A stretch of 64,000 nucleotides of DNA from NCBI GenBank assembly GCA_028868715.1, contig JAGWUB010000001.1, forward strand, positions 53,480-117,479, written 5' to 3'. The DNA is from Patescibacteria group bacterium (lineage in GTDB: Bacteria > Patescibacteriota > Minisyncoccia > Phycocordibacterales > UBA9973). Under the pieces are notes generated by a model. It made no database searches, was not told where the DNA came from, and saw nothing but the letters and a program-made list of their open reading frames with translations. How positions within the stretch are numbered: position 1 is the stretch's first letter; each line of letters starts with the position of its first letter. Shown here piece after piece: positions 1 to 64,000 of the stretch. A program made the position numbers and the translations under genes.

Positions 1-604
1 GTAAAATAGCGTGGACGATCAGGGAGTCGACTATTTTTACCACTGGTAAATCTTCGGCCATTTTTTGTAACTCGGCTTCGGATTTTTCATCTGATTTCCC
101 TCCAGCCTTACTGATAGAATCTGATATATTAGAAGATTCTTTTTGAATAATATTTTGAAATTCGGCCTGGAGAGTTTTTCTATACTGTACCAACACAGAT
201 CGAATCGAAGCGGCGTCAGTAAGCCTAGGTAAAATTTTTAACCCAGAACGTTTCTTTATAAAATCAATCACTGGCAGGTCATCGACATCCAGCATGGCCA
301 CTTCTAAGCCCTCCGCAGTTTTTTTATAAGCAACTATATTATAATTACGAGCAATTGGTTCAGGGATGAGAGAGAGCACAGCAAAATCAATCTTCTCTTT
401 AACCAAATTTATAAATGGTATTCCTAAAACAAAAGCTTCAGTTTGTTTTAAATCAGTTTCGGATATTTTTCCTTCAGAAAGTAAAAAGTTCCCGAGTTTT
501 TGTTTTTTGGTTTCAGCTTTTTTTACCGCCGCATCGAAATCCTCGCGGGTGATAAGACCTGATTTTAAAATAAATTTTTTAAATTGTTCTTCGTCAATTT
601 GCAT
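1..604 (-). CDS. Type IV pilus / type II secretion assembly ATPase, N-terminal part (PilB/GspE family). The gene runs off the window, so the 3' end is missing.
   Basis: The reverse strand reads MQIDEEQFKKFILKSGLITREDFDAAV...LLSEGKISETDL...LPVVKIVDSLIVHAIL. That is the GspE_N/T2SSE_N architecture followed by the start of the ATPase N2 domain (PVVKLVN-like). It is absent from the ORF track because no stop codon falls inside the window. Confidence 0.6.
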   Translation of the reverse strand, partial: MQIDEEQFKKFILKSGLITREDFDAAVKKAETKKQKLGNFLLSEGKISETDLKQTEAFVLGIPFINLVKEKIDFAVLSLIPEPIARNYNIVAYKKTAEGLEVAMLDVDDLPVIDFIKKRSGLKILPRLTDAASIRSVLVQYRKTLQAEFQNIIQKESSNISDSISKAGGKSDEKSEAELQKMAEDLPVVKIVDSLIVHAIL

Positions 605-611
605 CACTTAC

Positions 612-648
612 ATTATACCAAAAAAATCCCCGCATAGGGGATTTTTTT
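612..648 (-). terminator. Rho-independent terminator for the 659..2014 gene (stem 626-642, U-run from the A-run at 620-625). A TATAAT -10 at 612-617 (minus) sits just upstream of the pilB start.
   Basis: atccccgcataggggat is flanked by an A-run and a T-run. ggtataatg lies immediately before the minus-strand ATG at 604. Confidence 0.55.
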
Positions 649-658
649 GGTAGCTTAT

Positions 659-2014
659 CTAGTTTTCCTTGTATATCGGTTTTTTCTTTATTTCTGAGCA
701 GGAGGCAGAGGTTGCTCCTTGAGTACATGTCCAGGTGAAAGTAGAAATACCACTATGGATTGCGCCAGGATCACCGACCGAGCAAGAATAATGTATAGCT
801 GGATTTGAACACTTTGCAACGCCACAATTATTTGGTGGTACTACTTGGCCTTCCGTATGATCATTGTTGCAAGTGCCGACGGTAGGCATACAGTGCCACA
901 CAAATGGGTCGTCGCAAGTGCCAGAGCCAGTCTGGGCCCAAAAACTACCTGAACCGTCCGAACACGTAACTGAAGCAGAGGCTAGCTGTAAATTATTATG
1001 ATAAAGATAAAAAGTAGTAAGTCCAGATATAATTGGAACACTGGTGGGGATAGGGTTAGATGAAAGATAAGAGACGTGAACATTGTCAGGATTGTTGTGG
1101 GTCACTTCTGTCGTACCACCAGAAACAAGATTAGAGGTAGTCCAAGAAATTAAGGTTTGGAAAGGATTAGTAGTGGTGTCGCAATTGCCGACACTGATGG
1201 TCCCTGTTGGCATGGGGCCTGTGCTACAAATAGTGCCATTGAAAATAGTTCCTGTCTCACAAGTAGCTGTAGGGTTTTTTTCAGTAAGTTTTGTATCGTT
1301 ATTATAAAGGAAAAAATATCTATCACTACCATAAGTAATCGGGTAAGTGGCTGAACCAAAATTTCCAGTGCCGACGGTAACATTTGTCGGGGTTGTGACT
1401 TCAGAGGTGCCGACTGGATTTGTCGTGGTCCAGTTTAAATTAGTATTACAAGTGCTAGCTCCGGACGGGATTATACAGTCAGTGGCAGTAAGGGTGCCAG
1501 ACATATTAGAAACACCGGTGATAGTAAAATTTCCAGACTTAGTATCGGCGGGAAGTCCACCATGGGTATTAAGGGTGGTGTCGTTATATACACTTGCTCT
1601 TATCGTATAGGTTCCTGCTGGCCAAGAACTGACGTTCACGTTATCTGTTGCAGTGTAGGGGCCTTCCCAGCAAGCTAGCGGATTGTTACAAAATGGTGAG
1701 TGCCAAGTTTGAAAATACATTTGGGCGCCAGTGCTATTGTTGGTAATGGTATAGTCCACTCTGGTTGCAGTATCTTGATAACCAAAGCCAGCAGTTCCTT
1801 CACAGGAATAACTCAATGTTCCAGAAATTGTTATGCCGATAGTTACTGGGCTATTGTATGTTCCAGTAGGTTGATCAATGGAATTTATAGTAGGGTCAAT
1901 CTGTGGATCGCTAGATGGATCACAGGAAGCAAAAGCTACATTTGCTTTAAAAAAGACTCCAGATGCAACCATTAAGCTCACTAAAACCAAGAGGCTAAAA
2001 AATTTAAATTTCAT
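659..2014 (-). CDS. Secreted Thr/Gly/Ser/Cys-rich repeat protein, paralog A; function unknown, possibly a surface or pilus-associated adhesin.
   Basis: N-terminal signal peptide MKFKFFSLLVLVSLMVASG...AFA. The body is low-complexity T/G/S-rich with conserved Cys. It has an internal TLTATDCIIPSGASTCNTNLNWTTTNPV repeat shared with 2104..3528. Both proteins end in HY(S/N)C(S/T)V...TW(T/S)C...ASC(S/T)E(I/L)KKKP...EN. Confidence 0.55.
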   Translation of the reverse strand: MKFKFFSLLVLVSLMVASGVFFKANVAFASCDPSSDPQIDPTINSIDQPTGTYNSPVTIGITISGTLSYSCEGTAGFGYQDTATRVDYTITNNSTGAQMYFQTWHSPFCNNPLACWEGPYTATDNVNVSSWPAGTYTIRASVYNDTTLNTHGGLPADTKSGNFTITGVSNMSGTLTATDCIIPSGASTCNTNLNWTTTNPVGTSEVTTPTNVTVGTGNFGSATYPITYGSDRYFFLYNNDTKLTEKNPTATCETGTIFNGTICSTGPMPTGTISVGNCDTTTNPFQTLISWTTSNLVSGGTTEVTHNNPDNVHVSYLSSNPIPTSVPIISGLTTFYLYHNNLQLASASVTCSDGSGSFWAQTGSGTCDDPFVWHCMPTVGTCNNDHTEGQVVPPNNCGVAKCSNPAIHYSCSVGDPGAIHSGISTFTWTCTQGATSASCSEIKKKPIYKEN

Positions 2015-2103
2015 AATATTGTTATATTATATACAATCTAATAATGTTTAATTCTATACTTAATTATACTAGAGTGGGTTTTAAATAACAATAAAATATA
2101 TAG

Positions 2104-3528
2104 CTAGTTCTCAATAAACGCAGGTTTTTTCTTTAATTCTGTACAGGATGCGGTAGTGCCACCATTACTACCAGGGCAAGACCATGTCCAGCTAGAAATA
2201 TTGGATACACCACCAGTGCCTACACCTGCTGGAACAGTACAATTGTAATGAGTGGTTGCGCAGACGCCGTTTGTTGCCGCTGCACAGGATTGAGAAGCTC
2301 CCCCACCGTCATAATTAGGGTTAGTTGGGTCTGTGCAAAGAAGTCCCGTACCTGATGGTGAAGGATTGGTGCAAGTACGAGTTTGTAGACCACCTGCACA
2401 AGCGCTCCAAGCACTCCAACCTCCGTTTATGTTAGGGGTGCACACACCACCGAGCCAAGACGTCCCCGCAGCACAAGTTCCCGTTGGGGCAACTTGAGTA
2501 AGTAGCACAGCGTTGTTGTATAGATAAAAGATTATGCCACTTCCGTTAGTAATAGAGTAAGTTGAGGAACCTGAATTTCCTGACCCTGCGGTAATATTGG
2601 TCGGAGTTGTGACAGATGAAGTGGCTACTGGATTTGTCGTGGTCCAATTTAAGGTACTACTACAAGTACTACCTCCTGAAAGAATGGTGCAATTAGAGGC
2701 AGTGAGGGTGCCGGTCATCCCTGGAGCACATGTGGAACCATTCCAAACAGTCCCTGCGGCGCAAGTTCCCGTGGGGGCAGCTTGAGCAAGTAACACAGCG
2801 TTGTTGTATAGATAATAGATTCTTCCATTGCCATTAGTGACCAAAAAAGAAGTAGCTGTACCTGAATTTCCTGACCCTGCGGTAATACTCTTAGGAGTTG
2901 TTACCGCTGAAGTAGCTACTGGATTTGTTGTGGTCCAGTTTAAAGTAGTAGTACAAAAGGAAGCCCCTGAGGCAATGGTACAATTAGAGGCAGTAAGTGT
3001 GCCGGACATGGGACCTGTAACTGAAAAGGTTCCTGAAGCACTGATTGTAAATCCCGTCGAAGGATCCCAAGCATAAACTGTTACCGTGTGTACACCACTT
3101 GAAAGTCCAGTAGTGTTAACTAAAAAACTATAAGAATAAGTATATGGTTGATAAATAGAACTACCACCAGGCGGTAAGCAATCAGCTGGTTGATTTATGC
3201 CACCCTGAGTTATGGTCATACTAAAACCATTCATTACTCCAGAATCTATTTGATATTGAGGGGTGTCTAAGGTATGCGCAGTTGCCGGTAGTGCTGGGAT
3301 ACCTGGATCGCAACCAGCTACGGGAAATTCGTCTTGAGTGGACCCTCCCTGTCCCGAGCCAGAAACAGTAGTAGAGGTTGTAACATTACTAGATGGAACT
3401 ATTGAATCAACACTAAGAGCAGCAACCGAACTAGTCACAAATGCCTGGGCATTGTTATGGAATGGAACTAAGAAAAAAATAGCAATAAAGACAGAGAGTG
3501 TTATGGATGATAAGTGTTTGAATTTCAT
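2104..3528 (-). CDS. Secreted Thr/Gly/Ser/Cys-rich repeat protein, paralog B, containing two ~90-aa tandem internal repeats.
   Basis: Signal peptide MKFKHLSSITLSVFIAIFFLVPFHNNAQA. The unit TGTLTASNCTI(A/L)SG(A/G)S(F/T)C(T/S)(T/S)TLNWTTTNPVATS...YYLYNNAVLL(A/T)Q(A/V)APTGTCAAGT occurs twice. The C-terminal module is shared with 659..2014. Confidence 0.55.
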   Translation of the reverse strand: MKFKHLSSITLSVFIAIFFLVPFHNNAQAFVTSSVAALSVDSIVPSSNVTTSTTVSGSGQGGSTQDEFPVAGCDPGIPALPATAHTLDTPQYQIDSGVMNGFSMTITQGGINQPADCLPPGGSSIYQPYTYSYSFLVNTTGLSSGVHTVTVYAWDPSTGFTISASGTFSVTGPMSGTLTASNCTIASGASFCTTTLNWTTTNPVATSAVTTPKSITAGSGNSGTATSFLVTNGNGRIYYLYNNAVLLAQAAPTGTCAAGTVWNGSTCAPGMTGTLTASNCTILSGGSTCSSTLNWTTTNPVATSSVTTPTNITAGSGNSGSSTYSITNGSGIIFYLYNNAVLLTQVAPTGTCAAGTSWLGGVCTPNINGGWSAWSACAGGLQTRTCTNPSPSGTGLLCTDPTNPNYDGGGASQSCAAATNGVCATTHYNCTVPAGVGTGGVSNISSWTWSCPGSNGGTTASCTELKKKPAFIEN

Positions 3529-3688
3529 AATAATTATATAGTTATGCTTAAAATTTCATAAAGTTAGTTTATATGTTAGTAATTATACTAGATATAATAG
3601 AAACCAAACTAGGTAATGTGGATAACTATAAATAGTGAACGTCAGTATTGCATTAAAATAATACCCGTGATATACTACTTTAGTAATG

Positions 3689-3716
3689 AGTCCTGTCGAA
3701 ACAGGGCTTTTTTATT
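3689..3716 (+). terminator. Intrinsic-terminator-like hairpin in the nusA leader (gtcctgtcgaaacagggc followed by a T-run); possible attenuator.
   Basis: A perfect 7-bp stem is followed by tttttta on the plus strand, about 25 nt before the nusA ATG. The only upstream gene is on the opposite strand and points away. Confidence 0.4.
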
Positions 3717-3739
3717 TAAAAACTTAATAAAATAACAAT

Positions 3740-4912
3740 ATGTTAGACTTAAAAACATTCAAATCAGCTCTGGAACAGCTGGAAGAAGACCGCAAGATTC
3801 CAAAAGAAAAGATATTAGACGCCATAGAACAAGCCATGGCTGCTGCTTACAAGAAAGATTACGGCAAAAAAGGACAAATCATCCGCGCCAAATTTGATCT
3901 TGATACTGGTAAGACAAATTTCTTTCAAGTAAAAATAGTAGTTGACGAAACTATTGCAAATATAGATCAAGAAAGTGCCAGCGAAGGTGCACATAAAAAG
4001 CACAAAGAAGAATATTCTCTAAAAGATGGTGATGAGCGAGTGCATTTCAATGCTGAGCATCACATCATGCTGGAAGATGCGAAAAAAATTAAAAAGGGGG
4101 TGGAATTAAATGATGAAATCATTTTTCCATTAGAAGCCCGAGATGACTATGGCCGAATTGCCGCCCAGACAGCCAAGCAAGTAATCATTCAAAAAATTCG
4201 TGAAGCCGAACGAGTTTCTATTATCGATGAATATGGCACCAAAGAAGGAGAAATAATCTCTGGAATAGTCCAAAAAGTGGAAAGAGGAAATATTTATATT
4301 GATTTCAACCGCGCTACTGGAATATTGCCAGCCGAGGAACAAATTCCTGGGGAATTTTGGGAGAGAGGCCGACGTGTGCGCGCCTACTTATATTCTGTAG
4401 AAGACACTCAAAGAGGAATCAATTTACGTCTGTCTCGTACTCATCCAAAATTTATTGAAAAGCTTTTTGCGATGGAGGCGCCAGAAATCCAAAATGGAAT
4501 TGTAGAAATAAAATCAATCGCCAGAGAAGCAGGCGCGCGTTCTAAGATTGCGGTACATTCAAACGATGAACATATCGATGCTGTCGGCTCATGCGTCGGC
4601 CAAAAAGGCACCCGTGTAAATACAATCACTCAAGAATTGGGCGGAGAAAAAATAGATATTATTCCTTGGTCTGCTGATCCGAAAATTTTTGTGACGAATT
4701 CTATCTCTCCAGCAAAAGTTATCTCTATTGAAATAGACGAAAAGGAACACAAGGCTATTGTAGAAGTAGCGGATGACCAACTATCACTGGCTATCGGCAA
4801 AGGCGGACAAAATGTACGCTTGGCTGCCAAGCTCACTGGCTGGAGGATAGACATCAAGGGCGACGGTAAGATGGTAACTTCAGATGAAGTAGTTGAAAAA
4901 ATGGAAGAATAG
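3740..4912 (+). CDS. nusA: Transcription termination/antitermination factor NusA.
   Basis: S1 domain plus two KH domains (GQKGTRVNTITQELGGEKIDII; LAIGKGGQNVRLAAKLTGWRIDI). Length is 390 aa. Confidence 0.9.
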   Translation: MLDLKTFKSALEQLEEDRKIPKEKILDAIEQAMAAAYKKDYGKKGQIIRAKFDLDTGKTNFFQVKIVVDETIANIDQESASEGAHKKHKEEYSLKDGDERVHFNAEHHIMLEDAKKIKKGVELNDEIIFPLEARDDYGRIAAQTAKQVIIQKIREAERVSIIDEYGTKEGEIISGIVQKVERGNIYIDFNRATGILPAEEQIPGEFWERGRRVRAYLYSVEDTQRGINLRLSRTHPKFIEKLFAMEAPEIQNGIVEIKSIAREAGARSKIAVHSNDEHIDAVGSCVGQKGTRVNTITQELGGEKIDIIPWSADPKIFVTNSISPAKVISIEIDEKEHKAIVEVADDQLSLAIGKGGQNVRLAAKLTGWRIDIKGDGKMVTSDEVVEKMEE

Positions 4913-4927
4913 AATTATACTAGCGGT

Positions 4928-5512
4928 ATGGCAAATATAAATCAAAAACCTTCAAAATACATGCTAAATTTATTGCATGTACTTCCAGCATTTGTGGAAG
5001 AAAAACCAGATGTGCTCAATGTCATTGTCGAAAACAATGCCGGCTCACTCAATAAATACGAGATCATAACCGAGTCAGGTCAACTAAAGCTCGACCGGGT
5101 TGGATATTCTCCAATGGTTTATCCATTTGCCTACGGAGCGATCCCACAAACTTGGGATTTTGACAACGATCCGCTCGACATCGTGATCGCAAATGTTACC
5201 GAGCAATTTGTCCCAGGATCTTTGGTAGAAGTTAGAATAATTGGAATGATGAAGTTTGAAGATGATGGTGAAGTAGATGATAAGATAATCGGTGTGGTAA
5301 ATGATGACAAGAGAAACAACCACATAAAAACCATAGATGACTTAGGAGAATATTTTAAAATTGAAACAAAATATTTTTGGGAGAAATACAAAGAATTGAA
5401 AAAGGCCGGCACTGGCATCACCAAAGGATTCTTTGACCAAGCCGAAGCCATCAAGATAGTGCAGGAATGTGAACAAAGATACAAAGATATATACTTGAAA
5501 AAATTTGAATAG
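4928..5512 (+). CDS. ppa: Inorganic pyrophosphatase, family I.
   Basis: DNDPLDIVI and PQTWDFD motifs match family I PPase. Length is 194 aa. Confidence 0.8.
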   Translation: MANINQKPSKYMLNLLHVLPAFVEEKPDVLNVIVENNAGSLNKYEIITESGQLKLDRVGYSPMVYPFAYGAIPQTWDFDNDPLDIVIANVTEQFVPGSLVEVRIIGMMKFEDDGEVDDKIIGVVNDDKRNNHIKTIDDLGEYFKIETKYFWEKYKELKKAGTGITKGFFDQAEAIKIVQECEQRYKDIYLKKFE

Positions 5513-5537
5513 CTAAATTTAATAAATAATAAAAAGT

Positions 5538-5651
5538 ATGGAACAAGAACAAGAACCAATAGAATACAAATCTAACGGGGCGCTTGTCGGTCTGGTAATT
5601 ATCGTTATCATTCTCGTAATCGGATTGATCTATCTCATACTAAAAAAATAA
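5538..5651 (+). CDS. Small hydrophobic peptide of 37 aa with a single TM helix, hypothetical.
   Basis: ATG at 5538, sequence MEQEQEPIEYKSNGALVGLVIIVIILVIGLIYLILKK, stop at 5649-5651. It lies in the ppa-tig gap and there is no homology evidence. Confidence 0.2.
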   Translation: MEQEQEPIEYKSNGALVGLVIIVIILVIGLIYLILKK

Positions 5652-5658
5652 AATAAAT

Positions 5659-6708
5659 ATGAAAGTAACCGTAAAAAAACTACCAAAAAGCGAGATAGAA
5701 ATCGATGGAGAATTAGACGCTGAACAATTTGAAACTTATTTCAAACAGGCGCTAAAGCTACTAAGTGAAAACTTAAAATTAGATGGATTTAGAAAAGGTA
5801 AAATACCGGAGGCTGTTTTACTGCAAACTATTCCGGAAATGATGATATTAGAAAAGATGGCCGAGCTCGCCCTAAATGAGCATTACCCTAAAATTTTAGA
5901 AGATGAAAAAATTGATGCCATTAGTAGACCGGAAATTTCTATCACTAAATTGGCTCGCAAAAATCCACTAGAATTTAAGATCAAAACTGCTGTTTTGCCG
6001 GAGGTCAAACTTCCCGACTATAAAAATATAGCTAAAAAAATAATCGCGAATATTACTGAAGCTGAAAAAAATATTGTAGTGACAGATGAAGACTTGGAAA
6101 ATACAATAATGGATATCCGAAAATCTCGCGCACCTAAAATACATATGAAGGAAGGCGCCGACAAAACCTCAGGTGAAGAAATAAAGGAAGAATTACCAGA
6201 ATTTAATGACGAGTTTGTCAGAGCGCTTGGGCCATTTAAAGATGTAGCTGATTTTAAAGAAAAATTAAGTGTCAATATCAAGCTAGAGAAGGAAAATGCG
6301 CAGAAGGAAAAAACCAGATTAAATATTATTGAAAAAATAATTGAGGATAGCACTATTGAAGTGCCAGAAATTTTGATTGAAATTGAAATAGATAAAATCT
6401 TGCACCGCATGGAGTCTGACATCACTCAAATGGGTCTAAAGTTTGAAGACTACTTGAAGCATTTGAACAAAACAGTTGATGATTTAAAGAAAGAATTTAG
6501 AACTGATGGAGAGAAAAAAGCTAAGCTCGGACTTATTTTAAATGAGATTGCTAAAGCAGAAAAAATAGCTGTGGATGAAGAGCTACTCGCCAAAGAAGTC
6601 GCGCATATTCTGGAAATGTATAAAGATGCTGACCCAGAGCGAGCTAGAATGCATGCCGAAAATGTTCTCACTAACGAAAAAATCTTTCAATTTTTAGAGA
6701 GTCAGTAA
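5659..6708 (+). CDS. tig: Trigger factor, shortened form.
   Basis: The N-terminus MKVTVKKLPKSEIEIDGELDAEQFE...GFRKGKIP matches the ribosome-binding domain of trigger factor. It lies immediately upstream of clpP, in the conserved order. Confidence 0.8.
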   Translation: MKVTVKKLPKSEIEIDGELDAEQFETYFKQALKLLSENLKLDGFRKGKIPEAVLLQTIPEMMILEKMAELALNEHYPKILEDEKIDAISRPEISITKLARKNPLEFKIKTAVLPEVKLPDYKNIAKKIIANITEAEKNIVVTDEDLENTIMDIRKSRAPKIHMKEGADKTSGEEIKEELPEFNDEFVRALGPFKDVADFKEKLSVNIKLEKENAQKEKTRLNIIEKIIEDSTIEVPEILIEIEIDKILHRMESDITQMGLKFEDYLKHLNKTVDDLKKEFRTDGEKKAKLGLILNEIAKAEKIAVDEELLAKEVAHILEMYKDADPERARMHAENVLTNEKIFQFLESQ

Positions 6709-6745
6709 ATCTTGAAAAAACTCAAAAAAAGAGTATACTAGGGCT

Positions 6746-7351
6746 ATGTTAATCCCAACCGTAATTGAAAAAAGTCAGTTTGGAGAGCGCGCTTATGATA
6801 TTTACTCACGACTACTTCGTGAACGTATCATCTTTTTGAGTGGTCCGATAGACGACCACACGGCAAATATAGTCATTGCTCAGCTCCTATTCCTAGAATC
6901 TGAAGACTCCAAAAAGGATATCTATCTTTATGTAAATTCACCTGGTGGATCCGTAACCTCTACTTTAGCAGTAGTAGACACCATGAATCATGTACGTCCA
7001 GACATTGCTACTTTTTGTGTCGGCTTAGCAGCCTCTGGCGCAGCTATTATCCTATCCGCTGGTAAGAAAGGCAAAAGACATATCTTGCCAAATGCTGAAG
7101 TCATGATTCACCAACCTTTGGGTGGAGTAGAAGGCCAAGCTACAGACATAGCCATCACTGCAAAACATATACTAAAAACTAGAGATAATCTAAATAAAAT
7201 GCTTGCAAAAAATACTGGTAAATCTCTAGCCCAAATTGAAAAAGATGTAGAGCGAGATTTCTTCATGGATGCTGATGAAGCTAAAAAATATGGAATTATT
7301 GACGAAATCGTCACCAAATCCAAACTCCCAGAAAAAAAATCTAGTAATTAG
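6746..7351 (+). CDS. clpP: ATP-dependent Clp protease proteolytic subunit.
   Basis: [19 protein letters not shown]...[14 protein letters not shown]...MIHQP gives the Ser-His catalytic context typical of ClpP. Confidence 0.95.
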
Positions 7352-7352
7352 T

Positions 7353-9242
7353 TTAAATTATTTTAATAGTTCCACCAGTGTTGCCGGCCATGATGTAGTC
7401 GGCAACTTTGTTTTCTACTAAGTCTTCAATGGCGCGCTTGATGGGGCGAGCACCAAACTCCGAATCAAATCCAGCGCTAGCCACCTTGTCGATGAGAGCA
7501 TCGGTGATTTCTAAAGTAATTTTTTTATCTTCATAAAGACGTTCGGCAAATTCAGCAAGCAATAATTTAGTTATCTCTCTGGCCTGCCCCGCATCAAGTG
7601 GTTTGAAAAGCACAACCGCATTAAATCTATTTAAAAATTCTGGAGCAAAGATGCTGTTTTTTATCAAACTATCAACTAAAGCTTTCTTTTCAATATTTGG
7701 ATTAGCAATAATGTCTGCGCTTCCTGCATTGGAAGTAGCGATAATCAAGGCATCTTTGAAGCTCGCCTCTCTCCCAGAGCTACGCGTCAAGCGGCCTTCA
7801 TCTAAGACTTGCAACAGCAGATTGCGAATAAGCACATTAGACTTTTCAAGCTCATCAAAAAATACCAGCGAAAGTGGAGCCTCTTCTATGGCGCTGGTTA
7901 GCCTCTCGGTAAAAGATTCAATAGAAGTAGCCAGTGAAAATTCACTCATATCAAATCGAATCATGGCATTTTTCCTTCCAAAATAACTTTCGGCCAAAAT
8001 CTTGGCAGTATAAGTCTTTCCCACTCCAGTCGGACCCAAGAATAGAAAACTGCCAGCAGGCTTGCTGTGGTCTGCAATCCCCGTACGCAAGCGGACCAAG
8101 GCTTCCGTCACATCTTTGACTGCTTCATCTTGTCCGACAATTTTCCCCCGCATTGAAGCTTCGAGCTCAAGTAGCACCTTCTTTTCATCGGCGCCGATAG
8201 CTCCTATCGGGATGTTGGTTTTATCAGATACCACTTGCCTGACATCATCTATGGTGATCACCTTTCCCAATGTTTTCAGTTCTTCCAAAACCAAGATGGA
8301 CTTCGCAGGCTGAGGTTGATTGCCGATCAGGCGGTCGGTGAGTCGCACAATTTCTAAAATGGCATCGTCGGCAATGGAAATATTGTTTATCCGAGCATTT
8401 TCCTTTAGGATAGATATCGTGTCCTCATCACTAGTTTCTGCTAAGTCTATTTTGGTAAACTTTGAGAGAAATTCTGGATGATTTTTTAATACTTGATCGT
8501 AATTTGAAAAATCGGTGGTTATAATAATTCCCAAGTGAGGCATCGCGAGATAAGGCAAAAGTCGTTCATAAATATCTTCATAGCGATGAATATTTTCAAT
8601 TATGAGAATGATATTTCCGGCGGCCGCAGCTTCGTTTAAACATTTATCAAAGTCTGGCAAGGAAAGTCCTTCAGTAAAAAGTTCTACTACTCGATGGTGA
8701 TGAATGCCGGAGAATGACAAGCCGGATTGCCCTAGCCGTCCTAGGTATGATATCAAGGTAGATTTACCGATTCCAGTGTCCCCCACTAAAAGCACGTTGT
8801 GATTGGAATCTTTCAAGAGTCCCCGTTCGATCATCCGAAGGGCTTTGTCTTTACCGTAAACTGTTTGCGGTGCTAGGCCGACGACATCCCGACTATGTTT
8901 ATTTAAGGTATAAGTTTCGCCATACGAAAGTGAGGCGCCAAAGCTGGGAAGTCTTTCTAAATAGTCTAGGTTAATTTTTATAGGAACGAGTAAAAAGATT
9001 GGAAAGGTCAAAATAGCTAAAAGGGTGAAAACTGAACCGATAATTATCAAAATAATACGAGCAACAAAGCCTATAATTCGTGACAAAAAGAAGAAAACTA
9101 TTTTTTCAAAAATAGTAAAATCGTTTCCTCTCCCAGTGTCCATTTTCCAGGGCAAAAAGAGAGTCTTTAGCAAGAGCGGAATAGAAAAAGCGTTATACGC
9201 ATAGGTCACAAGGTTCTTCCACGATTGTAGTCCTGGGTGCAT
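7353..9242 (-). CDS. Two-domain Clp/Hsp100-type AAA+ ATPase (ClpA/ClpC-like). Two N-terminal transmembrane helices replace the usual N-domain.
   Basis: First AAA domain has Walker A LLVGDTGIGKSTL. Second AAA domain has FLFLGPTGVGKTYTAKILAE...ARPIKRAIEDLV. The N-terminus carries hydrophobic stretches IIGFVARIILIIIGSVFTLLAILTFPIFLLV. Confidence 0.8.
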   Translation of the reverse strand: MHPGLQSWKNLVTYAYNAFSIPLLLKTLFLPWKMDTGRGNDFTIFEKIVFFFLSRIIGFVARIILIIIGSVFTLLAILTFPIFLLVPIKINLDYLERLPSFGASLSYGETYTLNKHSRDVVGLAPQTVYGKDKALRMIERGLLKDSNHNVLLVGDTGIGKSTLISYLGRLGQSGLSFSGIHHHRVVELFTEGLSLPDFDKCLNEAAAAGNIILIIENIHRYEDIYERLLPYLAMPHLGIIITTDFSNYDQVLKNHPEFLSKFTKIDLAETSDEDTISILKENARINNISIADDAILEIVRLTDRLIGNQPQPAKSILVLEELKTLGKVITIDDVRQVVSDKTNIPIGAIGADEKKVLLELEASMRGKIVGQDEAVKDVTEALVRLRTGIADHSKPAGSFLFLGPTGVGKTYTAKILAESYFGRKNAMIRFDMSEFSLATSIESFTERLTSAIEEAPLSLVFFDELEKSNVLIRNLLLQVLDEGRLTRSSGREASFKDALIIATSNAGSADIIANPNIEKKALVDSLIKNSIFAPEFLNRFNAVVLFKPLDAGQAREITKLLLAEFAERLYEDKKITLEITDALIDKVASAGFDSEFGARPIKRAIEDLVENKVADYIMAGNTGGTIKII

Positions 9243-9264
9243 GTGTTTATTCTAGCATAAATGG

Positions 9265-9316
9265 ATCCCGTTAGAGATAGAGGGTCGCTACGAGCCCTCG
9301 CGATCTCTAACGGGAT
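9265..9316. repeat. Hairpin element, copy 1. Arms ATCCCGTTAGAGAT and ATCTCTAACGGGAT flank an inner GC-rich near-palindrome.
   Basis: ggATCCCGTTAGAGATagagggtcgctacgagccctcgcgATCTCTAACGGGATgg, located 23 nt upstream of the Clp ATPase start. The same arms occur at 26946..27030. Confidence 0.6.
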
Positions 9317-9514
9317 GGACAAAATATAAGTATTTTGTTATACTATATGTGTAACTTTACAAATTTATTTTAACTTGGTTCGCAAGAATATTCCATATAT
9401 TATGAAGCGTTTAAGGAAAAATTTTAAAACTTTTTACCGGGCAGACAGAAAAATTACTTTGTCAAACTAAGACCATAATTATAGTGGCTCATTCTTGTAG
9501 GCTAAAAAAAGCTT

Positions 9515-11047
9515 ATGAGTATAACATTAATAACGATTCTAATAAGCGCAGTGGCGCTTCTTTTAGGTGCAGGTATCGGATACTACCTACGCTTGATAAT
9601 AGCTTTAGGCAAGCGAAGGTCTATCGAAATAGACATCAAGCAAATGATGGTTGGCGCCAAGGAGGAGGCGCAAAGGATCACCGATGAAGCCAAGAAGGCC
9701 TCTGAAGCCAAGCTAGCGGAATTAAAAGAAGAAGAAAAGAAAAAGGAGCAAGAATTTAAAGAAACTGAAAAAAGACTTATCAAAAAAGATGAGTTTTTGG
9801 ATGCTCGGCAGACAGAAATAGATAAAGAGGTAGAAAACATCAAAACAAAAGTAGAGGAAATAAAAAATATCAAAGAGAAAGTAATAAAAATAGAAGGAGA
9901 AAAGAGAGCTGAACTAGAAAAAGTAGCTGGGCTCTCCGAGGAAGAGGCCAAAGAAGAACTCTTGAAGGAAGTTGAGAAGAAATATGAAGAGGATATTGTA
10001 GTCAGAATCCAAAAAATTGAAAATGTGAATGAGGAAAAATTGGAAAGAAGGGCAAAAGACATTTTGGCCACCTCAATACAACGACTCGCTAAAAGTACTG
10101 CCTCCGAATTGATGACTACCGTCGTATCCATCCCAAACAATGAAATTAAAGGGAAAATTATAGGTAAAGAAGGTAGAAATATCAGGGCTTTTGAAAGAGC
10201 CGCTGGGGTGGAGCTCATCGTGGATGATACTCCGGGCTCAATCGTCATCTCTTCCTTTGATCCTATCAGGAGGCAAGTCGCGCGTCTGGCTTTAGAAAAC
10301 CTAATATTAGACGGACGAATTCAACCAGCCAAAATAGAAGAACTAGTAGAAAAGGCTAAAGAAGAAATAAATAAAATAATCAAAGAAAAAGGCGAGCAAG
10401 CCGTATACGAATGCGGAATCTTCAATCTAGACCCACGCATCGTCGCTATTGTCGGCAGACTTTATTTCCGCACCAGTTACGGACAAAATGTTCTCCAGCA
10501 CTCTGTAGAAATGGCGCACATCGCTGGTATGATTGCCGAAGAATTGGGCGTGGATGTAGCTATAGCTAAAGCCGGAGCCTTAGTGCACGACATCGGAAAA
10601 GCGCTTGACCACGAAGTCCAAGGAACCCACGTAGACATAGGTATGCGTATCTTGCAAAAATTCGGTGCCGACGAGCGAATTATTACCTCGATGAAGAGTC
10701 ACCACGAGCAATATCCATATGAAACGATTGAGTCTGTCATCGTTCAGACAGCTGACGCAATTTCCGGAGGACGACCTGGAGCTCGCCGTGACTCAGTAGA
10801 AAATTACCTCAAGAGACTTCAAGAGCTTGAAGCCTTGGTAAACGCCTTTCCGGCGATTGAAAAGTCATACGCGCTACAGGCGGGACGAGAAATTCGTATA
10901 TTTGTTACTCCAGAAAAAATTACTGACGCCGAAGCCAAGCTAATGGCGCGAGATATTGCAATAAAAATAGAACAAGAACTCAAATATCCAGGCGAAATCA
11001 AAGTCACGATGATACGAGAGACTAGAATTATAGAATACGCGAGATAA
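9515..11047 (+). CDS. rny: Ribonuclease Y.
   Basis: N-terminal TM, a coiled-coil region, a KH domain (GKIIGKEGRNIRAFERAAGVELIVDD) and an HD domain (LVHDIGKALDHE...SHHEQYPYE). Length is 510 aa. Confidence 0.9.
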   Translation: MSITLITILISAVALLLGAGIGYYLRLIIALGKRRSIEIDIKQMMVGAKEEAQRITDEAKKASEAKLAELKEEEKKKEQEFKETEKRLIKKDEFLDARQTEIDKEVENIKTKVEEIKNIKEKVIKIEGEKRAELEKVAGLSEEEAKEELLKEVEKKYEEDIVVRIQKIENVNEEKLERRAKDILATSIQRLAKSTASELMTTVVSIPNNEIKGKIIGKEGRNIRAFERAAGVELIVDDTPGSIVISSFDPIRRQVARLALENLILDGRIQPAKIEELVEKAKEEINKIIKEKGEQAVYECGIFNLDPRIVAIVGRLYFRTSYGQNVLQHSVEMAHIAGMIAEELGVDVAIAKAGALVHDIGKALDHEVQGTHVDIGMRILQKFGADERIITSMKSHHEQYPYETIESVIVQTADAISGGRPGARRDSVENYLKRLQELEALVNAFPAIEKSYALQAGREIRIFVTPEKITDAEAKLMARDIAIKIEQELKYPGEIKVTMIRETRIIEYAR

Positions 11048-11200
11048 AATCAAACACTTGCCTTAAAAAACCCTTGATATATAATAAATGTAGGCTACAA
11101 ATGTAGTAATTTATAAGTAAAAGGCCACCGTTCGCTCCACCATAGTGGAGCAAGCACCGGGGCAGGGTCGAAAGATTTACAAAAATAACTTTAAAAACAT

Positions 11201-11473
11201 ATGAATAAACAAGCATTAGCTGATTTAGTACATGTAAAGCTTGGTGGTACAAAGGTACAAGCCGAGGAAGTTGTTGATGGATTGTTTGATGCCATCATCG
11301 CGACTTTGAAAAAAGGTGGTGAAGTTTCAATCGCTGGCTTCGGAATCTTTTCCGTAAAGCAAAGAGCAGCTCGTATGGCTCGTAACCCAAAAACTGGAGA
11401 ACAAGTCAAAGTAGCCGCAAAAAGAGTTCCAAAATTCCGACCTGCAAAAGGTTTGAAGGACACTGTTGCTTAA
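11201..11473 (+). CDS. hup: DNA-binding protein HU.
   Basis: MNKQALADLV...GFGIFSVKQRAARMARNPKTGEQVKVAAKRVPKFRPAKGLKD is the HU/IHF fold signature. Confidence 0.9.
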   Translation: MNKQALADLVHVKLGGTKVQAEEVVDGLFDAIIATLKKGGEVSIAGFGIFSVKQRAARMARNPKTGEQVKVAAKRVPKFRPAKGLKDTVA

Positions 11474-11506
11474 ATTTTATCTCGCGAGACAAAATATAGC
11501 ATAAAC

Positions 11507-11533
11507 AAAAAACACCCTTATCGGGTGTTTTTT
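11507..11533. terminator. Bidirectional intrinsic terminator between hup (+) and lexA (-).
   Basis: The aaaaaacaccc-ttatc-gggtgtttttt hairpin has A/T runs on both sides. Confidence 0.6.
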
Positions 11534-11544
11534 GTTTATGCATT

Positions 11545-12138
11545 TTAATACTTCCTGATAACTGCCTTCACGACGGCATTTATATTTAAAGAGTGCTCTG
11601 GGTAAATTGGTTTGTATTTCTTGTTAGCTGGTTCGAGCCAAACTTTGTTTCCAGACTTGCGGAAATACTTCATGGTAAATTCTCCGTCTACTTCAGCGAT
11701 AACTATTTGCATATCACGGGCGATATTTGCTCGCTCCACGAGAACCATATCCCCTTTTTCAATGTGCGCATCAATCATAGAATCACCATCCACTTCGAGC
11801 ATATAAGTGAGTGATTTATTTTTTACCAACATATCGTCTAGGTTCACCGTGTCTACTTGTTCTTCTTCAACCGTAGCTGGTAGTCCAGCTGTCACTAGCC
11901 CAGCCATTTGAATACTGTTAAGATTTTCTGCAAAAGACTCTGACGGAATAAGTCTGCCCAAGTGATCCTTGGCCACCAACCCTGCTTCCATTAATTTCTC
12001 CACCACCTTAAACACGGCGTTCTTGGATTTGAAACCAAAGAGCTTCATCATCTCAGAATAGGTGGGCATTCGTTTATTTTTGGAGTAGAAAGATTCTATC
12101 TCGGTTTGATGAGAATTATGCATAGATATTCTTCTCAA
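11545..12138 (-). CDS. lexA: LexA repressor (S24 peptidase family).
   Basis: N-terminal winged helix-turn-helix. C-terminal autoprotease part reads VDGDSMIDAHIEKGDMVLVE...KYFRKSGNKVWLEPANKKY. Confidence 0.85.
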   Translation of the reverse strand: MRRISMHNSHQTEIESFYSKNKRMPTYSEMMKLFGFKSKNAVFKVVEKLMEAGLVAKDHLGRLIPSESFAENLNSIQMAGLVTAGLPATVEEEQVDTVNLDDMLVKNKSLTYMLEVDGDSMIDAHIEKGDMVLVERANIARDMQIVIAEVDGEFTMKYFRKSGNKVWLEPANKKYKPIYPEHSLNINAVVKAVIRKY

Positions 12139-12333
12139 AGAAGAGGTGAATTATCCTTTGCCCAAAGCTTTGCCTGGTATGGTAGCGAACTTTCTGTAAG
12201 AGTAGTTTATGGTCTCTCGCCTCCTTGAAGTAAGTCTCGCCTTGGAGAATCTTTAAATCAATTTTTTTATTAATCTTTTGTATTTCTCGTTCTAACATTT
12301 TTAAATATTGTGATTGAGACATATAATTGCCCA
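12116..12333 (-). CDS. Small coiled-coil ORF of about 72 aa, co-transcribed upstream of lexA, hypothetical.
   Basis: Begins at an in-frame Met downstream of the mapped promoter (MGNYMSQSQYLKMLEREIQKINKK...). It overlaps the lexA start by 23 nt. There is no recognisable Shine-Dalgarno sequence and no homology evidence. Confidence 0.3.
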
Positions 12334-12371
12334 TTTGCTGGGTGGTTAAAATACTAATTAACGACTTAACT

Positions 12372-12400
12372 AGTATAAGTGAACGAGCGTTCACTGTCAA
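12372..12400 (-). promoter_or_regulatory. Near-consensus sigma70 promoter (TTGACA, 17-nt spacer, TATACT) with a Cheo-type LexA box GAAC-N4-GTTC inside the spacer.
   Basis: The minus strand reads TTGACAgtGAACgctcGTTCacTTATACT. The palindrome tGAACGAGCGTTCa on the plus strand is at 12381-12392. Confidence 0.65.
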
Positions 12401-12439
12401 CAATATACCTGTGGATAACCCCCACACCTTTTGTTTTAT

Positions 12440-13990
12440 TTAAACATTCACCTTGGGTCGATATTGGATGGCTTCTAGGATGTGCTTGCCTTCAATCTCG
12501 GGAGAGTTTTCTAGGTCAGCGATGGTACGGGCAATTTTGATGACTCGGTGGTAAGCTCGCGCCGAGAGGCCGAGCCTCTCGGCGCTATCATCTAGCAAGT
12601 CGCGCACTTCTTTTTTTAATTTCACAATCCCCGACAAATCTTTCACATTCATTTCACTGTTGGTATTTATTTTTCTGCCGAGTTTTCCAAATCTATTCTT
12701 TTGAATCTCGCGCGCTCCTGCTACGCGCTCTTTTATCTTTTCGCTTTTCTCTCCATTCCCCTCTCCGCCGAGCTTCTTGTAATCCACGTTGCCGACCGAA
12801 ACCCAAAGATCAATCCGGTCCATGATTGGCCCAGAAAGTTTTCTTTTATATCTATCCAAATCAGATGGTTTACAAATACATGCCTTTTTCTTACTCCCAG
12901 CATTTCCACAAGGGCAAGGATTCATCGCCGCCACCAGTATAAAGTTTGATGGAAAGATAGCTGAGCCTTTAGCTCGAGAAATGGAAACAATATTATCTTC
13001 GAGAGGCTGACGCAAAGATTCTATGACTCTCTTTTCAAATTCTGGGAATTCATCTAAAAATAAAACTCCACGGTGCGCCAAAGTCACTTCCCCAGGCTTC
13101 GGATAAGTTCCGCCGCCAATCAATGATACGTACGAAGAAGTGTGGTGTGGGGCGCGAAATGGCGGAAAGCAAACCAGTTCACCTTGGGTACTACCAGCCA
13201 CTGAATGAATTCCAGTAATTTCTAACACTTCTTCAGTACTTAAGTCTGGCAATAATCCAGAAAATACTCTGGCGAGCATTGTCTTGCCAGTACCGGGCGG
13301 ACCATACATAGCAATGTTGTGTCCGCCGGCAGCTGCAATTTCCAATCCTCGTTTAGCAGTTTCTTGTCCACGAATATCAGAAAAGTCTCCACCTTTTATT
13401 TCTTTTTTATAACTTATGTTGGTTTTAGGTTGGCTAGGAATTTTCTTGGGGATTTTTTCACTTCCCCTAGCTGGAATATCTAAATGTTCTATGACTTCTC
13501 TCAAGTTGCTAGCTCCAAAAATTTTTATGCCTTCCACCAGCGCTGCTTCGACTGCATTTTCTTTTGGTAAATATATTTCTTCAAATCCACGCCTTTTTGC
13601 TTCTTCAGCCAGTGGCAAGGCTCCACGGATACTGCGCAGAGTGCCATCGAGACCTAGCTCGCCTAGAAAAATCTTCTTTTCTGAATCAAATTTTATTTCC
13701 CCAGCCGAGAGCAAATAGGCGACGGCAATCGCCAGATCAAAAAACGGCCCTTCTTTTTTCAAGTCGGCCGGTGACAATGATACTATTATTTTTTGATTTT
13801 TAGCTTTGGGAGATTTAAAACCAGAATTTTTTATTGCCCCACTGACTCTGTCTTTGGATTCATCTACTGCTTTATCAGGGAGACCCACCACGCTAAAGGT
13901 GTGTAGACCCTTAGATAAGTCTACCTCGATAGTCACGATCGCTCCTTTCAGTAAATTCACTTGTGCTGAATAAACTTTTGCGAAACTCAT
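12440..13990 (-). CDS. comM: Mg-chelatase-like AAA+ ATPase of the YifB/ComM family.
   Basis: The N-terminus resembles the Lon-type protease-like domain at the start of YifB/ComM proteins (MSFAKVYSAQVNLLKGAIVTIEVD...). Walker A is YGPPGTGKTMLA. The C-terminal segment is ComM-like. Confidence 0.85.
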   Translation of the reverse strand: MSFAKVYSAQVNLLKGAIVTIEVDLSKGLHTFSVVGLPDKAVDESKDRVSGAIKNSGFKSPKAKNQKIIVSLSPADLKKEGPFFDLAIAVAYLLSAGEIKFDSEKKIFLGELGLDGTLRSIRGALPLAEEAKRRGFEEIYLPKENAVEAALVEGIKIFGASNLREVIEHLDIPARGSEKIPKKIPSQPKTNISYKKEIKGGDFSDIRGQETAKRGLEIAAAGGHNIAMYGPPGTGKTMLARVFSGLLPDLSTEEVLEITGIHSVAGSTQGELVCFPPFRAPHHTSSYVSLIGGGTYPKPGEVTLAHRGVLFLDEFPEFEKRVIESLRQPLEDNIVSISRAKGSAIFPSNFILVAAMNPCPCGNAGSKKKACICKPSDLDRYKRKLSGPIMDRIDLWVSVGNVDYKKLGGEGNGEKSEKIKERVAGAREIQKNRFGKLGRKINTNSEMNVKDLSGIVKLKKEVRDLLDDSAERLGLSARAYHRVIKIARTIADLENSPEIEGKHILEAIQYRPKVNV

Positions 13991-14011
13991 ATTGTTTATG
14001 AATTATTAAAA

Positions 14012-14368
14012 TTACTTTTCTAGATGTTTTTTACAAGTTCTAGCCGCTGGATTGGCTTCTAGTCGGGCTGCTTCAATGTCTTTTTTACAAACTTCACACT
14101 TTCCAAAAGACTCTCTATTTATCCCCTTCAGTGCTTTCAAAATCATATTTAGTCTAGGCTCCAATGTCTTAATCATAGAACTTCGGGCCTCGAAATCCTC
14201 AAACCTATCCGCCATGTCATTTTGGTCCGACTGTGGAGAGCTAATCTCTTCTGGGGTCGCTTCCCATTCACCCGTATCAGGATCTAGTTTGCCCATATCG
14301 CGCAATTCTCCTAAAAGCATGTCGCGTTCCTTCTCTAATTTTTCTTTAATTTTTTTCTTATCTAACAT
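14012..14368 (-). CDS. DksA/TraR-family zinc-finger protein. The start is taken at an internal Met to avoid the upstream hairpin.
   Basis: CEVCKKDIEAARLEANPAARTCKKH matches a DksA/TraR-type finger with a C-x2-C ... C-x2-H variant. A coiled-coil region precedes it. Confidence 0.55.
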   Translation of the reverse strand: MLDKKKIKEKLEKERDMLLGELRDMGKLDPDTGEWEATPEEISSPQSDQNDMADRFEDFEARSSMIKTLEPRLNMILKALKGINRESFGKCEVCKKDIEAARLEANPAARTCKKHLEK

Positions 14369-14502
14369 GCCCAAATGATAACACTTTAATTTCCTATAGC
14401 AAGCCCCCACACCTTTTGTTTTTAACGAAAGGTGTAGGGGCAAGTACTATTTTTTTGTTTAATTCTGTGCTAGAATATTCGAGTGTTAATAATTTAATAT
14501 TG

Positions 14503-14635
14503 TTTTATCGAGAGTGGTGGTAGAGAATTGGCTCAGCGACCCCACAGCAACCTAAAATATAAGGTGCTAACTCCAACCCTAACCGGGAAAGATAATTAGT
14601 CATTATATTTCCTGTGTTATCAGGAATTTTTTGTT
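14503..14635 (+). ncRNA. SAM-I (S-box) riboswitch with a terminator expression platform, upstream of metK.
   Basis: P1 is ttatc...gataa. It contains AGAGtGGtGGtAGAGA, GCAACC, and AAGGTGCTAACTCC (consensus AAGGUGCCAAUUCC). The terminator hairpin ttcctgtgttatcaggaa plus tttttt is at 14609-14633. Confidence 0.65.
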
Positions 14636-14650
14636 TTCAATTATCTCACC

Positions 14651-15628
14651 ATGAAAAAAACAGCCGAATTTGTAAGCCCAAAACATCCCGACAAAATTTG
14701 CGATTTCATCGCCGACAGTATTTTAGATGCTTACTTGGAGGGCGACAGAGAAAGCCGAGTTGCGATTGAAATAATGGGCGGACACAATTTGATCACTATC
14801 AACGGTGAAGTTACTTCCAAGAGTAGTCCGAATATAGAAAAGCTGGTGAAAGAAATTGTCGGAGAAAGTTATAAAGTTGTAACCAATATTGTTTTACAAA
14901 GTACAGAAATTGCAGAAGGTGTGAACACCGGCGGAGCAGGAGACCAAGGAATTATGAAAGGTTATGCCACAAATGAGACAGCCGAATACCTACCACTAGA
15001 ATACGTACTGGCTCGTGATTTGTGCCAAAAAATATTTAATGTGTATCCCTACGACGGCAAAACCCAAGTAACTATAGAGGGTGACAAAGTGCTCACTGTG
15101 GTTGCCAGTTTTCAAAATACAAAAAATGACGAACTTTTAAAATTAACTAAAGAAATAATTAAATCTAATGAATATTTGATAAATCCAGCGGGAGAATGGA
15201 CATATGGTGGTTTTGACGCGGACACCGGACTTTCCGGTAGAAAATTAATCATAGACAACTATGGTCCGCAAATAGCAATCGGTGGTGGCTCTTTTTCAGG
15301 TAAAGATGCCACCAAGGTAGATCGCTCTGGTGCCTATATGGCGCGTTATGTCGCTAAAAATTTAGTTGCGAGTGGATATGGCAAAGAAGTATTAGTCTCT
15401 GTGGCGTATGCTATCGGCATGGCTGAACCATTGATGATAGAAGCTGTAAATGAAAAGGGTGAAGACTTGGCAGATATTGTAAAGAAAAATTTTGATTTTA
15501 AACCACTTGCCATCATCACCCGCCTCGGCTTGCGTGATCCGATCTTTCGCCAAACCGCCACCTATGGCCACTTCGGCAAACCAAATTTACCATGGGAAAA
15601 AGTTGAGAAAATAAAAGTAAAAAAGTAA
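14651..15628 (+). CDS. metK: S-adenosylmethionine synthetase, a short 325-aa form.
   Basis: Carries HPDKICD, GDQGIMKGYATNET, GLSGRKLIIDNYG...GGGSFSGKDATKVDRSGAYMARYVAKN and YGHFGKP motifs. Confidence 0.85.
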   Translation: MKKTAEFVSPKHPDKICDFIADSILDAYLEGDRESRVAIEIMGGHNLITINGEVTSKSSPNIEKLVKEIVGESYKVVTNIVLQSTEIAEGVNTGGAGDQGIMKGYATNETAEYLPLEYVLARDLCQKIFNVYPYDGKTQVTIEGDKVLTVVASFQNTKNDELLKLTKEIIKSNEYLINPAGEWTYGGFDADTGLSGRKLIIDNYGPQIAIGGGSFSGKDATKVDRSGAYMARYVAKNLVASGYGKEVLVSVAYAIGMAEPLMIEAVNEKGEDLADIVKKNFDFKPLAIITRLGLRDPIFRQTATYGHFGKPNLPWEKVEKIKVKK

Positions 15629-15685
15629 AATGACGAGCAGTTTCAAAGAAACTTGCTCGCCATTGATGTTTATCATCCTCTCCTT

Positions 15686-16171
15686 TTATTCAATTTTTAT
15701 CACTTTATAGTGGTGATTTTTGTTTGCATGGCAAAACTCCACTTCGTCACCGACCTCGGTGCCGAGAAGAGGCGCTACCAACGGTGCAGTATATGAGAAG
15801 GTGGGGATCTTCCCCATTTTTCTTTTTTCGAAAACAAGGAAACTACCGACCCGGAAAGCTCTTCCCCTCCCAGAGAACATCTCACGAACAGCCACAAGCC
15901 GTCCGATCTTTACGGTGCCATCGTTTGGCTCCGGATCTACGATGGTCGCCGAGTTTCGCAGGCGGATTAACTCCTTGGCCTTTTTGGCCCACATATTAAT
16001 GACCCGCTCTCCATCCATAAAGCCAGCATTCCCATATTCATCGCCACGTTCATCTTGAACGCTTTCTGCGACTTGAATCGCTGCTGTAAGCGCACGAGTG
16101 TTAGCCTCGTCAATTTCCCGCTCCAACGATTCAAGGCCGTCTTTTGTGAAATAAACTCTCATTTTCTCCAT
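15686..16171 (-). CDS. greA: Transcription elongation factor GreA.
   Basis: N-terminal coiled-coil followed by a C-terminal FKBP-like domain (...LLGTEVGDEVEF...YKVIKIE). Confidence 0.8.
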   Translation of the reverse strand: MEKMRVYFTKDGLESLEREIDEANTRALTAAIQVAESVQDERGDEYGNAGFMDGERVINMWAKKAKELIRLRNSATIVDPEPNDGTVKIGRLVAVREMFSGRGRAFRVGSFLVFEKRKMGKIPTFSYTAPLVAPLLGTEVGDEVEFCHANKNHHYKVIKIE

Positions 16172-16341
16172 CCCTCCAAGTTTTTTTATTTTTTAGAACA
16201 CAACTCCGTAATGAAGATAACATTTTTACGACATAAAGTCAAGTATCTGTCAACATGTTAAAATAGCCTCATTTATTGGTTAAAGTGATTGATATGGAGT
16301 TTGCTTGACTATAGGCATTACCTTGATACTATGAATAGTAC

Positions 16342-17004
16342 ATGGATCCTTCTAAGAAAGTATTAGTTTTGTTTTCTGGTGGTCGAGATTCTTCGTCAGT
16401 AGTTATTGAAATGGTACGTGCTGGATATTATGTGAAACTGTTTACTTATCAAGGTGGATTGCCAGAATTAGTTGGCCCACGTGGTGATTCAGCTCCCGAT
16501 ATTAGGCATATGGAATTAATGAAAGTTTTCCCAAAGAATATTGACGTGGAACGTATTATTACTGGGAATGCTTACTTATTAAGAAAATTAGCAATAGAAA
16601 AAACAAATAGTATGCATGTAGTGTATCCCATTGCCATTGCACTTGGTATACACGCAGGCGCTATTTTGTATTGTTTAGAAAATGGTATTCACGATATTGC
16701 ATGTGGATATTCTGGATATCAAGGAAAAGAAGACAGATATATTGAACAACGTGAAGACTTTTTCGATCGCATGAAAGTTTTCCTAAAAGATTATGATATT
16801 GAATATCATGCACCGATCATTAAGAAATCAAAAAATGAGGTAATGGATATATTAGAACGCTACGGAGTCAGCTCAAATTCACTTGAAAATAAAGCGATTT
16901 GGGGAGGTATTCCATTTGATATTGATAAAGCAGAGGAATATTGGGAAAAAGCGCTACCAGTGTTTAGGGAGTATATTGAGTATATGAGGCCTTCACATAA
17001 ATAA
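16342..17004 (+). CDS. PP-loop superfamily ATP pyrophosphatase (adenine-nucleotide alpha-hydrolase; QueC/ExsB-like without the zinc Cys cluster).
   Basis: SGGRDSS PP-loop motif (VLVLFSGGRDSSSVV). No C-terminal Cys cluster is present, so it is not a canonical QueC. Confidence 0.5.
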   Translation: MDPSKKVLVLFSGGRDSSSVVIEMVRAGYYVKLFTYQGGLPELVGPRGDSAPDIRHMELMKVFPKNIDVERIITGNAYLLRKLAIEKTNSMHVVYPIAIALGIHAGAILYCLENGIHDIACGYSGYQGKEDRYIEQREDFFDRMKVFLKDYDIEYHAPIIKKSKNEVMDILERYGVSSNSLENKAIWGGIPFDIDKAEEYWEKALPVFREYIEYMRPSHK

Positions 17005-17007
17005 AAT

Positions 17008-17565
17008 ATGAATTTATCTCCATATGTAAAGAAAGCATTATATTTTGCCGCTGAAAAGCATGATGGGCAATATCGTAAGGGTGGACATGTGCCATACATC
17101 GTACATCCTGTGCAGGTCGCATTTACTATATCTACATATACAAACAACGAAAATGTAATTGCCGCAGCACTCCTTCATGATGTCCTTGAGGATTGTGCTG
17201 ACGTATCCCTTGCTATACTTCAAAATGAATTTAATGATAGTACTGCTCAAATAGTTTACGAAGTAAGTCTTGTTGATAGTAAAAAATATAAAACCTGGAA
17301 AGAAAAGAAGAAAGCTTACTTAGAAAAAATAAAAAATGCGTCAAAAAACGCACTTATGATTGTTGCTGCTGATAAAATGAGCAATATGCATGGATATTTC
17401 TCAGCCTTAAGAGATAAGGGTGATTTAGTAGCCAAAGATTTTGGCGGAACAACTGATGAATATTTTTGGTATTATGTCGAAGTTGGCAAGGTACTTTTTT
17501 CAATACTTGGTGAACATCCTATTGTAAAAGACTACAATGATATATTAAAATTTTTTAGTAAATAA
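17008..17565 (+). CDS. HD-domain (p)ppGpp hydrolase-like protein (small alarmone hydrolase, Mesh1/SpoT-HD type).
   Basis: AAEKHDGQYRKGGHVPYIVHPVQVA...AAALLHDVLEDC matches the RelA/SpoT HD hydrolase core (HDGQ.R..G.PYI.HP..VA ... AALLHDV.ED). Confidence 0.7.
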   Translation: MNLSPYVKKALYFAAEKHDGQYRKGGHVPYIVHPVQVAFTISTYTNNENVIAAALLHDVLEDCADVSLAILQNEFNDSTAQIVYEVSLVDSKKYKTWKEKKKAYLEKIKNASKNALMIVAADKMSNMHGYFSALRDKGDLVAKDFGGTTDEYFWYYVEVGKVLFSILGEHPIVKDYNDILKFFSK

Positions 17566-17584
17566 ACTCTTACACTTTTTCTTT

Positions 17585-18088
17585 TTAAGAATTATATTTT
17601 CGATTATGATAACCTTCATGCAAGGTTTCATTTATTTCGTTGAAAGCTGTAGTGGTGATTTGTATTTCAAAAGGCATTTCATTTTTGTATGCAATAAATT
17701 GTAAAAGTTGTAACTTCTTACCTTCTTTAGATTCATCCGGACGTACCATTGGTTCTTTTATATAATCATGATCCAAATAGCCAGGGAAAGTTTGCCATAT
17801 TTTTTCAAGAACTTTATAAACATCGTCAACTGATTCTACTATAATACGTATACCATACACATCATCGATAGAAAAAATACTTTTTACGTTTTTTAACTGT
17901 ATTTTTTTCTGCAACGTTTCTGGGTCTTTTATACGGAAACTAACAACTTTATTTTTTACAGTTTTTTCTAAAAGTATTTTAATATCGTTCGATAGGTCTT
18001 TTATAGTACAACCTATACATTGTTCATACACAGAAACAGTCTCAGGTATTGTTTCATGTTTCTTTATTTTATTAAATGATTCTTTCAT
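17585..18088 (-). CDS. RelA/SpoT-family nucleotidyltransferase (small alarmone synthetase-like, 167 aa).
   Basis: Carries DDVYGIRIIV (the DxxGxRxx catalytic loop), EIQITTTAFNEINETLHEGYHNRKY (the ExQIRT...H..YK region, with Arg replaced by Thr), and a basic patch FRIKDPETLQKKIQLK. Confidence 0.6.
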   Translation of the reverse strand: MKESFNKIKKHETIPETVSVYEQCIGCTIKDLSNDIKILLEKTVKNKVVSFRIKDPETLQKKIQLKNVKSIFSIDDVYGIRIIVESVDDVYKVLEKIWQTFPGYLDHDYIKEPMVRPDESKEGKKLQLLQFIAYKNEMPFEIQITTTAFNEINETLHEGYHNRKYNS

Positions 18089-18243
18089 ATAATTATATTT
18101 AAGTTTATCAAAAAATTACAATAATAACTATATTCTAATTGACAAAGGTATGCTTTGCAGTATAATCGTTGTTATATAGCGTTTATTGTTGTATTCAAAA
18201 AATGGAAGTCCGAAAAGTGGTTTAATTCGTTTCGATAGAAACT

Positions 18244-19293
18244 ATGGAACAATCGCTAATTAAAAAGAATCCTCAATTTGATAACCATGAGCTAGTCTCA
18301 TTCTTTTTTGATAAAGAGACAGGTCTGCGTGGTATTATCGCCATACACTCGACTAAACTTGGCCCCGCAGTTGGGGGCACTAGATATTTTCCCTATAATT
18401 CGGATGAAGAAGCATTGGAAGATGTGCTGCGCCTTTCTCGCTCCATGTCATACAAGTGCATCTTGGCTGGAGTAAAATATGGAGGTGGAAAATGTGTGCT
18501 GATCGCTCCATCGCAAAATAAAATTAAAGCCAAAGAATATCTCGAGGCTTATGGCCGAATACTAAAAGAATATTCTACGAAATTTTTTACCGGCGAAGAT
18601 GTCGGCATGAGCCAAAACGACATAGAGATACTCGGGAAAATAACTCCAAATATTATCGGCACCAAGGCCAAAGCTGGGGACCCTTCCCCTTGGGCGGCGC
18701 TTTCCACTTACTATGCCATCCGCGGAGCGCTTAAATTTTTATACGGAGACACGTCGTTAAAAGGTAAAAAAATTATTATCAAGGGACTTGGAAAAGTTGG
18801 CATGGAGCTAGCTAGGCTCGCAAATGAAGAAGGAGCTATACTCCTCGTGTCTGATGTAGATAAAAAGCGTACTGATCAAGCGCTGAAATCTTTTAAGAAT
18901 GTATCCGTCATCGCCCCTTCTGAATTTTCTTCTCATGAGTGTGATATTTTTGCGCCTTGTGCTTTGGGTAAGGATATCACCGACTATATTGCCCAAAAAA
19001 TTGAAGTAAAAATTATCTGTGGAGCTGCCAACAATCAGCTCGTTTCCGAAAAAGAAGGCGTGACTCTCTTTAAACGGGGTGTCGTATATGTTCCAGACTA
19101 TGTAGCTAATGGCGGAGGACTAATAAATGTCGTCGCCGAACTTTCAAACGGTGGCTACAACAAAGAAAATGTTCTACAGAAATGTAAAAATATTGAGGAT
19201 GAAGTGGTCACCATCCTCAAGGAAAGCAAGGAAACAGATACCGCTCCGAGTGAAATTGCCGATAGAATTGCTAAACGTGCCCTAGAACAATAA
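18244..19293 (+). CDS. Leucine (Glu/Leu/Phe/Val-family) dehydrogenase.
   Basis: GGTRYFPY...GGGK matches the ELFV dehydrogenase signature, plus an NAD Rossmann motif GLGKVG. A near-consensus promoter TTGACA-16-TATAAT is at 18139-18168. Confidence 0.8.
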   Translation: MEQSLIKKNPQFDNHELVSFFFDKETGLRGIIAIHSTKLGPAVGGTRYFPYNSDEEALEDVLRLSRSMSYKCILAGVKYGGGKCVLIAPSQNKIKAKEYLEAYGRILKEYSTKFFTGEDVGMSQNDIEILGKITPNIIGTKAKAGDPSPWAALSTYYAIRGALKFLYGDTSLKGKKIIIKGLGKVGMELARLANEEGAILLVSDVDKKRTDQALKSFKNVSVIAPSEFSSHECDIFAPCALGKDITDYIAQKIEVKIICGAANNQLVSEKEGVTLFKRGVVYVPDYVANGGGLINVVAELSNGGYNKENVLQKCKNIEDEVVTILKESKETDTAPSEIADRIAKRALEQ

Positions 19294-19296
19294 TTT

Positions 19297-20811
19297 ATGT
19301 CCGGGAAAAGATATAAAATTAAGAATAAACATTTTATACATGAAATTGAAACCCGGAAATCTAGTTATTGGGAAAATATAAGAGATAAAAATAAACTCAA
19401 AATATTCAAAGACACGGTAGCTTCCGTGCCAGCCTACCGTTTGTTTTTAAAAAAACACTCCATTGATCCCAAAAAAATTCGCACGATAGCAGATCTAGCT
19501 CATGTGCCCGTTACAACTAAAGATTCCTATCTAAGATCTTTTTCTGTGGCTAACCTTTGTAAGAAAGGAACACTTATGCACCCCCTAGTTTTCACAGCAA
19601 CTTCTGGATCTACGGGCGAACCATACTATTTTCCTAGATTTGAAAAAATAGATAGAGAATACTCTATTTTAATTGAATACTATCTTTCCCAAAACAAAAT
19701 ATCACTGGAAGGGCCAACTCTAGTTGTCGTTTGTTTCGGTATGGGAATTTGGATTGGTGGAGTTATCACCTATCAGGCTTTCGAGGCGGCAAGTCGAGAA
19801 AGCGGATATCCAATATCAATTATCACTCCAGGAACAAACAAAGAAGAAGTTTTAAATTCTCTTGCAAAACTTGCACCAAATTTTTCACAAACTATTCTGA
19901 TTGGCTACCCACCCTTTATCAAAGACCTGATAGACGAGGCGGCAAGTAAAAAAATAAATCTTAGTAAGTTAAATATGCGTTTAATGTTTGCCGCCGAATC
20001 ATTCTCAGAAAAGTTTAGAGATTACTTGGGTAAAAAGGCAAAAATTGACAACATTTACCGTGACACATTAAATGTATATGGTAGTGCTGACATCGGTGCC
20101 ATGGCATGGGAAACAGGAGTATCAATTCTAATTAAACGGATACTTACTAAAGATAAAAAATTATATGCAGATTTTTTTCCATCGGTTTCACAAATGCCAA
20201 CAATGGCTCAATACAATCCACACTTTATAACCTTTGAGTCAGTCGATGGAAATATTATACTGTCAGCTGAAAATGCTCTGCCGCTAGTTAGATACGCTAT
20301 TGGAGATCATGGTGGAGCTATAAGTTTTAGAGAAGTAGAGAAAAAATTTAAGAAAAATGGTTATGATCTAAAAACACTTGCAAAAAAAGCTGGTATCACT
20401 TCAATCCCAGAATTACCATTCGTGTATATTTACGAGCGAAGCGATTTTTCAACAAAGTTTTATGGTGCAATTGTTTTTCCAGAATATATAAAGTCTGCAC
20501 TGGAACGAGATAAGGTTGAGAATTTAGTTACCGGAAAATTTACTATGTTCACTCGCCACGATAAAAAACATAACCAGTTTCTAGAAGTAAATGTTGAGCT
20601 CAAAAAAGGAATACATGCTGACAAAAATTTAAATAAACTAGTCCAGAATCTTGTCTTTCAAGAACTTATAGAGCGAAGTACTGAGTGTAGAAATAACGCC
20701 CAGCTTTTAGGCAAAAAAATGCTACCAAAAATTACCTTTTGGTCATATGAAGATTCTCTATATTTCAAAACTGGTATCAAGCAAAAGTGGGTGAAAAAAA
20801 CACCAAAATAG
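19297..20811 (+). CDS. PaaK/CapK/F390-synthetase-family adenylate-forming enzyme.
   Basis: VPVTTKDSYLRSF corresponds to the PaaK LPxTxKxDLR motif, and TSGSTGEPYYFP is the AMP-binding motif. Length is 504 aa. Confidence 0.65.
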   Translation: MSGKRYKIKNKHFIHEIETRKSSYWENIRDKNKLKIFKDTVASVPAYRLFLKKHSIDPKKIRTIADLAHVPVTTKDSYLRSFSVANLCKKGTLMHPLVFTATSGSTGEPYYFPRFEKIDREYSILIEYYLSQNKISLEGPTLVVVCFGMGIWIGGVITYQAFEAASRESGYPISIITPGTNKEEVLNSLAKLAPNFSQTILIGYPPFIKDLIDEAASKKINLSKLNMRLMFAAESFSEKFRDYLGKKAKIDNIYRDTLNVYGSADIGAMAWETGVSILIKRILTKDKKLYADFFPSVSQMPTMAQYNPHFITFESVDGNIILSAENALPLVRYAIGDHGGAISFREVEKKFKKNGYDLKTLAKKAGITSIPELPFVYIYERSDFSTKFYGAIVFPEYIKSALERDKVENLVTGKFTMFTRHDKKHNQFLEVNVELKKGIHADKNLNKLVQNLVFQELIERSTECRNNAQLLGKKMLPKITFWSYEDSLYFKTGIKQKWVKKTPK

Positions 20812-20854
20812 CTGTTCCTTTGTCGTTGTAAATAAGTTATACTTATAATAGTTT

Positions 20855-22039
20855 ATGAAAGAAACTGAACAATATTTACAAGAATTTTCGGATAAAAAAA
20901 TCGGGGTTAAACCTATTTTTTTTAATCTAAAAATTGCTCAAGAAAAAGAGTCACTTAGGAAACTTTTTGATTCAAGTACAATCATCCGGGTTGCTGATGA
21001 TTATCAGGAAGAATTACTAGAACTTTTTGGTATAAATCATCCGACTGAAGTCTATCAACCAGGGTTCAAAGAATCATTTGAAAAATATTACGCAGATTTA
21101 CAAAAGGAAACTCCCCTCTCCGACCACGGAGTTTGGGTTTATTTTCCATGGAATGGAGTTTTGTCACATATTTTGGAAGAAAAAGATTTTCAAATTGTCC
21201 GAACTGCCAGAAATAGAAATCTGATTGACCAAAGAGAACAAGAAAAATTTCACGACGCTACAGTAGGCATCGCTGGGCTTTCCGTCGGCTCTAGTGTGGC
21301 CTTTGCGCTTACCTTGCAAGGGGGTCCAAAGCATATTAAGCTCGCTGATATGGATCGTCTAGCACTTACTAATACAAATAGAGTGCTTATGGGAGTAGAT
21401 CATTTAGGTTCACTGAAAGTGGAGATGGCGGCACATAAAATATATGAGATAAATCCGTATGCAGAAATTGAACTTTTCCCCGAGGGATTAAACACTGAAA
21501 ATATAAGCCTTTTTTGTGAAAATTTGGATTTAGTCATTGATGAAATAGACAACCTAGCCATAAAATACCTCTTACGCACTGAAGCAAAAAAAAGGAAAAT
21601 TGCAGTGGTAATGGGTGCCGATAATGGGGACAATGCTGTCGTTGACGTGGAGCGTTATGATCTTGACCCAGATTTGCCTTTTTTCCATGGCCGACTGGGG
21701 GAAACTTCATACGATGAGCTTTCAAAGCTTGATAAGTTTGGCATAGGCAAAACTATTACCAAGCATATTGGAGCAGAAAATGTGACCATCCGAACTCAAG
21801 AATCACTATTGGAAATGGGGAAAACCATTGTCTCTTGGCCACAGCTCGGTGGGGCAGCACTCATCAATGGAGCTGCTGTCGCCTACTGTGTACGAAAAAT
21901 TTTAAACGGTCAGTCAGTAGAGGGCAACCGCGCACTCATTTCATTGGATGAAAAACTAATTCCGGAGTATACTAGTGATGAGGAAATAAAGAAGCGAAAT
22001 AATGCTTCTACCGCATTTAAAAAAATCTTTGGATTATAA
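20855..22039 (+). CDS. ThiF/MoeB/E1-like adenylyltransferase with a ~130-aa N-terminal extension.
   Basis: E1 Rossmann VGIAGLSVGSSVAFALTL...KLADMDRLALTNTNR. No rhodanese domain and no C-terminal Cys pair are evident. Confidence 0.7.
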   Translation: MKETEQYLQEFSDKKIGVKPIFFNLKIAQEKESLRKLFDSSTIIRVADDYQEELLELFGINHPTEVYQPGFKESFEKYYADLQKETPLSDHGVWVYFPWNGVLSHILEEKDFQIVRTARNRNLIDQREQEKFHDATVGIAGLSVGSSVAFALTLQGGPKHIKLADMDRLALTNTNRVLMGVDHLGSLKVEMAAHKIYEINPYAEIELFPEGLNTENISLFCENLDLVIDEIDNLAIKYLLRTEAKKRKIAVVMGADNGDNAVVDVERYDLDPDLPFFHGRLGETSYDELSKLDKFGIGKTITKHIGAENVTIRTQESLLEMGKTIVSWPQLGGAALINGAAVAYCVRKILNGQSVEGNRALISLDEKLIPEYTSDEEIKKRNNASTAFKKIFGL

Positions 22040-22040
22040 A

Positions 22041-23111
22041 ATGGAACAAGACATAAAACAGATTATACAAGATGCAATCTATGCGCCTTCTGGTGAAAAT
22101 TGCCAACCATGGAGCTTTAGGATCTCAGGAGCAACGATCAATCTTTTTAATTTACCTGAAAGAGATCAGTCGCCGTACAATCGAGGACAATATGGTTCTT
22201 ATGTAGCGCACGGGGCTGTATTGGAAAATATTAAAATATCAGCTGAGCAATTGGGATATAGAGTAGATATTAAACTTTTTCCTGAACCTAGTAACAAAAA
22301 TCACATAGCTTTGATAAGCTTAGAAAAACTATCTACTTCTATCGAAAAACCAATTCTTTATGGAGCAATAGCTAAAAGAGTAACAAATAGAAAACCTTAC
22401 GAGGATACGTTGCTCTCCCCCTTGGAATTAGACGAGCTTGTAAAAAGTATTTCAGATAATTCAGTTAAAATTTTAATTACGCAAAAGAATTCTGATAAAA
22501 AAACTTTGGCCGAAATCGGCAGTTTAAACGAAAGCATAATGATGAGTAATGAATTTTTACACGACTTTTTTTTCTCGCATGTAACTTGGACGAAAGAAAT
22601 GGACGAACAAAAAAAGATTGGTTTTTTTGTAGATACTCTAGAGCTACCACTCCCTGCCAAGAAACTCTTTAAAATAGCTAAGAATTGGAAAATAGTTAAA
22701 TTTTTAAATAAATTTGGATTTTCAAAGGAAGTAGGTAAACAAAATGCAAAAACTTATACTTCATCGTCGGGTTTTGGAATACTTTCTATAAAAGATACAT
22801 CGCCAGAGAGTTTTATAAATGCTGGCATGGCCCTTGAGCGGATTTGGCTCACGGCAACTAATCTTGGATTAAATTTCCAACCGGTCTCTGGATTATTATT
22901 TTTAGTTTATGCAGTCAAATTAGATGGAACAGCACAATTTTCAAAAAATCAAACAGACCTTATAGATAAAGGTTATGAGACAATTAAAAAAACTTTTCAG
23001 GTTGATTCTAGCGAAAATGTAGTGTTTATGTTCAGGATTGGTCATGGAAATATAAAACCCACAGCCAGATCGTCGCGATTCAATGTTGAAGACTTTATTC
23101 AGGTAGCTTAA
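22041..23111 (+). CDS. Nitroreductase-superfamily (FMN-dependent, SagB/McbC-like) oxidoreductase. Its start is coupled 1 nt after the ThiF-like stop.
   Basis: IIQDAIYAPSGENCQPWSF is the nitroreductase N-terminal signature. A second half-domain follows at ~200-356 aa. The ATG at 22041 directly follows the TAA at 22037-22039. Confidence 0.55.
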   Translation: MEQDIKQIIQDAIYAPSGENCQPWSFRISGATINLFNLPERDQSPYNRGQYGSYVAHGAVLENIKISAEQLGYRVDIKLFPEPSNKNHIALISLEKLSTSIEKPILYGAIAKRVTNRKPYEDTLLSPLELDELVKSISDNSVKILITQKNSDKKTLAEIGSLNESIMMSNEFLHDFFFSHVTWTKEMDEQKKIGFFVDTLELPLPAKKLFKIAKNWKIVKFLNKFGFSKEVGKQNAKTYTSSSGFGILSIKDTSPESFINAGMALERIWLTATNLGLNFQPVSGLLFLVYAVKLDGTAQFSKNQTDLIDKGYETIKKTFQVDSSENVVFMFRIGHGNIKPTARSSRFNVEDFIQVA

Positions 23112-23113
23112 TT

Positions 23114-24748
23114 ATGATGACAAATTTATTTTTGAATAATGCAAATTATAATATATTAATTGTCGGAATTGCAGTAGGTTCTATCTTGCTCTTAGGTTTT
23201 ACCATTTATTTTAATAACCGAGAAAGTGTTACCAATAGAGCGTTTTTTTATTACTGTTTAGCAGTTGCTTTGTGGGGTATCTCAAATTTTTTTGAATACC
23301 AATTTACAGAAAATACTATTGCTCTCTGGGCACTTCGTACCCATTTATTTATTTCTGTGTGGTATAGTTTAACTTTTTTCCGTCTTTGTTATGTATTCCC
23401 AAATAATCAGTTCAAGTTCCCGAAGTGGTATAAATATTATGTAATTCCATTTATAGTCATCACTTCCTTGGTTACCTTAACTCCCTTAGTTTTTATTAGA
23501 CTTGCTCACTTAGCAACAGTAGGACAAGTCACTCGTGCAGAAATAGGTCCAGGTATGGCCCTTTTTGGATTGGCGGCTTTTGGATTACTTATTGCTGGGC
23601 TTATTGTTTTGTCTGTTCGGGCTATGAAGGTAAAAGGCATAGAGAGAAAACAATTGTGGCTCGTTTTTTGGGGGATGCTTTTAACTGCCTGTTTAACTCT
23701 TGTTTTTAATTTGGTTCTTCCTGTTGGTTTTCAGAATGTAACCTATATACCTTTTGCTGCACTTTTTGTTTTACCATTTGTTTTCCTTGTTTCTTACACC
23801 ATATACAGACACAAGCTTTTTGATATTAAAATTATGGCTATTGCCTTCGTTGCTTTTGTACTTACAATATTTAGTCTTTCTAATGTTATTTATGCCACAG
23901 GTCCTAGCCAAATCGTATTAAATACTTCCTTCTTTTTACTTGTATTGTTGGGAAGTATTATTCTAATACAAAGCATATTGAGAGAAATAAAACAGCGTGA
24001 GCGACTTGAGATTCTAACTGGTCAATTAGAGGAAGCAAATGAAAATCTGACCGAACTTATTAAGCAAAGGGAAAGCTTGGTGCATCTTATTACCCACAAG
24101 GTGAAAGGATCATTTACGCGTTCCAAATACATTTTTGCTGGTCTACTCGATGGAACCTTTGGGGAAATATCTGCAGATGTAAAGAAATACGCAGAGCAGG
24201 GATTGGAATCAGACAACGCGGGGATAAATACAGTGGATTTGGTGTTAAATGTCGCCAATATGCAGAAAGGCGTAGTGAAATATGACATGAAAAAGATGGA
24301 TTTCAAAGATATTGTATTGAGTAGTCTATCTGAAAAAGAAGTAGCTATAACAAAAAAGGGTTTGCAGTTGGAAAAAGATATCAAAGACGGAGATTTCTCT
24401 ATTATGGGAGATACTTTTTGGCTCAAGGAAGCGGTAAATAATTTAATTGAAAATTCAATAAAATATACCAAGCAAGGAAAAATTATCGTGGGGCTTGAAA
24501 AAAATAATGACAAGATAAAACTTTCCGTCAAAGATACTGGCATAGGAATTACCGAAGAAGACAAAAAGAATCTCTTTACCGAAGGTGGACGAGGTAAAGA
24601 TTCCGTCAAGGTAAATGTGGATAGCACTGGCTATGGTCTCTACACAGTCAAACTAATCGCCGAAGCCCACAAGGGGCGTGTCTGGGCCGAATCCGCAGGT
24701 CCTGATAAAGGCTCCGCCTTCTACCTAGAACTCCCTGCTACTCAATAA
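23114..24748 (+). CDS. Sensor histidine kinase with a 7-TM N-terminal sensor.
   Basis: Roughly 7 predicted TM helices lie in the first 290 aa. A coiled-coil follows, then a dimerisation His region (LITHKVKGSF) and a HATPase_c domain (N-box NLIENSIKYT, then DTGIGI and GYGLY). No adjacent response regulator is present. Confidence 0.75.
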   Translation: MMTNLFLNNANYNILIVGIAVGSILLLGFTIYFNNRESVTNRAFFYYCLAVALWGISNFFEYQFTENTIALWALRTHLFISVWYSLTFFRLCYVFPNNQFKFPKWYKYYVIPFIVITSLVTLTPLVFIRLAHLATVGQVTRAEIGPGMALFGLAAFGLLIAGLIVLSVRAMKVKGIERKQLWLVFWGMLLTACLTLVFNLVLPVGFQNVTYIPFAALFVLPFVFLVSYTIYRHKLFDIKIMAIAFVAFVLTIFSLSNVIYATGPSQIVLNTSFFLLVLLGSIILIQSILREIKQRERLEILTGQLEEANENLTELIKQRESLVHLITHKVKGSFTRSKYIFAGLLDGTFGEISADVKKYAEQGLESDNAGINTVDLVLNVANMQKGVVKYDMKKMDFKDIVLSSLSEKEVAITKKGLQLEKDIKDGDFSIMGDTFWLKEAVNNLIENSIKYTKQGKIIVGLEKNNDKIKLSVKDTGIGITEEDKKNLFTEGGRGKDSVKVNVDSTGYGLYTVKLIAEAHKGRVWAESAGPDKGSAFYLELPATQ

Positions 24749-25321
24749 TTACTTTTCCTGAACAATAAAGTGAAATACGTGCCAATGCTTTTGTTCACCG
24801 GAAGCATCTTTACCATCTTTCTCTTCTTCGATAAATTCTAAAATTTTTAAACCAGACAATAAATCGAGTGCTTGTTTTTTTGTATGAAACGCAAGATTAG
24901 ATTTTGAATTATTCCAGCTATCTCTAGCACCAAAAAACTGCCCTACAAAAATACCTTTTGGCGCAAGTGAACCTGTGATTTTTTTTATAAAAGATTTAAA
25001 ACCCCTCTTGCCGTAAAATGGCAATGCGTACTGAGCATTTATTAAATTAAAAGTGTTTTTAGGAAAATTATATTTATGAAAGGATATATTTTTAAACTTA
25101 AACTTTTTATTTTTTAATTTTTTTGCAAATATTTTTACTTCGGGTGAACTGTCAGTCGCCAAGACATGCTTGAAACCTTTTTTAACTAGAAACTTTGATT
25201 CAATCAAGGTCCCAGCCCCTAGATCTAAAGCATTTTCTTTATTTTTACAAAAAGAAACCGCTAGAACCAATAGTTCTCTTGGCTTTCTTCCCATATGTTT
25301 TTTAAAATATTCTTCCCACAT
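24749..25321 (-). CDS. Class I SAM-dependent methyltransferase.
   Basis: Motif I ALDLGAGTLIES. Length is 190 aa. Confidence 0.6.
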   Translation of the reverse strand: MWEEYFKKHMGRKPRELLVLAVSFCKNKENALDLGAGTLIESKFLVKKGFKHVLATDSSPEVKIFAKKLKNKKFKFKNISFHKYNFPKNTFNLINAQYALPFYGKRGFKSFIKKITGSLAPKGIFVGQFFGARDSWNNSKSNLAFHTKKQALDLLSGLKILEFIEEEKDGKDASGEQKHWHVFHFIVQEK

Positions 25322-25409
25322 AATATAAACTATACACTAAAAAGAGAAAGGGCCGAAGTAGTTGCGTCAGCACTTTCTCCGACCCTATTGTTGTTGGTAT
25401 CTTTTGGGC

Positions 25410-25865
25410 TTACTCATCATCACCACCACCATCATCGCTACTACACATGTTGTCACATGTTGCTGCTTTGCCGACGAAACTTTCGCCGAATTCTGCGACA
25501 AATAGAGCATGGGTTTTTGCAACTTGGGGTTGCAGGTCGTCGTCCTCAAGAGCGGGTTTGTGATACAAGACTTTTCCGAAGATCTGTGTTGTATCTTGTT
25601 CATATTTTCTCATGTCGAGAATGTGAGCATGCCAAAGCTCATCAATTTGACCACTCGGCACAATGCCCAAGCCTGGATACTTGAGTGATATGAGAAGAAA
25701 TCTACGATACCACTTGTCAGCTTCGGTGGCCTCGTCGTTAGTCCAACCCATACCTCTTGGTGCCGGTTGCTGCAACCGACCAAGTACGTTATCCAGATTC
25801 ATGTTTTTAATGGCTTGAATGCCTTTCTGAACACGACCCGAATTATTTAATACATCTTTATCCAT
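25410..25865 (-). CDS. Hypothetical protein with a DUF1399-like ELWHAHIL motif and an acidic Cys-containing tail. It is compositionally GC-rich relative to its neighbours.
   Basis: QIDELWHAHILDMRKYEQD resembles the D(L/I)xWHTHxL core of DUF1399/GRDP-type proteins. Local GC is visibly higher than flanking DNA, judged by eye. Confidence 0.4.
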   Translation of the reverse strand: MDKDVLNNSGRVQKGIQAIKNMNLDNVLGRLQQPAPRGMGWTNDEATEADKWYRRFLLISLKYPGLGIVPSGQIDELWHAHILDMRKYEQDTTQIFGKVLYHKPALEDDDLQPQVAKTHALFVAEFGESFVGKAATCDNMCSSDDGGGDDE

Positions 25866-26071
25866 AAAGAACTCCTTTTTTCGTGCCGAATTCGCCTCGA
25901 CTATTTTGCGACTTATCCTTTTGAGATAAGTGTTTTAGGCCCTTTTTAAGGGGCACAAAACACTTGTCTCACTGGCAACCACGTTCATAGAAAAAACTAG
26001 TTACAGCGCTAGTGTAACCCGTTATTATATTAAGTCAATAGTGGAAAATTATGTATAAAAATAAGTAAATT

Positions 26072-26947
26072 CTATTTCTTAATCTGGCTAGATGCTAGGC
26101 GGAGGATTATTTCGTGGACGGCATTTTCACTATTGGTTATAACCACAGAATTATCATCGGCAAAGACATACATCATCACTATTTTGTTGTCAGTATCATA
26201 TAGAATGCGCGCATTTTTGTTTTCTACAATGCCATCTTGAAATTCTTTAGTTAAGAGATATTTTGTATCGGGTGAAAAATTGATTCCAAAAAATCCATGC
26301 AAGTCCACAAACAGCTTTGGCTCCCAAGCATGCATAGTGTCAAAAATATCAGGGATAGAACGCATTTTTAATAACATAAAAAAACTCTTGCCTGCGGAGA
26401 TGGAAGGGTTGGTTTGGTCAGCACTATTAAATGCACCCATAAAGAAATTGTCGTCTATAAAGTTATTGGTACCAGGAGTAAAATTGCCCTCTATAATGGT
26501 AATAAATTGCCTCAAGCCCACTGGACCCTTATTCAGGGTTGGGTACATTCCCTCTATTCCCCCTGGTTTTACAGTAGTGTTGTTAACTGCGTTGAAAAAC
26601 TTGGCTGAGATTGCATCTTTTTTTAAATCAGCCAGCTCCAAGAGAGAATCTTTGTCGGTAAAAATTATAGGTATAAATTGTTTTTGTACTGGAACACTTG
26701 GAGCACTTCGCTGAAAAATAAAGAAGAATAAAGTTCCTAAAGAGATAAAAGTGAGAAGCATCCCCAAAAACATAAAGAATTTATTCTTTTTTGACTGCGG
26801 AGATAGCTCTCTTTTTTCTTTTTCATGCTCCTCCTCGCCGTGAATTATTTTTTTTATTAATCCACCTTTGTCCTCCTCCAAAACATGAGCCATGTCTTCG
26901 GCATAAGTTTGCACTATCTTATTTTGGGGTATGTTGTTATTTTCCAT
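26072..26947 (-). CDS. Single-pass membrane protein with a large extracytoplasmic domain, hypothetical. The start is set at the second Met to exclude the palindromic element.
   Basis: TM FFMFLGMLLTFISLGTLFFFIF. No recognised motifs. Confidence 0.45.
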   Translation of the reverse strand: MENNNIPQNKIVQTYAEDMAHVLEEDKGGLIKKIIHGEEEHEKEKRELSPQSKKNKFFMFLGMLLTFISLGTLFFFIFQRSAPSVPVQKQFIPIIFTDKDSLLELADLKKDAISAKFFNAVNNTTVKPGGIEGMYPTLNKGPVGLRQFITIIEGNFTPGTNNFIDDNFFMGAFNSADQTNPSISAGKSFFMLLKMRSIPDIFDTMHAWEPKLFVDLHGFFGINFSPDTKYLLTKEFQDGIVENKNARILYDTDNKIVMMYVFADDNSVVITNSENAVHEIILRLASSQIKK

Positions 26948-27030
26948 CCCGTTAGAGATAGGATGCGCTAGCGCATCCATAGTTATTTATATTTATAATT
27001 AATTTTAACATGATTGATCTCTAACGGGAT
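26946..27030. repeat. Hairpin element, copy 2. It has the same 14-bp arms as copy 1, plus a perfect inner palindrome GGATGCGCTAGCGCATCC.
   Basis: ATCCCGTTAGAGATaGGATGCGCTAGCGCATCC...(37 nt AT-rich)...gATCTCTAACGGGATcc. It fills the pnp-stop to next-gene-start gap. Confidence 0.6.
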
Positions 27031-27033
27031 CCA

Positions 27034-29202
27034 TTATTTTTTACCAAAAAAATCTTTGTCCGCTTCACGAATAGACAAACTCGTCTTACCATTTTCTCGA
27101 TCTACTTTGATGATCTTGACTGGCACAATCATTCCTTCTTTTATTATATCTGAAACTCTCTCTACGCGAAATGGCGCTAGCTCAGAGATATGCACCATGC
27201 CATCAGTATAAGCATTTAGTCTGATAAAAGCTCCAAAGTCCGCCACTTTGACGACTTCCCCTTTGAGCACTTCCCCGACTTGAAATTCATGCGTCATCAT
27301 TTCTACTATTTCCTTGGCCTTCTCTGCTGACTCACCTTTACCGGTAAAGTAAACTGTGCCATCGTCTTCAATAGTTATTTCTGCGCCAGTTTTTTCTTTA
27401 ATTTCTTTAATAGTCTTACCGCCACCACCGATAACCATGCCGATCTTGTCTGGTCTAATTTTTATAATCAGTATCTTTGGCGCATTTGGAGAAATATCTT
27501 TGCGTGGAGCTGGTATTTCTTTTTCAATCCTGTCGATGATAGCTATCCGAGCAGCCTTGGCCGCAACCATGGCCTCGCCAAGTATTTTTATTGGCACTCC
27601 TTCTACTTTTACATCGAGCTGGATAGCCGTCACTCCATTTCTAGTACCAGCAATTTTGAAATCCATGTCACCATGATGGTCTTCTGGGCCTTGAATATCA
27701 GTCAAAACTTTATATTTATCATCCGACTCATGCATCAAGCCCATAGCAATCCCAGCTACTGGTGCTTTGATCGGCACTCCGCCGTCCATCAGGGCTATGA
27801 TTGCGGCGCAAATTGAAGCTTGGGAAGTAGAGCCATTGGAAGCCATTGATTCCGAAACGATTCGGATGGTATAAGGAAAATCTGTTACGCTCGGCAACAC
27901 CATGGCGAGTGCTTTTTCCGCCAAAGCTCCGTGGCCGACTTCGCGACGATTGGTAAATCCCGCACGACCAACTTCTCCAGCTGAATAAGGTGGAAAATTG
28001 TAGTGGTGCATGAATCTTTTCTCGACTCGGAGTTGCATACCATCAACCAGGTTTCTATCTTCTGGGCCACCGAGAGTCAAAACTGATAAAACGTGTGTGC
28101 CTCCGCGATAAAAAATTCCAGAACCGTGCAAAATAGAGGAAATCCCGCCAGCTTGCGCATATAAGTCTCGAAGTTCATCCATTTTTCTGCCATCGGCTCG
28201 CTTGCCTTCATTGATTGCCTTAGCATGCAAGATACTATTCTCGGTATCATCAAATAGACTGTCTTCTAAAGCAAAATCATCTCTATCAGGATAGTGATCT
28301 TTGACCATTTTGTTCCAGACATTATGTAATTCATCTATTTCTTTCTTGCCTGGGCCGGCAAAAATAGCTTCATCCATCTTTGGTAGAATATTTTCGTTAA
28401 ATAATTTAACTGACTCGGCTGAAATTGTTTCCTTGGCAATAATTCTTTTTTCTTTGCCTATCTCGGCAACTATCATTTTCTGAAAATTTTCCAATTTAGT
28501 TATCTCTGCACTTGCCAACTTCAAAGCTTCTTCTAATTCTGGCTCGGGAGTCTGATGTGCCGAAGCTTCAATCATGTTTATGTTTCCGTTTTTACCGCAT
28601 ACTGTCAGATCAAATTTATATTGAGAATCATCTTCACGTAACTTTTGTGAAGGATTGATTTTTATAGTTTCGTCATCGTATTTACCAATACGCACACAGC
28701 CGATAGGACCATTCCATGGGATATTGGAAACAGCCAGAGCGAGAGAAGCCGCATTTACCGCCAAAATAGTAGGGTCATTGTCATCAACCGATATGACGGT
28801 GACGATCACTTGCACCGCATGACGAATAGAATGATCAAAAAGTGGACGGAGTGTCCTGTCAATCACCCTACTGCCGAGTACTGCATCCTCGGATGGCTTC
28901 CCTTCTCGGCGAACAAACCTAGACCCTAGAATCTTACCAGCCGCATAAAACTTTTCCACATAGTCAACTGTCAGGTTGAACCAACCCAAGCCTTTTTGGC
29001 TGTCTTTAGACATACAAGCAGTGGCTAGCACCACTGTTTCTCCATATCGGAGCATTACTGACCCATGAGCTTGTTCTGCTAAATCCGTAAAGATAGCAGT
29101 AAGGGTCCTTCCACCAACCTCAACCGAGTATTCTTTTTTTTGCATATTGTCTTTTGGGCTCCTCTTTAGAATAAAGTACTGTTCCACTATGCTGGGCAAC
29201 AT
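27034..29202 (-). CDS. pnp: Polyribonucleotide nucleotidyltransferase (PNPase).
   Basis: Two RNase PH domains, then a KH domain (GGGGKTIKEIKEKTGAEI) and an S1 domain at the C-terminus. Length is 722 aa. Confidence 0.95.
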   Translation of the reverse strand: MLPSIVEQYFILKRSPKDNMQKKEYSVEVGGRTLTAIFTDLAEQAHGSVMLRYGETVVLATACMSKDSQKGLGWFNLTVDYVEKFYAAGKILGSRFVRREGKPSEDAVLGSRVIDRTLRPLFDHSIRHAVQVIVTVISVDDNDPTILAVNAASLALAVSNIPWNGPIGCVRIGKYDDETIKINPSQKLREDDSQYKFDLTVCGKNGNINMIEASAHQTPEPELEEALKLASAEITKLENFQKMIVAEIGKEKRIIAKETISAESVKLFNENILPKMDEAIFAGPGKKEIDELHNVWNKMVKDHYPDRDDFALEDSLFDDTENSILHAKAINEGKRADGRKMDELRDLYAQAGGISSILHGSGIFYRGGTHVLSVLTLGGPEDRNLVDGMQLRVEKRFMHHYNFPPYSAGEVGRAGFTNRREVGHGALAEKALAMVLPSVTDFPYTIRIVSESMASNGSTSQASICAAIIALMDGGVPIKAPVAGIAMGLMHESDDKYKVLTDIQGPEDHHGDMDFKIAGTRNGVTAIQLDVKVEGVPIKILGEAMVAAKAARIAIIDRIEKEIPAPRKDISPNAPKILIIKIRPDKIGMVIGGGGKTIKEIKEKTGAEITIEDDGTVYFTGKGESAEKAKEIVEMMTHEFQVGEVLKGEVVKVADFGAFIRLNAYTDGMVHISELAPFRVERVSDIIKEGMIVPVKIIKVDRENGKTSLSIREADKDFFGKK

Positions 29203-29597
29203 TATCTCTATCTAAAGACGAACCTGAATTAAATGATAAAATAACACAAACTTATAAATATCCTAGCATTTTACATAGAAAATGCCAACTTTTTTGCATT
29301 AAAATAGCATTAACTAGTTATCCACAGTGCGTTTGACTTGCGACTTCTATTGGTCTACCCTATAAATGTAGCCCCGAAGAGAAGTCTGGCACTAGATGAC
29401 TGAACCAGAGAGATGACAGTAACCATCGTGAGAACCTTTGTTTGCAGTACTAATAGGTCGTCCTGTAATTCTACCCTTATTTCATAGGGTCAGAAAAGGC
29501 AATCTCGTGATATTTAGCTTGTTTTATAAAACATCAATTTAAAAAATTCGGCTATATCTTAGCTTCTTACTCGTTACTTGGGGTATTTTTTATCCTT

Positions 29598-30632
29598 TTG
29601 GCTATACCTAGAGAGGTTGGAGCTAGCTTTTTGAGTTCTATTTTAAACAATCAAGCTTATGCCGACGTAAATACTTCTGGTTCCAATAACAATTCTCAGA
29701 CTATGGACCTATTGCAAGCAAATGTGTCTTCGGCTCAGGTATTTCAAGACAATAAAGACCCTAAGGTTGACCCGAGTGCAGTGAATATCGTTGCTGACAA
29801 CTCTTTACTACCAGCAACTAGCTCTATGGGCACCTCGGCTGGAAGTGATGCTTCTGATTCTACCACCCCAGACCAAACTAGTGTTTATGTCATCCGTAAA
29901 GGTGATTCTATCGCTAAAATAGCCGATATGTTTGGTGTTTCCACCAATACCATTCTCTGGGCAAACGATATGAAGAAGGGCGATCCACTAGTCCCTGGAA
30001 ATGTGCTCTTGATTTTACCAGTTTCTGGGCTAGAACATACTGTCACTAAGGGGCAAACCTTAAAAGGTATCGCGGCTCTTTATAAAGCAGATATAAATGA
30101 AATTATTCAATCCAACGATATAACTCTAGATACTCAACTCAACGTCGGTGACAAACTTATCATCCCAAATGCTGAAAAAGCTGAAGAAACTGACAAACCA
30201 ATAAAGAACTTAAAAGACAGCACAGCTAAAGATAAAAAATATTACGATTTACATCCTGCTAAAAATCTTTCTGGATATTACATAGACCCTGTTCCAGGAT
30301 GTAGACTAACTCAAGGACTTCATGATGGAAATGCCGTAGATCTTGGTTGTCCAACGGGTACACCTATATATGCTGCGGCTGCGGGTACAGTTATCTTTGC
30401 AAAATTAGGAAATAATGGAGGTTATGGAAATTTGGTAATTATCTCGCATCCAAATGGAACGGAAACTTTGTACGCCCACCAATCCGCAATACTTACTCAC
30501 CCTGGTGAACAAGTTTCCCAAGGAGAAGCCATAGGTGCAGTCGGGTCCACTGGACGCTCTACTGGTCCCCACTTGCACTTTGAAGTCAAAGGCGCTCGCA
30601 ATCCCGGTGCCGATGGAAGTTGGGCACACTAG
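29598..30632 (+). CDS. LysM-domain peptidoglycan-binding M23 metallopeptidase.
   Basis: Two LysM repeats (YVIRKGDSIAKIADMFGVS; HTVTKGQTLKGIAALYKA) and a C-terminal M23 domain (HPNGTETLYAHQS...GSTGRSTGPHLHFEV). An in-frame upstream hydrophobic segment has no ATG, so the true start is uncertain. Confidence 0.75.
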   Translation: MAIPREVGASFLSSILNNQAYADVNTSGSNNNSQTMDLLQANVSSAQVFQDNKDPKVDPSAVNIVADNSLLPATSSMGTSAGSDASDSTTPDQTSVYVIRKGDSIAKIADMFGVSTNTILWANDMKKGDPLVPGNVLLILPVSGLEHTVTKGQTLKGIAALYKADINEIIQSNDITLDTQLNVGDKLIIPNAEKAEETDKPIKNLKDSTAKDKKYYDLHPAKNLSGYYIDPVPGCRLTQGLHDGNAVDLGCPTGTPIYAAAAGTVIFAKLGNNGGYGNLVIISHPNGTETLYAHQSAILTHPGEQVSQGEAIGAVGSTGRSTGPHLHFEVKGARNPGADGSWAH

Positions 30633-30644
30633 ATAAAAATAAAA

Positions 30645-30685
30645 ACTAAAAAACACCCTGAGCTTGTAGAAGGGTGTTTTTTTAT
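30645..30685. terminator. Bidirectional intrinsic terminator between the M23 peptidase (+) and ZIP transporter (-) genes.
   Basis: aaaaaacaccct...agggtgttttttt. Confidence 0.55.
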
Positions 30686-30692
30686 TACTTTT

Positions 30693-31415
30693 CTAAATCC
30701 CAGCTAAGTGAATTGCTACATATAAAATTGCTACGCCGAGAACTGTAGCTAGGGTCGTCCAAGCAGTCGGATGATTGTGGTGACTCTCTGGCAATAAGTC
30801 AGATGCTCCTATGTACAAGAAAAAGCCGGTAAAGATTGCGAGAATAATTCCTAGAGTTGATACCGGCACGGTAAAAAATAAAGTGGAAAGGACGCCCAAG
30901 ACTGGAGCAGCCGCATCAATCACTAGCCATTTAAAGGCTTGATTTCGGGTTCCAGAGTTTTTTAAAATCATATTGACGGTATTGATCCCATCAGAAAAAT
31001 CGTGTACCAATACGGCTATGGCTACCACCACTCCCACCGCTGGAGATACTTGAAAAGCCAGGCCAATCGCGACTCCATCTAAAAAGCTGTGCACTGACAA
31101 ACTTCCAGCTCCCAATATTCCCCTCTTATTTACTTTGTCTTCTTCTCCACCCTCCTCATGTGAATGAAAAAAAACAAATCGATCTAAAATCGTGTAAGCC
31201 ATAAATCCCAAAGCGACAATTGAAGTTATAAAATAAATGTCGTAATTTTTACTACCTAAATTTATGGCTTCTGGTAACAAATCAAAAAAGGCTACACCCA
31301 GAATGGCTCCGGCTGAAAAACCTAAAATCAAATGTAACTTGTCTTTAAAACGCAAAGCGAATATTCCACCGAAAAGGGTGGAGGCCAACGCAGCGATACT
31401 TATCCATATGATCAT
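30693..31415 (-). CDS. ZIP-family divalent metal transporter (ZupT-like).
   Basis: Eight TM helices, HSFLDGVAIG and HDFSDG metal-binding motifs, and a His-rich loop HSHEEGGEED. Confidence 0.8.
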   Translation of the reverse strand: MIIWISIAALASTLFGGIFALRFKDKLHLILGFSAGAILGVAFFDLLPEAINLGSKNYDIYFITSIVALGFMAYTILDRFVFFHSHEEGGEEDKVNKRGILGAGSLSVHSFLDGVAIGLAFQVSPAVGVVVAIAVLVHDFSDGINTVNMILKNSGTRNQAFKWLVIDAAAPVLGVLSTLFFTVPVSTLGIILAIFTGFFLYIGASDLLPESHHNHPTAWTTLATVLGVAILYVAIHLAGI

Positions 31416-31503
31416 ATTTTCATGATAACATAATTATAAATTTTTGTTATAAGCTAGAATATTAAAATTTTTTGTGATATATTAGATTAGCTTTTAGCTA
31501 AAA

Positions 31504-31577
31504 CGGGCTGTAGTATACCGGTAGTACAAGCGCTTTGGGAGCGTTTAGACTGGGTTCGATTCCCAGCAGCCCGACCA
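31504..31577 (+). tRNA. tRNA-Pro (anticodon UGG), CCA encoded.
   Basis: Manual cloverleaf: acceptor CGGGCTG/CAGCCCG, D-stem GTAT/GTAC, anticodon stem AGCGC/GCGTT with loop TTTGGGA, T-arm CTGGG-TTCGATT-CCCAG, discriminator A, then CCA. Confidence 0.75.
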
Positions 31578-31598
31578 GTTGTTTAAAATGATCATATT

Positions 31599-31669
31599 GC
31601 GGGGTTAGTTTATCGGTAAAATAACAGTTTTCCAAACTGTGGTGAAGGGTTCGACTCCCTTACCCCGCA
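31599..31669 (+). tRNA. tRNA-Gly (anticodon UCC).
   Basis: Acceptor GCGGGGT/ACCCCGC, D-stem GTTT/AAAT, anticodon stem ACAGT/ACTGT with loop TTTCCAA, T-arm AAGGG-TTCGACT-CCCTT. CCA is not fully encoded. Confidence 0.75.
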
Positions 31670-31775
31670 CCGAAGTAAGGGATAAGCAAACAAATTTATT
31701 TGTTTGCGGAGGGAGGAGAAAGGCTTTTCTGTGTTGAGCGAAGTGAAACAGAAAAGCACCTGGCTATGTAATAGC

Positions 31776-31794
31776 CGACTCCCTTACCCCGCAC
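31776..31794 (+). repeat. 19-bp perfect direct repeat of the tRNA-Gly 3' end (cgactcccttaccccgcac; first copy 31652-31670).
   Basis: The exact duplication lies 124 bp downstream of the tRNA. Two strong hairpins sit between the copies (gcaaacaaat-tta-atttgtttgc and gcttttctgt...acagaaaagc). Confidence 0.6.
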
Positions 31795-31802
31795 TAGATT
31801 AG

Positions 31803-32216
31803 TCACAAAATAACATCACTGACTACTTTTACCTTAGCTTTTTTGGTTTTTAAGTCTAAATATACAACCAAAAGATCCACCTGCCACTCTATGTCATCAT
31901 CTATTTTTTTGTCTAAAAGATAAGTTTGGATTGTCCGTGATAAACGTTTCATTTTCCATGGGTGCATATTATCTTCTGGATTATATCCATCTTCCCCTTC
32001 TGATTTTACCAAGGTTTCACTCGGCAAATGAGAAACTGATTTCACTTCCACAAAATAAAGTTTGTTGTCTTTCTTTGCAACAATATCAATTTCACCCCAT
32101 TTTTTAGTGTAATTTCTATCCAATACTGAAAAGCCGTGTTTCACGAGAAACTTTTCAGCTATATTTTCACCAATTTCTCCTGTTTTTTGTTTTTCAGAAG
32201 TAAAAACTTTTGGCAT
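31803..32216 (-). CDS. YraN/UPF0102-family predicted endonuclease.
   Basis: EIGENIAEKFLVKHGFSVLDRNYTKKWGEIDIVAKKDNKLYFVEVKSV matches the YraN consensus (GE.AA..YL...G..IL.RN.R...GEIDLIA...L.FVEVK.R). Confidence 0.65.
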   Translation of the reverse strand: MPKVFTSEKQKTGEIGENIAEKFLVKHGFSVLDRNYTKKWGEIDIVAKKDNKLYFVEVKSVSHLPSETLVKSEGEDGYNPEDNMHPWKMKRLSRTIQTYLLDKKIDDDIEWQVDLLVVYLDLKTKKAKVKVVSDVIL

Positions 32217-32454
32217 TTTGGTTGTGTTTCATAAGAAACATGTTTCACATGAAACCTTTTATCGAAATTTTGTCTTTTAGTAAAATATCCTTATATAACA
32301 ACATATTTTCAATATAATGACACTAAAAAGACAGATTATAAATATGTCCTTTATACACATACTAACAGTTTTATCCACAGTTTTGTGTAAAACCCTTATA
32401 GCTAAAGCTTTTGCAAAAGGACAATAATTTTAAATAACTTATAGGCTATTTTTG

Positions 32455-32526
32455 TGCACCCGGAGGGATTCGAACCCCCAACGACGGTTCCGAAGACCGG
32501 CGTGATATCCATTTCACTACGGGTGC
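32455..32526 (-). tRNA. tRNA-Arg (anticodon UCG), tentative.
   Basis: The minus strand gives GCACCCG-TA-GTGA-AATGGATA-TCAC-G-CCGGT-CTTCGGA-ACCGT-CGTT-GGGGG-TTCGAAT-CCCTC-CGGGTGC-A. The acceptor and T-arm are good. The anticodon stem has one terminal mismatch. Confidence 0.6.
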
Positions 32527-32648
32527 AGCGAATATAAATTATACCTTATTTTAATCTAATATCAAAATATCTTTATTTTACAAGCTTAAAACGTAAAATT
32601 GCAAAGTGCTGTATATAGTATATAATTATTAAATTAAAACTAATCAGC

Positions 32649-32719
32649 GCGGTGTTGGTTTAGTGGTAGAACACGTCCTTGCCAAGGATGAGACAGGAGT
32701 TCGATTCTCCTACGCCGCA
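32649..32719 (+). tRNA. tRNA-Gly (anticodon GCC).
   Basis: Acceptor GCGGTGT/ACGCCGC, D-stem GTTT/GAAC, anticodon stem CGTCC/GGATG with loop TTGCCAA, T-arm AGGAG-TTCGATT-CTCCT. This closely matches a canonical bacterial tRNA-Gly(GCC) from memory. Confidence 0.75.
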
Positions 32720-32730
32720 CAAGTTCCAAA

Positions 32731-34281
32731 GTGGAAACAAATCTTAAAAATTTAATATCAAAGATACCTAAAGAAGTTTCACATGTAACCAATGTCTTAG
32801 AAAAGGCTGGTTTTGAGGCATATTTAGTTGGTGGATGCGTCCGAGATCTTATTATGAACAAGAAACCCAAGGATTGGGATATTACTACAAATGCCACCCC
32901 AGAAGATATTGTGGGACTCTTTGAGAAAACAGTTTATGAAAATACTTTTGGAACGGTGGCAGTTTGTATTCCTACTAAGGAGGGTGTTATTCATGAAACA
33001 ATTGATAAGGATGTTTCTCGTGAAACTCCAGAATATATGATTATAGAGGTTACTCCTTTCAGACTTGAGGCAAAATATACTGATTTTAGGCACCCAGATG
33101 AGGTAAAATTCAGTAATAAGCTGGAAGATGATCTTAAGAGACGTGATTTCACCATTAATGCCTTGTCCTATAGAGTAACAGGTAAAGGACATAATCTAAC
33201 GGACATATTTGATGGCCTAAAGGACATAGAAAATAAGGTGTTACGGACAGTAGGGAAGCCAGATGAACGTTTTGGTGAAGACGCACTTCGTATGCTTCGA
33301 GCGGTACGTTTTGCAGTACAATTAAATTTTTCTATTTCGGAAGAGACGGTGAAAAGTATTTTAAAAAATTCTAATTTAATAAAAAAAATATCAGCAGAAA
33401 GAATTCATGATGAATTTGTAAAAATAATAAATTCACAAAATCCAAGTGCCGGAATTGTGATGTTGCAAAAATTTGGATTGTTAAAAAATATTATTCCAGA
33501 GCTAGAAGAGGGTATCGGTTGTATGCAGTCCGGCGAGCATGTTCATGATGTTTGGCAGCATTCGCTATATGCCCTGCAACATGCGGCAGACAAGAATTGG
33601 CCTTTAGAAATAAGGCTCGCAGCGCTTTTTCATGACATTGGCAAGCCCAAAAGTCGCCGAGAAGAAGGCCGACCAGGCAAGAAGCAATATACCTTTTATG
33701 GCCACGAAGTCATCAGTGCCCGAATGGCAAAAAAAATAATGGAGCGACTAAAATTTCCAAAAAAAGAAATCGAATTGGTTTCCAAACTTGTTCGCAATCA
33801 TATGTTTTTTTCTGACACAGAATTAATTACTCTTTCAGCTGTCCGAAGAATAATTGTCAAAATTGGTAAAGAAAATATTTGGGATTTGATGCATGTGCGC
33901 GAGTGCGACCGAGTGGGTACTAGTAAAAAAGAGACGTCCTATAGACTCCGTAAGTATCATGCGATGATTGAGGAAGCCCTCCGAGACCCAATATCTGTCA
34001 GTCAATTGAAAATTAACGGTGAATTTATGATACAAGAGCTTGGAATTAAGCCTGGCCCTAGAATGGGGTGGATTTTGAGCGCACTTCTGGAAGAAGTCTT
34101 GGATGATCCATCAAAAAACACCGTAGAACACCTTTCGGAGCTCACTAAATCCTTAAATATGCTCGGGAATCCAGAGCTTAAAACCCTAGGAGAGCGAGGA
34201 AAGGAGAAAAAAGAAGAACTAGAAGAACGTGAAGTAGCCAAACTCCACCAAAAACATGGGGTACGGAAACAAAATAATTAG
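32731..34281 (+). CDS. cca: CCA-adding tRNA nucleotidyltransferase with a C-terminal HD domain.
   Basis: Pol-beta NTase head GGCVRDLIMNKKPKDWDITT, the poly(A) polymerase head/neck region, and an HD domain (LFHDIGKP...HE). This fits the tRNAs that lack an encoded CCA. Confidence 0.8.
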   Translation: METNLKNLISKIPKEVSHVTNVLEKAGFEAYLVGGCVRDLIMNKKPKDWDITTNATPEDIVGLFEKTVYENTFGTVAVCIPTKEGVIHETIDKDVSRETPEYMIIEVTPFRLEAKYTDFRHPDEVKFSNKLEDDLKRRDFTINALSYRVTGKGHNLTDIFDGLKDIENKVLRTVGKPDERFGEDALRMLRAVRFAVQLNFSISEETVKSILKNSNLIKKISAERIHDEFVKIINSQNPSAGIVMLQKFGLLKNIIPELEEGIGCMQSGEHVHDVWQHSLYALQHAADKNWPLEIRLAALFHDIGKPKSRREEGRPGKKQYTFYGHEVISARMAKKIMERLKFPKKEIELVSKLVRNHMFFSDTELITLSAVRRIIVKIGKENIWDLMHVRECDRVGTSKKETSYRLRKYHAMIEEALRDPISVSQLKINGEFMIQELGIKPGPRMGWILSALLEEVLDDPSKNTVEHLSELTKSLNMLGNPELKTLGERGKEKKEELEEREVAKLHQKHGVRKQNN

Positions 34282-34940
34282 TCAGCGAAGTGGCCTTTGG
34301 GGTCAGCGCCGAAGAAGAGTTTATGGAGTGTTTTCAAAACACTTTCAAAAAGGATAGTACTATAAGAAGAAAAATTGAAAATAACCGCTAAGGTAAAGAG
34401 GGAAAGCGAGAGCTTTATGCTTAAAAAAGACAATGGAATAGCAATCAGCGCGAAAAACACTGGAACAAGGGTCCGGATGGTACTGCCACGGATTTCTCTT
34501 TTGCTTATCTCTGGGTTTTTTATATGATCAGAATACAATACATATCTTCGCATCCAGTATAGGGTCAAGCCGATGAGAATAATATGTGTGCCGAAAATTA
34601 TCACCGAAAGTTCATTTTTGCCGAATTGACCGAGGATACTAGCTGAAAAGGGCACTAAACTTATCAACATAAAAAATAGAGCGTTGATATTAGTGAGCAT
34701 GGAGTCTATGGTTTTGGCATATACAGAAACAAAAAAGTGGTGGGCTCTCCAGTAAGTAAAAAGTAAGGCAAAACTTAAAATATAACTTAGAAATAGGGGA
34801 AGCAATTGTTTAACCTGAATCCAAAGACCCATATTATCTATCGGGCCCCAGATAGCTGGCACTTTAATCTCAAAAACCAAAATCGTCATCACGATGGCAA
34901 AGATGCCATCGGAAAGCTGGTCTAGTCTTGAATGATTCAT
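34278..34940 (-). CDS. DUF1211 / TMEM175-like putative K+ channel membrane protein. The start is set at the internal Met MNHSRLDQLSDGIF.
   Basis: RLDQLSDGIFAIVMTILVFEIKVP matches the DUF1211 signature (R.E.FSDGVFAIA.TLLVLEI.VP). About 6 TM helices. Confidence 0.55.
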   Translation of the reverse strand: MNHSRLDQLSDGIFAIVMTILVFEIKVPAIWGPIDNMGLWIQVKQLLPLFLSYILSFALLFTYWRAHHFFVSVYAKTIDSMLTNINALFFMLISLVPFSASILGQFGKNELSVIIFGTHIILIGLTLYWMRRYVLYSDHIKNPEISKREIRGSTIRTLVPVFFALIAIPLSFLSIKLSLSLFTLAVIFNFSSYSTILFESVLKTLHKLFFGADPKGHFAD

Positions 34941-35090
34941 AAGTAAATAATAGCAAGAATTCTTAGAACTATCAATTTTTGATAGACACGACATATTTTT
35001 CTGTTGAAAAATTGCTCTGCTCGCCCCGTCGGTCTGCGCAAGGTCTCTCAAAAATTATAGTTCAAGAATTCATTGTGATAGAATAATGGG

Positions 35091-35882
35091 ATGAAAATTG
35101 GAATTTTTGATTCAGGACTAGGTGGACTGGTAATCGCTAAAGCCATCCACAAAATGTTGCCGGCTTACGACTATGTGTATTTGGGGGACACAAAAAGAAT
35201 GCCTTATGGCAACCGCAGTGAGGAAGCAGTATTGGAATTTACAAAAGAAGGAGTGGATTATCTTTTTCGTAAAGAAAATTGCGCCATAGTTGTTATCGCT
35301 TGCAATACTGCTTCGGCAAAAGCACTACGAAAACTACAGAGAGAGTATTTGCTAAAAAATTTTCCCGACCGGAAAGTGCTTGGAGTTTTAATTCCCGCCG
35401 CCGAAGAATGTGTAAAATTTAAAAACGTCGGCATCTTGGCGACGAGAGGCACCGTGAGTTCAAATACGTTTCCCAAGGAAATAAAAAAGTTAAATAAAGA
35501 AATAAAAGTTTTTCAAAATTCTGCACCGATGCTAGCATCGCTCGCTGAAGAGGGGAGAAATAATTTGGCTGTGCCATTTATCGAAAAATATTTAAAACCG
35601 TTGCTAAACAAAAAATTAGATGCGCTGGTTCTCGGCTGTACTCACTACGTTATATTTAAAAAAGAGATACGGAAAATTGTCGGTAAAAAAATTAAAATTG
35701 TTTCCCAAGATGAAATAATTCCAAGAAAATTGAAAAAATATCTAGAACGACATCGAGAGGTTACCAGAAAAATTTCTTGTACCCGAGACGTAAAGATTTT
35801 AGTTACCGACAAAACTGACATGGTAAAGAAATTGACCGAGGAGTGGTTTGGAAAAACAAAACCCAAACTTGTGACTATTTAG
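35091..35882 (+). CDS. murI: Glutamate racemase.
   Basis: IGIFDSGLGGL...YLGDTKRMPYGNRS...VIACNTASA...GCTHY. Confidence 0.85.
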   Translation: MKIGIFDSGLGGLVIAKAIHKMLPAYDYVYLGDTKRMPYGNRSEEAVLEFTKEGVDYLFRKENCAIVVIACNTASAKALRKLQREYLLKNFPDRKVLGVLIPAAEECVKFKNVGILATRGTVSSNTFPKEIKKLNKEIKVFQNSAPMLASLAEEGRNNLAVPFIEKYLKPLLNKKLDALVLGCTHYVIFKKEIRKIVGKKIKIVSQDEIIPRKLKKYLERHREVTRKISCTRDVKILVTDKTDMVKKLTEEWFGKTKPKLVTI

Positions 35883-36682
35883 ATTTCAAGCAAGATAGGG
35901 CAGTGGTCAGAACCGAGAACTTCAGATAAGATTTTCGCTGACTTAACTTTTTTTTCTAGCTTTTTGCTCACAAAAAAATAATCGATTCTCCAGCCGACGT
36001 TCCGCGCTCGGGCATTTGCAAAATGGCTCCACCAAGTATAGTGGCCCGATCCTTTAGTAAAAATTCTAAAACTATCTACAAATCCTGCTTTAATAATTTT
36101 ATCTATTCCTTCACGCTCTTCGTCGGTAAAACCTTTGTTGCCAACATTTTCTTTTGGCCGAGCTAGATCATCTGGAGTATGCGCTACATTTAAATCTCCG
36201 CAAAATATTACTGGCTTCTTTTTTTCAAGCTCGCGCATATATTCTAAAAAAGCGGGATCCCATTTCTCGTGACGTAGGGGAATACGTGAAAGATCATCTT
36301 TGGCGTTTGGAGTGTAAACAGTTACTATGTACAAATTTTTATATTCCAATGCTATCACCCGACCTTCGGTATTTGGATCTCCATAGCCATCATTTATTAG
36401 CTTATGTTTTTTTGCAATTTTGGCGGGTATATCCAGTAAAACTGAAAGTGGTTTTTCTTTTACAAAAATAGCCGTGCCACTATAACCCTTCCGAATGGCA
36501 GAATTCCAATACTCTTCGTAGTCTTTCAGATCCACTTCACCCTGATGGATACTTTGTTCTCTTTCGGCTTTAGTTTCTTGTAGACAAATAATGTCCGGCT
36601 GATATTTTTTTACAAAGGGCACTAAAAAACCTTTTTTGTGTACCGCTCTTATCCCATTCACATTCCAAGAAATTATACGCAT
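35879..36682 (-). CDS. xth: Exodeoxyribonuclease III (AP endonuclease).
   Basis: MRIISWNVNGIRA...DIICLQETK...GDLNVAH...SDHCPI. Confidence 0.9.
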   Translation of the reverse strand: MRIISWNVNGIRAVHKKGFLVPFVKKYQPDIICLQETKAEREQSIHQGEVDLKDYEEYWNSAIRKGYSGTAIFVKEKPLSVLLDIPAKIAKKHKLINDGYGDPNTEGRVIALEYKNLYIVTVYTPNAKDDLSRIPLRHEKWDPAFLEYMRELEKKKPVIFCGDLNVAHTPDDLARPKENVGNKGFTDEEREGIDKIIKAGFVDSFRIFTKGSGHYTWWSHFANARARNVGWRIDYFFVSKKLEKKVKSAKILSEVLGSDHCPILLEI

Positions 36683-36700
36683 GTTGTTTGTGTTATATGA

Positions 36701-37648
36701 TTAACCTTTATTATGAAACCTTTTATATATGTCCCGCAAATGTTTGTCAGTCACGTGAGTGTAGATCTGAGTGGTGCCTATGTTGGCATGACCCAAGATG
36801 GCTTGCACCGAACGCAGGTCTGCGCCGTTACTCAGTAGATCCGTCGCGAAGCAATGTCGTATCACGTGTGGGGTAACTTTTTTTGAAATGCCTGACTTGA
36901 TGGCATGCTGTTTTACAATTCTTTCTATGGATCTACGAGTAAGTGGATTAATATTTTTGTTTTTTATAACCGCGCCCTTACTCAAAGATTTTTTTGATAT
37001 TTCATTTGGCACTTGTAAAAACAACGCTTCGCTCATGTCTTTGCGAGCTGTTAAATAATTTTTTAAATATTTTTTCGCGTTGGGGGATATAAACACCACG
37101 CGTACTTTACCACCTTTCCCACGAATAGATAACTCTTCCGAGGACAAGTCTATGTCGGCAGTCAAAGAACACAATTCTGAAACACGTAGTCCAGTAGAAA
37201 ATAAAAGTTCTAGAATTGCTTTATCGCGCAGATCTTTTAGGTCACTACCTTTTGGTGAGTCTAGCAATCTATTTAGTTCAGCTGGAGTGATCAAGTCCAA
37301 AGAACGTTCACTGACTTTGGCTAGTTCGATGCGTTCAGCTGGGAGTGACTTCACTTCTTGTCTTGCCAAATATTTTAAAAATGCGCGCAGTGCAATGAGA
37401 TAATAATTTTGAGTTTTTTTTGTTAAAGTTTCTCCCTTGGCTTTGGCATTTCCAGCGCTCTGCCGATTGAGCCAGAGACGAAATTCGCGCACGGAAGTAT
37501 CGGTGATATTGGCCGGGTTATCATTTTTAGAAAATTCTAAAAACCGAGATAAGTAGTGGTCGTAATTTCGAACAGTGTGTAGTGACCGTCCTTTTTCTAT
37601 TTCAGTATATTCCAAAAACTGAGTTTTTAATTGTTTGAGGGAAGCCAT
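36701..37648 (-). CDS. Tyrosine site-specific recombinase XerC/XerD.
   Basis: C-terminal catalytic region HVIRHCFATDLLSNGADLRSVQAILGHANIGTTQIYTHV with the R..H..R..Y residues. An N-terminal SAM-like core-binding domain precedes it. Confidence 0.85.
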   Translation of the reverse strand: MASLKQLKTQFLEYTEIEKGRSLHTVRNYDHYLSRFLEFSKNDNPANITDTSVREFRLWLNRQSAGNAKAKGETLTKKTQNYYLIALRAFLKYLARQEVKSLPAERIELAKVSERSLDLITPAELNRLLDSPKGSDLKDLRDKAILELLFSTGLRVSELCSLTADIDLSSEELSIRGKGGKVRVVFISPNAKKYLKNYLTARKDMSEALFLQVPNEISKKSLSKGAVIKNKNINPLTRRSIERIVKQHAIKSGISKKVTPHVIRHCFATDLLSNGADLRSVQAILGHANIGTTQIYTHVTDKHLRDIYKRFHNKG

Positions 37649-37716
37649 GAACCTATTCTACCATTTACCCGACGTCGCACAATATGGGATTGCAATTTTT
37701 GAGGTTTTATGTTAGT

Positions 37717-37989
37717 ATGCAAAGCATGTTAGCTACGAAGAAAAAACAGACAATTATAAAGAAGAATCAAATTCATGATAAAGATACCGGCTCTCCAGAG
37801 GTGCAGGTAGCTGTAATTTCTGCTGCGATTGACGAACTTGCAAAGCATTTAAAGAAACATAAAAAAGACAATCATTCTCGAAGAGGACTTATAAAAATGG
37901 TGGCAGATAGACGCACTCATTTAAAATATTTAGAGCGAACAAACAAGCCTCGCTACAATGCTCTCATGAAGAAAATGGATCTAGCTTAG
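37717..37989 (+). CDS. rpsO: 30S ribosomal protein S15.
   Basis: GSPEVQVAVISAAIDELAKHLKKHKKDNHSRRGLIKMVADRRTHLKYL is the S15 signature. The start is taken at the ATG at 37717. Confidence 0.85.
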   Translation: MQSMLATKKKQTIIKKNQIHDKDTGSPEVQVAVISAAIDELAKHLKKHKKDNHSRRGLIKMVADRRTHLKYLERTNKPRYNALMKKMDLA

Positions 37990-38017
37990 TTTTTGAACAA
38001 TTTTTCTCTTCTTCTCT

Positions 38018-38482
38018 TTGTGGTACAATTTAATAATGAATAGTATTCATTACAGGGGTCCCTTTGTATTTTTTTCAATCATAGTCGTAGTGATGCTTGG
38101 AGGAATCGCTTACTTATATTTTCATAACTATACTCCAACTAATAATGTTTTTTGGTTAGATGCCTCTCTAGAAGTAACTACAGATTGGGGTTCTTGTCCG
38201 TCTACTTTTCCATGCTATGAAACTTATTTATTAAATCAAGATGGAAATGTTTTTCATAACAATGAGCAAAGAGGGTCATTGCCGACAACGCAAACAAAGG
38301 AAGTTATCCAAAAAGCTTACAACTTTTATAAGGACAACAAGTGTACTCCTATTTTTGAGACAAAGGTGACTCAAAACTATAAGTTAAAAATAGATGGAAA
38401 CACTTATGAATTTGGAGGTACGCAGGGATGTGAAGAAATGCAAAGTATTATGAATACTTTTGTAGAGTCGATTAATAAATAA
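38018..38482 (+). CDS. Hypothetical membrane-anchored protein with an N-terminal TM and a Cys-containing extracytoplasmic domain.
   Basis: TM FVFFSIIVVVMLGGIAYLYF. No recognised motifs. Confidence 0.35.
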   Translation: MWYNLIMNSIHYRGPFVFFSIIVVVMLGGIAYLYFHNYTPTNNVFWLDASLEVTTDWGSCPSTFPCYETYLLNQDGNVFHNNEQRGSLPTTQTKEVIQKAYNFYKDNKCTPIFETKVTQNYKLKIDGNTYEFGGTQGCEEMQSIMNTFVESINK

Positions 38483-38505
38483 TTAAGTAATATATAAATA
38501 AAAAT

Positions 38506-39021
38506 ATGACAGTAATAAAACATAAAGAACAGAGAGTTGGAGTTTTCATTGATACCCAAAATTTGTATCATTGCGCTCGCAACTTGTACAAGGCACGAGT
38601 TAATTTCGGAGCCGTTTTAAAAGATGCCGTAGCCGGCAGAAAGCTCGTGCGCGCCGTCGCTTATGTCATCACCACTGAAGCCGGTGATGAAAAGAACTTT
38701 TTTGAAGCATTAGGCAAACTAGGCATTGAAACTAAAACTAAAGATTTACAAATTTTCGCCGGTGGAAGTAAAAAAGCCGATTGGGATGTGGGGCTAGCCG
38801 TGGATGCAATCAAAATGTCACCTAGGCTGGACTCAGTGGTAATAGTTTCCGGAGATGGAGACTTTGTGCCACTAGTAGAGTATTTACAGACTATTGGGGT
38901 ACAAGTAGAAGTCGTTTCATTTGGTAAATCAACCTCTGGTAAGCTTCGTGAGGCAGTAGACGACTTTGTGGACCTAGGAGAAAATCCAAGAAAATATCTA
39001 ATAGGTTCTCTTTCTAGGTAA
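38506..39021 (+). CDS. NYN-domain (LabA-like) protein.
   Basis: RVGVFIDTQNLYHCAR...ADWDVGLAVDAIKMSPRLDSVVIVSGDGDFVPLVEYLQTIGVQVEVVS matches the NYN/LabA PIN-like core. Confidence 0.7.
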   Translation: MTVIKHKEQRVGVFIDTQNLYHCARNLYKARVNFGAVLKDAVAGRKLVRAVAYVITTEAGDEKNFFEALGKLGIETKTKDLQIFAGGSKKADWDVGLAVDAIKMSPRLDSVVIVSGDGDFVPLVEYLQTIGVQVEVVSFGKSTSGKLREAVDDFVDLGENPRKYLIGSLSR

Positions 39022-39092
39022 ACAACTGACAAAGTGGTATAAAAAAGGAATAGTTATCGGAATTTAAAAACTAAATTTTATATAATATAAAA

Positions 39093-41684
39093 ATGCCTCA
39101 AGAGAACGAAAAATCAGACTCCGAACTAAAAAATATTGTGCAAAAAGCCATGGCAGATATACGTTCTGCGAGAGGAGAGAGAGAAACTCAAAAAGACATT
39201 GTCGGTAAACCTATTTTGATTCCTGCTGATAAAAACATAGATCAAAAAATTGATGCTAGAAGAGAAAGAATGGAGAGATGGAAAAAGCAAGCTATGGAAA
39301 AAGGGAGTGGAACTCCCACTTCTCATATTGAAGCGGAAAAGACAGTGAGGGTCATGCGCTCGAATGGGGAAATAGAGGACGGATGGAAGCTGGTGAATAT
39401 AGTAGATGGATCAGCTATTGTAACAAAAAAAGATAGAAAGTCTGGGAAATTATTGAGAAAAGTAATTTCTGAAGCTGAGCTTGAAATGTTTAACGCGAAA
39501 GACTTTGATAAAGAGGTCTCAGAGCTTCCTAAAAACGAAGAACCTGTGCCATCTCCACAACCTGAACTAGAACCAATAGAAGGAAGTTTGTCGGAAGATA
39601 TTTTAAATGATGCAAGGCAAAAATATGCCGAAGAATACAAAAAATTCATGGCTAGTGCTGGAAAGCTAACCAAATGGAAAAGAGCTCTGGTGGGAGTAAC
39701 AGTAAAAGATTCAAAAATCCCTCCAGAATTGAAAAAATTAGAAGAAGATTATAATGGGGCTGCAGTAGTTTTGGGTAGGGAAATGTATGATAAGAAATTT
39801 AAGGAATTAGAATTAGATAATCTTAATCTGCCAAAAAAATTATATGAGGAGAGGGTTGTTGCATTGGAACAATATAAACAAAAGGAAATTTTTACTAAAA
39901 TAATAATTCAGGAGCAAGAAGAACTAGCAAAGCTTGAAGTAAAAAACCTACCTCCAAAAGAAAAGGGAATAGTTGGGAAGAGTTGGAACTGGTATTTAAA
40001 ACAACCAAGATGGAAAAAACTGGCAATGACCACAGCCTTATCGGTAGGAGTTTTTGCTATAGTTGCTCCTGGCACCATAGCTGCAGCCGGAGGGCTTACT
40101 GCTTTTGCTACTATCAGAGCCGTGCGCGGAATAGCAGGAAGCGTGGTAGGGCAAACTGCCGCTAAATCTATCGACTGGCTATTTAAAGATAAATCTACTG
40201 AAAGAAGAATTCAAGACGAGAAAGATTTGGCTGAAGAGTTCGGGCAAGCGCTTGATTATGCTGATCTTAATCATGAAGATATAAAACATATTAAGGATTC
40301 ACATGCCAAAGCTTTAAAATTTGAACAAATGAGTAAAAAGGCAAGGATCTTAGCAAAAGCCGGAGTCGGTTTGTTTGCGGGTGGATTGGCGTCGGCTGGA
40401 GCAGGTGGATTGGCGTCGGCTGGAGCCGATTATATGTTTCATGGTAGTACTCCAGAAATATTTACTCCTGGATTAACTAAACCCGGAGAAATTCCTCCAC
40501 AGACAGAAACACCATCTTCGACACCAGAAGCTAATATTCCAAAAGCTCCTTCTCTCCCAAATGAGATGCCCACAACAAAGCCTGGAGTGACGCTCGAAAA
40601 TGCCGTAGTCCACAAAGGACAAGGAATTGAAAATGCATTTATAAAACAAATTGAAACGAATCCAAAACTTGCCCAAGATTTAGGATTCAAAGGCGATATA
40701 AACGACACTAAGGCGTTGCATTTATTTGCTGGAAATGAAGCTCACAACATTGCGCTAAAGACTGGTTATGCTGACGCAGCCGGAAATGAAATCCGAGTCA
40801 CCGGAGGAGACAAGGTCGCTTACGAGCTAAAGATGGAAAATGGAAAAATTGTAGTAGATGAAAAATCACTCGATGGAAAAATAATAGAAACCCATCACGA
40901 AGGAGATAAATTTGAAACAAAATTAAATGATTACGAATATAAAAAAGGTGCACCGGTTGTAGAAAATAAACCTGCAGGTCAACACCAAGTTGAATACAAA
41001 CATACTCCACTCGAACAGCATAAAATAGAAACAATTCATCAAGATTTGCTGGAAAAATATAACAGGCCTCAACACAACATTGTAGATCATAGTTCTCAGC
41101 CAGATCATATTACCAAAACTAGGATAAATGAATTTAAAACGGGAACCACAGAATTTAAAACGGGCACGACGGTAATGGAAACTGGAACGACGATCAAAAC
41201 AGGCACAGAAATACGAACAGGGGTGAGGCCAACAACTGAAACTATGCAAACTCCCAAAGGCGCACCCACACCTGAAGAAATAAAGGCAAAAGTTGAACCT
41301 ATAACCCAAAAAACAATTATAGATACTAACCCTAAAATAAAAGGAACTCCTTTTGAGCAAAATTCTTATAAACTAAGTCCCGAACAATTAAATAAAGTTT
41401 ACGAAACTCATACCAAAAATATAAATTTTATTGCTTCTAAGAATGATTGGGGTTATGAAGGACCAGCAAGCGCCAAAAACTTTGTCGGCACAAAACCTAT
41501 CGAAAATGATGCCTTGGTCCCATACTTAAATAAGTTATTAAAACTTACTGGAGAAAAACCTACCATCTTGCTGACTCTGACTGGACCAAAAGATGAAACA
41601 GTAGAACAATACATGACTAGAGTTTTACAAATCGCAGTCCAAAGAGGAACGCCAATCGATCAATTACAAATAGAAAATCGATAA
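39093..41684 (+). CDS. Large (863 aa) hypothetical membrane protein. It has an N-terminal cytoplasmic coiled-coil region, a central Gly/Ala-rich TM hairpin and a C-terminal repeat-containing domain.
   Basis: TM segments LAMTTALSVGVFAIVAPGTIAAAGG and GVGLFAGGLASAGAGGLASAGA. Short tandem repeats EFKTGTTEFKTGTTVMETGTTIKTGTEIRTG. No enzymatic motif recognised. Confidence 0.55.
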   Translation: MPQENEKSDSELKNIVQKAMADIRSARGERETQKDIVGKPILIPADKNIDQKIDARRERMERWKKQAMEKGSGTPTSHIEAEKTVRVMRSNGEIEDGWKLVNIVDGSAIVTKKDRKSGKLLRKVISEAELEMFNAKDFDKEVSELPKNEEPVPSPQPELEPIEGSLSEDILNDARQKYAEEYKKFMASAGKLTKWKRALVGVTVKDSKIPPELKKLEEDYNGAAVVLGREMYDKKFKELELDNLNLPKKLYEERVVALEQYKQKEIFTKIIIQEQEELAKLEVKNLPPKEKGIVGKSWNWYLKQPRWKKLAMTTALSVGVFAIVAPGTIAAAGGLTAFATIRAVRGIAGSVVGQTAAKSIDWLFKDKSTERRIQDEKDLAEEFGQALDYADLNHEDIKHIKDSHAKALKFEQMSKKARILAKAGVGLFAGGLASAGAGGLASAGADYMFHGSTPEIFTPGLTKPGEIPPQTETPSSTPEANIPKAPSLPNEMPTTKPGVTLENAVVHKGQGIENAFIKQIETNPKLAQDLGFKGDINDTKALHLFAGNEAHNIALKTGYADAAGNEIRVTGGDKVAYELKMENGKIVVDEKSLDGKIIETHHEGDKFETKLNDYEYKKGAPVVENKPAGQHQVEYKHTPLEQHKIETIHQDLLEKYNRPQHNIVDHSSQPDHITKTRINEFKTGTTEFKTGTTVMETGTTIKTGTEIRTGVRPTTETMQTPKGAPTPEEIKAKVEPITQKTIIDTNPKIKGTPFEQNSYKLSPEQLNKVYETHTKNINFIASKNDWGYEGPASAKNFVGTKPIENDALVPYLNKLLKLTGEKPTILLTLTGPKDETVEQYMTRVLQIAVQRGTPIDQLQIENR

Positions 41685-41709
41685 AAAAATTATTATTAAC
41701 AAAAAATTT

Positions 41710-42015
41710 ATGAATCCAATTCAAAAAAACATTACTAGCGCGTTAGACTTAAACAAGCTTCCACTCCAAGAACAGCAAGAAATCATAATGCGAGTCGGGG
41801 CCATCATTTACCAAAATGTATTGATGCGAGTCTTGGAAACAATGTCTGAATCCGAACAAGATGAGTTTGAAAAACTACTCGACAGCAATGCCAAGCCTGA
41901 AGAGGTATTTGCATTTTTAAAAAACAAAGTAGAAAATTTTGAAGAAATAATAGATGAAGAAGCTTTTAAATTTAAAACCAAGTCAGACAACATAATGAGT
42001 CAAATAGGAAACTAG
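41710..42015 (+). CDS. Small acidic helical hypothetical protein (101 aa).
   Basis: The ORF carries no motif I recognise. Confidence 0.35.
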   Translation: MNPIQKNITSALDLNKLPLQEQQEIIMRVGAIIYQNVLMRVLETMSESEQDEFEKLLDSNAKPEEVFAFLKNKVENFEEIIDEEAFKFKTKSDNIMSQIGN

Positions 42016-42035
42016 TTCTATGCTATATTAGAGGC

Positions 42036-44087
42036 ATGGATCATTTGCAGGGTTTAAATATTAAGCAAAGAGAGGCGGCACTTCACCTGAAGGGTCCGCT
42101 TTTGATTGTGGCTGGAGCAGGAGCTGGTAAAACCAAGACTATAACCCATAGAATCGTGAATTTGATCAAAGAAGGAGTGTCTCCGGATAAAATTTTAGCT
42201 GTAACCTTTACGAATAAAGCCGCCAAGGAAATGCGTGAGCGAGTTATCTCGGAAATAAAGAAAAATTCTAACGGAGTGGCAGAACAAAATAGTACCCCTT
42301 TTGTCAGCACTTTTCACTCCTTGGGGGTATATATAATCAAGGAAAATGCAAGAATTCTGGGATTGACCAAGTATTTCACTATTTTAGATGAGGGAGATGC
42401 CACAAATATGATAAAAGAAATCCTAAAAGAGCTTGGGATAGATCCAAAACAATATGAACCCAAGAAAATCAAAAATATAATTTCAAGAGAAAAGGGAAAA
42501 TTCATATATTTAGCCGATTATACTGAAAGGGAAAATAGTCCCATGGGTGGAACTATGGGCAAACTGGTAGCCCAAGTTTGGGGATTATATGAAAAGAAAA
42601 AAATAAAGGAAAATGCGCTTGATTTTGACGATTTACTCTTGAAATCGACCAAATTACTCAAGGAAAACCTAGAGATTCGAAAAATTTATCAAGAACGCTG
42701 GGAATATATCCATATTGATGAGTACCAAGACACCAATGAAGTCCAGTATTTGATGTCAAAATTACTCTCAGAGAATAATAAAAACATAGTAGTAGTGGGA
42801 GATGCGGATCAAAATATTTATTCTTGGCGTGGAGCAAATTTAAAAAACATCTTAAATTTTGAAAAAGATTATCCAGATGCAAAGATAATAATGCTAGAAG
42901 AAAATTATCGATCAACCAAAAATATCTTAGAAGCAGCCAACGTGGTGATTAAAAAAAATGTATATAGGCCAGATAAAAATTTATTTACGAAAAATGAAGC
43001 TGGAGAAAAAATAGGACTCTATGAAGCGTTGGACGAAGTGGATGAGGCAGACTTCATCGCCACAAAAATTTTAGAAATTATAGACAGCCGAGAAAATTTT
43101 TCAGGGCGGGGTCTCTCGCAGGCTGACGAGCCGAGAGGGAGCGCTGAGCCAGTAGGATCAGACAGCGACCCCGCAGTGAAAGAGTTTTCTCGGCTGTCAC
43201 AAATTGCAGTTCTGTATCGAGCAAATTTCCAATCACGAGCGATAGAGGAAGCGATGTTGAAATATAATATTCCATATCAAGTTTTGGGTGTGAAGTTTTT
43301 TGAAAGAAGAGAGATTAAAGACACTCTAGCTTATTTGCGTGCTGCCTTAAACCCACAAAGTTTATCTGACATAAAAAGAATAATAAATTTCCCAGCTCGA
43401 GGCATAGGCAAAGTTACTTTAGCAAAAATTTTTGCAGGAGACACCGAAAATCTTCCAATAAAAATGCGAATTAAAATTGATAATTTTTATAAAATCCTAG
43501 AAGAAATAAAAGAGAAAATACAAAGTGAAAAGGCAAGTCAAGTAATAAAATTTGTAGTTAAAAAATCTGGAATTGAAAATGAATTAAAGAATGGCACCGA
43601 AGAAGAAGTGGAGCGATTGGAAAACATAAAAGAGCTAGCTACGCTGGCGCTCAAATATGACAATCTGGCAAATGGTGCTGGAATTGAAAAGCTTTTAGAG
43701 GACGCCTCGCTGGCATCAGACCAAGACAGCATAATGGTCAATCAAGAAAAAGTTGAAAAAAAAGTTGTGGATGCAGTAAAATTAATGACCGTGCATGCGG
43801 CAAAAGGGCTTGAATTTAAATACGTTTTTGTGGCTGGATTAGAAGATGGACTTTTCCCTTATCAGAGATATGATAGCGCCGAAGAGACAGACAGAGAAGA
43901 AGAGCGCCGACTTTTTTACGTGGCGATAACCAGAGCGAAGGAAAAATTATTTTTATCTTTTGCAAATTTCAGAACTATTTTTGGATCACGTCAGATAAAT
44001 ACGCCGTCAGAATTTATTTCTGACATCCCACCAGATATAATAGAAGCAGAAGGAGAAAAAACAGGAATAAAAACAATTTACATATAA
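42036..44087 (+). CDS. pcrA: ATP-dependent DNA helicase PcrA/UvrD.
   Basis: LNIKQREAA...GPLLIVAGAGAGKTKTITHRI (motif I), DEYQDTN (motif II), and ...VHAAKGLEF... Confidence 0.9.
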   Translation: MDHLQGLNIKQREAALHLKGPLLIVAGAGAGKTKTITHRIVNLIKEGVSPDKILAVTFTNKAAKEMRERVISEIKKNSNGVAEQNSTPFVSTFHSLGVYIIKENARILGLTKYFTILDEGDATNMIKEILKELGIDPKQYEPKKIKNIISREKGKFIYLADYTERENSPMGGTMGKLVAQVWGLYEKKKIKENALDFDDLLLKSTKLLKENLEIRKIYQERWEYIHIDEYQDTNEVQYLMSKLLSENNKNIVVVGDADQNIYSWRGANLKNILNFEKDYPDAKIIMLEENYRSTKNILEAANVVIKKNVYRPDKNLFTKNEAGEKIGLYEALDEVDEADFIATKILEIIDSRENFSGRGLSQADEPRGSAEPVGSDSDPAVKEFSRLSQIAVLYRANFQSRAIEEAMLKYNIPYQVLGVKFFERREIKDTLAYLRAALNPQSLSDIKRIINFPARGIGKVTLAKIFAGDTENLPIKMRIKIDNFYKILEEIKEKIQSEKASQVIKFVVKKSGIENELKNGTEEEVERLENIKELATLALKYDNLANGAGIEKLLEDASLASDQDSIMVNQEKVEKKVVDAVKLMTVHAAKGLEFKYVFVAGLEDGLFPYQRYDSAEETDREEERRLFYVAITRAKEKLFLSFANFRTIFGSRQINTPSEFISDIPPDIIEAEGEKTGIKTIYI

Positions 44088-44120
44088 TCTTATTTCAGCC
44101 ATGGCTGAAATAGTAAAATT

Positions 44121-44936
44121 ATGAAAGCAAAAAAATCATTGGGACAAAACTTTTTAAAATCTAGCCTAGCACTCAAAAAAATAATTGAGGCGGGAGAAAT
44201 AAAATCTACAGATTTGATTCTGGAAATAGGACCAGGGAAGGGGGCACTGACAGAAAAACTTTTGGCAGTGGCTGGTACGGTGGTCGCTGTAGAAAAAGAT
44301 CGTGAACTTTTTGAATTCCTAAAAATTAAATTTGAAAAAGAAATAAAGGCAAAAACTCTTATCCTCGTATGCGCTGATATTTTAAACTTCGCGGAACAAG
44401 ATTTTTATCAGTCGCTCGGGGATGAGCTTCGCTCAACCACTCCTTCTAAAACTTTTGTTCCGCTTCGTTATAAAGTGATCGCCAATATTCCTTACAACAT
44501 TACTGGAGCGATTTTGAAAAAATTTTTAACGAAAAAAAATCAACCTGACAGTATGATACTCATGGTTCAGCATGATGTGGCAAAAAGAATCATGGCCAAT
44601 GATAAAAAAGAGAGTATTTTATCAATTTCAGTGAAAGCATACGGGGAACCGAAGCTAATAATGAAGGTACCAGCGCGATATTTCTCACCAGCTCCAAAGG
44701 TAGACTCAGCAGTAATAGCGATAAAAAATATTTCTCATGAAATTTTCAAAAAAAATCAAATAAGTGAAGAAAAATTTTGGGAAATAGTAAAAACTGGCTT
44801 CGCCCACAAGCGAAAAAAGCTCTCTGGAAACCTAAAAAATACAACTTTTCTCAAAAAAAGTGTTTTAGCAAATTTTGGGGATAAACGGGCCGAAGATTTG
44901 TCACTTTTAGACTGGATAACACTGGCTAAAGTATAG
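44121..44936 (+). CDS. rsmA: 16S rRNA (adenine1518/1519-N6)-dimethyltransferase RsmA/KsgA.
   Basis: KKSLGQNFL...EIGPGKGALT...ANIPYNIT. Confidence 0.9.
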   Translation: MKAKKSLGQNFLKSSLALKKIIEAGEIKSTDLILEIGPGKGALTEKLLAVAGTVVAVEKDRELFEFLKIKFEKEIKAKTLILVCADILNFAEQDFYQSLGDELRSTTPSKTFVPLRYKVIANIPYNITGAILKKFLTKKNQPDSMILMVQHDVAKRIMANDKKESILSISVKAYGEPKLIMKVPARYFSPAPKVDSAVIAIKNISHEIFKKNQISEEKFWEIVKTGFAHKRKKLSGNLKNTTFLKKSVLANFGDKRAEDLSLLDWITLAKV

Positions 44937-45016
44937 TTTGCTTTTTAAAAAGATGTTACAATATAAGCATAACTAAATTAGATTGGTTAAAACAAAAAAA
45001 GGTAATTTTTATAACC

Positions 45017-45880
45017 TTGGCGGTGGTTTTTGTCGTTGTGCTTTTTCTCACAAAAAACAAAACTTTCTTTACAAATACAAGACCAGATGGACTAGTTTAC
45101 AACGGAAATGAAAAAATTCAAGATTTAGTAAATAGGGACACTGATGGAGATGGTGTACCAGATTGGGAAGAATCTTTATATGGGACTGATCCGACTAAAA
45201 AATCCACTTTTGATGGCATTCCAGATGCCGTGTATATAGCCAAATTAAGTGGACAATCACCGCAAAATGGAGAAATAAACCTAAATATCAAAGGGCAGGA
45301 AAATTTGACGCAAACAGATCAGCTTTCCAGAGAGCTTTTTTCCAGTGTGGCGGCCTTAAATCAAGCTGGGGGTATAGACCAAAATGCCGTAGACCAATTA
45401 AGTAATTCCTTGGCTAGTAAGATACAAAACGGAGAAGCTAGAAAAATGTTTGTATATTCTGATGTTAGGGTTGGGAAAAGTGATAGTGTGCAGGCTATAA
45501 AAAATTATAATACCACGTTAAATAATATTTATTCTAAATATCCAATGAAATACACGATAGGTGATGTGCTGCAAAAATTTATTATTGATCAAAACAATGT
45601 CGACGAGAGTGTATTGCCACAATTCGATCCGATCATAAAACAGACAAACAATATCATAAATGATATGTCTAAAATGGATGTGCCGCCAAGTTTAGCATAT
45701 CTGCACTTAGATACGTTAAATAAATTAGAAAAAGTATACGAAAATGTCACTGACATTAGACAATACAGCACAGACATAGTTGTAGCTATGAGTGGTATCA
45801 GCCAATATCAGACAAGCGCCGATAATTTAGTTTCCAGCACAAATAATCTGGCTAGTGCCATAGAAAATAGATTGAAATAA
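45017..45880 (+). CDS. Membrane-anchored hypothetical protein with a DxDGDGxxD calcium-binding-like motif. It is the first gene of the T4SS-like block and appears to use a TTG start.
   Basis: N-terminal TM VVFVVVLFLT. DTDGDGVPDWEE is a thrombospondin-type-3/calcium-binding-like motif. No ATG is available, so the start is uncertain. Confidence 0.4.
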   Translation: MAVVFVVVLFLTKNKTFFTNTRPDGLVYNGNEKIQDLVNRDTDGDGVPDWEESLYGTDPTKKSTFDGIPDAVYIAKLSGQSPQNGEINLNIKGQENLTQTDQLSRELFSSVAALNQAGGIDQNAVDQLSNSLASKIQNGEARKMFVYSDVRVGKSDSVQAIKNYNTTLNNIYSKYPMKYTIGDVLQKFIIDQNNVDESVLPQFDPIIKQTNNIINDMSKMDVPPSLAYLHLDTLNKLEKVYENVTDIRQYSTDIVVAMSGISQYQTSADNLVSSTNNLASAIENRLK

Positions 45881-45932
45881 TTGCTATTAGGGCTTCATTA
45901 TAAGGTAAATACAGGATATAATATAAATAAAA

Positions 45933-47930
45933 ATGAGCTTCGAAAATAAAACAACTCAAAAATTAATTTCCGCTCTCTTAATTATTTTGACTCTGATACC
46001 GACTGTTTTAATCTTTGTGCCAAAACAAGTAACTGCGCAGGGGCTCCCTGTGACCGCTTTTTGCCCCACCGCAACAAACCCTCAAGCTGTGTGTGCAAGT
46101 GAGGGCACTTCGTTTTGGCATAAAATTCTAACAGGTATGGTGGTTGGTACTAGTGCTACAACTGCAACAAATACAACTAAAGAAATAGTCACTGAGGCTT
46201 TAAAAGAAATCGTCCGAGTCGCGGCGCAAAGGTTGCTCGCGCAAATGACTCAAAGTACCGTAAACTGGATAAATACTGGCTTTCACGGAGCGCCACTTTT
46301 TGTGGAAAATCCTGGATCTTTCTTTGCTGATATAGGTAAAACCGAACTAAGAGACTTCGTAAATATAGTAGGCTATGACAGTGTTAATCAGCCTTTTGGT
46401 AAAAGCTTTGCTTTAAATGCTATAAATAGTTACCGAAGCACCTTTGCCAACAATGCCCAATACTCTTTTAGTAAAGTCACAAATGATCCTGTTTTGCTCA
46501 ATCACTTGAGGACAAATTTTAGCACCGGTGGTTGGGATGCATTTTTAATAAATAGTCAATTCCCTCAAAACAATTACCTCGGGTCTCAAATGATATATAC
46601 CGATGAACTGGCTAGAAGGTTGAGTGGCACAAATCCGACTCAAACAGATATAATCAAACAAACCTTGGCTCAAGGACAAGGATTCCTATCTCCACAGAAA
46701 TGTTTGACTAACCCTGATTATAATAATCTCAATAATCAATTTCATAAACCAACTTTCAAGTGTTCACCACCGACAGAAGATTGTAGTAATGACCCCACTG
46801 GCAACTGTGTTAGTCGTGAAATTATACGATGCAAGAGGGAAGAGTCTACTTGGGATGCAACCAATTTTTGTCCAAACAACCCAGCAGACGGAACTCCCGG
46901 CTTAGTAAATACTACTCCTGGATCAGTGGTAGCTTCATCTATAATGAAAGCGGTAAATGTGCCCATCGACAAAGCAACATTGGCTGGGACAGTGGGTAAT
47001 AGTTTGACTGATGGCTTGTCCGCTATTTTTGATGCCTTACTAAATAAACTAGTCTCTTCTGGATTAAATGCAATTACAAATCCAACGCACAACACAAACA
47101 GTGCTAATAATTCTACAAACAACGTAGCTGGCACAGGCTTTGACTGGACTGGAGCGGGGCAAACAGTAGCGCTTGGCACATTTAAAACAGATGTCCAAAC
47201 AGCAATAAACAGCGCCAACCAAGAGCTTAAATTGATAGACAATACTGATACAAATACTCCTGGAATTTTACAAATATTTAACCAAATTTGGCCAAAAACC
47301 GGAGAACTAGATATGTGCTTACCGGGACCAAACATTGGATGGGAAAATAGAGTAGATACAGACATACAAAATTCAAATGCGAATCCAACAACAATAGCTC
47401 CCGTAATAACTTCATTTAAAACATGGGTAACTAATAAGATGAGGGCAGAACTTCCAGACTCAAAAAACTTTTTGAGTACGGTTAATTCTATTGCCGAAGT
47501 AAATAAACAAGCGACTGACTTAAACAATAGGGAAAGTACAATAATAAATACTTTAACAAAACTTCAATCAATACAGGATGAATTGAGTGGTATAACCACT
47601 CAGCCAGACGCAGGCTCGGGGAGCGACACAGCTTTGACAAATTTGAAGCAAAGATATGATGGAATGCTGGTAGACCTATCTAGTCCTATCACTGTAGCTG
47701 ATATGCGAAATAAATTGGCTGACGCCAAAGACAACTTAACCAACTTGGGCACGCTCATTACACAATGCACCACAGAGCGAACTGCAAAAGGCTGGGCAAA
47801 CCCCGGAGGAGCAGATAGTGTGTTTAATAATTCCAGTACCGAAAAAAATGTATTTTGTAATTCGTACCCAAGTGTGCCAGTATCTTGTGATGCAGTTTTC
47901 CAGACTAGTGCAGAAGATTACAAAAAATAA
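45933..47930 (+). CDS. Large secreted or membrane-anchored protein (665 aa), hypothetical; a T4SS-associated surface component.
   Basis: N-terminal signal/TM LISALLIILTLIPTVLIFVP. It is Cys-containing and Thr/Asn-rich. No enzymatic motif. Confidence 0.5.
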   Translation: MSFENKTTQKLISALLIILTLIPTVLIFVPKQVTAQGLPVTAFCPTATNPQAVCASEGTSFWHKILTGMVVGTSATTATNTTKEIVTEALKEIVRVAAQRLLAQMTQSTVNWINTGFHGAPLFVENPGSFFADIGKTELRDFVNIVGYDSVNQPFGKSFALNAINSYRSTFANNAQYSFSKVTNDPVLLNHLRTNFSTGGWDAFLINSQFPQNNYLGSQMIYTDELARRLSGTNPTQTDIIKQTLAQGQGFLSPQKCLTNPDYNNLNNQFHKPTFKCSPPTEDCSNDPTGNCVSREIIRCKREESTWDATNFCPNNPADGTPGLVNTTPGSVVASSIMKAVNVPIDKATLAGTVGNSLTDGLSAIFDALLNKLVSSGLNAITNPTHNTNSANNSTNNVAGTGFDWTGAGQTVALGTFKTDVQTAINSANQELKLIDNTDTNTPGILQIFNQIWPKTGELDMCLPGPNIGWENRVDTDIQNSNANPTTIAPVITSFKTWVTNKMRAELPDSKNFLSTVNSIAEVNKQATDLNNRESTIINTLTKLQSIQDELSGITTQPDAGSGSDTALTNLKQRYDGMLVDLSSPITVADMRNKLADAKDNLTNLGTLITQCTTERTAKGWANPGGADSVFNNSSTEKNVFCNSYPSVPVSCDAVFQTSAEDYKK

Positions 47931-47935
47931 TTTAA

Positions 47936-50374
47936 ATGCGAAAAATACTTAAAAAATTAATTACGGCTGGTTTCATAGCCATCATACTAGTTGGACTGTT
48001 TAGCTCGCCAGCTAAAACTCAAGCGCAGACGGGATCACCAACAAAAGGAACCTGCACTATAACAGATACTAGTGAACGCCCTCCTATTGTTTCTAATGTA
48101 CCAAATCAAACATTTGATCAATGTACTGGACTAAAACCAACAACAGGTAATGTTGCTTGGGCAGCAGATGGTGGTGGAGCAACCGTAAATGCAGCACCAG
48201 CGGGTCCGACAGGAACTTGTACTACAGTTGATACAAGAGACACTGTAGATAAAACTCAATACCCAACTGGAGCTACAACCGTAGCAAAAACTACTCAAGC
48301 AGATTGTACAAAAATGAACCAACCTGGCCTAGTGGCAACTTGGACAGCAGATGCGACTGACAGCACTAGTAATATGTTTAAGCAGTGCTCACTTGATGGA
48401 AATTTTAGTATTGATAAATGTACCGTGTATGTTCTTTATATTATTTTTTATGAATTACCTGCTTACATTTTATGGTTAACGGCCTATATATTTAACGCCT
48501 CCATACCTTTAACTATCGGCACTGTTTTGTATCATAATAATTTTTTACCGGAAGCATGGAGAATCGTACGAGACTTTTCAAACATATTCTTTATCTTGGT
48601 GTTGCTATACGTGGCAATCAAAATGATTTTAGGGTTCGGTGGAGGAGAAGTAAAGAAAATGGTTGTGAACGTCGTGATCGCTGCCCTTCTCATCAACTTC
48701 AGCATGTTTATGACTGAAGTAGTAATTGATTCTTCAAATATTTTAGCTTTAATTTTTTATAATAAAATTACTGTGAATCCTGCTCAAACCAGTACCGAGA
48801 GTGATACCCCATATTACCCAACTTTAAATAAAGACAAAACGGCTATTGAAGAAAAGGATATTGCGGGCGGGATAGTAAAAGGTTTTGATATAACCAAATT
48901 TCTTAGCCCTGATTCAGTAACTCTACAAGTGGGCGACAAGCCTGCGGGTAGCGCTATGGCCACTGCGAAAAACACAGCGACTGGTACTGTGATCGGATCA
49001 ATTTTTGGACCCCTAGGTGGAGTCGCTGGGGGAGCTATCGGTTATTTATTTTCTGCTTCGGCATCAGGGAATCAAACTGGTCTTCAAGTAGCCATAATCT
49101 TCACGGCGTGCGCTGTGTTCCTAATGGCATCTTGGGCTTTTCTAATAGCCGGATTTGCATTTTTGGGAAGATTAATTGAACTTTGGATTTTAATTATCTT
49201 TTCACCTTTTGCTTTAATGTCTTTTTCTGTACCAAGATTAAAAAGTATAAAATTTTTAGGTTGGGATGCTTGGCTAGAGCGCTTGATGCATACTGCTTTT
49301 ATGGCGCCAATTTTTATGTTTTTCTTGTTACTGATATCAAAACTGGTACAAATAGATATCTTGGGCGGACTAACAAATACAGATAAGCCACCTTCAATTG
49401 CTCATGCATTACTTATCCTTGCAATTCCAGCAATAATATATCTGACCATGCTTTACAAAGCCACTGAGTATGCCAAAAAAAATGCGGGCGAATTTGGGGC
49501 AGCGGTAGTCAAGTATGGAGAAATGGCGGCAGTGGCTGTAGGTGGGTTGGCATTGGGTGCAGCGTCTGGAGGAACATCGATGGCAGCTACGGCAACTATT
49601 GGTAGAGCTGGTGCTGCTGCTGCTAATTCAGGGTGGGCTAAAAAATGGGAATCAAAAGGGTGGGGTGGTGAATACTTTAGGAGAGCAGCTACAGCTGTTG
49701 GCTCATCAAGCTTCGATGTTCGTGGAATAAAAATAGGAGGTAAAGCTTTGGGAACAACTATAGGAGCTGGTGAAGGAAGAAAAGATGGATTTACAGAAAG
49801 AAGGAAAAAACAAGTAGAAAATAGACAAAAGAGAGCTAAGGATCTTGAGGTTGGAGAGGATGAGCCATTAAAACAAAAGTTAAATAATTCAGAAAATGAC
49901 TTACAGCAAATGATGAATAAGGTTGCAAGAGATTTTGAAATAATCGATAAAGACTTGGAAGGTCAAAGACAAAAGAAAAACGATGCTGTAGTTGGGTCAA
50001 TTGAAGAAGCGACAGCTTCGAGAGAAATTGAGAGATTAAATAATATAAAGAGAGATATAAATGATGGCAAGGCCTTTAATTATGTAGATAGTGCTGGCGG
50101 TATTCATAATGTAAGTTCTACAACTGTAATAGGGGGAGATAATAATGGAAAAACTATAAAACAAATGCAAAGAGAAGTAATTCCTGAACAAAAAAATGAT
50201 GTAACAAAAGAAAATAGAGCAAGAAAATGGACTTACGCAGATACCACGCGAAGTAAGTTTGGGCAGGCAAAAAGTTTTGTGTTCAGTGGTGGAACACATA
50301 GTTTTGCAGGAGCACATGAAGCTGCTCACGCCATAATAATGGAAGCAAAATTGCCAGACAATGTGGCAAAATAA
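47936..50374 (+). CDS. VirB6/TrbL-like polytopic membrane protein (812 aa). It has an N-terminal secreted Thr-rich domain, then ~6-8 TM helices, then a charged C-terminal region.
   Basis: Signal peptide. A hydrophobic core YVLYIIFYELPAYILWLTAYIFNASIPLTIGTVL...FFILVLLYVAIKMILGF...VVIAALLINFSMFMTEVVIDSS...IIFTACAVFLMASWAFLIAGFAFLGRLIELWILIIFSPFALM is typical of TrbL/VirB6-type channel subunits. The call rests on architecture and context only. Confidence 0.5.
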   Translation: MRKILKKLITAGFIAIILVGLFSSPAKTQAQTGSPTKGTCTITDTSERPPIVSNVPNQTFDQCTGLKPTTGNVAWAADGGGATVNAAPAGPTGTCTTVDTRDTVDKTQYPTGATTVAKTTQADCTKMNQPGLVATWTADATDSTSNMFKQCSLDGNFSIDKCTVYVLYIIFYELPAYILWLTAYIFNASIPLTIGTVLYHNNFLPEAWRIVRDFSNIFFILVLLYVAIKMILGFGGGEVKKMVVNVVIAALLINFSMFMTEVVIDSSNILALIFYNKITVNPAQTSTESDTPYYPTLNKDKTAIEEKDIAGGIVKGFDITKFLSPDSVTLQVGDKPAGSAMATAKNTATGTVIGSIFGPLGGVAGGAIGYLFSASASGNQTGLQVAIIFTACAVFLMASWAFLIAGFAFLGRLIELWILIIFSPFALMSFSVPRLKSIKFLGWDAWLERLMHTAFMAPIFMFFLLLISKLVQIDILGGLTNTDKPPSIAHALLILAIPAIIYLTMLYKATEYAKKNAGEFGAAVVKYGEMAAVAVGGLALGAASGGTSMAATATIGRAGAAAANSGWAKKWESKGWGGEYFRRAATAVGSSSFDVRGIKIGGKALGTTIGAGEGRKDGFTERRKKQVENRQKRAKDLEVGEDEPLKQKLNNSENDLQQMMNKVARDFEIIDKDLEGQRQKKNDAVVGSIEEATASREIERLNNIKRDINDGKAFNYVDSAGGIHNVSSTTVIGGDNNGKTIKQMQREVIPEQKNDVTKENRARKWTYADTTRSKFGQAKSFVFSGGTHSFAGAHEAAHAIIMEAKLPDNVAK

Positions 50375-50383
50375 AATAAATTT

Positions 50384-50878
50384 ATGACAGAAAAATTACA
50401 ACAAATAATTAAGAGAGAGGTAGCAAAGTTGCCAAAATATACCCAGGAAGCAATAACTTCCTTGGATTGGGGAAATGTTATAGAACAAATCGGTAAAAAA
50501 TATTCTTTTAATGAGAGTGAGTTAAATGATCTACATGTACAGACATTACTGGTGTTGATAGGCCTTACAGACCCTAATTTATATGCAAAAAATATAGAGA
50601 ATGAAGTAGGTACTACTAAAGATGAAGCAGAAAAAATTGCAAGTGAAGCGTTTGAAAAAATATTTGAGCCAATCAACAATATTTTAGAAGAAAAGATTAA
50701 GAAAAATATGAAAGATAAAAAAACAGATGTGGTACAAAACGTTAATTTCATTCTTTCTGGCGGAGATTATTCTGTTTTTGTAGATGATGCAAATGTGGGC
50801 TCTCTTAATAGCCAAAAAACTGATAAACTAATAGGTACTTCAAATATTTTGGAAACAAAAAAAAGGTTAATAGATTAA
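50384..50878 (+). CDS. Small soluble hypothetical protein, member 1 of a tandem paralog pair.
   Basis: Shares LP...ITSLDW...GKKY.F.E.EL..L...TLL.L.GL..P with the next ORF. Confidence 0.4.
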   Translation: MTEKLQQIIKREVAKLPKYTQEAITSLDWGNVIEQIGKKYSFNESELNDLHVQTLLVLIGLTDPNLYAKNIENEVGTTKDEAEKIASEAFEKIFEPINNILEEKIKKNMKDKKTDVVQNVNFILSGGDYSVFVDDANVGSLNSQKTDKLIGTSNILETKKRLID

Positions 50879-50888
50879 TTAAATTTAT

Positions 50889-51599
50889 ATGGAAAATAAC
50901 ACAGTAGATTTATTACAAATAAAAATAGAGAATGCTAAAAAACAATTGCCGGATGAGACTGTGAATGCGATCGCAGCGGTTGATTGGAAAGCGGCCATTC
51001 TAAGTTTGCGAGAAAAGAAAGGATACAATTTTGAACAGCTTGGAGATTTGGAACTAGAAACAGAATTACTCTTGTGCGGACTTGCCAGCCCAGCAGAATA
51101 TCCTAAAGAATTGCAAAATAGAATGAGAATTTCTAAGGCAGAAACAGATGAATTGGTAAACGACATGAATATTTTGGTTTTTAATAAAATAAAAGAAGAA
51201 ATGATTAAAAATTCAGAAAGAAGAAAAGTATTTGAAAAGAAAGCCGAACCCATTAGAGCCAACGAAGTAGTGCAGGGATCCTCTGCCGCTGGTGGGATGG
51301 AGATAAATAAAACAGAAAATACCGTCCTAAAATCAGCTGGGATAGAAGTTATCAAGCCTGAAATTACAAGTGGAGAAAAACCAGTAGAAAGCAGAGAAGC
51401 TATCTTGAAAAAAGTTGAAAATCCAGAAACCCCAAAAGCACAATCCATGTTGGCGCAAAAAATTATGAGTTCAGTGCAAACACCAATAGTAAAAACAGAG
51501 CATACCCTAGAAAATATTTCAGGCAATAAAGGAGAGGTCGTAACACCAATAAAAAATCAGCCATTAAAAGTAGATCCGTATCGAGAATTACCCGAATAA
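50889..51599 (+). CDS. Small soluble hypothetical protein, member 2 of the tandem paralog pair, with a longer C-terminal tail.
   Basis: Its N-terminal ~110 aa align by eye with 50384..50878 (LPDETVNAIAAVDWKAAILSLREKKGYNFEQLGDLELETELLLCGLASP). Confidence 0.4.
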   Translation: MENNTVDLLQIKIENAKKQLPDETVNAIAAVDWKAAILSLREKKGYNFEQLGDLELETELLLCGLASPAEYPKELQNRMRISKAETDELVNDMNILVFNKIKEEMIKNSERRKVFEKKAEPIRANEVVQGSSAAGGMEINKTENTVLKSAGIEVIKPEITSGEKPVESREAILKKVENPETPKAQSMLAQKIMSSVQTPIVKTEHTLENISGNKGEVVTPIKNQPLKVDPYRELPE

Positions 51600-51612
51600 G
51601 GTGTAAATAATT

Positions 51613-52038
51613 ATGCAGTTTAAAGTTCCACAATTTTTAGAAATAGAAGACAAAATTTTTGGCCCATTTACTTTTCGGGAGTTTGTTTACTTGGTGGGTG
51701 GGGGAGGAATGTGCTTTGTAGTCTATAAATTACTGGGGCTTGTCTGGGGAGCGATACCTATCTTGGCCATTGCTGGATTTGCCGGAATGCTTACTTTTTA
51801 CCGCCCAAACAATAAACCCTTTATAGACATGCTGGAAGCTGGTTTTAAGTATGGGTTTCAAAGTAAACTGTATATCTGGAAAAGACGTCAGATTAAAGTT
51901 GCCAAAAATAAAGCTCCAGTGGTGGTTGAGGACAAAAATATAGCCATGAGAGAAAATGTAAAGTTAAGTGGTAATAAATTGCGAGACTTAGCTTGGAGTT
52001 TAGATGTTTTGGATTTAAAAAAGGAAGGTAATAATTAG
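51613..52038 (+). CDS. PrgI/VirB3-like small two-TM membrane protein, sited directly upstream of VirB4.
   Basis: 141 aa with two adjacent TM helices FVYLVGGGGMCFVVYKLLGLVWGAIPILAIAGFAGMLTFY. The position immediately 5' of a VirB4 homolog is typical of PrgI/VirB3-family proteins. Confidence 0.45.
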   Translation: MQFKVPQFLEIEDKIFGPFTFREFVYLVGGGGMCFVVYKLLGLVWGAIPILAIAGFAGMLTFYRPNNKPFIDMLEAGFKYGFQSKLYIWKRRQIKVAKNKAPVVVEDKNIAMRENVKLSGNKLRDLAWSLDVLDLKKEGNN

Positions 52039-52106
52039 ACCTTAGGCACTAGGCTCTAGCGAGAAAGCTAAAGCCTAACGCCTAGAGCCTAGAGCCCTAG
52101 AAAAAT

Positions 52107-52748
52107 ATGGCATTAAATGCAAAAGCAACTCAAGAGTTTGTACCGATAAAGGAGGTGCGCGACGGAACCATCGTGTTAAAAGATGGTGGCCTGCGGGCTA
52201 TTGTCTTGGCTAATTCAGTCAATCTTTCTTTGAAATCTGATGATGAACAGCGAGCAACGATACTTCAATTTCAAAACTTTTTAAATACTTTAGACTTTGC
52301 TATCCAAATATCAGTGCAATCAAGAAGATTGGACATTCGTCCTTATCTTTTGCTGTTAGAAAATAGAATCAAAGTCCAAAATGAACCTCTTCTAAAAATA
52401 CAAACAAAGGAATATATAGAATTTGTCAGAAGCTTTACCGAGTCGGTAAATATAATGACCAAAACTTTTTTTATTGTGGTACCTTATACCCACACGGTAT
52501 TAAAATCAGATTCTGGGGTTTTGGGAAAACTATTCAAGAGAAGCAGTAAGGAAGAGAAAAAAATTGAAAAAGAGGAGGATTTTGAAGAAAAAAAATCCCA
52601 GCTAGAACAGAGAGTGGGGGTGATACAACAAGGCCTTAGCCGTTGTGGCATAAAATCAGCCAGATTGGGTACTGAAGAAGTAGTGGAAGTTTTTTATAAG
52701 GTTTTCAATCCCGGAGAAGTGGAAGGAAAAATTAAACTTGAACAATAA
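52107..52748 (+). CDS. VirB4/TraE-family ATPase, N-terminal domain, encoded as a separate ORF.
   Basis: ATQEFVPIKEVRDGTIVLKDGGLRAIVLANSVNLSLKSDDEQ matches the conserved N-terminus of Gram-positive-type VirB4 proteins (PrgJ/TcpF/Orf16-like). TAA at 52746-52748 is followed 2 nt later by the ATG of the next ORF. Confidence 0.6.
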   Translation: MALNAKATQEFVPIKEVRDGTIVLKDGGLRAIVLANSVNLSLKSDDEQRATILQFQNFLNTLDFAIQISVQSRRLDIRPYLLLLENRIKVQNEPLLKIQTKEYIEFVRSFTESVNIMTKTFFIVVPYTHTVLKSDSGVLGKLFKRSSKEEKKIEKEEDFEEKKSQLEQRVGVIQQGLSRCGIKSARLGTEEVVEVFYKVFNPGEVEGKIKLEQ

Positions 52749-52750
52749 TT

Positions 52751-54625
52751 ATGATGGATTTTTTTAAAAAATTATTTGGTGGAAAAAATGTGCGGCCGAG
52801 CTTGGACGCTAGGCACGCGGGTGATAGTGGTATGCAAGCCACGGTAATGCCCGTCTTGCCGGAAGAAATCTATGAATCAGCCAGCATAGAATTGCAAGAC
52901 ATCATCGCTCCATCAGCTCTTAAAATTGAATCGAAATCAATAAACCTAGGAGAAAAGATAGCTCGTACTTTTTTTATAATATCTTATCCGAGGTTTTTAA
53001 CTGATAACTGGTTTTCTCCAATAATTAATTTGGATAAAGTTTTTGATATCTCAATCTTCATTCATCCGATAGATACTTCGCTAGCGCTAAGACAGTTTCA
53101 GAAAAAGGTTGCTGAAGTGCAAAGTCAGATAAATGTTCGTGAGAAAAAGGGTATGGTGCGTGACCCAATGCTGGATACTGCTTATCAAGATTTAGAAGGA
53201 TTGCGTGACAATTTGATCCAAGCGCAAGAAAAAATGTTTGATATGGGTATATATATCACTATTTATGCCGACAACGAGATGGAGCTTTTCAAAGTTGAGA
53301 ATGAGATAAAATCAATGCTGGAGTCCAGACTCATATATATCAAACCGGCCCTTTTCCAACAAGAAGAAGGTTTTAAAAGTATCATTCCGATAAATACTGA
53401 CCTGTTAAATATTCACCAAAAATTAAATTCAGAGCCGTTATCCAGTATTTTTCCTTTTGTTTCTTTTGACCTAACTTCAGATACTGGTATCCTCTACGGA
53501 ATAAACAGGCACAACTCAAGTTTAGTTATTTTTGATAGATTTTCTTTGGAAAACTACAACTCGGTAACCTTTGCTAAGTCTGGATCAGGAAAATCTTATG
53601 CGACTAAGCTGGAAATTTTGAGATCTCTGATGTTTGATATTGATGTCATGGTCATAGACCCAGAGCGGGAATATGAATTCTTGTCTGAAGCCGTCGGTGG
53701 AAGATATTTTAATATTTCTCTTTCAAGTGACCACCATATGAACCCTTTTGACCTGCCTATCCCTCGTGAGGATGAAACTGCCGAAGATGTGCTCCGATCA
53801 AATATTATAAACCTAGTCGGACTGTTTAGATTAATGCTCGGAGGACTAACCCCCGAAGAAGATTCACTGGTTGATCGCGCTATCTCAGAAACCTATGCGA
53901 TGAAAGATATAACTCCAGAATCAGATTTTTCAAACATTGAACCTCCACTGCTTTCTGACTTTGAAATGGTTCTCTCGGGCATGGAAGGAGCCGACTCTGT
54001 AGTTTCTAGGTTGGCAAAATATACTCATGGTTCTTGGGCAACATTTTTGAATAGACCAAGTAATGTAGATATTAATAAAAAATTCGTAGTATTTTCTATC
54101 CGCGACATGGAAGACGAATTAAAGCCAGTGGCAATGTATATCATCATGCATTTTATCTGGAATGCTATCCGTAAAAATCTAAAGAAGCGTCTCCTGGTGG
54201 TGGACGAAGCTTGGTGGATGATGAAATCCGAAGACACAGCATCCTTCTTGTATTCTATGGCAAAAAGAGGCAGAAAATACTATTTAGGACTTGCTACTAT
54301 CACCCAAGATGCGGCGGACTTTATGAAATCTCCCTATGGCATACCGATAGTTACCAACTCTTCTATACAAATTCTTTTAAAACAATCGCCAACCACCATA
54401 GACATACTACAAAAAACATTTAATTTAACGGATGAAGAAAAATATTTACTTTTGGAGTCTGGGGTAGGTGAAGGTATTTTCTTTGCAGGCCTAAAACATG
54501 TGGCTATCAAAGTCGTGGCCTCATATACGGAAGACCAAATCATAACTTCTGACCCATCACAAATATTGTTAAACCGAAAAGCAAAGGAAGATTATGAAAC
54601 AGCGGTAAAGGACGGGAAACTTTAA
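52751..54625 (+). CDS. VirB4-family type IV secretion ATPase, central and C-terminal ATPase domains.
   Basis: Walker A FAKSGSGKSYATK, Walker B LLVVDEAWWMM, and a C-terminal region typical of VirB4/TrsE/CagE. Confidence 0.85.
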   Translation: MMDFFKKLFGGKNVRPSLDARHAGDSGMQATVMPVLPEEIYESASIELQDIIAPSALKIESKSINLGEKIARTFFIISYPRFLTDNWFSPIINLDKVFDISIFIHPIDTSLALRQFQKKVAEVQSQINVREKKGMVRDPMLDTAYQDLEGLRDNLIQAQEKMFDMGIYITIYADNEMELFKVENEIKSMLESRLIYIKPALFQQEEGFKSIIPINTDLLNIHQKLNSEPLSSIFPFVSFDLTSDTGILYGINRHNSSLVIFDRFSLENYNSVTFAKSGSGKSYATKLEILRSLMFDIDVMVIDPEREYEFLSEAVGGRYFNISLSSDHHMNPFDLPIPREDETAEDVLRSNIINLVGLFRLMLGGLTPEEDSLVDRAISETYAMKDITPESDFSNIEPPLLSDFEMVLSGMEGADSVVSRLAKYTHGSWATFLNRPSNVDINKKFVVFSIRDMEDELKPVAMYIIMHFIWNAIRKNLKKRLLVVDEAWWMMKSEDTASFLYSMAKRGRKYYLGLATITQDAADFMKSPYGIPIVTNSSIQILLKQSPTTIDILQKTFNLTDEEKYLLLESGVGEGIFFAGLKHVAIKVVASYTEDQIITSDPSQILLNRKAKEDYETAVKDGKL

Positions 54626-54679
54626 GGCAAGAAAGTGGGTTCTGGGCGGTAGTTATTAGAAAATGATACAATTATTGTT

Positions 54680-55666
54680 ATGAAGTTAAAAGTTTTATCA
54701 TATTTAGGAATCGGATTGGCAATACTTGTAATAATAGTATCTATTTCACCGTTCCAAACGCGGGCAGCCGTCTCACCGAGCGCTATCTCTGTAGATATAA
54801 TGCCACTTAATCCCGCTGCGGGAGAAAGTACGACGATTGCCTTGGGTAGTTTCGCTACTAATTTAGATAGTGTCTCAATATCTTGGTATGTAAATGGTAA
54901 AAAAGTTTCTGCTGGAATTGGAATGAAAACATTTTCGGTCAACGCACCCGCAACTGGCTCATCGACTACGGTTCGAGCTGTAGTGTCTTTGGTAGATGGG
55001 GATATAGAAAAAAAAGTAGTGATAAGCCCCAATGTGATGGTCTTGCTATATCAAGCAACTGACTCATATGTACCGCCATTTTATCGCGGTAAGGCATTGC
55101 CGACAGTTGGAAGTGACATAAAGGTGGTAGCTATGCCTGAAGCAAAAAATATTTCTCCTCAAAATATGCTTTACGCTTGGAAAAGAAATTACACAAATGA
55201 TGCGACTGGATCTGGCTATGGCAAGAATTCTCTTACTTATACGAATGATTACTTATCAAACTCGGACAACGTTTCAGTGACAGTTTCTTCAATCGATGGA
55301 AAATATTCATCAGAGGCAAGCCTTGATATCGGACCAACCCAACCGAAAATATCTTTTTATAAAAACGACACTTTGCTCGGGACATTGTGGGAACAAGCCC
55401 TCACAGATGGACACATGGTAAAAGGTGATGAAGTGATGGTGGCAGAACCATATTTTATTTCACCGAAAGAATTGTGGAATCCAAGCTTGGTGTGGAATTG
55501 GTATATTAATGATAGCCTGACGGATAATACATCAAGCATTCATAAAAACTGGCTACCAATAAAGATAGAAGGGGGATCAACAGGAACTTCTGCTTTGAGA
55601 TTAGATATTAGTAGTAACGACCAAATTTTAGAAACAGCTAGTAAGCAAATAAATGTCACATTTTAA
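54680..55666 (+). CDS. Secreted hypothetical protein with repeated Ig-like beta-rich segments; T4SS-associated.
   Basis: Signal peptide MKLKVLSYLGIGLAILVIIVSISPFQTRA. No catalytic motif. Confidence 0.45.
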   Translation: MKLKVLSYLGIGLAILVIIVSISPFQTRAAVSPSAISVDIMPLNPAAGESTTIALGSFATNLDSVSISWYVNGKKVSAGIGMKTFSVNAPATGSSTTVRAVVSLVDGDIEKKVVISPNVMVLLYQATDSYVPPFYRGKALPTVGSDIKVVAMPEAKNISPQNMLYAWKRNYTNDATGSGYGKNSLTYTNDYLSNSDNVSVTVSSIDGKYSSEASLDIGPTQPKISFYKNDTLLGTLWEQALTDGHMVKGDEVMVAEPYFISPKELWNPSLVWNWYINDSLTDNTSSIHKNWLPIKIEGGSTGTSALRLDISSNDQILETASKQINVTF

Positions 55667-56825
55667 AATGAAAAAATATTTACCATACGTTTTAATACTA
55701 ATTATTATAGTGGGATTTTTTGGTTCAGCATTGAAAGTTAGTGCAGAAACATATCAACAATGCGTAGAAAGAACTAAAAACTTACCTATAGATACTAACG
55801 TAGATCCGTGTGCAGGATTACAACCAGACCCAGGAACTGTAATAAACAATAATGTCACCCCAGCAACCCCAAAAACACCAGACCCAGCAAGCTACCACCT
55901 CTTGCAACCACTCCCAGGTGTAAGTGGAGATTTTAGCCCTGGGCCGACAAATGCTCTAGGTAGTTATTTGAATTCAATGATAACTCTATTTATCGGTCTG
56001 TGTGCTGTGGTAGCGGTGGTGATGATTGTGATAGGTGGCATAGAGTGGTCTACAAGTGAACTCATTTCTAAAAAAGAAGCAGCCAAGGAGCGGATTTGGG
56101 GTGCTGTTTTAGGGCTTCTCTTGGCTCTGGGTTCATATGCTCTTTTATATACAATAAATCCTGATTTACTAAATACTAATGTGGATATTGGGGATGTGAC
56201 AATACAATCGACAATTGAGCAACAGATTAAAGACCTTGTAGATATAAGAACCTCGGGAATCCAAACTATTGATGGAAAACCAGGAGCTAAAATAAACTTT
56301 AAAGCAGAGGCTTGTCCGGTGGCGTTAGCTGTTGAGGGAACAACAGGAGTGAAAGCTGCATACCTTTTAGCAATATTTGACCAAGAGTCAAGTAGTGGGA
56401 GTATGGCTTTTTCAGGGTGCTCATCAAGTAACGCAAGTTGTGTTAAATGGCGACCTGGTACTGGAGATGAGCAAAAATTAAATCAAATATTGGCCGCAAT
56501 CGGAAAAACTTCTCCAGTAAACGTATCACCTGGCGGTACAGCTGGTGGCGCCTATGGTGGGTGTATGGGATATATGCAAGTTTGTCCATCAGAATGGATT
56601 AGGGTTGGTGGGTTGGGTAAAAACCCTTGGAACTTAAACGATTCAATGACAGTAGCTGCAAATCTTTTAGTAAGAGAAAAGGGCTATAATCAAAACCCAG
56701 CACAATCTGTTTGTAAGTATTTCGGTAGTTGTGGTGGTGGTGGTCTAGTTAATTATCAAGCAAGTGTTCTACGTAAGGCTGCAGCATTTCAAGACAGGAT
56801 TAATAAAGGAGATTGTAGTGCCTAA
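55653..56825 (+). CDS. Fusion of a T4SS pilin-like (VirB2/TrbC-like) N-terminal module and a C-terminal lytic-transglycosylase (SLT, VirB1-like) domain.
   Basis: Signal peptide. A Pro/Thr linker follows, then two hydrophobic helices (MITLFIGLCAVVAVVMIVIGGIEW; IWGAVLGLLLALGSYALLY) in a pilin-like topology. The C-terminal SLT core is LAIFDQESSSGS...GCMGYMQVCPSEW, with the catalytic Glu in the ES motif and a GxMQ motif. Confidence 0.55.
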   Translation: MSHFKMKKYLPYVLILIIIVGFFGSALKVSAETYQQCVERTKNLPIDTNVDPCAGLQPDPGTVINNNVTPATPKTPDPASYHLLQPLPGVSGDFSPGPTNALGSYLNSMITLFIGLCAVVAVVMIVIGGIEWSTSELISKKEAAKERIWGAVLGLLLALGSYALLYTINPDLLNTNVDIGDVTIQSTIEQQIKDLVDIRTSGIQTIDGKPGAKINFKAEACPVALAVEGTTGVKAAYLLAIFDQESSSGSMAFSGCSSSNASCVKWRPGTGDEQKLNQILAAIGKTSPVNVSPGGTAGGAYGGCMGYMQVCPSEWIRVGGLGKNPWNLNDSMTVAANLLVREKGYNQNPAQSVCKYFGSCGGGGLVNYQASVLRKAAAFQDRINKGDCSA

Positions 56826-56836
56826 ATGATAAAAAT

Positions 56837-58240
56837 ATGCCAAAAAGAAACTTTATACTTTTAATAACCATCTTAGCTCTCATAATAATCGGGCTATTTG
56901 GATTTTTATATTTACGCTCGGGAACAACTCCTGTGGAGGTTGTCAGCAATGGCACAAATTTTCTTTCTATGTTTAATCCATTTAGAAGCAATCCTTCTAC
57001 TCCTGGAACCACTCCACCTGAAACAAACACACCTGGCGAAGATCAAGGTACTCAGAGCGGGGAGGTGGTAGCAGAAAACTTGAAAAAAGTTTCCACCATG
57101 CCTATCGCTGGGTTCACAATATTTTCCAAAGAAAGATTAAAGGAAGTTCCAGTAGTAGTGCCACCTCCAAGCACTACTGACAGTACAACCACACCAGCAA
57201 CAACCACGACACCTACTACTACAACTCCAGCAACCCCTCCATCAGCGGCTCCAGTTAAAAAAGCGCCAGTGGTTAAGCCTGTTCCACCAAAAACTGAGTT
57301 TGCCGAAGCTGTCAGGTATGTAGAGAGAGCTACTGGAAATATATATCAAACTTTTGTAGATAAAATAGAAGAAAAAAAGTTTTCTCAAACAGTTATACCT
57401 AAAATATATGATGCCTATTTTGGCAATCAAGGAATGTCTGTAGTCATGCGACACTTAAAATTAGGGGATGCAACTATAGAAACTTTCTATGGTCTTCTGC
57501 CGAAAGAGAAATTTGGCGAAGATCTAACTAATAATGAAATAAAGGGATCATTCTTACCAGACAATGTTAAAGACATTAGCCTATCGCCAGACGCTTCAAA
57601 AATATTTTACTTATTAAACGTAGGAAATTCTGCGGTTGGTACAATTTTAAATTTAGCAGATGGCAAAAAAACTCAAATTTTTAATTCTGTTTTTTCAGAG
57701 TGGAATTCCAACTGGGGAAGTGCCAATACAATTACTCTGACTACAAAACCTTCAGGAGCCGTGCCTGGATATATGTATGCGATTAATGTAGGCACTAAGA
57801 ATTTCAGCAATGTACTCGGAAACGTAAATGGATTAACCACGCTGATGAGCCCAAGTGGTAAATTGGTCTTGGTAGGCAATGGATCTTTGTCATTATATAT
57901 CTACCATACAGACACAAAAGCATTTGACCAGCTTGGAGTAAATACTCTACCTGAAAAATGTACCTGGAATAAAATGAGTGATGCTGTCTATTGTGCTGTG
58001 CCGACATTTATTACTGGGGCAACTTATCCAGATGATTGGTATCGTGGAGAAATATCATTCTCTGACCAAATTTGGAAAATAAATATAAAAGATGGAAACA
58101 CTAAGATGATCGCGGATCCACTCGCAATAACCAACCCGGAAGATATTGATGGTATTAAGCTCGCCGTGGATAACAATGAAAACTATTTATTTTTTGTAAA
58201 TAAAAAAGACTCCTTTCTTTGGGAGCTATCTCTAAAATAA
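56837..58240 (+). CDS. Bitopic membrane protein with a Pro/Thr-rich linker and a beta-rich C-terminal domain; the last gene of the T4SS-like block.
   Basis: N-terminal TM ILLITILALIIIGLFGFLYL and a linker PPSTTDSTTTPATTTTPTTTTPATPPSAAP. The C-terminal domain is unrecognised. Confidence 0.45.
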   Translation: MPKRNFILLITILALIIIGLFGFLYLRSGTTPVEVVSNGTNFLSMFNPFRSNPSTPGTTPPETNTPGEDQGTQSGEVVAENLKKVSTMPIAGFTIFSKERLKEVPVVVPPPSTTDSTTTPATTTTPTTTTPATPPSAAPVKKAPVVKPVPPKTEFAEAVRYVERATGNIYQTFVDKIEEKKFSQTVIPKIYDAYFGNQGMSVVMRHLKLGDATIETFYGLLPKEKFGEDLTNNEIKGSFLPDNVKDISLSPDASKIFYLLNVGNSAVGTILNLADGKKTQIFNSVFSEWNSNWGSANTITLTTKPSGAVPGYMYAINVGTKNFSNVLGNVNGLTTLMSPSGKLVLVGNGSLSLYIYHTDTKAFDQLGVNTLPEKCTWNKMSDAVYCAVPTFITGATYPDDWYRGEISFSDQIWKINIKDGNTKMIADPLAITNPEDIDGIKLAVDNNENYLFFVNKKDSFLWELSLK

Positions 58241-58272
58241 AAATTCTTTTGTAGTATAAGAAAGAATTTTTT
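58238..58272. terminator. Bidirectional terminator hairpin between the T4SS block (+) and jag (-).
   Basis: aaaattcttt-gtagtataag-aaagaatttt with flanking A/T runs. Confidence 0.5.
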
Positions 58273-58762
58273 ATATTTCTCCGATGTATTTTATGACCAC
58301 TCGACGAGAGGGGCCGAAACCCATAGATTCTGTCTTCAGATCGGGCGCATCAGATAAAAATTCATGGACTACTCTACGTTCAAAAGCTGACATCGGATCT
58401 ACTTCTATGTTTGATTTAAAATATCTTGCCCTCTCAGACATCATGTGGGCCACCGCGCGAATACTATCTATGCGACGTTTTTGAAAATCGTTAATGTCTA
58501 TTAAAATCGAGCTTTCTTTGCGTTTTGCTGCTAATTCTGGCGTACTTGGTGCGGGCTCCTTGGCTTCAATTATCCTGCGAACTAGGTGGTTTAGAGCGTA
58601 AATAGCTTCACCTTCGTGTTTGATAAAAAAATGTGGATCCTTCACTTCAACGGCAAACCAAGTGCTGGTTCCCTTATCCTCAAGAACATTGACCTTAGGT
58701 GTGTCTAGGGTAATTTTTTCAATTAATTCTCCTATTAATTTTTGAACTTGTTCCTTATTCAT
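58271..58762 (-). CDS. jag: Jag/KhpB (KH plus R3H RNA-binding protein).
   Basis: R3H region RRVVHEFLSDAPDLKTESMGFGPSRRVVIKY. Its position downstream of yidC is conserved. Confidence 0.75.
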   Translation of the reverse strand: MNKEQVQKLIGELIEKITLDTPKVNVLEDKGTSTWFAVEVKDPHFFIKHEGEAIYALNHLVRRIIEAKEPAPSTPELAAKRKESSILIDINDFQKRRIDSIRAVAHMMSERARYFKSNIEVDPMSAFERRVVHEFLSDAPDLKTESMGFGPSRRVVIKYIGEI

Positions 58763-59528
58763 GTTTTTTTTGTTCCTGTATTAATTTCTGCTCTTCTACT
58801 GGGAGAGCTTCAATGACTAAAGGATCGTGACGTTTCGCATATAGTTGCTGGCCCACCGCAAAAAGATTGCTGGTGATCCAATACAAGGCGATGGCTCCTG
58901 AAATACGGTAAGCTATGAAGGCTACGATAAACGGAAAAATGTATTTCATCTGCATGGTCATGCTTTTACTAAAACTCTCTGCAAAAGATCCAGGGGTGTT
59001 AGAGGCACTGACAGCAGGTTTCGGCATATAGTATGCTTGGAGGTATTGAGACACACCAGCTAGTATCGCCAAAAATAAACTTTTACCACTAATATCTAAA
59101 ATACCCAAGAAAAGCATATTGATGTGTGCCGGAACGTGGATGAAAGAATAAAGAACATTACTATTGAAAATAATTCCTTTATAGAAAACATAATATAAAG
59201 CAAAAATAATTGGGATCTGAATCAAAATCAAAAGACATCCAGAAAAAGGATTTGTTTTATGCTTTTTATAAAGTTCAAAAGTGAGCCTAGCTTGTTCTTC
59301 TTTACTTGCTCCACTTTCTTTTATTTTATTAAGCTCTGGAGCCAAAATACTCATTTGAGCCTGACTTTCTATGGACTTTTGAGAAAGAGGGAAGAGTATA
59401 ATTTTAACTAAAACCGTTAGTAAAATAACCGCAAGACCCACATCTCCACCTGGGATAATTGAAACCAAGAAGGCTAATGCGTTTATTAATGGATGATATA
59501 AAACAATATTCCAAATATTTCCAATCAT
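58755..59528 (-). CDS. yidC: Membrane protein insertase YidC (short form).
   Basis: Multi-TM with PLSQKSIESQAQMSILAPELNKIKE and the YidC/Oxa1 core. It sits in the rnpA-yidD-yidC-jag order. Confidence 0.85.
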   Translation of the reverse strand: MIGNIWNIVLYHPLINALAFLVSIIPGGDVGLAVILLTVLVKIILFPLSQKSIESQAQMSILAPELNKIKESGASKEEQARLTFELYKKHKTNPFSGCLLILIQIPIIFALYYVFYKGIIFNSNVLYSFIHVPAHINMLFLGILDISGKSLFLAILAGVSQYLQAYYMPKPAVSASNTPGSFAESFSKSMTMQMKYIFPFIVAFIAYRISGAIALYWITSNLFAVGQQLYAKRHDPLVIEALPVEEQKLIQEQKKHE

Positions 59529-59598
59529 TAGCCCATTCTATCCCATAGTCCGGTTTTTAGCAAAATTTATTGCGAGATAGGTATGAAAATTAATTTGA

Positions 59599-59814
59599 TC
59601 ACTTTAATGGGTCTATGTGGATTTTTTGCCATGGATGACACCTTAAAATACGAAAAAATCCCAAATAACTCCCTTTTACTATTCCATATTTTTGGATAGC
59701 TTCTTTGGTGTACTCCGAGCAAGTAGGATAAAAAACGCAACTCGGTTTAATAAAAACAGAAATGTATTTTTGGTAAAAATTAATTAATTTTATTGAGTAT
59801 GTTTTTAATTTCAT
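59599..59814 (-). CDS. yidD: Membrane protein insertion efficiency factor YidD.
   Basis: CVFYPTCSEYTKEAIQKYGIVKGSYLGFFRILRCHPW...HIDPL is the YidD signature. The start is taken at the internal Met, giving the usual ~70 aa. It overlaps the rnpA 3' end, as is common. Confidence 0.75.
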   Translation of the reverse strand: MKLKTYSIKLINFYQKYISVFIKPSCVFYPTCSEYTKEAIQKYGIVKGSYLGFFRILRCHPWQKIHIDPLK

Positions 59815-60106
59815 CTTCAAGTATTGAAATGTCGTCTTGATATTTTTTAAAAACAAGAGCCCCCAGCAATCCAGCAGGGAATTGATTGATATATTTACCC
59901 AAAGCGGTATATCCACGTCGTCGCAGTAGATTTCTCTTAACAGCCAGTTTGGCAATACTTTTAGGCGCAATACAAGAAATTTGTGGAGGGGTTTTATGGT
60001 TGGTTAGTAAAAATTTGAAAGTAAGGTTGGGGGAAACAACAAATTTCCCTGTTTTAAAAATTAGGTCTATGTTTTTTTTATCTACCCTGTTTTTTTTAGG
60101 AAGCAT
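59780..60106 (-). CDS. rnpA: RNase P protein component.
   Basis: MLPKKNRVDKKNIDLIFKTGKFV... is the basic RnpA N-terminus. It lies downstream of rpmH. Confidence 0.8.
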   Translation of the reverse strand: MLPKKNRVDKKNIDLIFKTGKFVVSPNLTFKFLLTNHKTPPQISCIAPKSIAKLAVKRNLLRRRGYTALGKYINQFPAGLLGALVFKKYQDDISILEDEIKNILNKIN

Positions 60107-60130
60107 TGTTTACCCATAAAGGATATTCGC

Positions 60131-60265
60131 TTATACAGAGAGCTTAGCCCGTCCTTTTCTTCTTCGGCGTTGAAGCACTTTTGTGCCAGTTTTAGTCCTA
60201 GATCTAACTAAAAATCCATGGGCGCGAGCTCTTTTTCTTTTTTTAGGTTGATATGTTTGTGACAT
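60131..60265 (-). CDS. rpmH: 50S ribosomal protein L34.
   Basis: Manual translation of the minus strand gives [44 protein letters not shown] (44 aa), a clear L34 signature. It is not in the ORF track because it is too short. Confidence 0.85.
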
Positions 60266-60320
60266 ATTTTATACTATATATTAAAATTGAATCTTAGGCA
60301 ACCCGCGGAAGAATATATTC

Positions 60321-60340
60321 TTATCCACAGATTATCAACA
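60321..60340 (+). promoter_or_regulatory. DnaA boxes upstream of dnaA: TTATCCACA (perfect) and TTATCAACA (one mismatch).
   Basis: The plus strand reads cTTATCCACAgaTTATCAACAgg, about 50 nt upstream of dnaA. Confidence 0.7.
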
Positions 60341-60389
60341 GGGTTATTAATTATTTTAATATTTTACTTTTACAAGAAGGTAGTATAAT

Positions 60390-61745
60390 GTGAATCACAT
60401 GGATACAAAACAGCTTTGGAAAAATTGTCTAGTTGAAATTGAGGCGAATTTATCGAAAGCAAATTTTAGCACTTGGTTTAAAAATACATCTATTTTAAAA
60501 GAGGAAATGGGTGTTATTTATATAAGGGTGCCAAATGAATTTGTTCGGGATTGGTTAATGAATAAATATCATAAACTTATAACTAAAACCCTAGCTGATG
60601 CTCATGAAAATATGCGAGCTGTTGAGTACGTAATCACTAAAATTGAGCCAAATATGCAGGAAATAGAAACAATAAACAAAGTTTCTTATATAAACAAGGA
60701 ATTGCCGTTAAGAGATCTCTATATAAACCCAGAAGATAACCTAAATCCACGCTATCACTTCAATTCTTTTATCGTCGGAGCATTTAATGAGCTAGCTTAC
60801 GCTGCTTCTCAGGCGATCATAGACAGTCCTGGGACTAAATACAATCCATTTTTTGTCTATGGAGCGACTGGACTTGGTAAAACGCACCTGATACAGGCTG
60901 TAGGTAATACAATAAAAGAGAAATATGAAAACAAAAAGGTGCATTATATGACTTTGGAAAAATTTGCGACTGATTTTATAAATTCATTACAAAGCAATAA
61001 GGCCAACTCATTCAAAGAAAAATATCGTAAGTATGATCTCCTGATCATAGACGATATTCAGTTTATTGGTAAGATGGAAAAAATACAAGAAGAATTATTC
61101 CACACATTTAACACCTTTTATGAAAGCAACAAGCAAATTATCTTTTCTTCCGACAAACACCCAAACTATATTCCGGAATTAGCTGATCGTTTGAAGTCTA
61201 GATTTGCGGCTGGGATGATAGTAGATGTGTCTGCGCCAGAATTTGAATCTCGTTTGGCAATTTTAAAGATAAAATTAAGAGAACTTAATATTGAGCTGGA
61301 GCCAGAAATAGTAGAGTATATCGCGAGCGCCGTAGAGGGGAATATTCGTGAACTTGAAGGTAGCCTAAATATAATAGTCTGCCAATATAGGTTGAAAAAT
61401 AGGCCTCTTCCGCTCTCTGAGGTCAAAAGTCTACTCAAAAACAACATGAAGCCGAAGAAAAATATAGCCATAAAAGAGGTTGTAAAAATAGTAAGTGACT
61501 ATTATAAAATAGAAGAACTATCTATTTATGAAAAAATAAGGAAGAAGGAAATAGTAAAAGCGAGACAAGTAATCATGTATCTACTGCGAGAAGATTTCAA
61601 CATCTCATATCCATTGATTGGGCAAAAATTAGGAGGTAAAGATCACACGACCGTCATCCACTCTTGTTTAAAAATTAAAGCAGATTTAAAAAATGATCCA
61701 CAGTTGTTACAAGAATTGGAACAGATAAGAATTATGTTTAAATAG
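60390..61745 (+). CDS. dnaA: Chromosomal replication initiator DnaA.
   Basis: AAA+ domain GATGLGKTHL, and a C-terminal DNA-binding domain ...KARQVIMYLLRE...GGKDHTTVIHS. Confidence 0.95.
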   Translation: MNHMDTKQLWKNCLVEIEANLSKANFSTWFKNTSILKEEMGVIYIRVPNEFVRDWLMNKYHKLITKTLADAHENMRAVEYVITKIEPNMQEIETINKVSYINKELPLRDLYINPEDNLNPRYHFNSFIVGAFNELAYAASQAIIDSPGTKYNPFFVYGATGLGKTHLIQAVGNTIKEKYENKKVHYMTLEKFATDFINSLQSNKANSFKEKYRKYDLLIIDDIQFIGKMEKIQEELFHTFNTFYESNKQIIFSSDKHPNYIPELADRLKSRFAAGMIVDVSAPEFESRLAILKIKLRELNIELEPEIVEYIASAVEGNIRELEGSLNIIVCQYRLKNRPLPLSEVKSLLKNNMKPKKNIAIKEVVKIVSDYYKIEELSIYEKIRKKEIVKARQVIMYLLREDFNISYPLIGQKLGGKDHTTVIHSCLKIKADLKNDPQLLQELEQIRIMFK

Positions 61746-61959
61746 TTGTTGATAAGTACCGTTAATGGTGTTGGTAAAAAATGATAAGTAAGTAAAGTTT
61801 TAAATTGTTAAATAATAATTATTAATTAAAAAAAAGTTATTAGATTAAAATTAAATAATAATTAGTTAAAATAATTATATTTAATCAATTAAAATAAATT
61901 TATCCACTTATCAACACAACTAACAGTATTAGTAATTTAAATATATAAAATATAAACAT
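61746..61959. other. Candidate oriC: the dnaA-dnaN intergenic AT-rich region with DnaA boxes.
   Basis: A 214-bp spacer, very AT-rich. It contains TGTTGATAA (61747-61755, minus-strand box), TTATCCACT (61900-61908) and TTATCAACA (61908-61916). Confidence 0.7.
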
Positions 61960-63057
61960 ATGAAATTAGAATGTAAAATAGAAGAACTTAAAAATGGAAT
62001 TTCTAAGGCAGAGAGAGTTATCGGAAAAAATCTTACTCTACCAATTTTAAATTCAATCCTATTAAGCACAGGAAAAAATTCTTTAATCCTAAGAGCCACC
62101 AATTTAAGTATTGGTGTTGAGATTGAAATTCCAGCTAAGGTGGCACAAGAGGGGGTGATAGCTATTTCCGGTTCAGTATTAAATAATATATTTTCAAACT
62201 TTTCTCAAAATGAAGATGTACTTCTCGAAGGTATAGACGGAAATTTATTAATTACAACAAAAAAAAGTAAAATAAAATTAAAAGGTCAACCACACGATGA
62301 CTTTCCAACAATACCGAAAGTTAGTGGGGTGGATTTTGAGATAGAGTCAAAAAAATTAATAGACGGTATAAAATCAGTCTATTACAGCTCTTTAATCTCA
62401 GATATAAAACCTGAGATTTCAAGTGTTTTTATATATACTAAAGATGATAATTTAGTTTTTGTATCAACTGATTCCTTTAGATTAGCAGAAAAGAAAATCA
62501 AAACAAAAAACCTCCCAGATATTATTGGTATTCTTATTCCATTTAAAAATGTTTCAGAAATACTTAGGATTTTTGGGGAGTTTACGGGAGTTTTAAAGCT
62601 ATGTTTTAATAAAAACGCAATCTCTTTTTCTTCAAATAATATATATTTAACATCCAGAGTAATTGATGGCATTTTTCCAGACTATCACCAAATCATCCCC
62701 AAAGAAGCTACTTCCACTGTGGTGGTGCTGAAACAGGACTTACTGAACGCACTAAAGATATCAAATATTTTTTCAGATAAATTCAACCAGGTAAATTTAG
62801 CAGTCAAGCCAAAGGAAAAGATTTTTGAGCTTTCCTCTACCAACAACGACATAGGTGAAAATAAAACATATTTGGACGCCACCATCACCGGAGAGAATGT
62901 GGAACTTGGCTTTAATTATAAATATTTTTTAGATTGTTTCCAATCAATCACGACTGATAGTATTTCTATAAAATTTTCTGGAGCAACTCGACCAATCGTT
63001 ATTTCAGCTGTTTCTGATTCCTCGTTTACATATCTCATTATGCCAATGAATAAGTAA
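61960..63057 (+). CDS. dnaN: DNA polymerase III beta sliding clamp.
   Basis: 365 aa with a three-domain clamp architecture. It sits immediately downstream of dnaA. Confidence 0.9.
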   Translation: MKLECKIEELKNGISKAERVIGKNLTLPILNSILLSTGKNSLILRATNLSIGVEIEIPAKVAQEGVIAISGSVLNNIFSNFSQNEDVLLEGIDGNLLITTKKSKIKLKGQPHDDFPTIPKVSGVDFEIESKKLIDGIKSVYYSSLISDIKPEISSVFIYTKDDNLVFVSTDSFRLAEKKIKTKNLPDIIGILIPFKNVSEILRIFGEFTGVLKLCFNKNAISFSSNNIYLTSRVIDGIFPDYHQIIPKEATSTVVVLKQDLLNALKISNIFSDKFNQVNLAVKPKEKIFELSSTNNDIGENKTYLDATITGENVELGFNYKYFLDCFQSITTDSISIKFSGATRPIVISAVSDSSFTYLIMPMNK

Positions 63058-63058
63058 A

Positions 63059-63316
63059 ATGATAGAAATAAAAGACTTACTTTCTAAATGGAACAACACC
63101 CTTCTTTCAGAAGAAGTAAAGACAGAATACATCAAAGAAGTTTTAGAGAAAGTAATTAAGATAAAAATAAAAAACACAGATATAAAAATAAAAGATAACA
63201 CAGTTTATTTAAATCTAAAACCAATTTACAAAAACGAGATCTTTCTAAACCAAGAAAAAATAATTTCTCTACTTACAGAAAAACTTGGTAAAAAAACTCC
63301 TAAAAATATCAGATAA
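63059..63316 (+). CDS. Small hypothetical protein downstream of dnaN, possibly DUF721/DciA-like.
   Basis: 85 aa. Its position and size fit the DUF721 proteins found next to dnaN/recF/gyrB. No confident motif. Confidence 0.35.
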   Translation: MIEIKDLLSKWNNTLLSEEVKTEYIKEVLEKVIKIKIKNTDIKIKDNTVYLNLKPIYKNEIFLNQEKIISLLTEKLGKKTPKNIR

Positions 63317-64000
63317 TTATTGAGGTATCTGGGTTGGCCAACTAGTGTGTATATTATCTACCGCCGTTGGTTTATCATTAATCGTTATTATTGGATAACG
63401 ACTTTTATTTTGAGCCCACCAATTCTGAATAGGTATTTCCCAATGACTAAACTGTGGGTCGTTACTTGGATTTACTGGAGGTGGACCGGTGATGTTTTCT
63501 GTATCCACCCAGTATAGAATAGAATGTACATTAGTAATCACTTTTTCTTCAGTTGTTTCTTGTGGAGTAAATTTTGTAGCTAATTTTCCAGAAATCTTAT
63601 CGATGAAAAACTTTTCATTTCCTTGCCAGAAACCAAGCAAGACTGGTTTGGTAGTTTGCGGGTCAACTGATAAATCTGGAGCTTCAAATTTTTCATCAGG
63701 TAGTGTTTTTAAAGCTTCAGTCATAAATTTATTCCAAATAGGTCCAGCTACAGCTGAGCCCCCACTCCTCATAGCTTTATTGTTATTATTACCCGCCCAG
63801 ACACCTACGGCGATCGATGGAGTATATCCAATCGTCCAAGCATCCTTGTCATTATTTGTCGTTCCAGTTTTTACCGCCACATCTTTATCAGGGATATAAA
63901 GAACAGAATGAGCTCCAAATGTAGGCACACGAGAAGCATCATTTTTTAAAATGTCTGATATGGTTAAAGCAGTATTTTTTGGCAGTACTTGCTGTGAGTT
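63317..64000 (-). CDS. Penicillin-binding protein transpeptidase domain, C-terminal part. The N-terminus lies beyond the window.
   Basis: KTGTTNNDKDAWTIGYTPSIAVGVWAGNNNN...GGSAVAGPIWNKFM carries the KTG motif and the C-terminal PBP signature. Confidence 0.75.
   Translation of the reverse strand, partial: NSQQVLPKNTALTISDILKNDASRVPTFGAHSVLYIPDKDVAVKTGTTNNDKDAWTIGYTPSIAVGVWAGNNNNKAMRSGGSAVAGPIWNKFMTEALKTLPDEKFEAPDLSVDPQTTKPVLLGFWQGNEKFFIDKISGKLATKFTPQETTEEKVITNVHSILYWVDTENITGPPPVNPSNDPQFSHWEIPIQNWWAQNKSRYPIITINDKPTAVDNIHTSWPTQIPQ

Follow-up and report, generated by a model that had tools for sequence, protein, structure and literature searches.

Paired Patescibacteria proteins with Ig-like units end in a conserved and portable tail, a candidate docking signal for surface adhesins

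Two adjacent genes of an uncultivated, ultra-small Nomurabacteria/Paceibacteria-type member of the Patescibacteria encode modular proteins, here called A and B, that carry predicted export signals and end in the same short C-terminal motif. Their family, which comprises about 1,000 clusters and is defined by an uncatalogued Ig-like unit, combines a hypervariable head and a conserved stalk with a short tail conserved to the residue. We tentatively read A and B as modular surface adhesins with a new C-terminal docking tail, for which a type IV pilus minor-pilin set is the most plausible partner, and give this reading a little less than an even chance. Patescibacteria account for a large share of bacterial diversity, and their few cultured members live attached to other microbes. 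In Saccharibacteria, type IV pili have been implicated in attachment (PMC11623550, PMC10633639). Few host-recognition molecules of the Patescibacteria have been described, and the A/B locus is a concrete candidate for encoding some.

Both genes lie in the window, the 64,000-nucleotide stretch of DNA analysed here (Table 1). Their products are 100% identical to the NCBI proteins KGL67_00265 (A) and KGL67_00270 (B), which are metagenome-assembled-genome (MAG) proteins named 'Patescibacteria group bacterium'; the identical entries in our homologue set are P0033 and P0001, respectively. ORFs and NCBI proteins thus agree with the initial annotation, which had described two adjacent minus-strand paralogues of 451 and 474 aa. 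A and B are 38% identical across aa 158-451. Thr, Ser, Gly and Asn together make up 44-48% of the residues, and each protein contains 18 Cys. Such Cys-richness is unusual for S-layer proteins and uninformative about a pilus.

Table 1. Annotated features of the A/B locus, in window coordinates
Feature	Position	Strand	Basis or remark
PilB/GspE-type assembly ATPase, first 201 codons, cut by the window edge	1..604	-	sequence comparison
Terminator-like perfect 16-bp hairpin with A-/T-runs on either side, between A stop and pilB start	616..652	-	-24.7 kcal/mol, z = -5.3
Gene A, exported modular protein, paralogue of B	659..2014	-	ORF, AlphaFold2 model
A tail KKKPIYKEN-COOH, aa 443-451	662..688	-	coil; pLDDT drops to 44
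A C-terminal 4-Cys knob, aa 402-442 (C..IHYSC...TFTWTC...C.EI)	689..811	-	pLDDT 72-87
A Cys-rich linker, aa 369-401	812..910	-	pLDDT below 50
A Ig-like unit 2, aa 265-368, divergent	911..1222	-	profile score 119.9 bits; lacks second Cys of first pair
A Ig-like unit 1, aa 166-264	1223..1519	-	pLDDT above 90
A N-terminal beta-sandwich head, aa 30-165	1520..1927	-	
A signal peptide, aa 1-29 (..NVAFA, cleaved before SC)	1928..2014	-	read from sequence; helix 4-20 in AlphaFold2 model
Promoter-like TTGTTA-17-TATAAT, B-A gap	2063..2091	-	consensus match only, 10/12
Gene B, exported modular protein	2104..3528	-	ORF, AlphaFold2 model
B tail KKKPAFIEN-COOH, aa 466-474	2107..2133	-	coil; last four residues mean pLDDT 65
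B C-terminal 4-Cys knob, aa 416-465 (C..THYNC...SWTWSC...C.EL)	2134..2283	-	pLDDT 75-89
B degenerate thrombospondin-type-1-like stretch, aa 365-415 (GGWSAWSAC..GGLQTRTCTNPSPSGTGLLC)	2284..2436	-	
B Ig-like unit 2, aa 269-364	2437..2724	-	pLDDT above 90; 75% identical to unit 1
B Ig-like unit 1, aa 171-268 (GTLTASNCTIASGASFC..LNWTTTNP..YLYNN..C..G..WNG..C)	2725..3018	-	all-beta, pLDDT above 90; contains DNA repeat families D1 and D3
B variable N-terminal region, aa 30-170	3019..3441	-	no Pfam/NCBIfam match; AlphaFold2 low-confidence to about aa 130, beta-rich beyond; poor alignment with A
B signal peptide, aa 1-29 (MKFKHLSSITLSVFIAIFFLVPFHNNAQA, cleaved before F)	3442..3528	-	basic start, hydrophobic core, AxA site; helix 9-18 in AlphaFold2 model

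Signal peptides and their cleavage sites were read from the sequence by eye and with a Kyte-Doolittle hydropathy scan. Each protein begins with MKFK, followed by an 18-aa hydrophobic stretch and an AxA site, with cleavage predicted at VAFA/SC in A and AQA/FV in B, and the N-terminus is the sole hydropathy peak of either protein. The signal peptides proposed earlier are therefore predicted for both. Neither A nor B contains a class III pilin signal (GFxxxE) and both have AxA-type sites, on which grounds we rejected them as type IV pilins; class III signals are found in downstream genes (KQG/LSIIE, KKG/FALIE). Compared with the lipobox pattern [LVI][ASTVI][GAS]C, A has a similar F-A-S-C at aa 28-31 and B has no lipobox. 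A lipobox-like motif occurs in only 8 of 113 full-length family members, and the Cys number is even in 106 of the 113, which suggests that the lipobox-like Cys of A is probably disulfide-bonded. A lipoprotein anchor is unlikely for either protein. Disulfide bonding in the family would also accord with the enrichment of MdbA-like oxidoreductases in CPR genomes, where VKOR is often encoded adjacent (bioRxiv 10.1101/335083).

By alignment, each protein contains two units of ~96-104 aa, in line with the repeat-built architecture with Cys pairs first proposed, and the underlying DNA repeats as well, with a period of 288-291 nt and an identity of 81-83%. In the AlphaFold2 models the units form beta-sandwiches with pLDDT above 90. 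The first unit of A is 56-59% identical to the units of B, and the second is about 31-33% identical to all others. The consensus GTLT..C.I..G.S.C..L.W.T.NP...FYLYNN...C..G..W.G..C is found twice in each protein, with unit profile scores of 120-151 bits. The unit received no name from Pfam or NCBIfam when A, B, ten relatives and the unit by itself were scanned, and a PDB sequence search with the unit profile gave no match; fold searches returned tandem Ig/FN3 arrays, adhesins and S-layer proteins among them. With the profile we recruited 1,040 representatives, of which 693 reached E <= 1e-10. Copy number varies across the family from 1 to 11 units per protein, within a size range of 150-3,566 aa and a highly variable domain content that includes Peptidase_M23 in P0006 and VWA in P0044. 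Viral contigs held neither the unit nor the tail pattern described below, and a phage origin is not supported.

A and B share a C-terminal module in which C...HYxC...W(T)WxC...C.E is followed by KKKPxΦxEN. The aligned module corresponds to that of the initial annotation and recurs, with its tail, widely in other proteins, both homologues and metagenome ORFs. The knob has no relative in Pfam or, by profile search, in the PDB. The core of the tail consists of Pro/Φ at -6, Φ at -4 and Glu at -2, that is, an extreme C-terminal Φ-x-E-x-COOH, and both proteins match it. The penultimate Glu is present in 168 of 223 non-redundant C-termini, the exceptions mostly looking like truncated fragments, and in 60 of 75 homologues, though Glu makes up 1.4% of residues. 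It recurs in 89 of 126 new representatives and in 31 of the 38 members of an independent metagenome set, for which only the unit had served as query. Of the unit-bearing ORFs, 44 of 50 end in the tail, compared with 16 of 351 ORFs without the unit (Fisher p = 1.6e-38). The last residue after the Glu varies (N, Q, D, E, R, L), and the basic KKKP part is absent from a whole subgroup with tails of the form L.I.EN, IIER or DPVVNEN. In a pattern search, an LPXTG-like motif was absent from A and matched only in the N-terminal part of B. The last 100 aa contain no membrane helix (Kyte-Doolittle maximum 0.35 in A and 0.49 in B, 19-aa window), and hydrophobic runs within the last 60 aa reach 4 residues at most. 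A sortase anchor was rejected on these grounds. The earlier idea of a KKKP tail acting as a sorting signal therefore stands as regards a conserved tail, but not as regards KKKP as its hallmark or a sortase-type mechanism.

Module types of at least five unrelated kinds precede the tail, namely the 4-Cys knob, an Ig-like module, CxNGAxNPPxC repeats, TSP1-like stretches and an InlB-B-repeat-like end. This Ig-like module also occurs at the C-terminus, without the tail, in proteins named as other phyla, two of them as Acidobacteria-type MAGs, where it ends after its last strand; these controls came from a homology search with the Ig-like module plus tail, which returned only short proteins and fragments. 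In the AlphaFold2 models of A and B the tail is predicted as a flexible coil of low pLDDT. Its codons vary synonymously, which indicates selection at the protein level, and the stop codon is TAA in some genes and TAG in others. Tandem paralogues within one genome have the signal peptide and the tail in common. We scanned one genome per species, across 185,579 species, for a KKKPxFIEN codon pattern that included no stop codon. All 10 matches in Patescibacteria records fell in ORFs of 331-1022 aa with the stop codon immediately next, whereas the 28 matches elsewhere, most of them in short ORFs of non-coding appearance, included none at the end of a long ORF. In real proteins, KKKPxFIEN is confined to Patescibacteria-named records. 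A 56-column knob and tail alignment found no significant homologue among 5.8 billion sequences, the query being too short for a database of that size. Pfam and NCBIfam hold no model of the tail, NCBIfam gave no match with its sorting-signal models included, and a literature search found no described Patescibacteria C-terminal sorting signal.

The initial annotation had placed the genes directly upstream of a pilus ATPase gene, and the start of the window indeed encodes the N-terminus of PilB/GspE. The full-length ATPase, from the gene on locus L038, has 586 aa, contains MshEN and T2SSE domains and matches TIGR02538 at 520 bits; within the same genome, pilB is followed on a contig by genes for PilC and a prepilin. 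From B the genes run through A to pilB and pilC, and then to those for a GspH-like pilin, two more small pilin-like proteins and a protein of ~420 aa; the GspH-like protein is a minor pilin as judged from its sequence. Among the eight loci behind the 10 KKKPxFIEN matches, pilB is directly downstream in seven, and the eighth covers only 51 codons of pilB. A family gene also precedes pilB in L038, L042, L043, L045, L046 and 12 metagenome loci. In contrast, the subgroup with L.I.EN, IIER or DPVVNEN tails is located between nusA and the tuf-S10 operon, where pilus genes are absent from the vicinity (L041, L044, L055, L070, L072, L073, L075, L078, L080), and three loci have a KKKP-type tail but no pilus operon at the site (L052, where the next gene is TIM, L087 and L088). 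The island is usually, not always, directly upstream of pilB. Family proteins are 31-56% identical across loci, over parts of their length, compared with 82-88% for NusA and 76-85% for PilB, and 63-88% for flanking NusA, PilB and PilC together. The tandem paralogues are thus diversifying, as had been suspected, and by sequence comparison A and B occupy a hypervariable island. Given that the loci come from fairly close genomes, judged by PilB identity, the conserved gene order could be mere inheritance. No shuffled sequence folds as well as the hairpin between A and pilB, and this strong hairpin makes their co-transcription doubtful. A consensus scanner did not list it, perhaps because its T-run forms part of the stem. 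Promoter-like sites across the region are no more numerous than in shuffled sequence.

These data allow us to propose a mechanism. A and B would cross the membrane through the Sec pathway and gain stability from disulfide bonds. A cleavable signal peptide would be followed by a fast-evolving beta-sandwich head, a stalk of two ~97-aa Ig-like units with two Cys pairs each, a Cys-rich linker (a degenerate TSP1 repeat in B), the 4-Cys knob and a flexible tail of nine residues. The tail would serve as a self-contained, non-covalent docking signal, adding as a short beta-strand to a conserved partner outside the membrane, with its Glu and terminal carboxylate salt-bridged to that partner. Docking would hold the protein by its C-terminal end, with the stalk and the variable head projecting outward to bind a host cell or surface. 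The most plausible partner would be the tip or priming set of type IV minor pilins whose genes lie immediately downstream, in which case A and B would be functional analogues of PilY1, TcpF or CofJ. What points to the pilus tip is gene order, frequent but not universal, and A and B may act there. A more specific and rather unlikely version is that Φ-x-E-x-COOH is the recognition element of an undescribed, Patescibacteria-specific docking or sorting system that hands Sec-exported adhesins to the type IV pilus tip (minor-pilin) complex. Were such a handover to occur, the pili of these ultra-small epibionts would display exchangeable, fast-evolving host-recognition heads. If the tail is a docking signal, it would provide a simple sequence rule for finding surface-displayed proteins in metagenomes, a handle for identifying the partner, and a testable model for the exchange of adhesin heads by tiny cells with reduced genomes. 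As an envelope anchor only, it would still be of a new kind that lacks a membrane helix.

Several known systems resemble parts of this arrangement. In chaperone-usher pili, alternating hydrophobic residues before the free C-terminus of a subunit dock as an added beta-strand, and the carboxylate is anchored by basic residues. Hydrophobic residues alternate just before the free C-terminus in A and B too, but that two-membrane system is unrelated and the resemblance is confined to the proposed type of interaction. The type IVa tip adhesins PilY1/PilC1 are, like A and B with their predicted Sec signal peptides, Sec-exported non-pilins encoded with a minor-pilin set; they likewise have a variable N-terminal and a conserved C-terminal part, and the VWA domain of P0044 is a further likeness. 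However, Pfam, NCBIfam and the models show no PilY1/PilC beta-propeller in A and B, which have a ~45-aa 4-Cys knob and tail instead, and their genes lie upstream of pilB rather than inside a minor-pilin operon. TcpF and CofJ are described as secreted, pilus-operon-encoded proteins that interact with a tip minor pilin (PMC6048534, PMC9565799, PMC10120004). These type IVb factors resemble A and B in Sec export, predicted for A and B, in being encoded among pilus genes and in carrying a short flexible peptide at one terminus, which in A and B is the proposed recognition signal. Their signal is N-terminal and belongs to two-membrane organisms, whereas the A/B motif occupies the extreme C-terminus, and the sequences are not similar; a conserved N-terminal flexible segment of the TcpF/CofJ type was not found, mature N-termini being unconserved in the family. 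LPXTG adhesins of the MSCRAMM type and PEP-CTERM, GlyGly-CTERM and PGF-CTERM proteins also combine a signal peptide, variable head and Ig-like stalk with a C-terminal signal common to proteins of otherwise different domains, but A and B lack LPXTG, a PEP motif, a membrane helix and a basic cytoplasmic tail.

The main competing reading, serious although on the unlikely side, is that A and B are envelope coat or S-layer-type proteins, with the tail, alone or with the knob, anchoring them to the wall or S-layer or linking subunits head to tail by strand donation; the pilB adjacency would then be inherited gene order without functional meaning. Persistence of the tail at sites without a pilus operon fits this reading, as does nusA being as constant a neighbour as pilB. 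The terminator-like hairpin and promoter-like sites of the genes' own would be expected for abundant structural proteins, the T/S/G/N-rich Ig-like arrays resemble the solved S-layer proteins Sap and HPI and the archaeal cell surface glycoprotein 7ptp, and S-layers have been reported in Patescibacteria (bioRxiv 10.1101/2024.05.28.596244). Against it, Pfam and NCBIfam found no SLH, CWB2, LysM or other wall-binding domain in A, B and ten relatives, and Cys-rich proteins of such variable size and domain content fit poorly with a lattice. Moreover, the family gene of L043 and L045 keeps its place beside pilB while other genes lie between it and nusA. An improbable variant replaces docking with covalent sorting, in which a transpeptidase or carboxypeptidase would remove the last residue and join the Glu end to peptidoglycan, lipid or protein, by analogy with sortase or the L,D-transpeptidase attachment of Lpp. 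A Glu fixed at exactly -2, a last residue that varies as a leaving group would, and a motif always at the very C-terminus suit this idea, but it is pure analogy: no candidate transpeptidase or carboxypeptidase is conserved in the loci examined, and no membrane helix would hold the substrate at the membrane. To our knowledge, all known sorting enzymes of this kind require such a helix in the substrate.

The proteins could also be released factors like TcpF and CofJ, binding a tip minor pilin transiently before being shed to act on the host cell. Sec export, encoding in a pilus cluster, a short flexible terminal motif and the enzyme domains of some relatives (the peptidase of P0006, for example) would accord with release, yet we give it a low probability: a head-stalk-anchor architecture suggests retention, the motif is C-terminal rather than N-terminal, and the outer membrane is apparently absent, PilQ not having been found in CPR genomes (10.1101/335083), which would make a pilus piston unnecessary for release. 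That the tail has no function of its own, being the terminal strand of the domain before it or a side effect of DNA signals such as a terminator or the pilB promoter, is very improbable and largely refuted. The A-rich region just before the hairpin might suggest as much, but at least five different domains precede the tail, the Ig-like module occurs without it in proteins named as other phyla, and it is modelled as coil. Synonymous codon variation, the use of two stops and the tail of upstream tandem copies, whose downstream neighbour is not pilB, also speak against it; a DNA-level signal was rejected on the evidence of the synonymous codons and the upstream copies.

The linker of B resembles the thrombospondin type 1 domain (PF00090), keeping WSxWS...C...RTC...P.P..G..C, but lies below Pfam detection (no TSP_1 match at E <= 1); A has no such stretch. 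Residues 365-401 of B can be aligned, if 11 gap positions are allowed, to each of the two WSAWS segments in the homologue P0009, at aa 160-205 (E 2e-8) and aa 550-597 (E 0.033). The latter segment overlaps a stretch in which Pfam reports TSP_1, and relatives carry true TSP_1 domains that pass the Pfam gathering score, with up to 60 bits.

Both tandem minus-strand ORFs described in the initial annotation are real: they encode proteins A (451 aa) and B (474 aa), whose sequences match exactly those of hypothetical proteins KGL67_00265 and KGL67_00270 from a MAG named 'Patescibacteria group bacterium' (312,596-bp contig). The proposed position upstream of pilB also holds, with the first 201 codons of a PilB-type ATPase lying downstream on the same strand within the window. 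The predicted signal peptides are evident in both proteins, each of which starts MKFK, continues with a hydrophobic segment of ~18 aa and reaches an AxA site (VAFA↓SC in A, AQA↓FV in B); in hydropathy plots this N-terminal segment is the sole hydrophobic peak. Thr, Ser, Gly and Asn make up 44-48% of the residues, and each protein contains 18 Cys. The repeat build was borne out as two units of ~96-104 aa in each protein, as was the common C-terminal module, a four-Cys knob (C..HYxC...W(T)WxC...C.E) that leads in both into KKKPxΦxEN (Φ, hydrophobic) and the stop codon. The two genes also resemble one another around their start codons (83% identity over 24 nt), both opening ATGAAATT(T/C)AAA after an alike AT-rich leader, which suggests a common expression signal or a duplicated 5' end.

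Pfam and NCBIfam scans recognised no domain in A or B; neither the unit nor the knob is catalogued. The two units of B are 75% identical, A1 shares 56-59% identity with them and A2 about 31-33% with the others, while at the DNA level the repeats have a period of 288-291 nt and an identity of 81-83%. In AlphaFold2 models all four units are beta-sandwiches (pLDDT above 90), and the knobs reach pLDDT 72-89. The head of A is modelled as a beta-sandwich with moderate confidence, the model is poor for the N-terminal ~110 residues of B, and both chains finish in coil, where confidence drops to 65 in B and 44 in A. In addition, B carries a shortened thrombospondin-type-1-like stretch missed by Pfam, which aligns to two WSAWS segments of one relative with 11 gap positions (better match, E 2e-8); true TSP_1 domains occur in relatives at up to 60 bits.

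A profile of the unit alone retrieved 1,040 representative proteins among 1.84 billion, 693 of them at E <= 1e-10 and 248 at E <= 1e-30. Family members hold 1-11 units, the longest reaching 3,566 aa, and those with names come from Nomurabacteria, Pacebacteria, Minisyncoccia and 'Patescibacteria group'. Relatives further contain CARDB, InlB-B-repeat-like, Big_2, DUF11, VWA, Peptidase_M23 and TSP_1 domains, which is a typical adhesin toolkit, and A and B are new members of a familiar kind, the bacterial Ig-repeat adhesins. The Cys count is even in 106 of the 113 full-length members and a lipobox-like motif occurs in only eight, a pattern consistent with disulfide bonding and with cleavage by signal peptidase I. 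MdbA-like oxidoreductases have been reported as enriched in CPR genomes, often with VKOR encoded adjacently (10.1101/335083). Among the strongest unit-bearers, homologues P0076-P0078, P0084, P0090 and P0102 have up to 11 units, no tail and Ala/Arg-rich N-termini suggestive of high-GC organisms; the unit may therefore also occur outside Patescibacteria.

The KKKP tail noted in the initial annotation is present in A and B; across the family, KKKP is the mark of one subgroup. Glu occupies position -2 (-1 being the final residue) in 60 of 75 first-round homologues, against a Glu content of only 1.4% of residues. The same residue is found in 31 of 38 C-terminally complete metagenome ORFs retrieved with the unit alone as query, in 89/126 new representatives and in 168/223 non-redundant C-termini overall. 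Of the seven metagenome exceptions, five resemble frameshift fragments and one ends ..GVFDD, which leaves a single case without explanation. Elsewhere in the tail, position -6 is Pro in 65% (otherwise L or I), -4 is F, I or Y in 85%, -3 is I or K and -1 is Asn in 45%, with Lys frequent from -7 to -9. From these frequencies the conserved core is Φ-x-E-x-COOH.

The tail follows at least five unrelated module types and is also carried by adjacent secreted proteins that give no match to the unit profile. Proteins of which two are named as Acidobacteria-type MAGs have a comparable Ig-like module at the C-terminus, and there it stops right after its last strand (...ATVTVTV(Q)) without a tail. The tail codons vary synonymously (CCG/CCA/CCT, GAA/GAG, TAA/TAG), so it is the peptide that is under selection. 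Taken together, these data establish the tail as an independent element. A codon scan for KKKPxFIEN, with no stop codon in the pattern, was run over 185,579 species, one genome per species, and yielded 38 matches. All ten in Patescibacteria records end ORFs of 331-1022 aa, with the stop immediately after the motif; the 28 in other phyla lie mostly in short, apparently non-coding ORFs, none at the end of a long one. Among the records searched, the tail was found only in Patescibacteria-type ones. Four unrelated loci of Erysipelotrichales-type genomes (L019, L025, L026 and L030) share a near-identical stretch of about 44 codons (...NISRSIFLLKSFSKKKPTFIENEYSI) that matches the tail pattern by chance and looks like a conserved non-coding element; an Rfam scan of the L030 region gave no match.

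Upstream of B, on the opposite strand, lie nusA and genes for a pyrophosphatase, trigger factor and clpP. A contig of the same genome goes on with the full PilB (586 aa, MshEN + T2SSE), PilC (T2SSF) and a prepilin (KQG↓LSIIEIIV). The usual order at such loci begins with nusA, pointing away, and one or two tandem family genes. pilB and pilC come next, followed by a minor pilin of GspH type, two small pilin-like proteins of 148-162 and 165-169 aa, a protein of ~420 aa whose N-terminus is hydrophobic and pilin-like, and finally TIM and PGK. Tandem family genes within a locus have a common signal peptide and tail. Family proteins share 31-56% identity over parts of their length only, whereas the flanks are conserved (NusA 82-88%, PilB 76-85%, PilC 63-78%), and the locus is therefore a hypervariable island. 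pilB lies directly downstream in seven of the eight loci behind the ten KKKPxFIEN matches; in the eighth, L020, the sequence includes 51 pilB codons only. The compared genomes are all fairly close relatives, so their loci are not independent samples. In two further loci (L043, L045) the family gene still adjoins pilB, though other genes part it from nusA.

From signal peptide through variable head, Ig-like stalk and conserved knob to flexible tail, the parts are arranged as in a surface adhesin tethered at its C-terminus. That A and B are exported modular surface proteins is very probable, and the tail is likely to act as a functional signal by itself. Among C-terminal sorting or docking signals it would be a variant of a new sort, without a membrane helix and fixed to the residue, and it is described nowhere in the sources searched (Pfam, NCBIfam and the literature on Patescibacteria C-terminal sorting signals). 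We propose that it would act as a non-covalent docking signal, adding as a strand while basic residues hold Glu(-2) and the terminal carboxylate. Covalent processing of the tail is improbable. The tail gave no match to an LPXTG motif, a membrane helix or a known NCBIfam sorting-signal model.

For non-covalent docking, the leading candidate partner would be the neighbouring minor-pilin set. The link to pilB is not absolute: a subgroup with L.I.EN, IIER or DPVVNEN tails is flanked by nusA and tuf and has no pilus genes there, and three loci (L052, L087, L088) have KKKP-type tails and no pilus operon at that site. A pilus as the partner is possible, if doubtful, and about as probable is docking to the cell wall, to an S-layer or to the protein itself. 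Were the minor pilins the partner, A and B would be functional analogues of PilY1 or of TcpF/CofJ (PMC6048534, PMC9565799, PMC10120004). They do not belong to those families.

Several further features were observed alongside. A second genome group (L041, L044, L055, L070, L072, L073, L075, L078 and L080) has a nusA-side island with several secreted proteins, its family members (tails L.I.EN, IIER, DPVVNEN) being followed by the tuf-S10 ribosomal operon in place of pilus genes. In L045 and L046 the last pilus-cluster gene encodes a protein of ~420-430 aa with the hydrophobic, pilin-like N-terminus, a Gly/Asn-rich repetitive body reading like a beta-helix and no match in family databases; a large tip pilin akin to Thermus ComZ is one possibility. 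In L087, a 3,149-aa protein with a Peptidase_S74 domain adjoins a minimal 153-aa family member (signal peptide, one Ig-like module and tail RRKPKFIEN), with an IS200-type transposase gene between that member and TIM.

Coordinates of features in the window and in compared loci (L numbers)
Sequence	Feature	Position	Strand	Details
Window	Perfect 16-bp hairpin	616-652		Between A and pilB; -24.7 kcal/mol, z = -5.3
Window	A	659-2014	-	
Window	Start-codon surroundings of A	2003-2026		
Window	B	2104-3528	-	
Window	Start-codon surroundings of B	3517-3540		
Window	SAM riboswitch RF00162	14502-14598	+	56.5 bits; just upstream of ORF 14651-15628
Window	ORF	19297-20811	+	504 aa; no Pfam match
Window	Four-tRNA cluster	31504-32720		Pro-TGG, Gly-TCC, Arg-TCG, Gly-GCC
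Window	ORF	39093-41684	+	863 aa; no Pfam match
Window	Same-strand gene run	45933-56825	+	Two large ORFs (665, 812 aa) without Pfam match
Window	TraG/VirB4-like P-loop ATPase	52751-54625	+	Within the gene run
L030	Region scanned with Rfam	6200-7000		
L041	nusA-side island	1120-10463		
L044	nusA-side island	4318-9980		
L045	Last pilus-cluster gene	14299-15594		
L046	Last pilus-cluster gene	14027-15286		
L087	Peptidase_S74 protein and 153-aa member	1-7225		

Elsewhere in the window, the gene run that includes the TraG/VirB4-like ATPase is a candidate for the type IV secretion system of monoderm type that has been reported in Patescibacteria (PMC12102498).

Follow-up and report, generated by a model that had tools for sequence, protein, structure and literature searches.

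What are the two hairpins with identical arms that stand at the starts of two minus-strand genes in the window (the whole stretch of DNA that was analysed, 64,000 nucleotides from a Patescibacteria group bacterium)? A sequence-only reading of this DNA took them for a miniature mobile or regulatory element rather than a product of chance. The arm scan placed ATCCCGTTAGAGAT at 9265-9278 and its exact reverse complement ATCTCTAACGGGAT at 9303-9316, with a spacer of 24 nt (copy 1), and the identical arm pair at 26946-26959 and 27017-27030, with a spacer of 57 nt (copy 2). The arms had been put at 14-15 bp; they were exact at both loci, but 14 bp long, since the 15th position was unpaired in either copy. 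The differing GC-rich inner palindromes that had been described were recovered in both. The parts of the two copies are:

9265-9316, minus strand: copy 1, a miniature element of 52 bp without an ORF (arms, fold, identical 52 nt elsewhere)
9265-9278, plus strand: copy 1 terminal inverted repeat arm ATCCCGTTAGAGAT (arm scan)
9303-9316, plus strand: copy 1 terminal inverted repeat arm ATCTCTAACGGGAT (arm scan)
9280-9299, no strand: copy 1 inner subterminal hairpin gagggtcgctacgagccctc (fold; family-wide stem enrichment; covariation in full-length copies)
9262-9264, plus strand: copy 1 left target half, T 9262 and duplicated GG 9263-9264 (T-NN-A rule)
9317-9319, plus strand: copy 1 right target half, duplicated GG 9317-9318 and A 9319 (T-NN-A rule)
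26946-27030, minus strand: copy 2, a miniature element of 85 bp at the start codon of the gene that follows pnp (arms, fold; empty sites in relatives)
26946-26959, plus strand: copy 2 arm ATCCCGTTAGAGAT; on the minus strand the gene-proximal arm ATCTCTAACGGGAT, whose final AT is the A and T of the host ATG
27017-27030, plus strand: copy 2 arm ATCTCTAACGGGAT; the pnp-proximal arm on the minus strand
26961-26978, no strand: copy 2 inner subterminal palindrome ggatgcgctagcgcatcc, separated from the gene-proximal arm by one base (fold)
26943-26945, plus strand: copy 2 target half, T 26943 and duplicated CC 26944-26945; on the minus strand GG-A, the first G (26945) completing the rebuilt ATG
27031-27033, plus strand: copy 2 target half, duplicated CC 27031-27032 and A 27033; on the minus strand the original ATGG overlapping the pnp stop codon (TAATGG)

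The arm matched the window five times at up to 2 mismatches against 0.44 expected, and five or more matches occurred in none of 100 shuffles; by an arithmetic estimate, about 5e-4 occurrences of an exact 14-mer are expected in 128 kb of two strands. A chance origin of the arm pairs is excluded, in agreement with the sequence-only reading. Folding gave nested hairpins for both copies, whichever strand was used (-31.2 to -35.1 kcal/mol, z -5.2 to -7.0), a stability equalled in none of 200 shuffles. The internal orientation of copy 1 was canonical on the minus strand, where the inner hairpin adjoins TATCTCTAACGGGAT. No further copy was found in the window, even a degenerate one at up to 4 mismatches, and the count of two given earlier was correct. 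A lone half-site with 2 mismatches lies at 28279 inside pnp. Over the whole window no relevant Rfam 15 family reached its gathering score, and a search of the two loci at E <= 10 gave nothing relevant, with best E-values of at least 0.065 and scores far short of gathering.

The further copies lay across related genomes rather than within this genome. In CPR genomes and in metagenomes, the same arms delimit more than 130 distinct elements, which range from 49 to 282 bp in size and have arm spacings of 21-254 nt. An exact 14-mer scan of genome contigs gave at least 32 inverted pairs; those listed all came from MAGs whose labels named a CPR/Patescibacteria lineage or read simply 'bacterium'. Arms with one mismatch gave 23 further pairs in genome contigs, and a search of metagenomes for arms spaced 20-50 nt from each other yielded 94 loci. 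As the loci were collected through exact or near-exact arm matches, the conservation of the arms is partly by construction. Carriage of the element by phages was rejected, since the matches listed for viral contigs included no arm pair; there were at least 120 single 14-mer matches, all unpaired and at chance level for a large collection. We found no published description of the element in open-access papers and bioRxiv, to which the search was confined.

In the forms of about 280 bp, a single ORF fills the element and encodes a single-domain GIY-YIG nuclease of 84-95 aa (PF01541, E 1e-17 to 1e-20, no other domain). Its nearest solved structure was UPF0213 BH0048 (E 1.9e-8), while SLX1 at E 0.05 was not significant; the best plasmid match was yazA, and an NCBIfam model of a group I intron endonuclease matched weakly, far below its cut-off. 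Judged by these similarities, the nuclease is of the UPF0213/YazA/Slx1 type. The arms of the full-length element code for the ends of the protein, M-N-P-V-R-D... and ...F-L-S-L-T-G. At least 3,324 protein clusters match the nuclease, and among the best 120 of these, 90 begin M.PVRD and 104 end SLTG, both arm-encoded. Annotation calls such ORFs no more than 'GIY-YIG nuclease family protein', and some even 'excinuclease ABC subunit C'. The window copies (52 and 85 bp) have no coding capacity beyond a 19-codon mini-ORF in copy 2, and tblastn found no GIY-YIG ORF in the 64-kb window, only a weak 11-aa match at 11574-11606; the rest of the genome was not covered.

The full-length copies also gave a counterpart for the inner palindromes. 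In the full-length alignment (A2), columns 94-108 with 253-267 were 94.7% paired with compensatory changes in 6 of the 15 pairs, against 28-46% pairing in slid controls. Perfect stems of at least 6 bp stood at the gene-proximal arm in 27 of 69 short elements and at the other arm in 18, where shuffling gave about 1.5 expected for the gene-proximal arm. On this comparative evidence, the inner palindromes of the window correspond to a long-range helix that covaries in the full-length element, the loop having been deleted. Because the short copies keep the subterminal helix, which in the full-length form is paired across about 144 nt, the inner palindromes differ in sequence and not in kind. ORFs ending at the stop embedded in the arm were present in 17 of 38 short elements, compared with 5.3 ± 2.1 in shuffles (0 of 1000 shuffles). 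The other 21 of the 38 have no through-ORF, so that translational coupling cannot be a general solution.

All size classes share the insertion target 5'-T-NN-A-3', in which NN is duplicated. Among 131 non-redundant elements, the flanking dinucleotides were identical in 105, T stood at -3 in 118 and A at +3 in 116. Both window sites obey this rule (T-GG-A at copy 1, T-CC-A at copy 2), each with its 2-bp target-site duplication. The duplicated NN was GA/TC in 56 cases, AA/TT in 16, TG/CA in 15 and GG/CC in 13, and TA in only 3 of 105. About 55-60% of the elements were located at a start codon (ATG-R-A), where the terminal AT of the element and the duplicated G make up a rebuilt ATG. An ATG followed by at least 50 codons was found at 57 of 105 elements, in 53 of which it was the first ATG of the frame; of the 153,937 TNNA sites in the same loci, 0.54% met this description, a rate about 100-fold lower than that of the elements. 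The rebuilt ATG headed an ORF at 79 of 131 elements, and no rebuilt start codon was found on the opposite strand (0 of 55). Forty of 45 start-site elements were oriented as the host gene. Elements away from start codons lay inside an open frame of at least 100 codons in 15 of 48 cases, compared with 77% of random sites. A 'stop-codon habit', suggested by flanks such as GTAA/AA and TTG/TGA, was dropped: the ORF-end criterion was met by 2 of 105 elements, not above the null of 2.6%. Three of these features, namely the association with a GIY-YIG nuclease gene, the insertion target and the preference for start codons, were beyond the view of the sequence-only reading.

Comparison with relatives revealed presence and absence at the site of copy 2. 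Four loci (L121-L124) with the same gene order, whose host protein is 67-69% identical, carry an empty site (...ATGGAAAAT...) 18-19 nt past pnp, where the empty sequence is ATGGAA, and two more (L341 and L342) are likewise empty. For copy 1 no clean empty site was found: at this position the relative at 80% identity (L125) is without the arms, carries 49 nt of unrelated sequence and is not collinear. The exact 52-nt sequence of copy 1 recurs with unrelated flanks at two other loci (L256 and L331), with 1-5 mismatches at four more (L273, L339, L272 and L247), and also on a 5-kb Logan contig matched via P0121; the reads of SRR32006839 contain copy 1 as well. The inner palindrome of copy 2 recurs in an 86-bp copy (L059), and a related one was found in L025. 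Several other minimal subfamilies recur at different sites, each with its own target duplications, and tandem and nested insertions into the rebuilt ATGA were found at four loci (L004, L007, L021 and L116). A second element family, suggested by N-terminal extensions of host-protein homologs (P0066, P0072, P0085 and P0088), was rejected, as these were gene calls overrunning the 3' end of pnp.

Both hairpins are, very probably, non-autonomous miniatures of a very small CPR/Patescibacteria element family with terminal inverted repeats, whose full form of about 280 bp encodes the GIY-YIG nuclease. The observed family, its anatomy, the target with its duplication, the start-codon bias, the empty site at copy 2 and the recurrence of copy 1 support this, and the MITE-like character first proposed for the hairpins held up on the target duplications, the many unrelated sites and the longer nuclease-coding relatives.

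The recurrence of short forms also bears on whether they moved at all. Were the window copies relics decayed in place, that is, a full-length element that lost its interior by deletion and left short hairpins that never moved, the exact and near-identical forms of copy 1 at unrelated sites would not be expected, and neither would the recurring minimal subfamilies with target duplications of their own. We regard such decay as unlikely. In its favour, the shared orientation of start-site elements and host genes is what descendants of translated copies should show, and the interiors of the copies of about 120 nt are highly divergent from one another. A translated full-length ancestor is unlikely at copy 1, which is inverted relative to its own ATGG target and has no gene start there. 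The interior of copy 2 begins CAATCATGTT, as does a full-length copy (L087), and the full-length frame is kept to the TAA of the arm; for copy 2 specifically, decay in place remains open.

The start codon at copy 2 is partly supplied by the element itself. The following features surround it:

26072-26947, minus strand: host gene of copy 2, 291 aa, a conserved CPR membrane-type protein of unknown function (identical to the NCBI call; P0001 100% identical)
26952-27011, minus strand: mini-ORF within copy 2 (MLKLIININNYGCASASYL and a stop), which starts at the internal ATG of the family and stops at the arm-embedded TAA

The last two bases of the element on the minus strand (26947-26946) are the A and T of the real start codon, and the stop of the mini-ORF lies 4 nt (CGGG) ahead of this ATG. 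The host protein has 671 homologs, and those listed start with ME or MD at the same point. A 302-aa ORF listed from 26980 extends into copy 2, while the NCBI start gives 291 aa. The sequence-only reading had placed both copies directly upstream of minus-strand gene starts; this needs correcting at both, in that copy 1 ends 22 nt before the ATG (9242) of the clpC-like gene, and copy 2 supplies part of the start codon and is not merely upstream of it.

Since the element has the ends AT...AT, its entry into ATG-R-A leaves the original start codon upstream and rebuilds an ATG downstream, and the host gene remains intact. In one ORF type of the family, the nuclease ORF borrows the ribosome-binding site and ATG of the host, and its stop (the TGA of ATGA, or a TAA in the arm) overlaps the rebuilt ATG or ends 4 nt before it. 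The short copies retain only the parts needed in cis, namely the two arms and the subterminal helix. We infer that the host gene may be translated after insertion by termination-reinitiation via the ORF or mini-ORF of the element, and that the start-codon bias may come mainly from selection in very compact genomes together with the need of the autonomous copy for translation. That the nuclease mobilises the element is inferred from association only; no enzyme activity, excision or insertion has been observed. The supposed reaction would consist of 2-nt staggered cuts at T^NN and recognition of the arm/hairpin structure, possibly as ssDNA in the manner of Ssn nucleases. Cuts with a 2-nt stagger are typical of the GIY-YIG fold.

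A stronger form of this proposal can be advanced only tentatively, and we hold it to be somewhat more doubtful than not: the arm-ORF-arm unit of about 280 bp would be an autonomous transposon of a new enzymatic class, whose GIY-YIG domain of about 90 aa excises and inserts at T-NN-A via the folded arm/hairpin, possibly as ssDNA, and the window hairpins would be its MITEs. Such a transposon would be equipped for life in ultra-compact genomes: it would land on a start codon, borrow the host translation start for its nuclease and return the ribosomes to the host gene via its overlapping stop and start. For a transposase, a catalytic domain of about 85 aa that lacks a DNA-binding domain would be unusual.

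Among published systems, the closest is formed by the Ssn nucleases and the hairpin repeats (NTS/SRM) that go with them (Chenal et al., Nat Commun 2025, PMC11893778). As described there, Ssn is a single-domain GIY-YIG protein of about 94 aa, like the full-length CPR copies (84-95 aa, PF01541 only), and its gene is bracketed by hairpin-forming repeats that are also frequent elsewhere in the genome, an architecture that the authors themselves liken to an insertion sequence (PMC11893778). Recognition depends on structure and sequence with cleavage in the variable flank, and the proteins bind the hairpin repeats in single-stranded form, cleave a few nt upstream and modulate transformation (PMC11893778). 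The hairpins of the window could by analogy be working sites of a host-serving system of this type, in which a resident GIY-YIG nuclease cuts hairpin ssDNA (for example in competence uptake) and shapes recombination, and the repeats are kept for the host and are not selfish. The size and single domain of the CPR protein and the cis structure conserved by covariation agree with such a role. We nevertheless consider it improbable: the published SRM consensus (HGTCWY..YYVSBRH..WNVSBRG..RNCYNB) was matched by none of 156 elements searched with 40-nt flanks on both strands, the nearest relatives of the CPR protein are of the UPF0213/YazA type, and the target duplications, tandem and nested insertions and presence or absence between relatives are marks of transposition that require no host function, while start-codon placement has no obvious link to recombination control. 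The arms also differ, in that the two 14-bp CPR arms pair with each other, with the whole gene between them, and overlap the ends of its coding sequence, whereas the Ssn repeat is a self-contained hairpin of about 28 nt on each side. The parts of the article consulted make no mention of a T-NN-A target, a 2-bp duplication or start-codon placement, and 'Patescibacteria' and 'candidate phyla' are absent from its main text (PMC11893778). A function of the Ssn kind is compatible with a mobile origin followed by co-option, and is more a supplement to the main explanation than a substitute for it.

The preferred reading of the hairpins as miniatures of a mobile family was compared with other known elements. 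The features of prokaryotic MITEs were present: 14-bp terminal inverted repeats, target duplication, small size without a mobilising enzyme of their own, ends and a subterminal helix in common with the longer GIY-YIG elements of about 280 bp, and more than 130 unrelated sites with presence or absence between relatives. The Correia/NEMIS elements of Neisseria are alike in size (about 50-190 bp), lack of an ORF, terminal inverted repeats, short target duplication and many copies often near genes, and transcribed Correia copies form long hairpins. The bacterial MITEs known so far descend from IS elements that carry DDE transposases. Unlike MITEs of the Correia/NEMIS type, the sole candidate partner here is the 280-bp GIY-YIG element, the target is T-NN-A and not TA, and the start codon is the dominant site.

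REP/REPIN-RAYT and IS200/IS605 systems resemble the family in the short palindromic repeats that flank and pair with a small nuclease gene, in subterminal hairpins as cis signals and in a plausible single-stranded DNA mechanism. The hairpins had also been called REP-like, which stands as an analogy only: the enclosed gene is GIY-YIG with no HUH/Y1 enzyme and no RAYT gene, and the arms begin ATCCCG without a GTAG/CGTC tag. IS200/IS605 elements are not known to make a target duplication, whereas the CPR elements duplicate 2 bp. Terminal inverted repeats and a 2-bp duplication in a short palindromic target are shared with IS630 and Tc1-mariner. These duplicate TA and carry a DDE transposase of more than 300 aa; in the CPR elements, by contrast, the duplicated NN is variable and the ORF is GIY-YIG. 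Homing endonucleases, free-standing or intron-encoded, such as I-TevI and the Seg proteins likewise place a GIY-YIG catalytic domain in a selfish element, but couple it to a separate DNA-binding domain and recognise a single long target within one gene, with no inverted repeats and no target duplication, whereas the CPR ORF is the catalytic domain alone and its sites lie in many unrelated genes sharing only T-NN-A. Rickettsia palindromic elements (RPE) are small palindromic mobile elements of reduced genomes that survive where the host gene stays functional. They insert in frame within coding regions and become protein, in contrast to the CPR elements at the gene boundary, where the start codon is rebuilt. 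An integron attC reading was rejected because the order of the core sites is reversed (GTT...AAC in the element, AAC...GTT in attC) and there is no integron context.

A conserved regulatory site, whether a paired operator of a stress or proteostasis repressor, as the sequence-only reading had allowed, or a start-codon translational control hairpin evolved in place, would suit the intergenic position of copy 1 between the clpC-like and rny promoters, that of copy 2 over a start codon and the very stable hairpins, but is very hard to credit given mutually unrelated host genes in many CPR lineages, the wide range of arm spacing, orthologous sites that are empty in relatives, duplicated dinucleotides flanking arms that can enclose a nuclease gene, the lack of an Rfam match and the failure of the arms to fit the CIRCE, CtsR or HAIR consensus sequences.

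The usual picture of CPR/Patescibacteria genomes is one of streamlining, with few classical insertion sequences. The family described here shows that they carry an abundant mobile element, with thousands of nuclease clusters, which was overlooked because it is smaller than anything that IS finders seek and is hidden at gene starts. As for annotation, gene callers may lengthen host genes or give them wrong starts, and they name ORFs of the element as repair proteins. If the nuclease does mobilise the element, a GIY-YIG-based class would join the known DNA transposases (DDE, HUH, serine and tyrosine recombinases, and Cas1), and if the unit of about 280 bp proved to be autonomous, it would be the smallest self-sufficient mobile element known in cells. 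The family offers a natural partner case for Ssn/NTS, whose mobile-element origin is so far only a hypothesis. The start-codon habit is a testable example of selfish DNA persisting where nearly every base codes.

Neither window copy need have a function for the host: copy 2 is an insertion tolerated at a start codon, and copy 1 is one tolerated between two divergent promoters. The promoter on the plus-strand side of copy 1 is:

9316-9344, plus strand: promoter-like site for rny, -35 TGGACA, 17 nt, TG-extended -10 TATACT (10 of 12 consensus matches; consensus match only)

The T of this -35 hexamer is the last base of copy 1 and its GG is the duplicated target; with one base from the end of the element and two from the duplication, the insertion of copy 1 rebuilt the -35 hexamer. 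The relative L125 has the same promoter geometry, TAGACA ... TATACT.

The two window hairpins are ordinary members of an out-of-the-ordinary family of elements. Inverted arms were found at both places named in the sequence-only reading; the arm length of 14 bp stood, and the alternative of 15 bp did not, the 15th position being unpaired in both copies. At up to two mismatches the 14-mer had five matches in the window against 0.44 expected (none of 100 shuffles reached five), and no further copies were found in the window even with three mismatches allowed.

Arms, targets and neighbouring genes of the two window copies
9265-9278 (ATCCCGTTAGAGAT) and 9303-9316 (exact reverse complement): copy 1 arms, 24 nt apart
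9262-9264 (T-GG) and 9317-9319 (GG-A): copy 1 target
26946-26959 and 27017-27030: copy 2 arms, same arm pair as copy 1, 57 nt apart
26943-26945 (T-CC) and 27031-27033 (CC-A): copy 2 target
7353-9242, minus strand: ClpC-like ATPase, 629 aa
9515-11047, plus strand: RNase Y (rny)
26072-26947, minus strand: conserved protein of unknown function, 291 aa
27034-29202, minus strand: PNPase (pnp)

The window is a CPR/Patescibacteria chromosome; its gene content includes trigger factor and clpP, and the ATPase and the 291-aa protein have identical NCBI counterparts in a MAG labelled 'Patescibacteria group bacterium'. Copy 1 (52 bp) lies within the 272-nt spacer of the divergent clpC-like and rny genes, and copy 2 (85 bp) comes after the pnp stop codon and before the gene that follows. 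RNA folding bore out the hairpins: for both copies, on either strand, an outer 14-bp stem encloses a GC-rich inner hairpin, with folding energies of -31.2 to -35.1 kcal/mol and z scores of -5.2 to -7.0.

The exact 14-mer, searched in one genome per species (596 Gb), was present at at least 120 loci, and lone matches in non-CPR genomes were at the chance expectation for 596 Gb. Facing arm pairs within 600 nt occurred at at least 32 loci, all in MAGs labelled as CPR/Patescibacteria lineages (Paceibacterota, Saccharibacteria, Nomura-, Ryan-, Lloyd-, Wolfe-, Yanofsky- and Zambryskibacteria) or merely as 'bacterium'; several MAGs held more than one element locus. Tolerating one mismatch in one arm gave 55 genome elements, and a metagenome scan with arms 20-50 nt apart gave 94 additional loci. 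No arm pair was seen among the matches listed for viral contigs. Element sizes cluster at about 49-77, 104-136, 158-194 and 278-282 bp. The family is widespread and extremely small, and its insertion habit is unusual.

Flanking dinucleotides were identical in 105 of 131 non-redundant elements. T preceded the left dinucleotide in 118 and A followed the right one in 116, both conditions being met in 110. The identity of the flanks and the positions of T and A define a target 5'-T-NN-A-3' in which NN is duplicated; the duplicated pairs were GA/TC (56), AA/TT (16), TG/CA (15) and GG/CC (13). Both window copies follow T-NN-A with a duplicated NN, which answers the question of target-site duplication for each.

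On the minus strand copy 2 reads ...AAAAAATA-ATGG-(85 bp)-GG-AAAATAAC..., and relatives read ...AAAAAATATC-ATGGAAAATAAT... or ...AGTC-ATGGAACCA..., with no element and a pnp-ATG gap of 18-19 nt. These relatives have a host protein 67-69% identical and the same order of M23 peptidase, pnp and gene. The site is also empty in two more relatives, and the listed homologs of the host protein, almost all of which begin ME or MD, have their first residue where the rebuilt ATG lies. A Parcubacteria MAG carries an 86-bp element (L059 5350-5435; L-numbers are loci from other genomes and metagenomes gathered for comparison) that has the same inner palindrome as copy 2 (GGATGCGCTAGCGCATCC); the rest of its interior and its host gene are unlike copy 2, and its site is ATGC-GC.

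The identical 52 nt of copy 1 recur in L256 and L331 with unrelated flanks, and L273, L339, L272 and L247 carry versions that differ at one to five positions, each between flanking dinucleotides of its own, so that the 52-bp hairpin is a discrete unit at multiple sites. Its plus-strand target, ATGG-A, opens a frame of 4 codons and is no gene start; it coincides with the -35 of a promoter-like rny site (TGGACA, 17 nt, TG-extended TATACT), where L125 has TAGACA ... TATACT. The insertion remade this hexamer from the element's terminal T and the duplicated GG. The arms are absent from L125, but 49 nt of unrelated sequence occupy the place of copy 1, and it is therefore not a clean empty site.

Signs of repeated insertion were a solo arm end abutting an element in L004, an array of variant-arm elements in L007 and nested elements in L021 and L116. 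Other arm subfamilies keep the outermost ATCCCGT...ACGGGAT and diverge further in (ATCCCGTAGTAG..., TCCCGTTAGAAnC...). Variant-arm elements stand in tandem with, or nested in, elements bearing the window arms (L007 5897-6230; L021 3210-3382; L116 7139-7296), and the family thus has several arm variants, with rebuilt ATGA sites hit again. A subfamily of ~67-70 bp (metagenome loci L266, L275, L287, L297, L300, L316 and L318) has two GC-rich hairpins between its arms and is flanked by GTAA-AA, or TT-TTAC on the other strand, mostly away from gene starts; a stop-codon link for it was unsupported by an ORF-end test.

An insertion into ATG-R-A keeps ATGR on the upstream side of the element and, since the element terminates in ...AT, restores ATG-R-A on the downstream side. 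An ATG was rebuilt ahead of at least 50 codons on one strand in 45 of the 55 genome elements (at least 100 codons in 41), and on the other strand in 0 of 55. We took out every element together with one copy of its duplication, which left 105 reconstructed empty sites; 57 were an ATG heading at least 50 codons, and in 53 of these the ATG was the first in frame, preceded by no more than 30 open codons (median for all 57, 5 codons). The background was 0.54% of 153,937 T-NN-A sites in the same loci meeting the start-codon criterion. Gene-start elements numbered 79 of 131, including contig-truncated ORFs and GTG/TTG originals converted to ATG. Non-start elements shun coding sequence, with 15 of 48 inside a frame that stays open for 100 codons or more, compared with 77% of random sites. 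Orientation was that of the host gene in 40 of 45 start-site elements.

At the GTG-A and TTG-A insertions (L249 366-441; L285 1179-1248; L272 6845-6896; L317 317-381) the old GTG or TTG stays upstream and the host gene gains an ATG, altering the type of start codon. Two orthologous GTPase genes (L003 2392-2518; L090 4709-4830), ~69% identical and both starting MEIRNIAIIAHVDHGKTT, have the same ATGG start codon occupied, by elements of opposite internal orientation, reflecting either independent same-site insertions or inversion between the arms. Gene calling was misled by ORF boundaries around the elements and the pnp 3' end. The window's longest ORF here (26072-26980, minus strand, 302 aa) extends into copy 2, and several database homologs have false N-terminal extensions in which another frame of the pnp 3' end is translated (L341 1201-1253).

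A single ORF fills the 278-282-bp copies, and its product of 84-95 aa is a match to Pfam GIY-YIG (E 1e-17 to 1e-20). Its closest solved structure was UPF0213 protein BH0048 (E 1.9e-8); EF2693 (E 0.03) and Slx1 (E 0.05) were also among the structure matches and were not significant. The best plasmid match was B. subtilis yazA. Type A ORFs start at the host gene's own ATG, read through the left arm as M-N-P-V-R-D and end ...K-R-F-L-S-L-T-G, with the TGA of the ATGA made at the right junction as stop, while type B ORFs run from an internal ATG just inside the left arm to a TAA inside the right arm (CTC TAA CGGG ATG). The nuclease family has at least 3,324 clusters at 90% identity; among the best 120 of these, 90 begin M.PVRD and 104 end SLTG. 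At 50% identity there were 7,878 representatives with E <= 1e-3 and 1,124 with E <= 1e-10. Database names for these proteins are 'GIY-YIG nuclease family protein', 'putative endonuclease' and 'excinuclease ABC subunit C'.

When nine full-length copies were aligned, the L-R-K-R-F codons (columns 94-108) paired with the 3'-end K-R-F codons (columns 253-267), the 3' strand of this helix lying one base from the right arm. Pairing held in 94.7% of cells, with both-sided changes in 6 of 15 pairs, and fell to only 28-46% when the partner was slid by 1-3 columns. Short elements retain the helix, closed by a few-base loop. Of 69 short start-site elements, 27 have a perfect stem of 6 bp or more directly against the gene-proximal arm (about 1.5 expected from shuffling), and 18 have one against the opposite arm. 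In the window the full-length helix is represented by two versions, gagggtcg..cgagccctc and ggatgcgc..gcgcatcc. Since full-length and short forms both keep the helix, the conserved cis parts are two arms and one subterminal helix, which points to recognition of folded nucleic acid.

Beyond the observed anatomy, target and duplication, site bias, empty site, short-form recurrence and covarying helix, the elements would be moved by the GIY-YIG nuclease, for whose mobilising role there is no direct evidence. Two-nucleotide staggered cuts are typical of the GIY-YIG fold, and the inference rests on these and on the nuclease being the sole gene carried. The start-codon bias may come mostly from selection. 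T-NN-A by itself occurs about once per 16 bp per strand, and CPR genomes are almost without spare DNA. At a start codon whose next codon opens with AA or GA, insertion would be harmless and the nuclease ORF would gain a free ribosome-binding site. The host gene would then be translated by termination-reinitiation, the nuclease TGA overlapping the rebuilt ATG or the TAA lying 4 nt before it. Of 38 short elements, 17 had an ORF that begins with ATG, spans 15 codons or more and finishes at one of these stops, against 5.3 ± 2.1 after shuffling, and none of 1000 shuffles reached 17. For copy 2 the putative chain leads from the pnp stop (TAATG) through a 9-codon ORF and then MLKLIININNYGCASASYL with its stop (27011-26952) to the host ATG (26947). 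As 21 of the 38 short elements are without such an ORF, another translation route must exist, and the arm stem might, for example, loop out the insert. Termination-reinitiation is the weakest step of the proposal.

The nearest published system is Ssn/NTS, GIY-YIG nucleases with hairpin repeats: the protein is of the same size and fold class, hairpin repeats bracket genes, and an IS-like layout is remarked by the authors (PMC11893778). Ssn nucleases bind these repeats as hairpins of single-stranded DNA, with cleavage falling in the adjoining variable flank (PMC11893778), and they are the closest characterised analogues for the proposed nuclease-driven movement. The CPR element protein is nearest to UPF0213/YazA; SRM, the consensus of the Ssn/NTS repeats, fitted 0 of 156 CPR elements. 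The MITE-like character first proposed is supported by the arms, duplication, small size and many sites, all traits of bacterial MITEs, although the CPR elements have no DDE partner. REP/RAYT and IS200/IS605 likewise use subterminal hairpins, but the CPR elements lack an HUH enzyme and do duplicate their target. IS630/Tc1 elements share the 2-bp duplication but duplicate TA and need a DDE enzyme. The arms do not hold up as the paired operator offered as an alternative, the attC and known-RNA readings also fail, and a homing endonuclease gene was ruled out by the lack of a DNA-binding domain and the many unrelated targets. No published description of the CPR element was found in open-access papers and bioRxiv, to which the search was confined, and the family is apparently undescribed in the literature.

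Ahead of the clpC-like gene (9243-9264, minus strand) a TG-extended -10 (TGCTAGAAT) ends 6 nt before the ATG, with no Shine-Dalgarno sequence, and this geometry is kept in an 80%-identity relative (L125 2140-2170), which together suggests that the mRNA is leaderless. Copy 1 is situated just upstream of the -10 in question. A SAM riboswitch (RF00162; 14502-14598, plus strand; 56.5 bits against a gathering score of 44.4) immediately precedes the 14651-15628 ORF. Some 450 nt downstream of rny, a perfect 19-bp hairpin at 11499-11541 (GCATAAACAAAAAACACCC / GGGTGTTTTTTGTTTATGC), with a second palindrome beside it at 11471-11498, separates the converging ORFs 11201-11473 (plus) and 11545-12138 (minus) and looks like a two-way terminator.

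Follow-up and report, generated by a model that had tools for sequence, protein, structure and literature searches.

Locus and Gene Order

The locus raises two questions: which signals control lexA in this uncultivated Patescibacteria group bacterium, and what is the small open reading frame (ORF) that stands between the promoter and lexA? We analyzed the window (the whole stretch of DNA under study, 64,000 nucleotides) together with the genomes of 80 related species of Nomurabacteria/Paceibacteria, which gave 81 loci; distant loci were compared by exact look-ups. Judging from the sequences, we consider it likely that the two genes form a translationally coupled operon, autorepressed by LexA and probably modulated by DnaA, which serves as the SOS master locus of these members of the candidate phyla radiation.

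Direct reading of the minus strand gave the following order: DnaA box, −35 hexamer, palindrome within the spacer, −10 hexamer, small ORF, and lexA (Table 1).

Table 1. Positions of the features of the small ORF–lexA operon and its surroundings, counted from the first letter of the window.
Feature	Position	Strand	Basis and remarks
DnaA box, perfect consensus TTATCCACA	12410–12418	−	9 nt 5′ of −35; roughly −53 to −45, counted from a start site expected near 12365
−35 hexamer TTGACA	12395–12400	−	Direct reading and promoter scan; TTGACA in 80/81 loci
Predicted LexA operator (SOS box), 16-bp palindrome GTGAACG-CT-CGTTCAC	12379–12394	.	Direct reading and conservation; fills the promoter spacer
−10 hexamer TATACT	12372–12377	−	Direct reading and promoter scan; TATACT in 79/81 loci
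5′ leader, 49 nt, from −10 to ATG	12323–12371	−	Direct reading
Small gene, 68 aa, MSQSQYLKMLEREIQKINKKIDLKILQGETYFKEARDHKLLLQKVRYHTRQSFGQRIIHLFFEKNIYA	12116–12322	−	Unnamed family; predicted basic helical-hairpin protein
lexA, 192 aa	11545–12123	−	ATG lies within the final codons of the small gene, with an overlap of 8 nt, ATGCATAA
Bidirectional intrinsic terminator, 19-bp stem	11499–11541	.	Between lexA and the convergent HU gene; marks the operon end
HU gene, convergent to lexA	11201–11473		Domain search

Promoter and SOS Box

A promoter of TTGACA, a 17-nt spacer, and TATACT with a LexA operator inside had been proposed from the window letters (hereafter, the sequence-only reading), and direct reading of the minus strand confirmed it; the promoter scan scored the site 11/12, and the hexamers are close to the sigma-70-type consensus. 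The spacer consists of the 16-bp palindrome (12394–12379) and a single T (12378). Upstream of the small ORF, the complete module TTGACA/GTGAACG-N2-CGTTCAC/TATACT was found in 81/81 loci, the box occupying a spacer of 17–18 nt in all of them. The pattern GTGAACGNNCGTTCAC was likewise present in 81/81 loci, with the central GCTC in 45 and its complement GAGC in 32. The Cheo-type core GAAC-N4-GTTC is contained in the palindrome GTGAACGCTCGTTCAC, and this core, together with conservation in 81/81 loci, supports the proposal of a Cheo-type LexA operator at the head of the small ORF–lexA operon.

The counts within the window were not significant alone: the core GAAC-N4-GTTC occurred twice against 0.58 expected (13 of 100 shuffles reached two), and the 16-mer with three mismatches or fewer also occurred twice against 1.14 expected. 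The case for the operator thus rests on conservation across the 81 loci. Apart from chance matches in coding sequences, further SOS boxes were identified neither in the 64-kb window, where a look upstream of recA, uvrA or comM had been suggested, nor in 446 kb of the flanks of relatives. A crude regular-expression scan of the window revealed no signatures of RecA, UvrA/B/D, RuvB, RecN, DinB, or Nrd. With a single box in 64 kb and none in the 446 kb of flanks, the regulon is essentially unseen.

The palindrome could also serve a different repressor, such as one of the TetR type, and stand before lexA only incidentally. Two metagenome contigs that are unrelated and richer in GC (L097 and L129) do carry an identical 16-mer ahead of TetR-like genes, so LexA binding is not proven by sequence alone. 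Nevertheless, the palindrome is invariant before the lexA operon in every one of the 81 loci and is found there in distant lineages as well, its core equals the Gram-positive-type LexA box, and no TetR-type gene adjoins it in the window. A box of related sequence, GAACGATCGTTC, overlaps the −10 hexamer of a cassette of a second lexA (lexA2) and a Y-family (IMS) translesion polymerase in locus L082; this is the kind of gene that an SOS box is expected to control and was counted in favor of a LexA operator. Ten metagenome contigs that share the operator-in-spacer promoter carry an S24 gene and no DnaA box; in these, lexA itself comes first behind the promoter and the small gene is missing. We therefore regard a non-LexA repressor as very improbable. 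Even divergent members of the small-protein family have the box just upstream, since the extra N-terminal residues of members whose start was miscalled, ...GERSFTYT... or ...VNERSL..., are translations of GAACGCTCGTTCACTTATACT.

The leader contains a mini-palindrome, AGTTAA-GTCG-TTAATT (12371–12356), and GTCG is kept after the −10 hexamer in 64/81 loci. A clear Shine–Dalgarno sequence was not found in the 49-nt leader. Leader RNA structure was unsupported in the window (z = −1.1 for the predicted fold, not significant), and the leader of the window matched no Rfam family.

DnaA Box

The sequence-only reading mentioned the DnaA box in passing and set it 10 nt above the −35 hexamer. The box stands, the distance is 9 nt, and the weight given to it was too small, as it is as conserved as the operator (80/81 loci): TTATCCACA was exact in 75 of the 81 orthologous promoters and differed at a single position in another 5. 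The box has the same orientation throughout and stands 9 nt from the −35 hexamer in 62 loci, 8 nt in 13, 10 nt in 4, and 7 nt in 1. The box is retained in distant lineages, where the spacing is 0 and 19–20 nt. On these figures (75/81 exact and 5 near-exact), its place beside the SOS promoter is not a matter of chance.

The window contains five exact copies of TTATCCACA against 0.67 expected, a number reached in 0 of 100 shuffles, and all five are intergenic and promoter-proximal. In 439 kb of the flanks of relatives, only 3 other exact copies were found, 2 of them in coding sequence, so it does not belong to promoters in general. Both dnaA and dnaN are encoded in the window; copies and near-copies of the box flank dnaA and fill the dnaA–dnaN spacer. 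The DnaA protein of the window has a Bac_DnaA_C domain (E = 1.1e-23) and contains GGKDHTTVIH, which we take to be the base-contact motif known from E. coli.

The motif might still be something other than a DnaA site, namely a UP-like element or a site for another lineage-specific factor that matches the consensus fortuitously. The intergenic, promoter-proximal position of all five window copies would suit a general promoter-associated motif too, and we found no report of DnaA regulation of lexA in the literature searched. Such a reading seems unlikely to us, because the 9-mer is exactly the universal DnaA box, copies surround dnaA in the window, the DnaA encoded there has a canonical DNA-binding domain, the motif is absent from neighboring promoters in the 80 relatives, and orientation is fixed at a spacing of 7–10 nt among close relatives and of 0 and 19–20 nt in distant ones.

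A comM terminator with a hairpin TGTGG-N7-CCACA around the DnaA box was also considered; it was not conserved in relatives and was rejected.

Small Gene

The first ATG of the ORF (12334) would give 72 aa, and the second (12322, MSQSQYLK...) gives 68 aa, with the stop at 12118–12116. Homologues start at the second ATG, so the gene was taken as 68 aa. The earlier description, an ORF of about 72 aa overlapping the lexA start, therefore holds for the overlap (8 nt) and not for the length. The protein belongs to a family that falls into 493 clusters when grouped at 90% identity and into 264 at 50%; N18, I21, D22, G28, Y31, and H38 are invariant in it, and conservation is unusually high over the first 45 residues. 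Synonymous and non-synonymous differences numbered 14452:9011 in frame, whereas the two alternative frames gave 2665:21921 and 1282:22936, and entropy was 1.135 at the third codon position as against 0.49 and 0.31 at the first and second. The small ORF is thus, by its substitution pattern, a real gene under selection at the protein level, and its conservation in relatives, whose absence would have spoken against the sequence-only reading, is established.

Known relatives of the protein were not detected. In Pfam, only Lon_lid (E = 0.048) was obtained, and NCBIfam gave no match; against PHROGs the family found nothing better than E = 0.01 (P0133, phrog_4863, unknown function). The family profile had 0 matches to PDB chains, gp7 of phage GIL01 included, at E up to 10. 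The AlphaFold2 model predicts two soluble helices forming a basic hairpin (pLDDT 83), and Foldseek searches with it against PDB and the viral library BFVD returned only generic helical hairpins (E ≥ 0.56). The C-terminal tail is hydrophobic/aromatic, yet too short for a membrane span, and its hydrophobic moment was no better than that of shuffled tails (0.526 vs. 0.494, sd 0.15). A real C-terminal membrane segment was present in one outlier member of the family only (P0222).

LexA and Its Probable Coupling to the Small Gene

By profile and alignment, the downstream gene encodes a bona fide LexA. The protein scored 122.3 bits against TIGR00498 (cutoff 110.95) over residues 9–191 and matched Peptidase_S24 of Pfam (E = 7.8e-27). 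The Pfam match of its N-terminus to LexA_DNA_bind (PF01726; E = 0.0098, 16.1 bits) is below the gathering score of 23.7; the alignments with TIGR00498 and with LexA of PDB cover the N-terminal DNA-binding region. Residues A79-G80, S115, and K152, counted by hand from the alignment, correspond to the cleavage site A84-G85 and to the catalytic dyad S119 and K156 of E. coli LexA.

The start codon of lexA (ATG, 12123) sits within ...TATGCATAA. An alternative start at TTG 12138 was rejected, as homologues align from ATG 12123. In 79/79 relatives whose sequence extends downstream, lexA comes next after the small ORF, and the junction is an overlap of 8 nt in 45/80 loci and a gap of 0–9 nt in 26/80. 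In distant family members, this synteny holds at about 30–45% identity. An obvious ribosome-binding site for lexA was not found.

With an overlap of 8 nt and no obvious ribosome-binding site of its own, lexA seems to depend for its translation on the small ORF, which could accordingly be pictured as a leader or upstream ORF that controls lexA by translation, its peptide being functionless. We give this picture hardly any credence: the amino-acid sequence is kept over hundreds of clusters with invariant residues, variation is concentrated at third codon positions with a synonymous excess only in the frame of the small ORF, and the structural model is a confident one (pLDDT 83).

In every locus, the small gene is the first gene after the operator-bearing promoter, and its control by LexA is presumed from this position. 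Among the metagenome contigs with the operator-in-spacer promoter, the small ORF leads in all four complete ones that carry a DnaA box; in the loci examined, a DnaA box at an SOS promoter was found only where the small gene is present. This association may reflect shared ancestry only.

Role of the Small Protein

The position of the gene led the sequence-only reading to suggest an SOS-induced division inhibitor analogous to YneA or SulA. This suggestion has not been borne out by our searches, in which no likeness to SulA or YneA in sequence or fold, no LysM domain, and no transmembrane segment were found. The product of a gene that is both upstream of and coupled to lexA would be made whenever LexA is made, which is awkward for a toxic division inhibitor; as far as the sequences indicate, a partner of the LexA/RecA pathway would fit the strict upstream, coupled position equally well.

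Such a partner would be part of the switch itself, a stoichiometric companion of LexA or RecA tuning DNA binding or self-cleavage. A precedent is gp7 of GIL01, a small phage protein that binds Bacillus LexA, enhances its DNA binding, and inhibits RecA-mediated cleavage (PMC4551915). Both proteins are small, the functional tie to LexA being known for gp7 and supposed for the present one, and a gp7-like role would account for the constant pairing of the two genes and for the joint production of their proteins. Strict order and close packing are family-wide, from the 79/79 relatives and their overlapping or near-abutting junctions to distant members, and a well-conserved N-terminal part with invariant polar residues is what a fixed protein partner would be expected to show; an adaptor could have a small helical fold of the kind predicted. 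Against this stand the absence of sequence similarity to PDB chains (gp7, which is phage-encoded, has neither a sequence nor a fold match here), the lack of anything specific in the PDB fold search, a LexA that looks complete and ordinary, and the LexA of other lineages, which uses the same operator-in-spacer promoter without a small gene. We regard a switch partner as possible, and as nearly as likely as an effector.

Our preferred reading, held tentatively and at less than even confidence, is that the small protein is the conserved SOS output of the lineage, namely a checkpoint effector with a short lifetime, whose target would be a conserved component of the cell cycle, in division or in the initiation of replication. 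Somewhat more speculative is the wider picture of one Paceibacteria promoter carrying both DnaA and LexA as sensors, with the basic hairpin of 65–70 aa, new to description and extremely conserved, as the main checkpoint effector that would halt division or replication initiation in cells whose genomes are tiny; in that picture, the protein might do the work of Sda, SulA, or YneA without homology to any of them.

Comparison with Known Systems

With the Cheo-type autoregulated lexA of Bacillus subtilis and other systems of the Gram-positive type, the operon shares a GAAC-N4-GTTC core overlapping the own promoter of lexA, and a self-cleaving S24 domain with an Ala-Gly site and a Ser/Lys dyad. Unlike in those systems, the box is extended here to the 16-bp GTGAACG-N2-CGTTCAC that exactly fills the −35/−10 spacer, lexA comes second in the operon, and a conserved DnaA box is attached. 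The 2017 study of the SOS network of Patescibacteria by Sanchez-Osuna, Barbe and Erill is grouped, in a paper that cites it, with reports of direct-repeat LexA motifs.

SOS division-inhibitor genes lie beside lexA in several bacteria: yneA in Bacillus, sosA in Staphylococcus, Rv2719c in Mycobacterium, and sulA downstream of lexA in Pseudomonas, where the two share an operon. A small LexA-controlled gene linked to lexA is the common feature, the control being presumed in our case. The small gene here differs in having no homology, LysM domain, transmembrane segment, or SulA fold, in lying upstream of lexA, co-directional and probably translationally coupled, whereas the others are divergent or downstream, and in being far more conserved than is usual for such genes.

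Sda of Bacillus subtilis is a small, rapidly degraded helical-hairpin protein of a replication checkpoint, expressed from a promoter with DnaA boxes. A two-helix hairpin, predicted in our case, and a DnaA-box promoter are common to both, and such a protein may plausibly report replication or DNA-damage status. Sequence similarity to Sda was not detectable for the small protein; sda lies outside any lexA operon, with no LexA box of its own, and Sda acts on the sporulation kinases, sporulation being a process not known from these organisms.

DnaA-modulated promoters with boxes just 5′ of the −35 hexamer are known from nrdAB and dnaA of E. coli. A consensus DnaA box one helical turn upstream of −35 is shared with them; here, in contrast, the target is the SOS master operon, for which our literature search found no such report.

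Proposed Mechanism

If the general biology of LexA is a guide, a dimer of the repressor bound at the spacer would block RNA polymerase. Upon DNA damage, RecA would be activated and would stimulate LexA to cleave itself at Ala79-Gly80 by means of the Ser115/Lys152 dyad. The promoter would then open, and the small protein and new LexA would be made together, probably through translational coupling, after which the new LexA would reset the switch. DnaA at about −50 would add an input on replication status, as in DnaA-modulated promoters; its position and conservation point to this role.

Significance

A self-repressed lexA with a GAAC-N4-GTTC box is already textbook knowledge. An unannotated small-protein family locked to lexA across an entire class of the candidate phyla radiation is not, nor is a perfect DnaA box fixed beside the SOS promoter. 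These bacteria have minimal genomes with few regulators and cannot be cultivated alone, so a conserved regulatory module is a rare handle on the control of their cell cycle. The small protein is directly testable in heterologous hosts, and if it is an SOS output or a LexA partner, it would be a new player in a very well-studied pathway. If DnaA regulates lexA, the operon would be a simple natural case of replication-status and DNA-damage signals joined at one promoter.

Promoter and Operon Anatomy

The sequence-only reading had described a promoter, an operator, a small ORF and lexA; this description was correct as read on the minus strand from 12418 to 11499. The DnaA box that it placed 10 nt upstream of the -35 element was present, at a distance of 9 nt, and its small ORF of 72 aa was found to encode 68 aa (homologues start at the second ATG, with MSQ(S/T)QYLKMLE). 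The promoter, with a 17-nt spacer, scored 11/12 in a promoter scan.

Coordinates of features of the lexA operon and of related sites (window positions unless a locus is named)
Feature	Position	Strand	Remark
DnaA-box consensus TTATCCACA	12418-12410	minus	9 nt between box and -35
-35 TTGACA	12400-12395	minus	
Palindrome (operator) GTGAACGCTCGTTCAC	12394-12379	minus	single T after
-10 TATACT	12377-12372	minus	
Leader, 49 nt	after -10	minus	
Small ORF	ends 12116	minus	
lexA	ATG 12123, stop 11545	minus	
Bidirectional terminator, 19-bp stem	11541-11499		faces convergent HU gene
comM/yifB gene	ends 12440		upstream of operon
Exact TTATCCACA	3617-3625	minus	intergenic
Exact TTATCCACA	29318-29326	plus	intergenic
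Exact TTATCCACA	32371-32379	plus	intergenic
dnaA	60390-61745		
dnaN	61960-63057		
Second small ORF, 53-63 aa, some distant lineages	L082 4203-4364; L084 4203-4385; L162		in L162, second ORF after promoter

Upstream on the same strand, a DksA/TraR-type zinc-finger gene precedes comM in the window (12440-14443, minus); in the related locus L085 such a gene (9543-9905) lies immediately ahead of the small ORF, and in the distant loci L082 and L084 the small-gene/lexA operon instead comes after mraY-ftsW-murG. A SAM-I riboswitch (Rfam RF00162, 56.5 bits) was found at 14502-14598 on the plus strand, upstream of an ORF (14651-15628) that looks like an S-adenosylmethionine synthetase gene.

Conservation of the Operator

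Within the window, GAAC-N4-GTTC occurred twice against 0.58 expected; with three mismatches at most, the 16-mer was also seen twice, against 1.14 expected. Such counts alone cannot decide between chance and a real site; the related genomes do. We compared 80 loci, each from a different species genome (81 with the window). The -35/operator/-10 module was present within 400 nt upstream of the small ORF in all 81: the -35 element was TTGACA in 80 loci, the -10 element TATACT in 79, and the operator GTGAACG-N2-CGTTCAC in every one; its centre read GCTC in 45 loci and the complementary GAGC in 32. The promoter spacer was 17 nt long in 48 loci and 18 nt long in the other 33. Protein identity across these genomes is only 65-90%, and anything from 30 to 144 nt of leader separates the -10 element from the ATG; a 16-bp palindrome that is invariant against this background must be under selection as a binding site. 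Several database entries carry wrongly extended N-termini (...GERSFTYT... or ...VNERSL...), which are the translated operator and -10 element; the box therefore lies just upstream even in divergent lineages.

The LexA Repressor and Its Probable Site

The downstream gene matched the NCBIfam LexA equivalog with 122.3 bits (cutoff 110.95). When its product was aligned to structures of E. coli LexA, Ala79-Gly80 coincided with the cleavage site, and Ser115 and Lys152 with the catalytic dyad. The match to the N-terminal LexA Pfam domain was below threshold; LexA alignments do span that region. By whole-protein match, cleavage site and catalytic dyad, the predicted protein passes as a LexA.

Three observations support the palindrome as an SOS box. 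Its core is identical to the Gram-positive-type LexA box. Locus L082 has a second full-length lexA paralogue (6155-6749, 189 aa) followed by a gene for a Y-family (IMS) polymerase (6742-7998), a classic SOS target, and this cassette carries its own related box, GAACGATCGTTC, overlapping a TATACT -10 element. Finally, a metagenome scan, in which the 16-mer was queried and matches were filtered against the canonical context, yielded ten contigs (GC 0.46-0.70) where promoters like TTGACA-(G)-GTGAACG..CGTTCAC-TATAAT directly drive an S24/LexA gene. Operator-in-spacer autoregulation of lexA is therefore probably widespread, and the small gene is an addition of the Paceibacteria version. The same 16-mer also occurs as tandem pairs before genes of TetR-like regulators in two unrelated, GC-richer contigs from other phyla (L097, 10802-10844; L129, 1009-1050), so that the palindrome sequence alone is no proof of a LexA site and is not exclusive to LexA.

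A search for more GAAC-N4-GTTC sites at damage genes, as the sequence-only reading had proposed, had a negative outcome: neither the window nor 446 kb of the relatives' flanks contained a further SOS box, and a motif scan of the window found no recA or uvr genes.

The Small Gene and Its Coupling to lexA

Judging by codon-level comparison, the small gene is real and protein-coding. Positional entropy was 0.49, 0.31 and 1.135 at codon positions 1, 2 and 3 (80 sequences), and synonymous and non-synonymous differences stood at 14452:9011 in the annotated frame versus 2665:21921 and 1282:22936 in the other two. The proposed test for conservation of the ORF in relatives was positive: 493 relatives were found at the 90% clustering level, all from Nomurabacteria, Parcubacteria or Paceibacterota, and lexA followed directly in all 79 loci with downstream sequence. 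A profile search of 1.84 billion representatives gave 264 clusters at 50% identity, all of about 60-70 aa, one of them labelled Taylorbacteria.

The lexA ATG lay within the final codons of the small gene (...NATGCNTAA, 8-nt overlap) in 45 of 80 loci, which explains the frequent C-terminal Tyr-Ala or His-Ala; the genes were 0-9 nt apart in 26 loci and 15-124 nt apart in 9. The arrangement was kept in distant family members of about 30-45% identity, with an extra small ORF between the two genes in L082, L084 and L162. The N-terminus of this second ORF weakly resembles that of the first (e.g., QFKQLIKNELARL); it may be a diverged tandem copy.

Residues N18, I21, D22, G28, Y31 and H38 were invariant in a 41-sequence alignment. 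AlphaFold2 modelled it (pLDDT 83) as a hairpin of two helices, beyond which the C-terminal tail overhangs. Counted by hand, the net charge is about +7 for the window protein; in the family the last 12 residues are hydrophobic and aromatic, the final one being Phe in 58 of 126 representatives. No match was found in Pfam, NCBIfam, PHROGs or PDB sequences, and fold searches returned generic hairpins only.

The DnaA Box

The DnaA box of the lexA-operon promoter was exact in 75 of 81 loci and had one mismatch in 5 more. Its orientation was constant, and its distance to the -35 element was 9 nt (62 loci), 8 nt (13), 10 nt (4) or 7 nt (1). Only three other exact copies occurred in 439 kb of the relatives' flanks, so the box does not belong to promoters in general. 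Distant lineages keep it at a spacing of 0 nt (L082, L083, L193) or 19-20 nt (L084, L183), which in these few cases would correspond roughly to whole helical turns. Among metagenome promoters with the box, the small ORF preceded lexA in 4/4 complete contigs, versus 0/10 box-less contigs with an S24 gene; this co-occurrence may reflect shared ancestry.

Five exact TTATCCACA sites were found in the window against 0.67 expected, a number reached in 0 of 100 shuffles, and all were intergenic. The site at 60321, shortly before dnaA, is accompanied by a one-mismatch copy at 60332; four more one-mismatch boxes (61694-61916) fill the dnaA-dnaN spacer. The replication origin probably lies in this region (60321-61916), some 48 kb away from the lexA operon. 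The encoded DnaA has a canonical C-terminal domain and a stretch GGKDHTTVIH, which we take to be the E. coli base-contact motif. Of the three further sites, one precedes an unannotated gene of 474 aa that is divergent from nusA, another precedes a LysM/M23 peptidase gene, and the third is in a tRNA/CCA-adding-enzyme spacer. DnaA may act more broadly on transcription in this small genome.

Leader Elements

GTCG was found 6-10 nt (or 14 nt) past the -10 element in 64 of 81 loci (12356-12371, minus, in the window), frequently within the loop of a short hairpin with a covarying stem (TTAA/TTAA, GACC/GGTC, AGCC/GGCT). The fold of the window leader as a whole was not significant (z = -1.1). Structured, lineage-specific inserts lie between promoter and small ORF in L002, L004, L009, L019, L028, L029, L037, L051, L063 and other loci, none of them present in the window. 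Nine loci, for example, share a GC-rich hairpin CCTCCCCCT...AGGGGGAGG and four a AGCTAGTTAGCTAATAGCT palindrome; another hairpin combines a covarying stem with a conserved CTATTGA loop.

Proposed Mechanism and Role of the Small Protein

The sequence and its relatives show the anatomy, its conservation, the signature residues of LexA and that the small gene is coding; the proposed mechanism is drawn from established LexA biology. LexA bound in the spacer would exclude RNA polymerase; upon damage, activated RecA would promote LexA cleavage; the promoter would then fire, and the small protein and LexA would be made together until LexA re-represses. From its position at about -50, bound DnaA would probably modulate the promoter by replication status.

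The role of the small protein is the least certain step. We tentatively regard it as an SOS effector or checkpoint, because it is the operon's first and only non-regulatory product, because division inhibitors adjoin lexA in several phyla, and because the DnaA input resembles that of Sda, a hairpin checkpoint protein. That it is instead a partner of LexA or RecA is only slightly less probable; very high conservation speaks for this role, and so does its strict place upstream of lexA and coupled to it, since the protein would then be made along with LexA even when uninduced. The remaining probability falls to other roles. By the features that could be compared, the protein is not a member of the SulA, YneA/SosA-type inhibitor or gp7 groups, though it may work like them.

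Comparison with Known Systems

A comparative study from 2017 on the SOS network of Patescibacteria is grouped with direct-repeat motifs by a paper citing it, and parts of the locus may have been described before. In the literature searched, no DnaA box was reported at a lexA promoter.

The locus is a real, strongly conserved regulatory module and would function as other autoregulated lexA genes with a Cheo-type box do. To the known self-repressed lexA it adds the upstream coupled small gene of an unannotated family and the fixed DnaA box. It would gain importance should the small protein turn out to be a partner of LexA or the output of the SOS response, or should DnaA prove to control the promoter.
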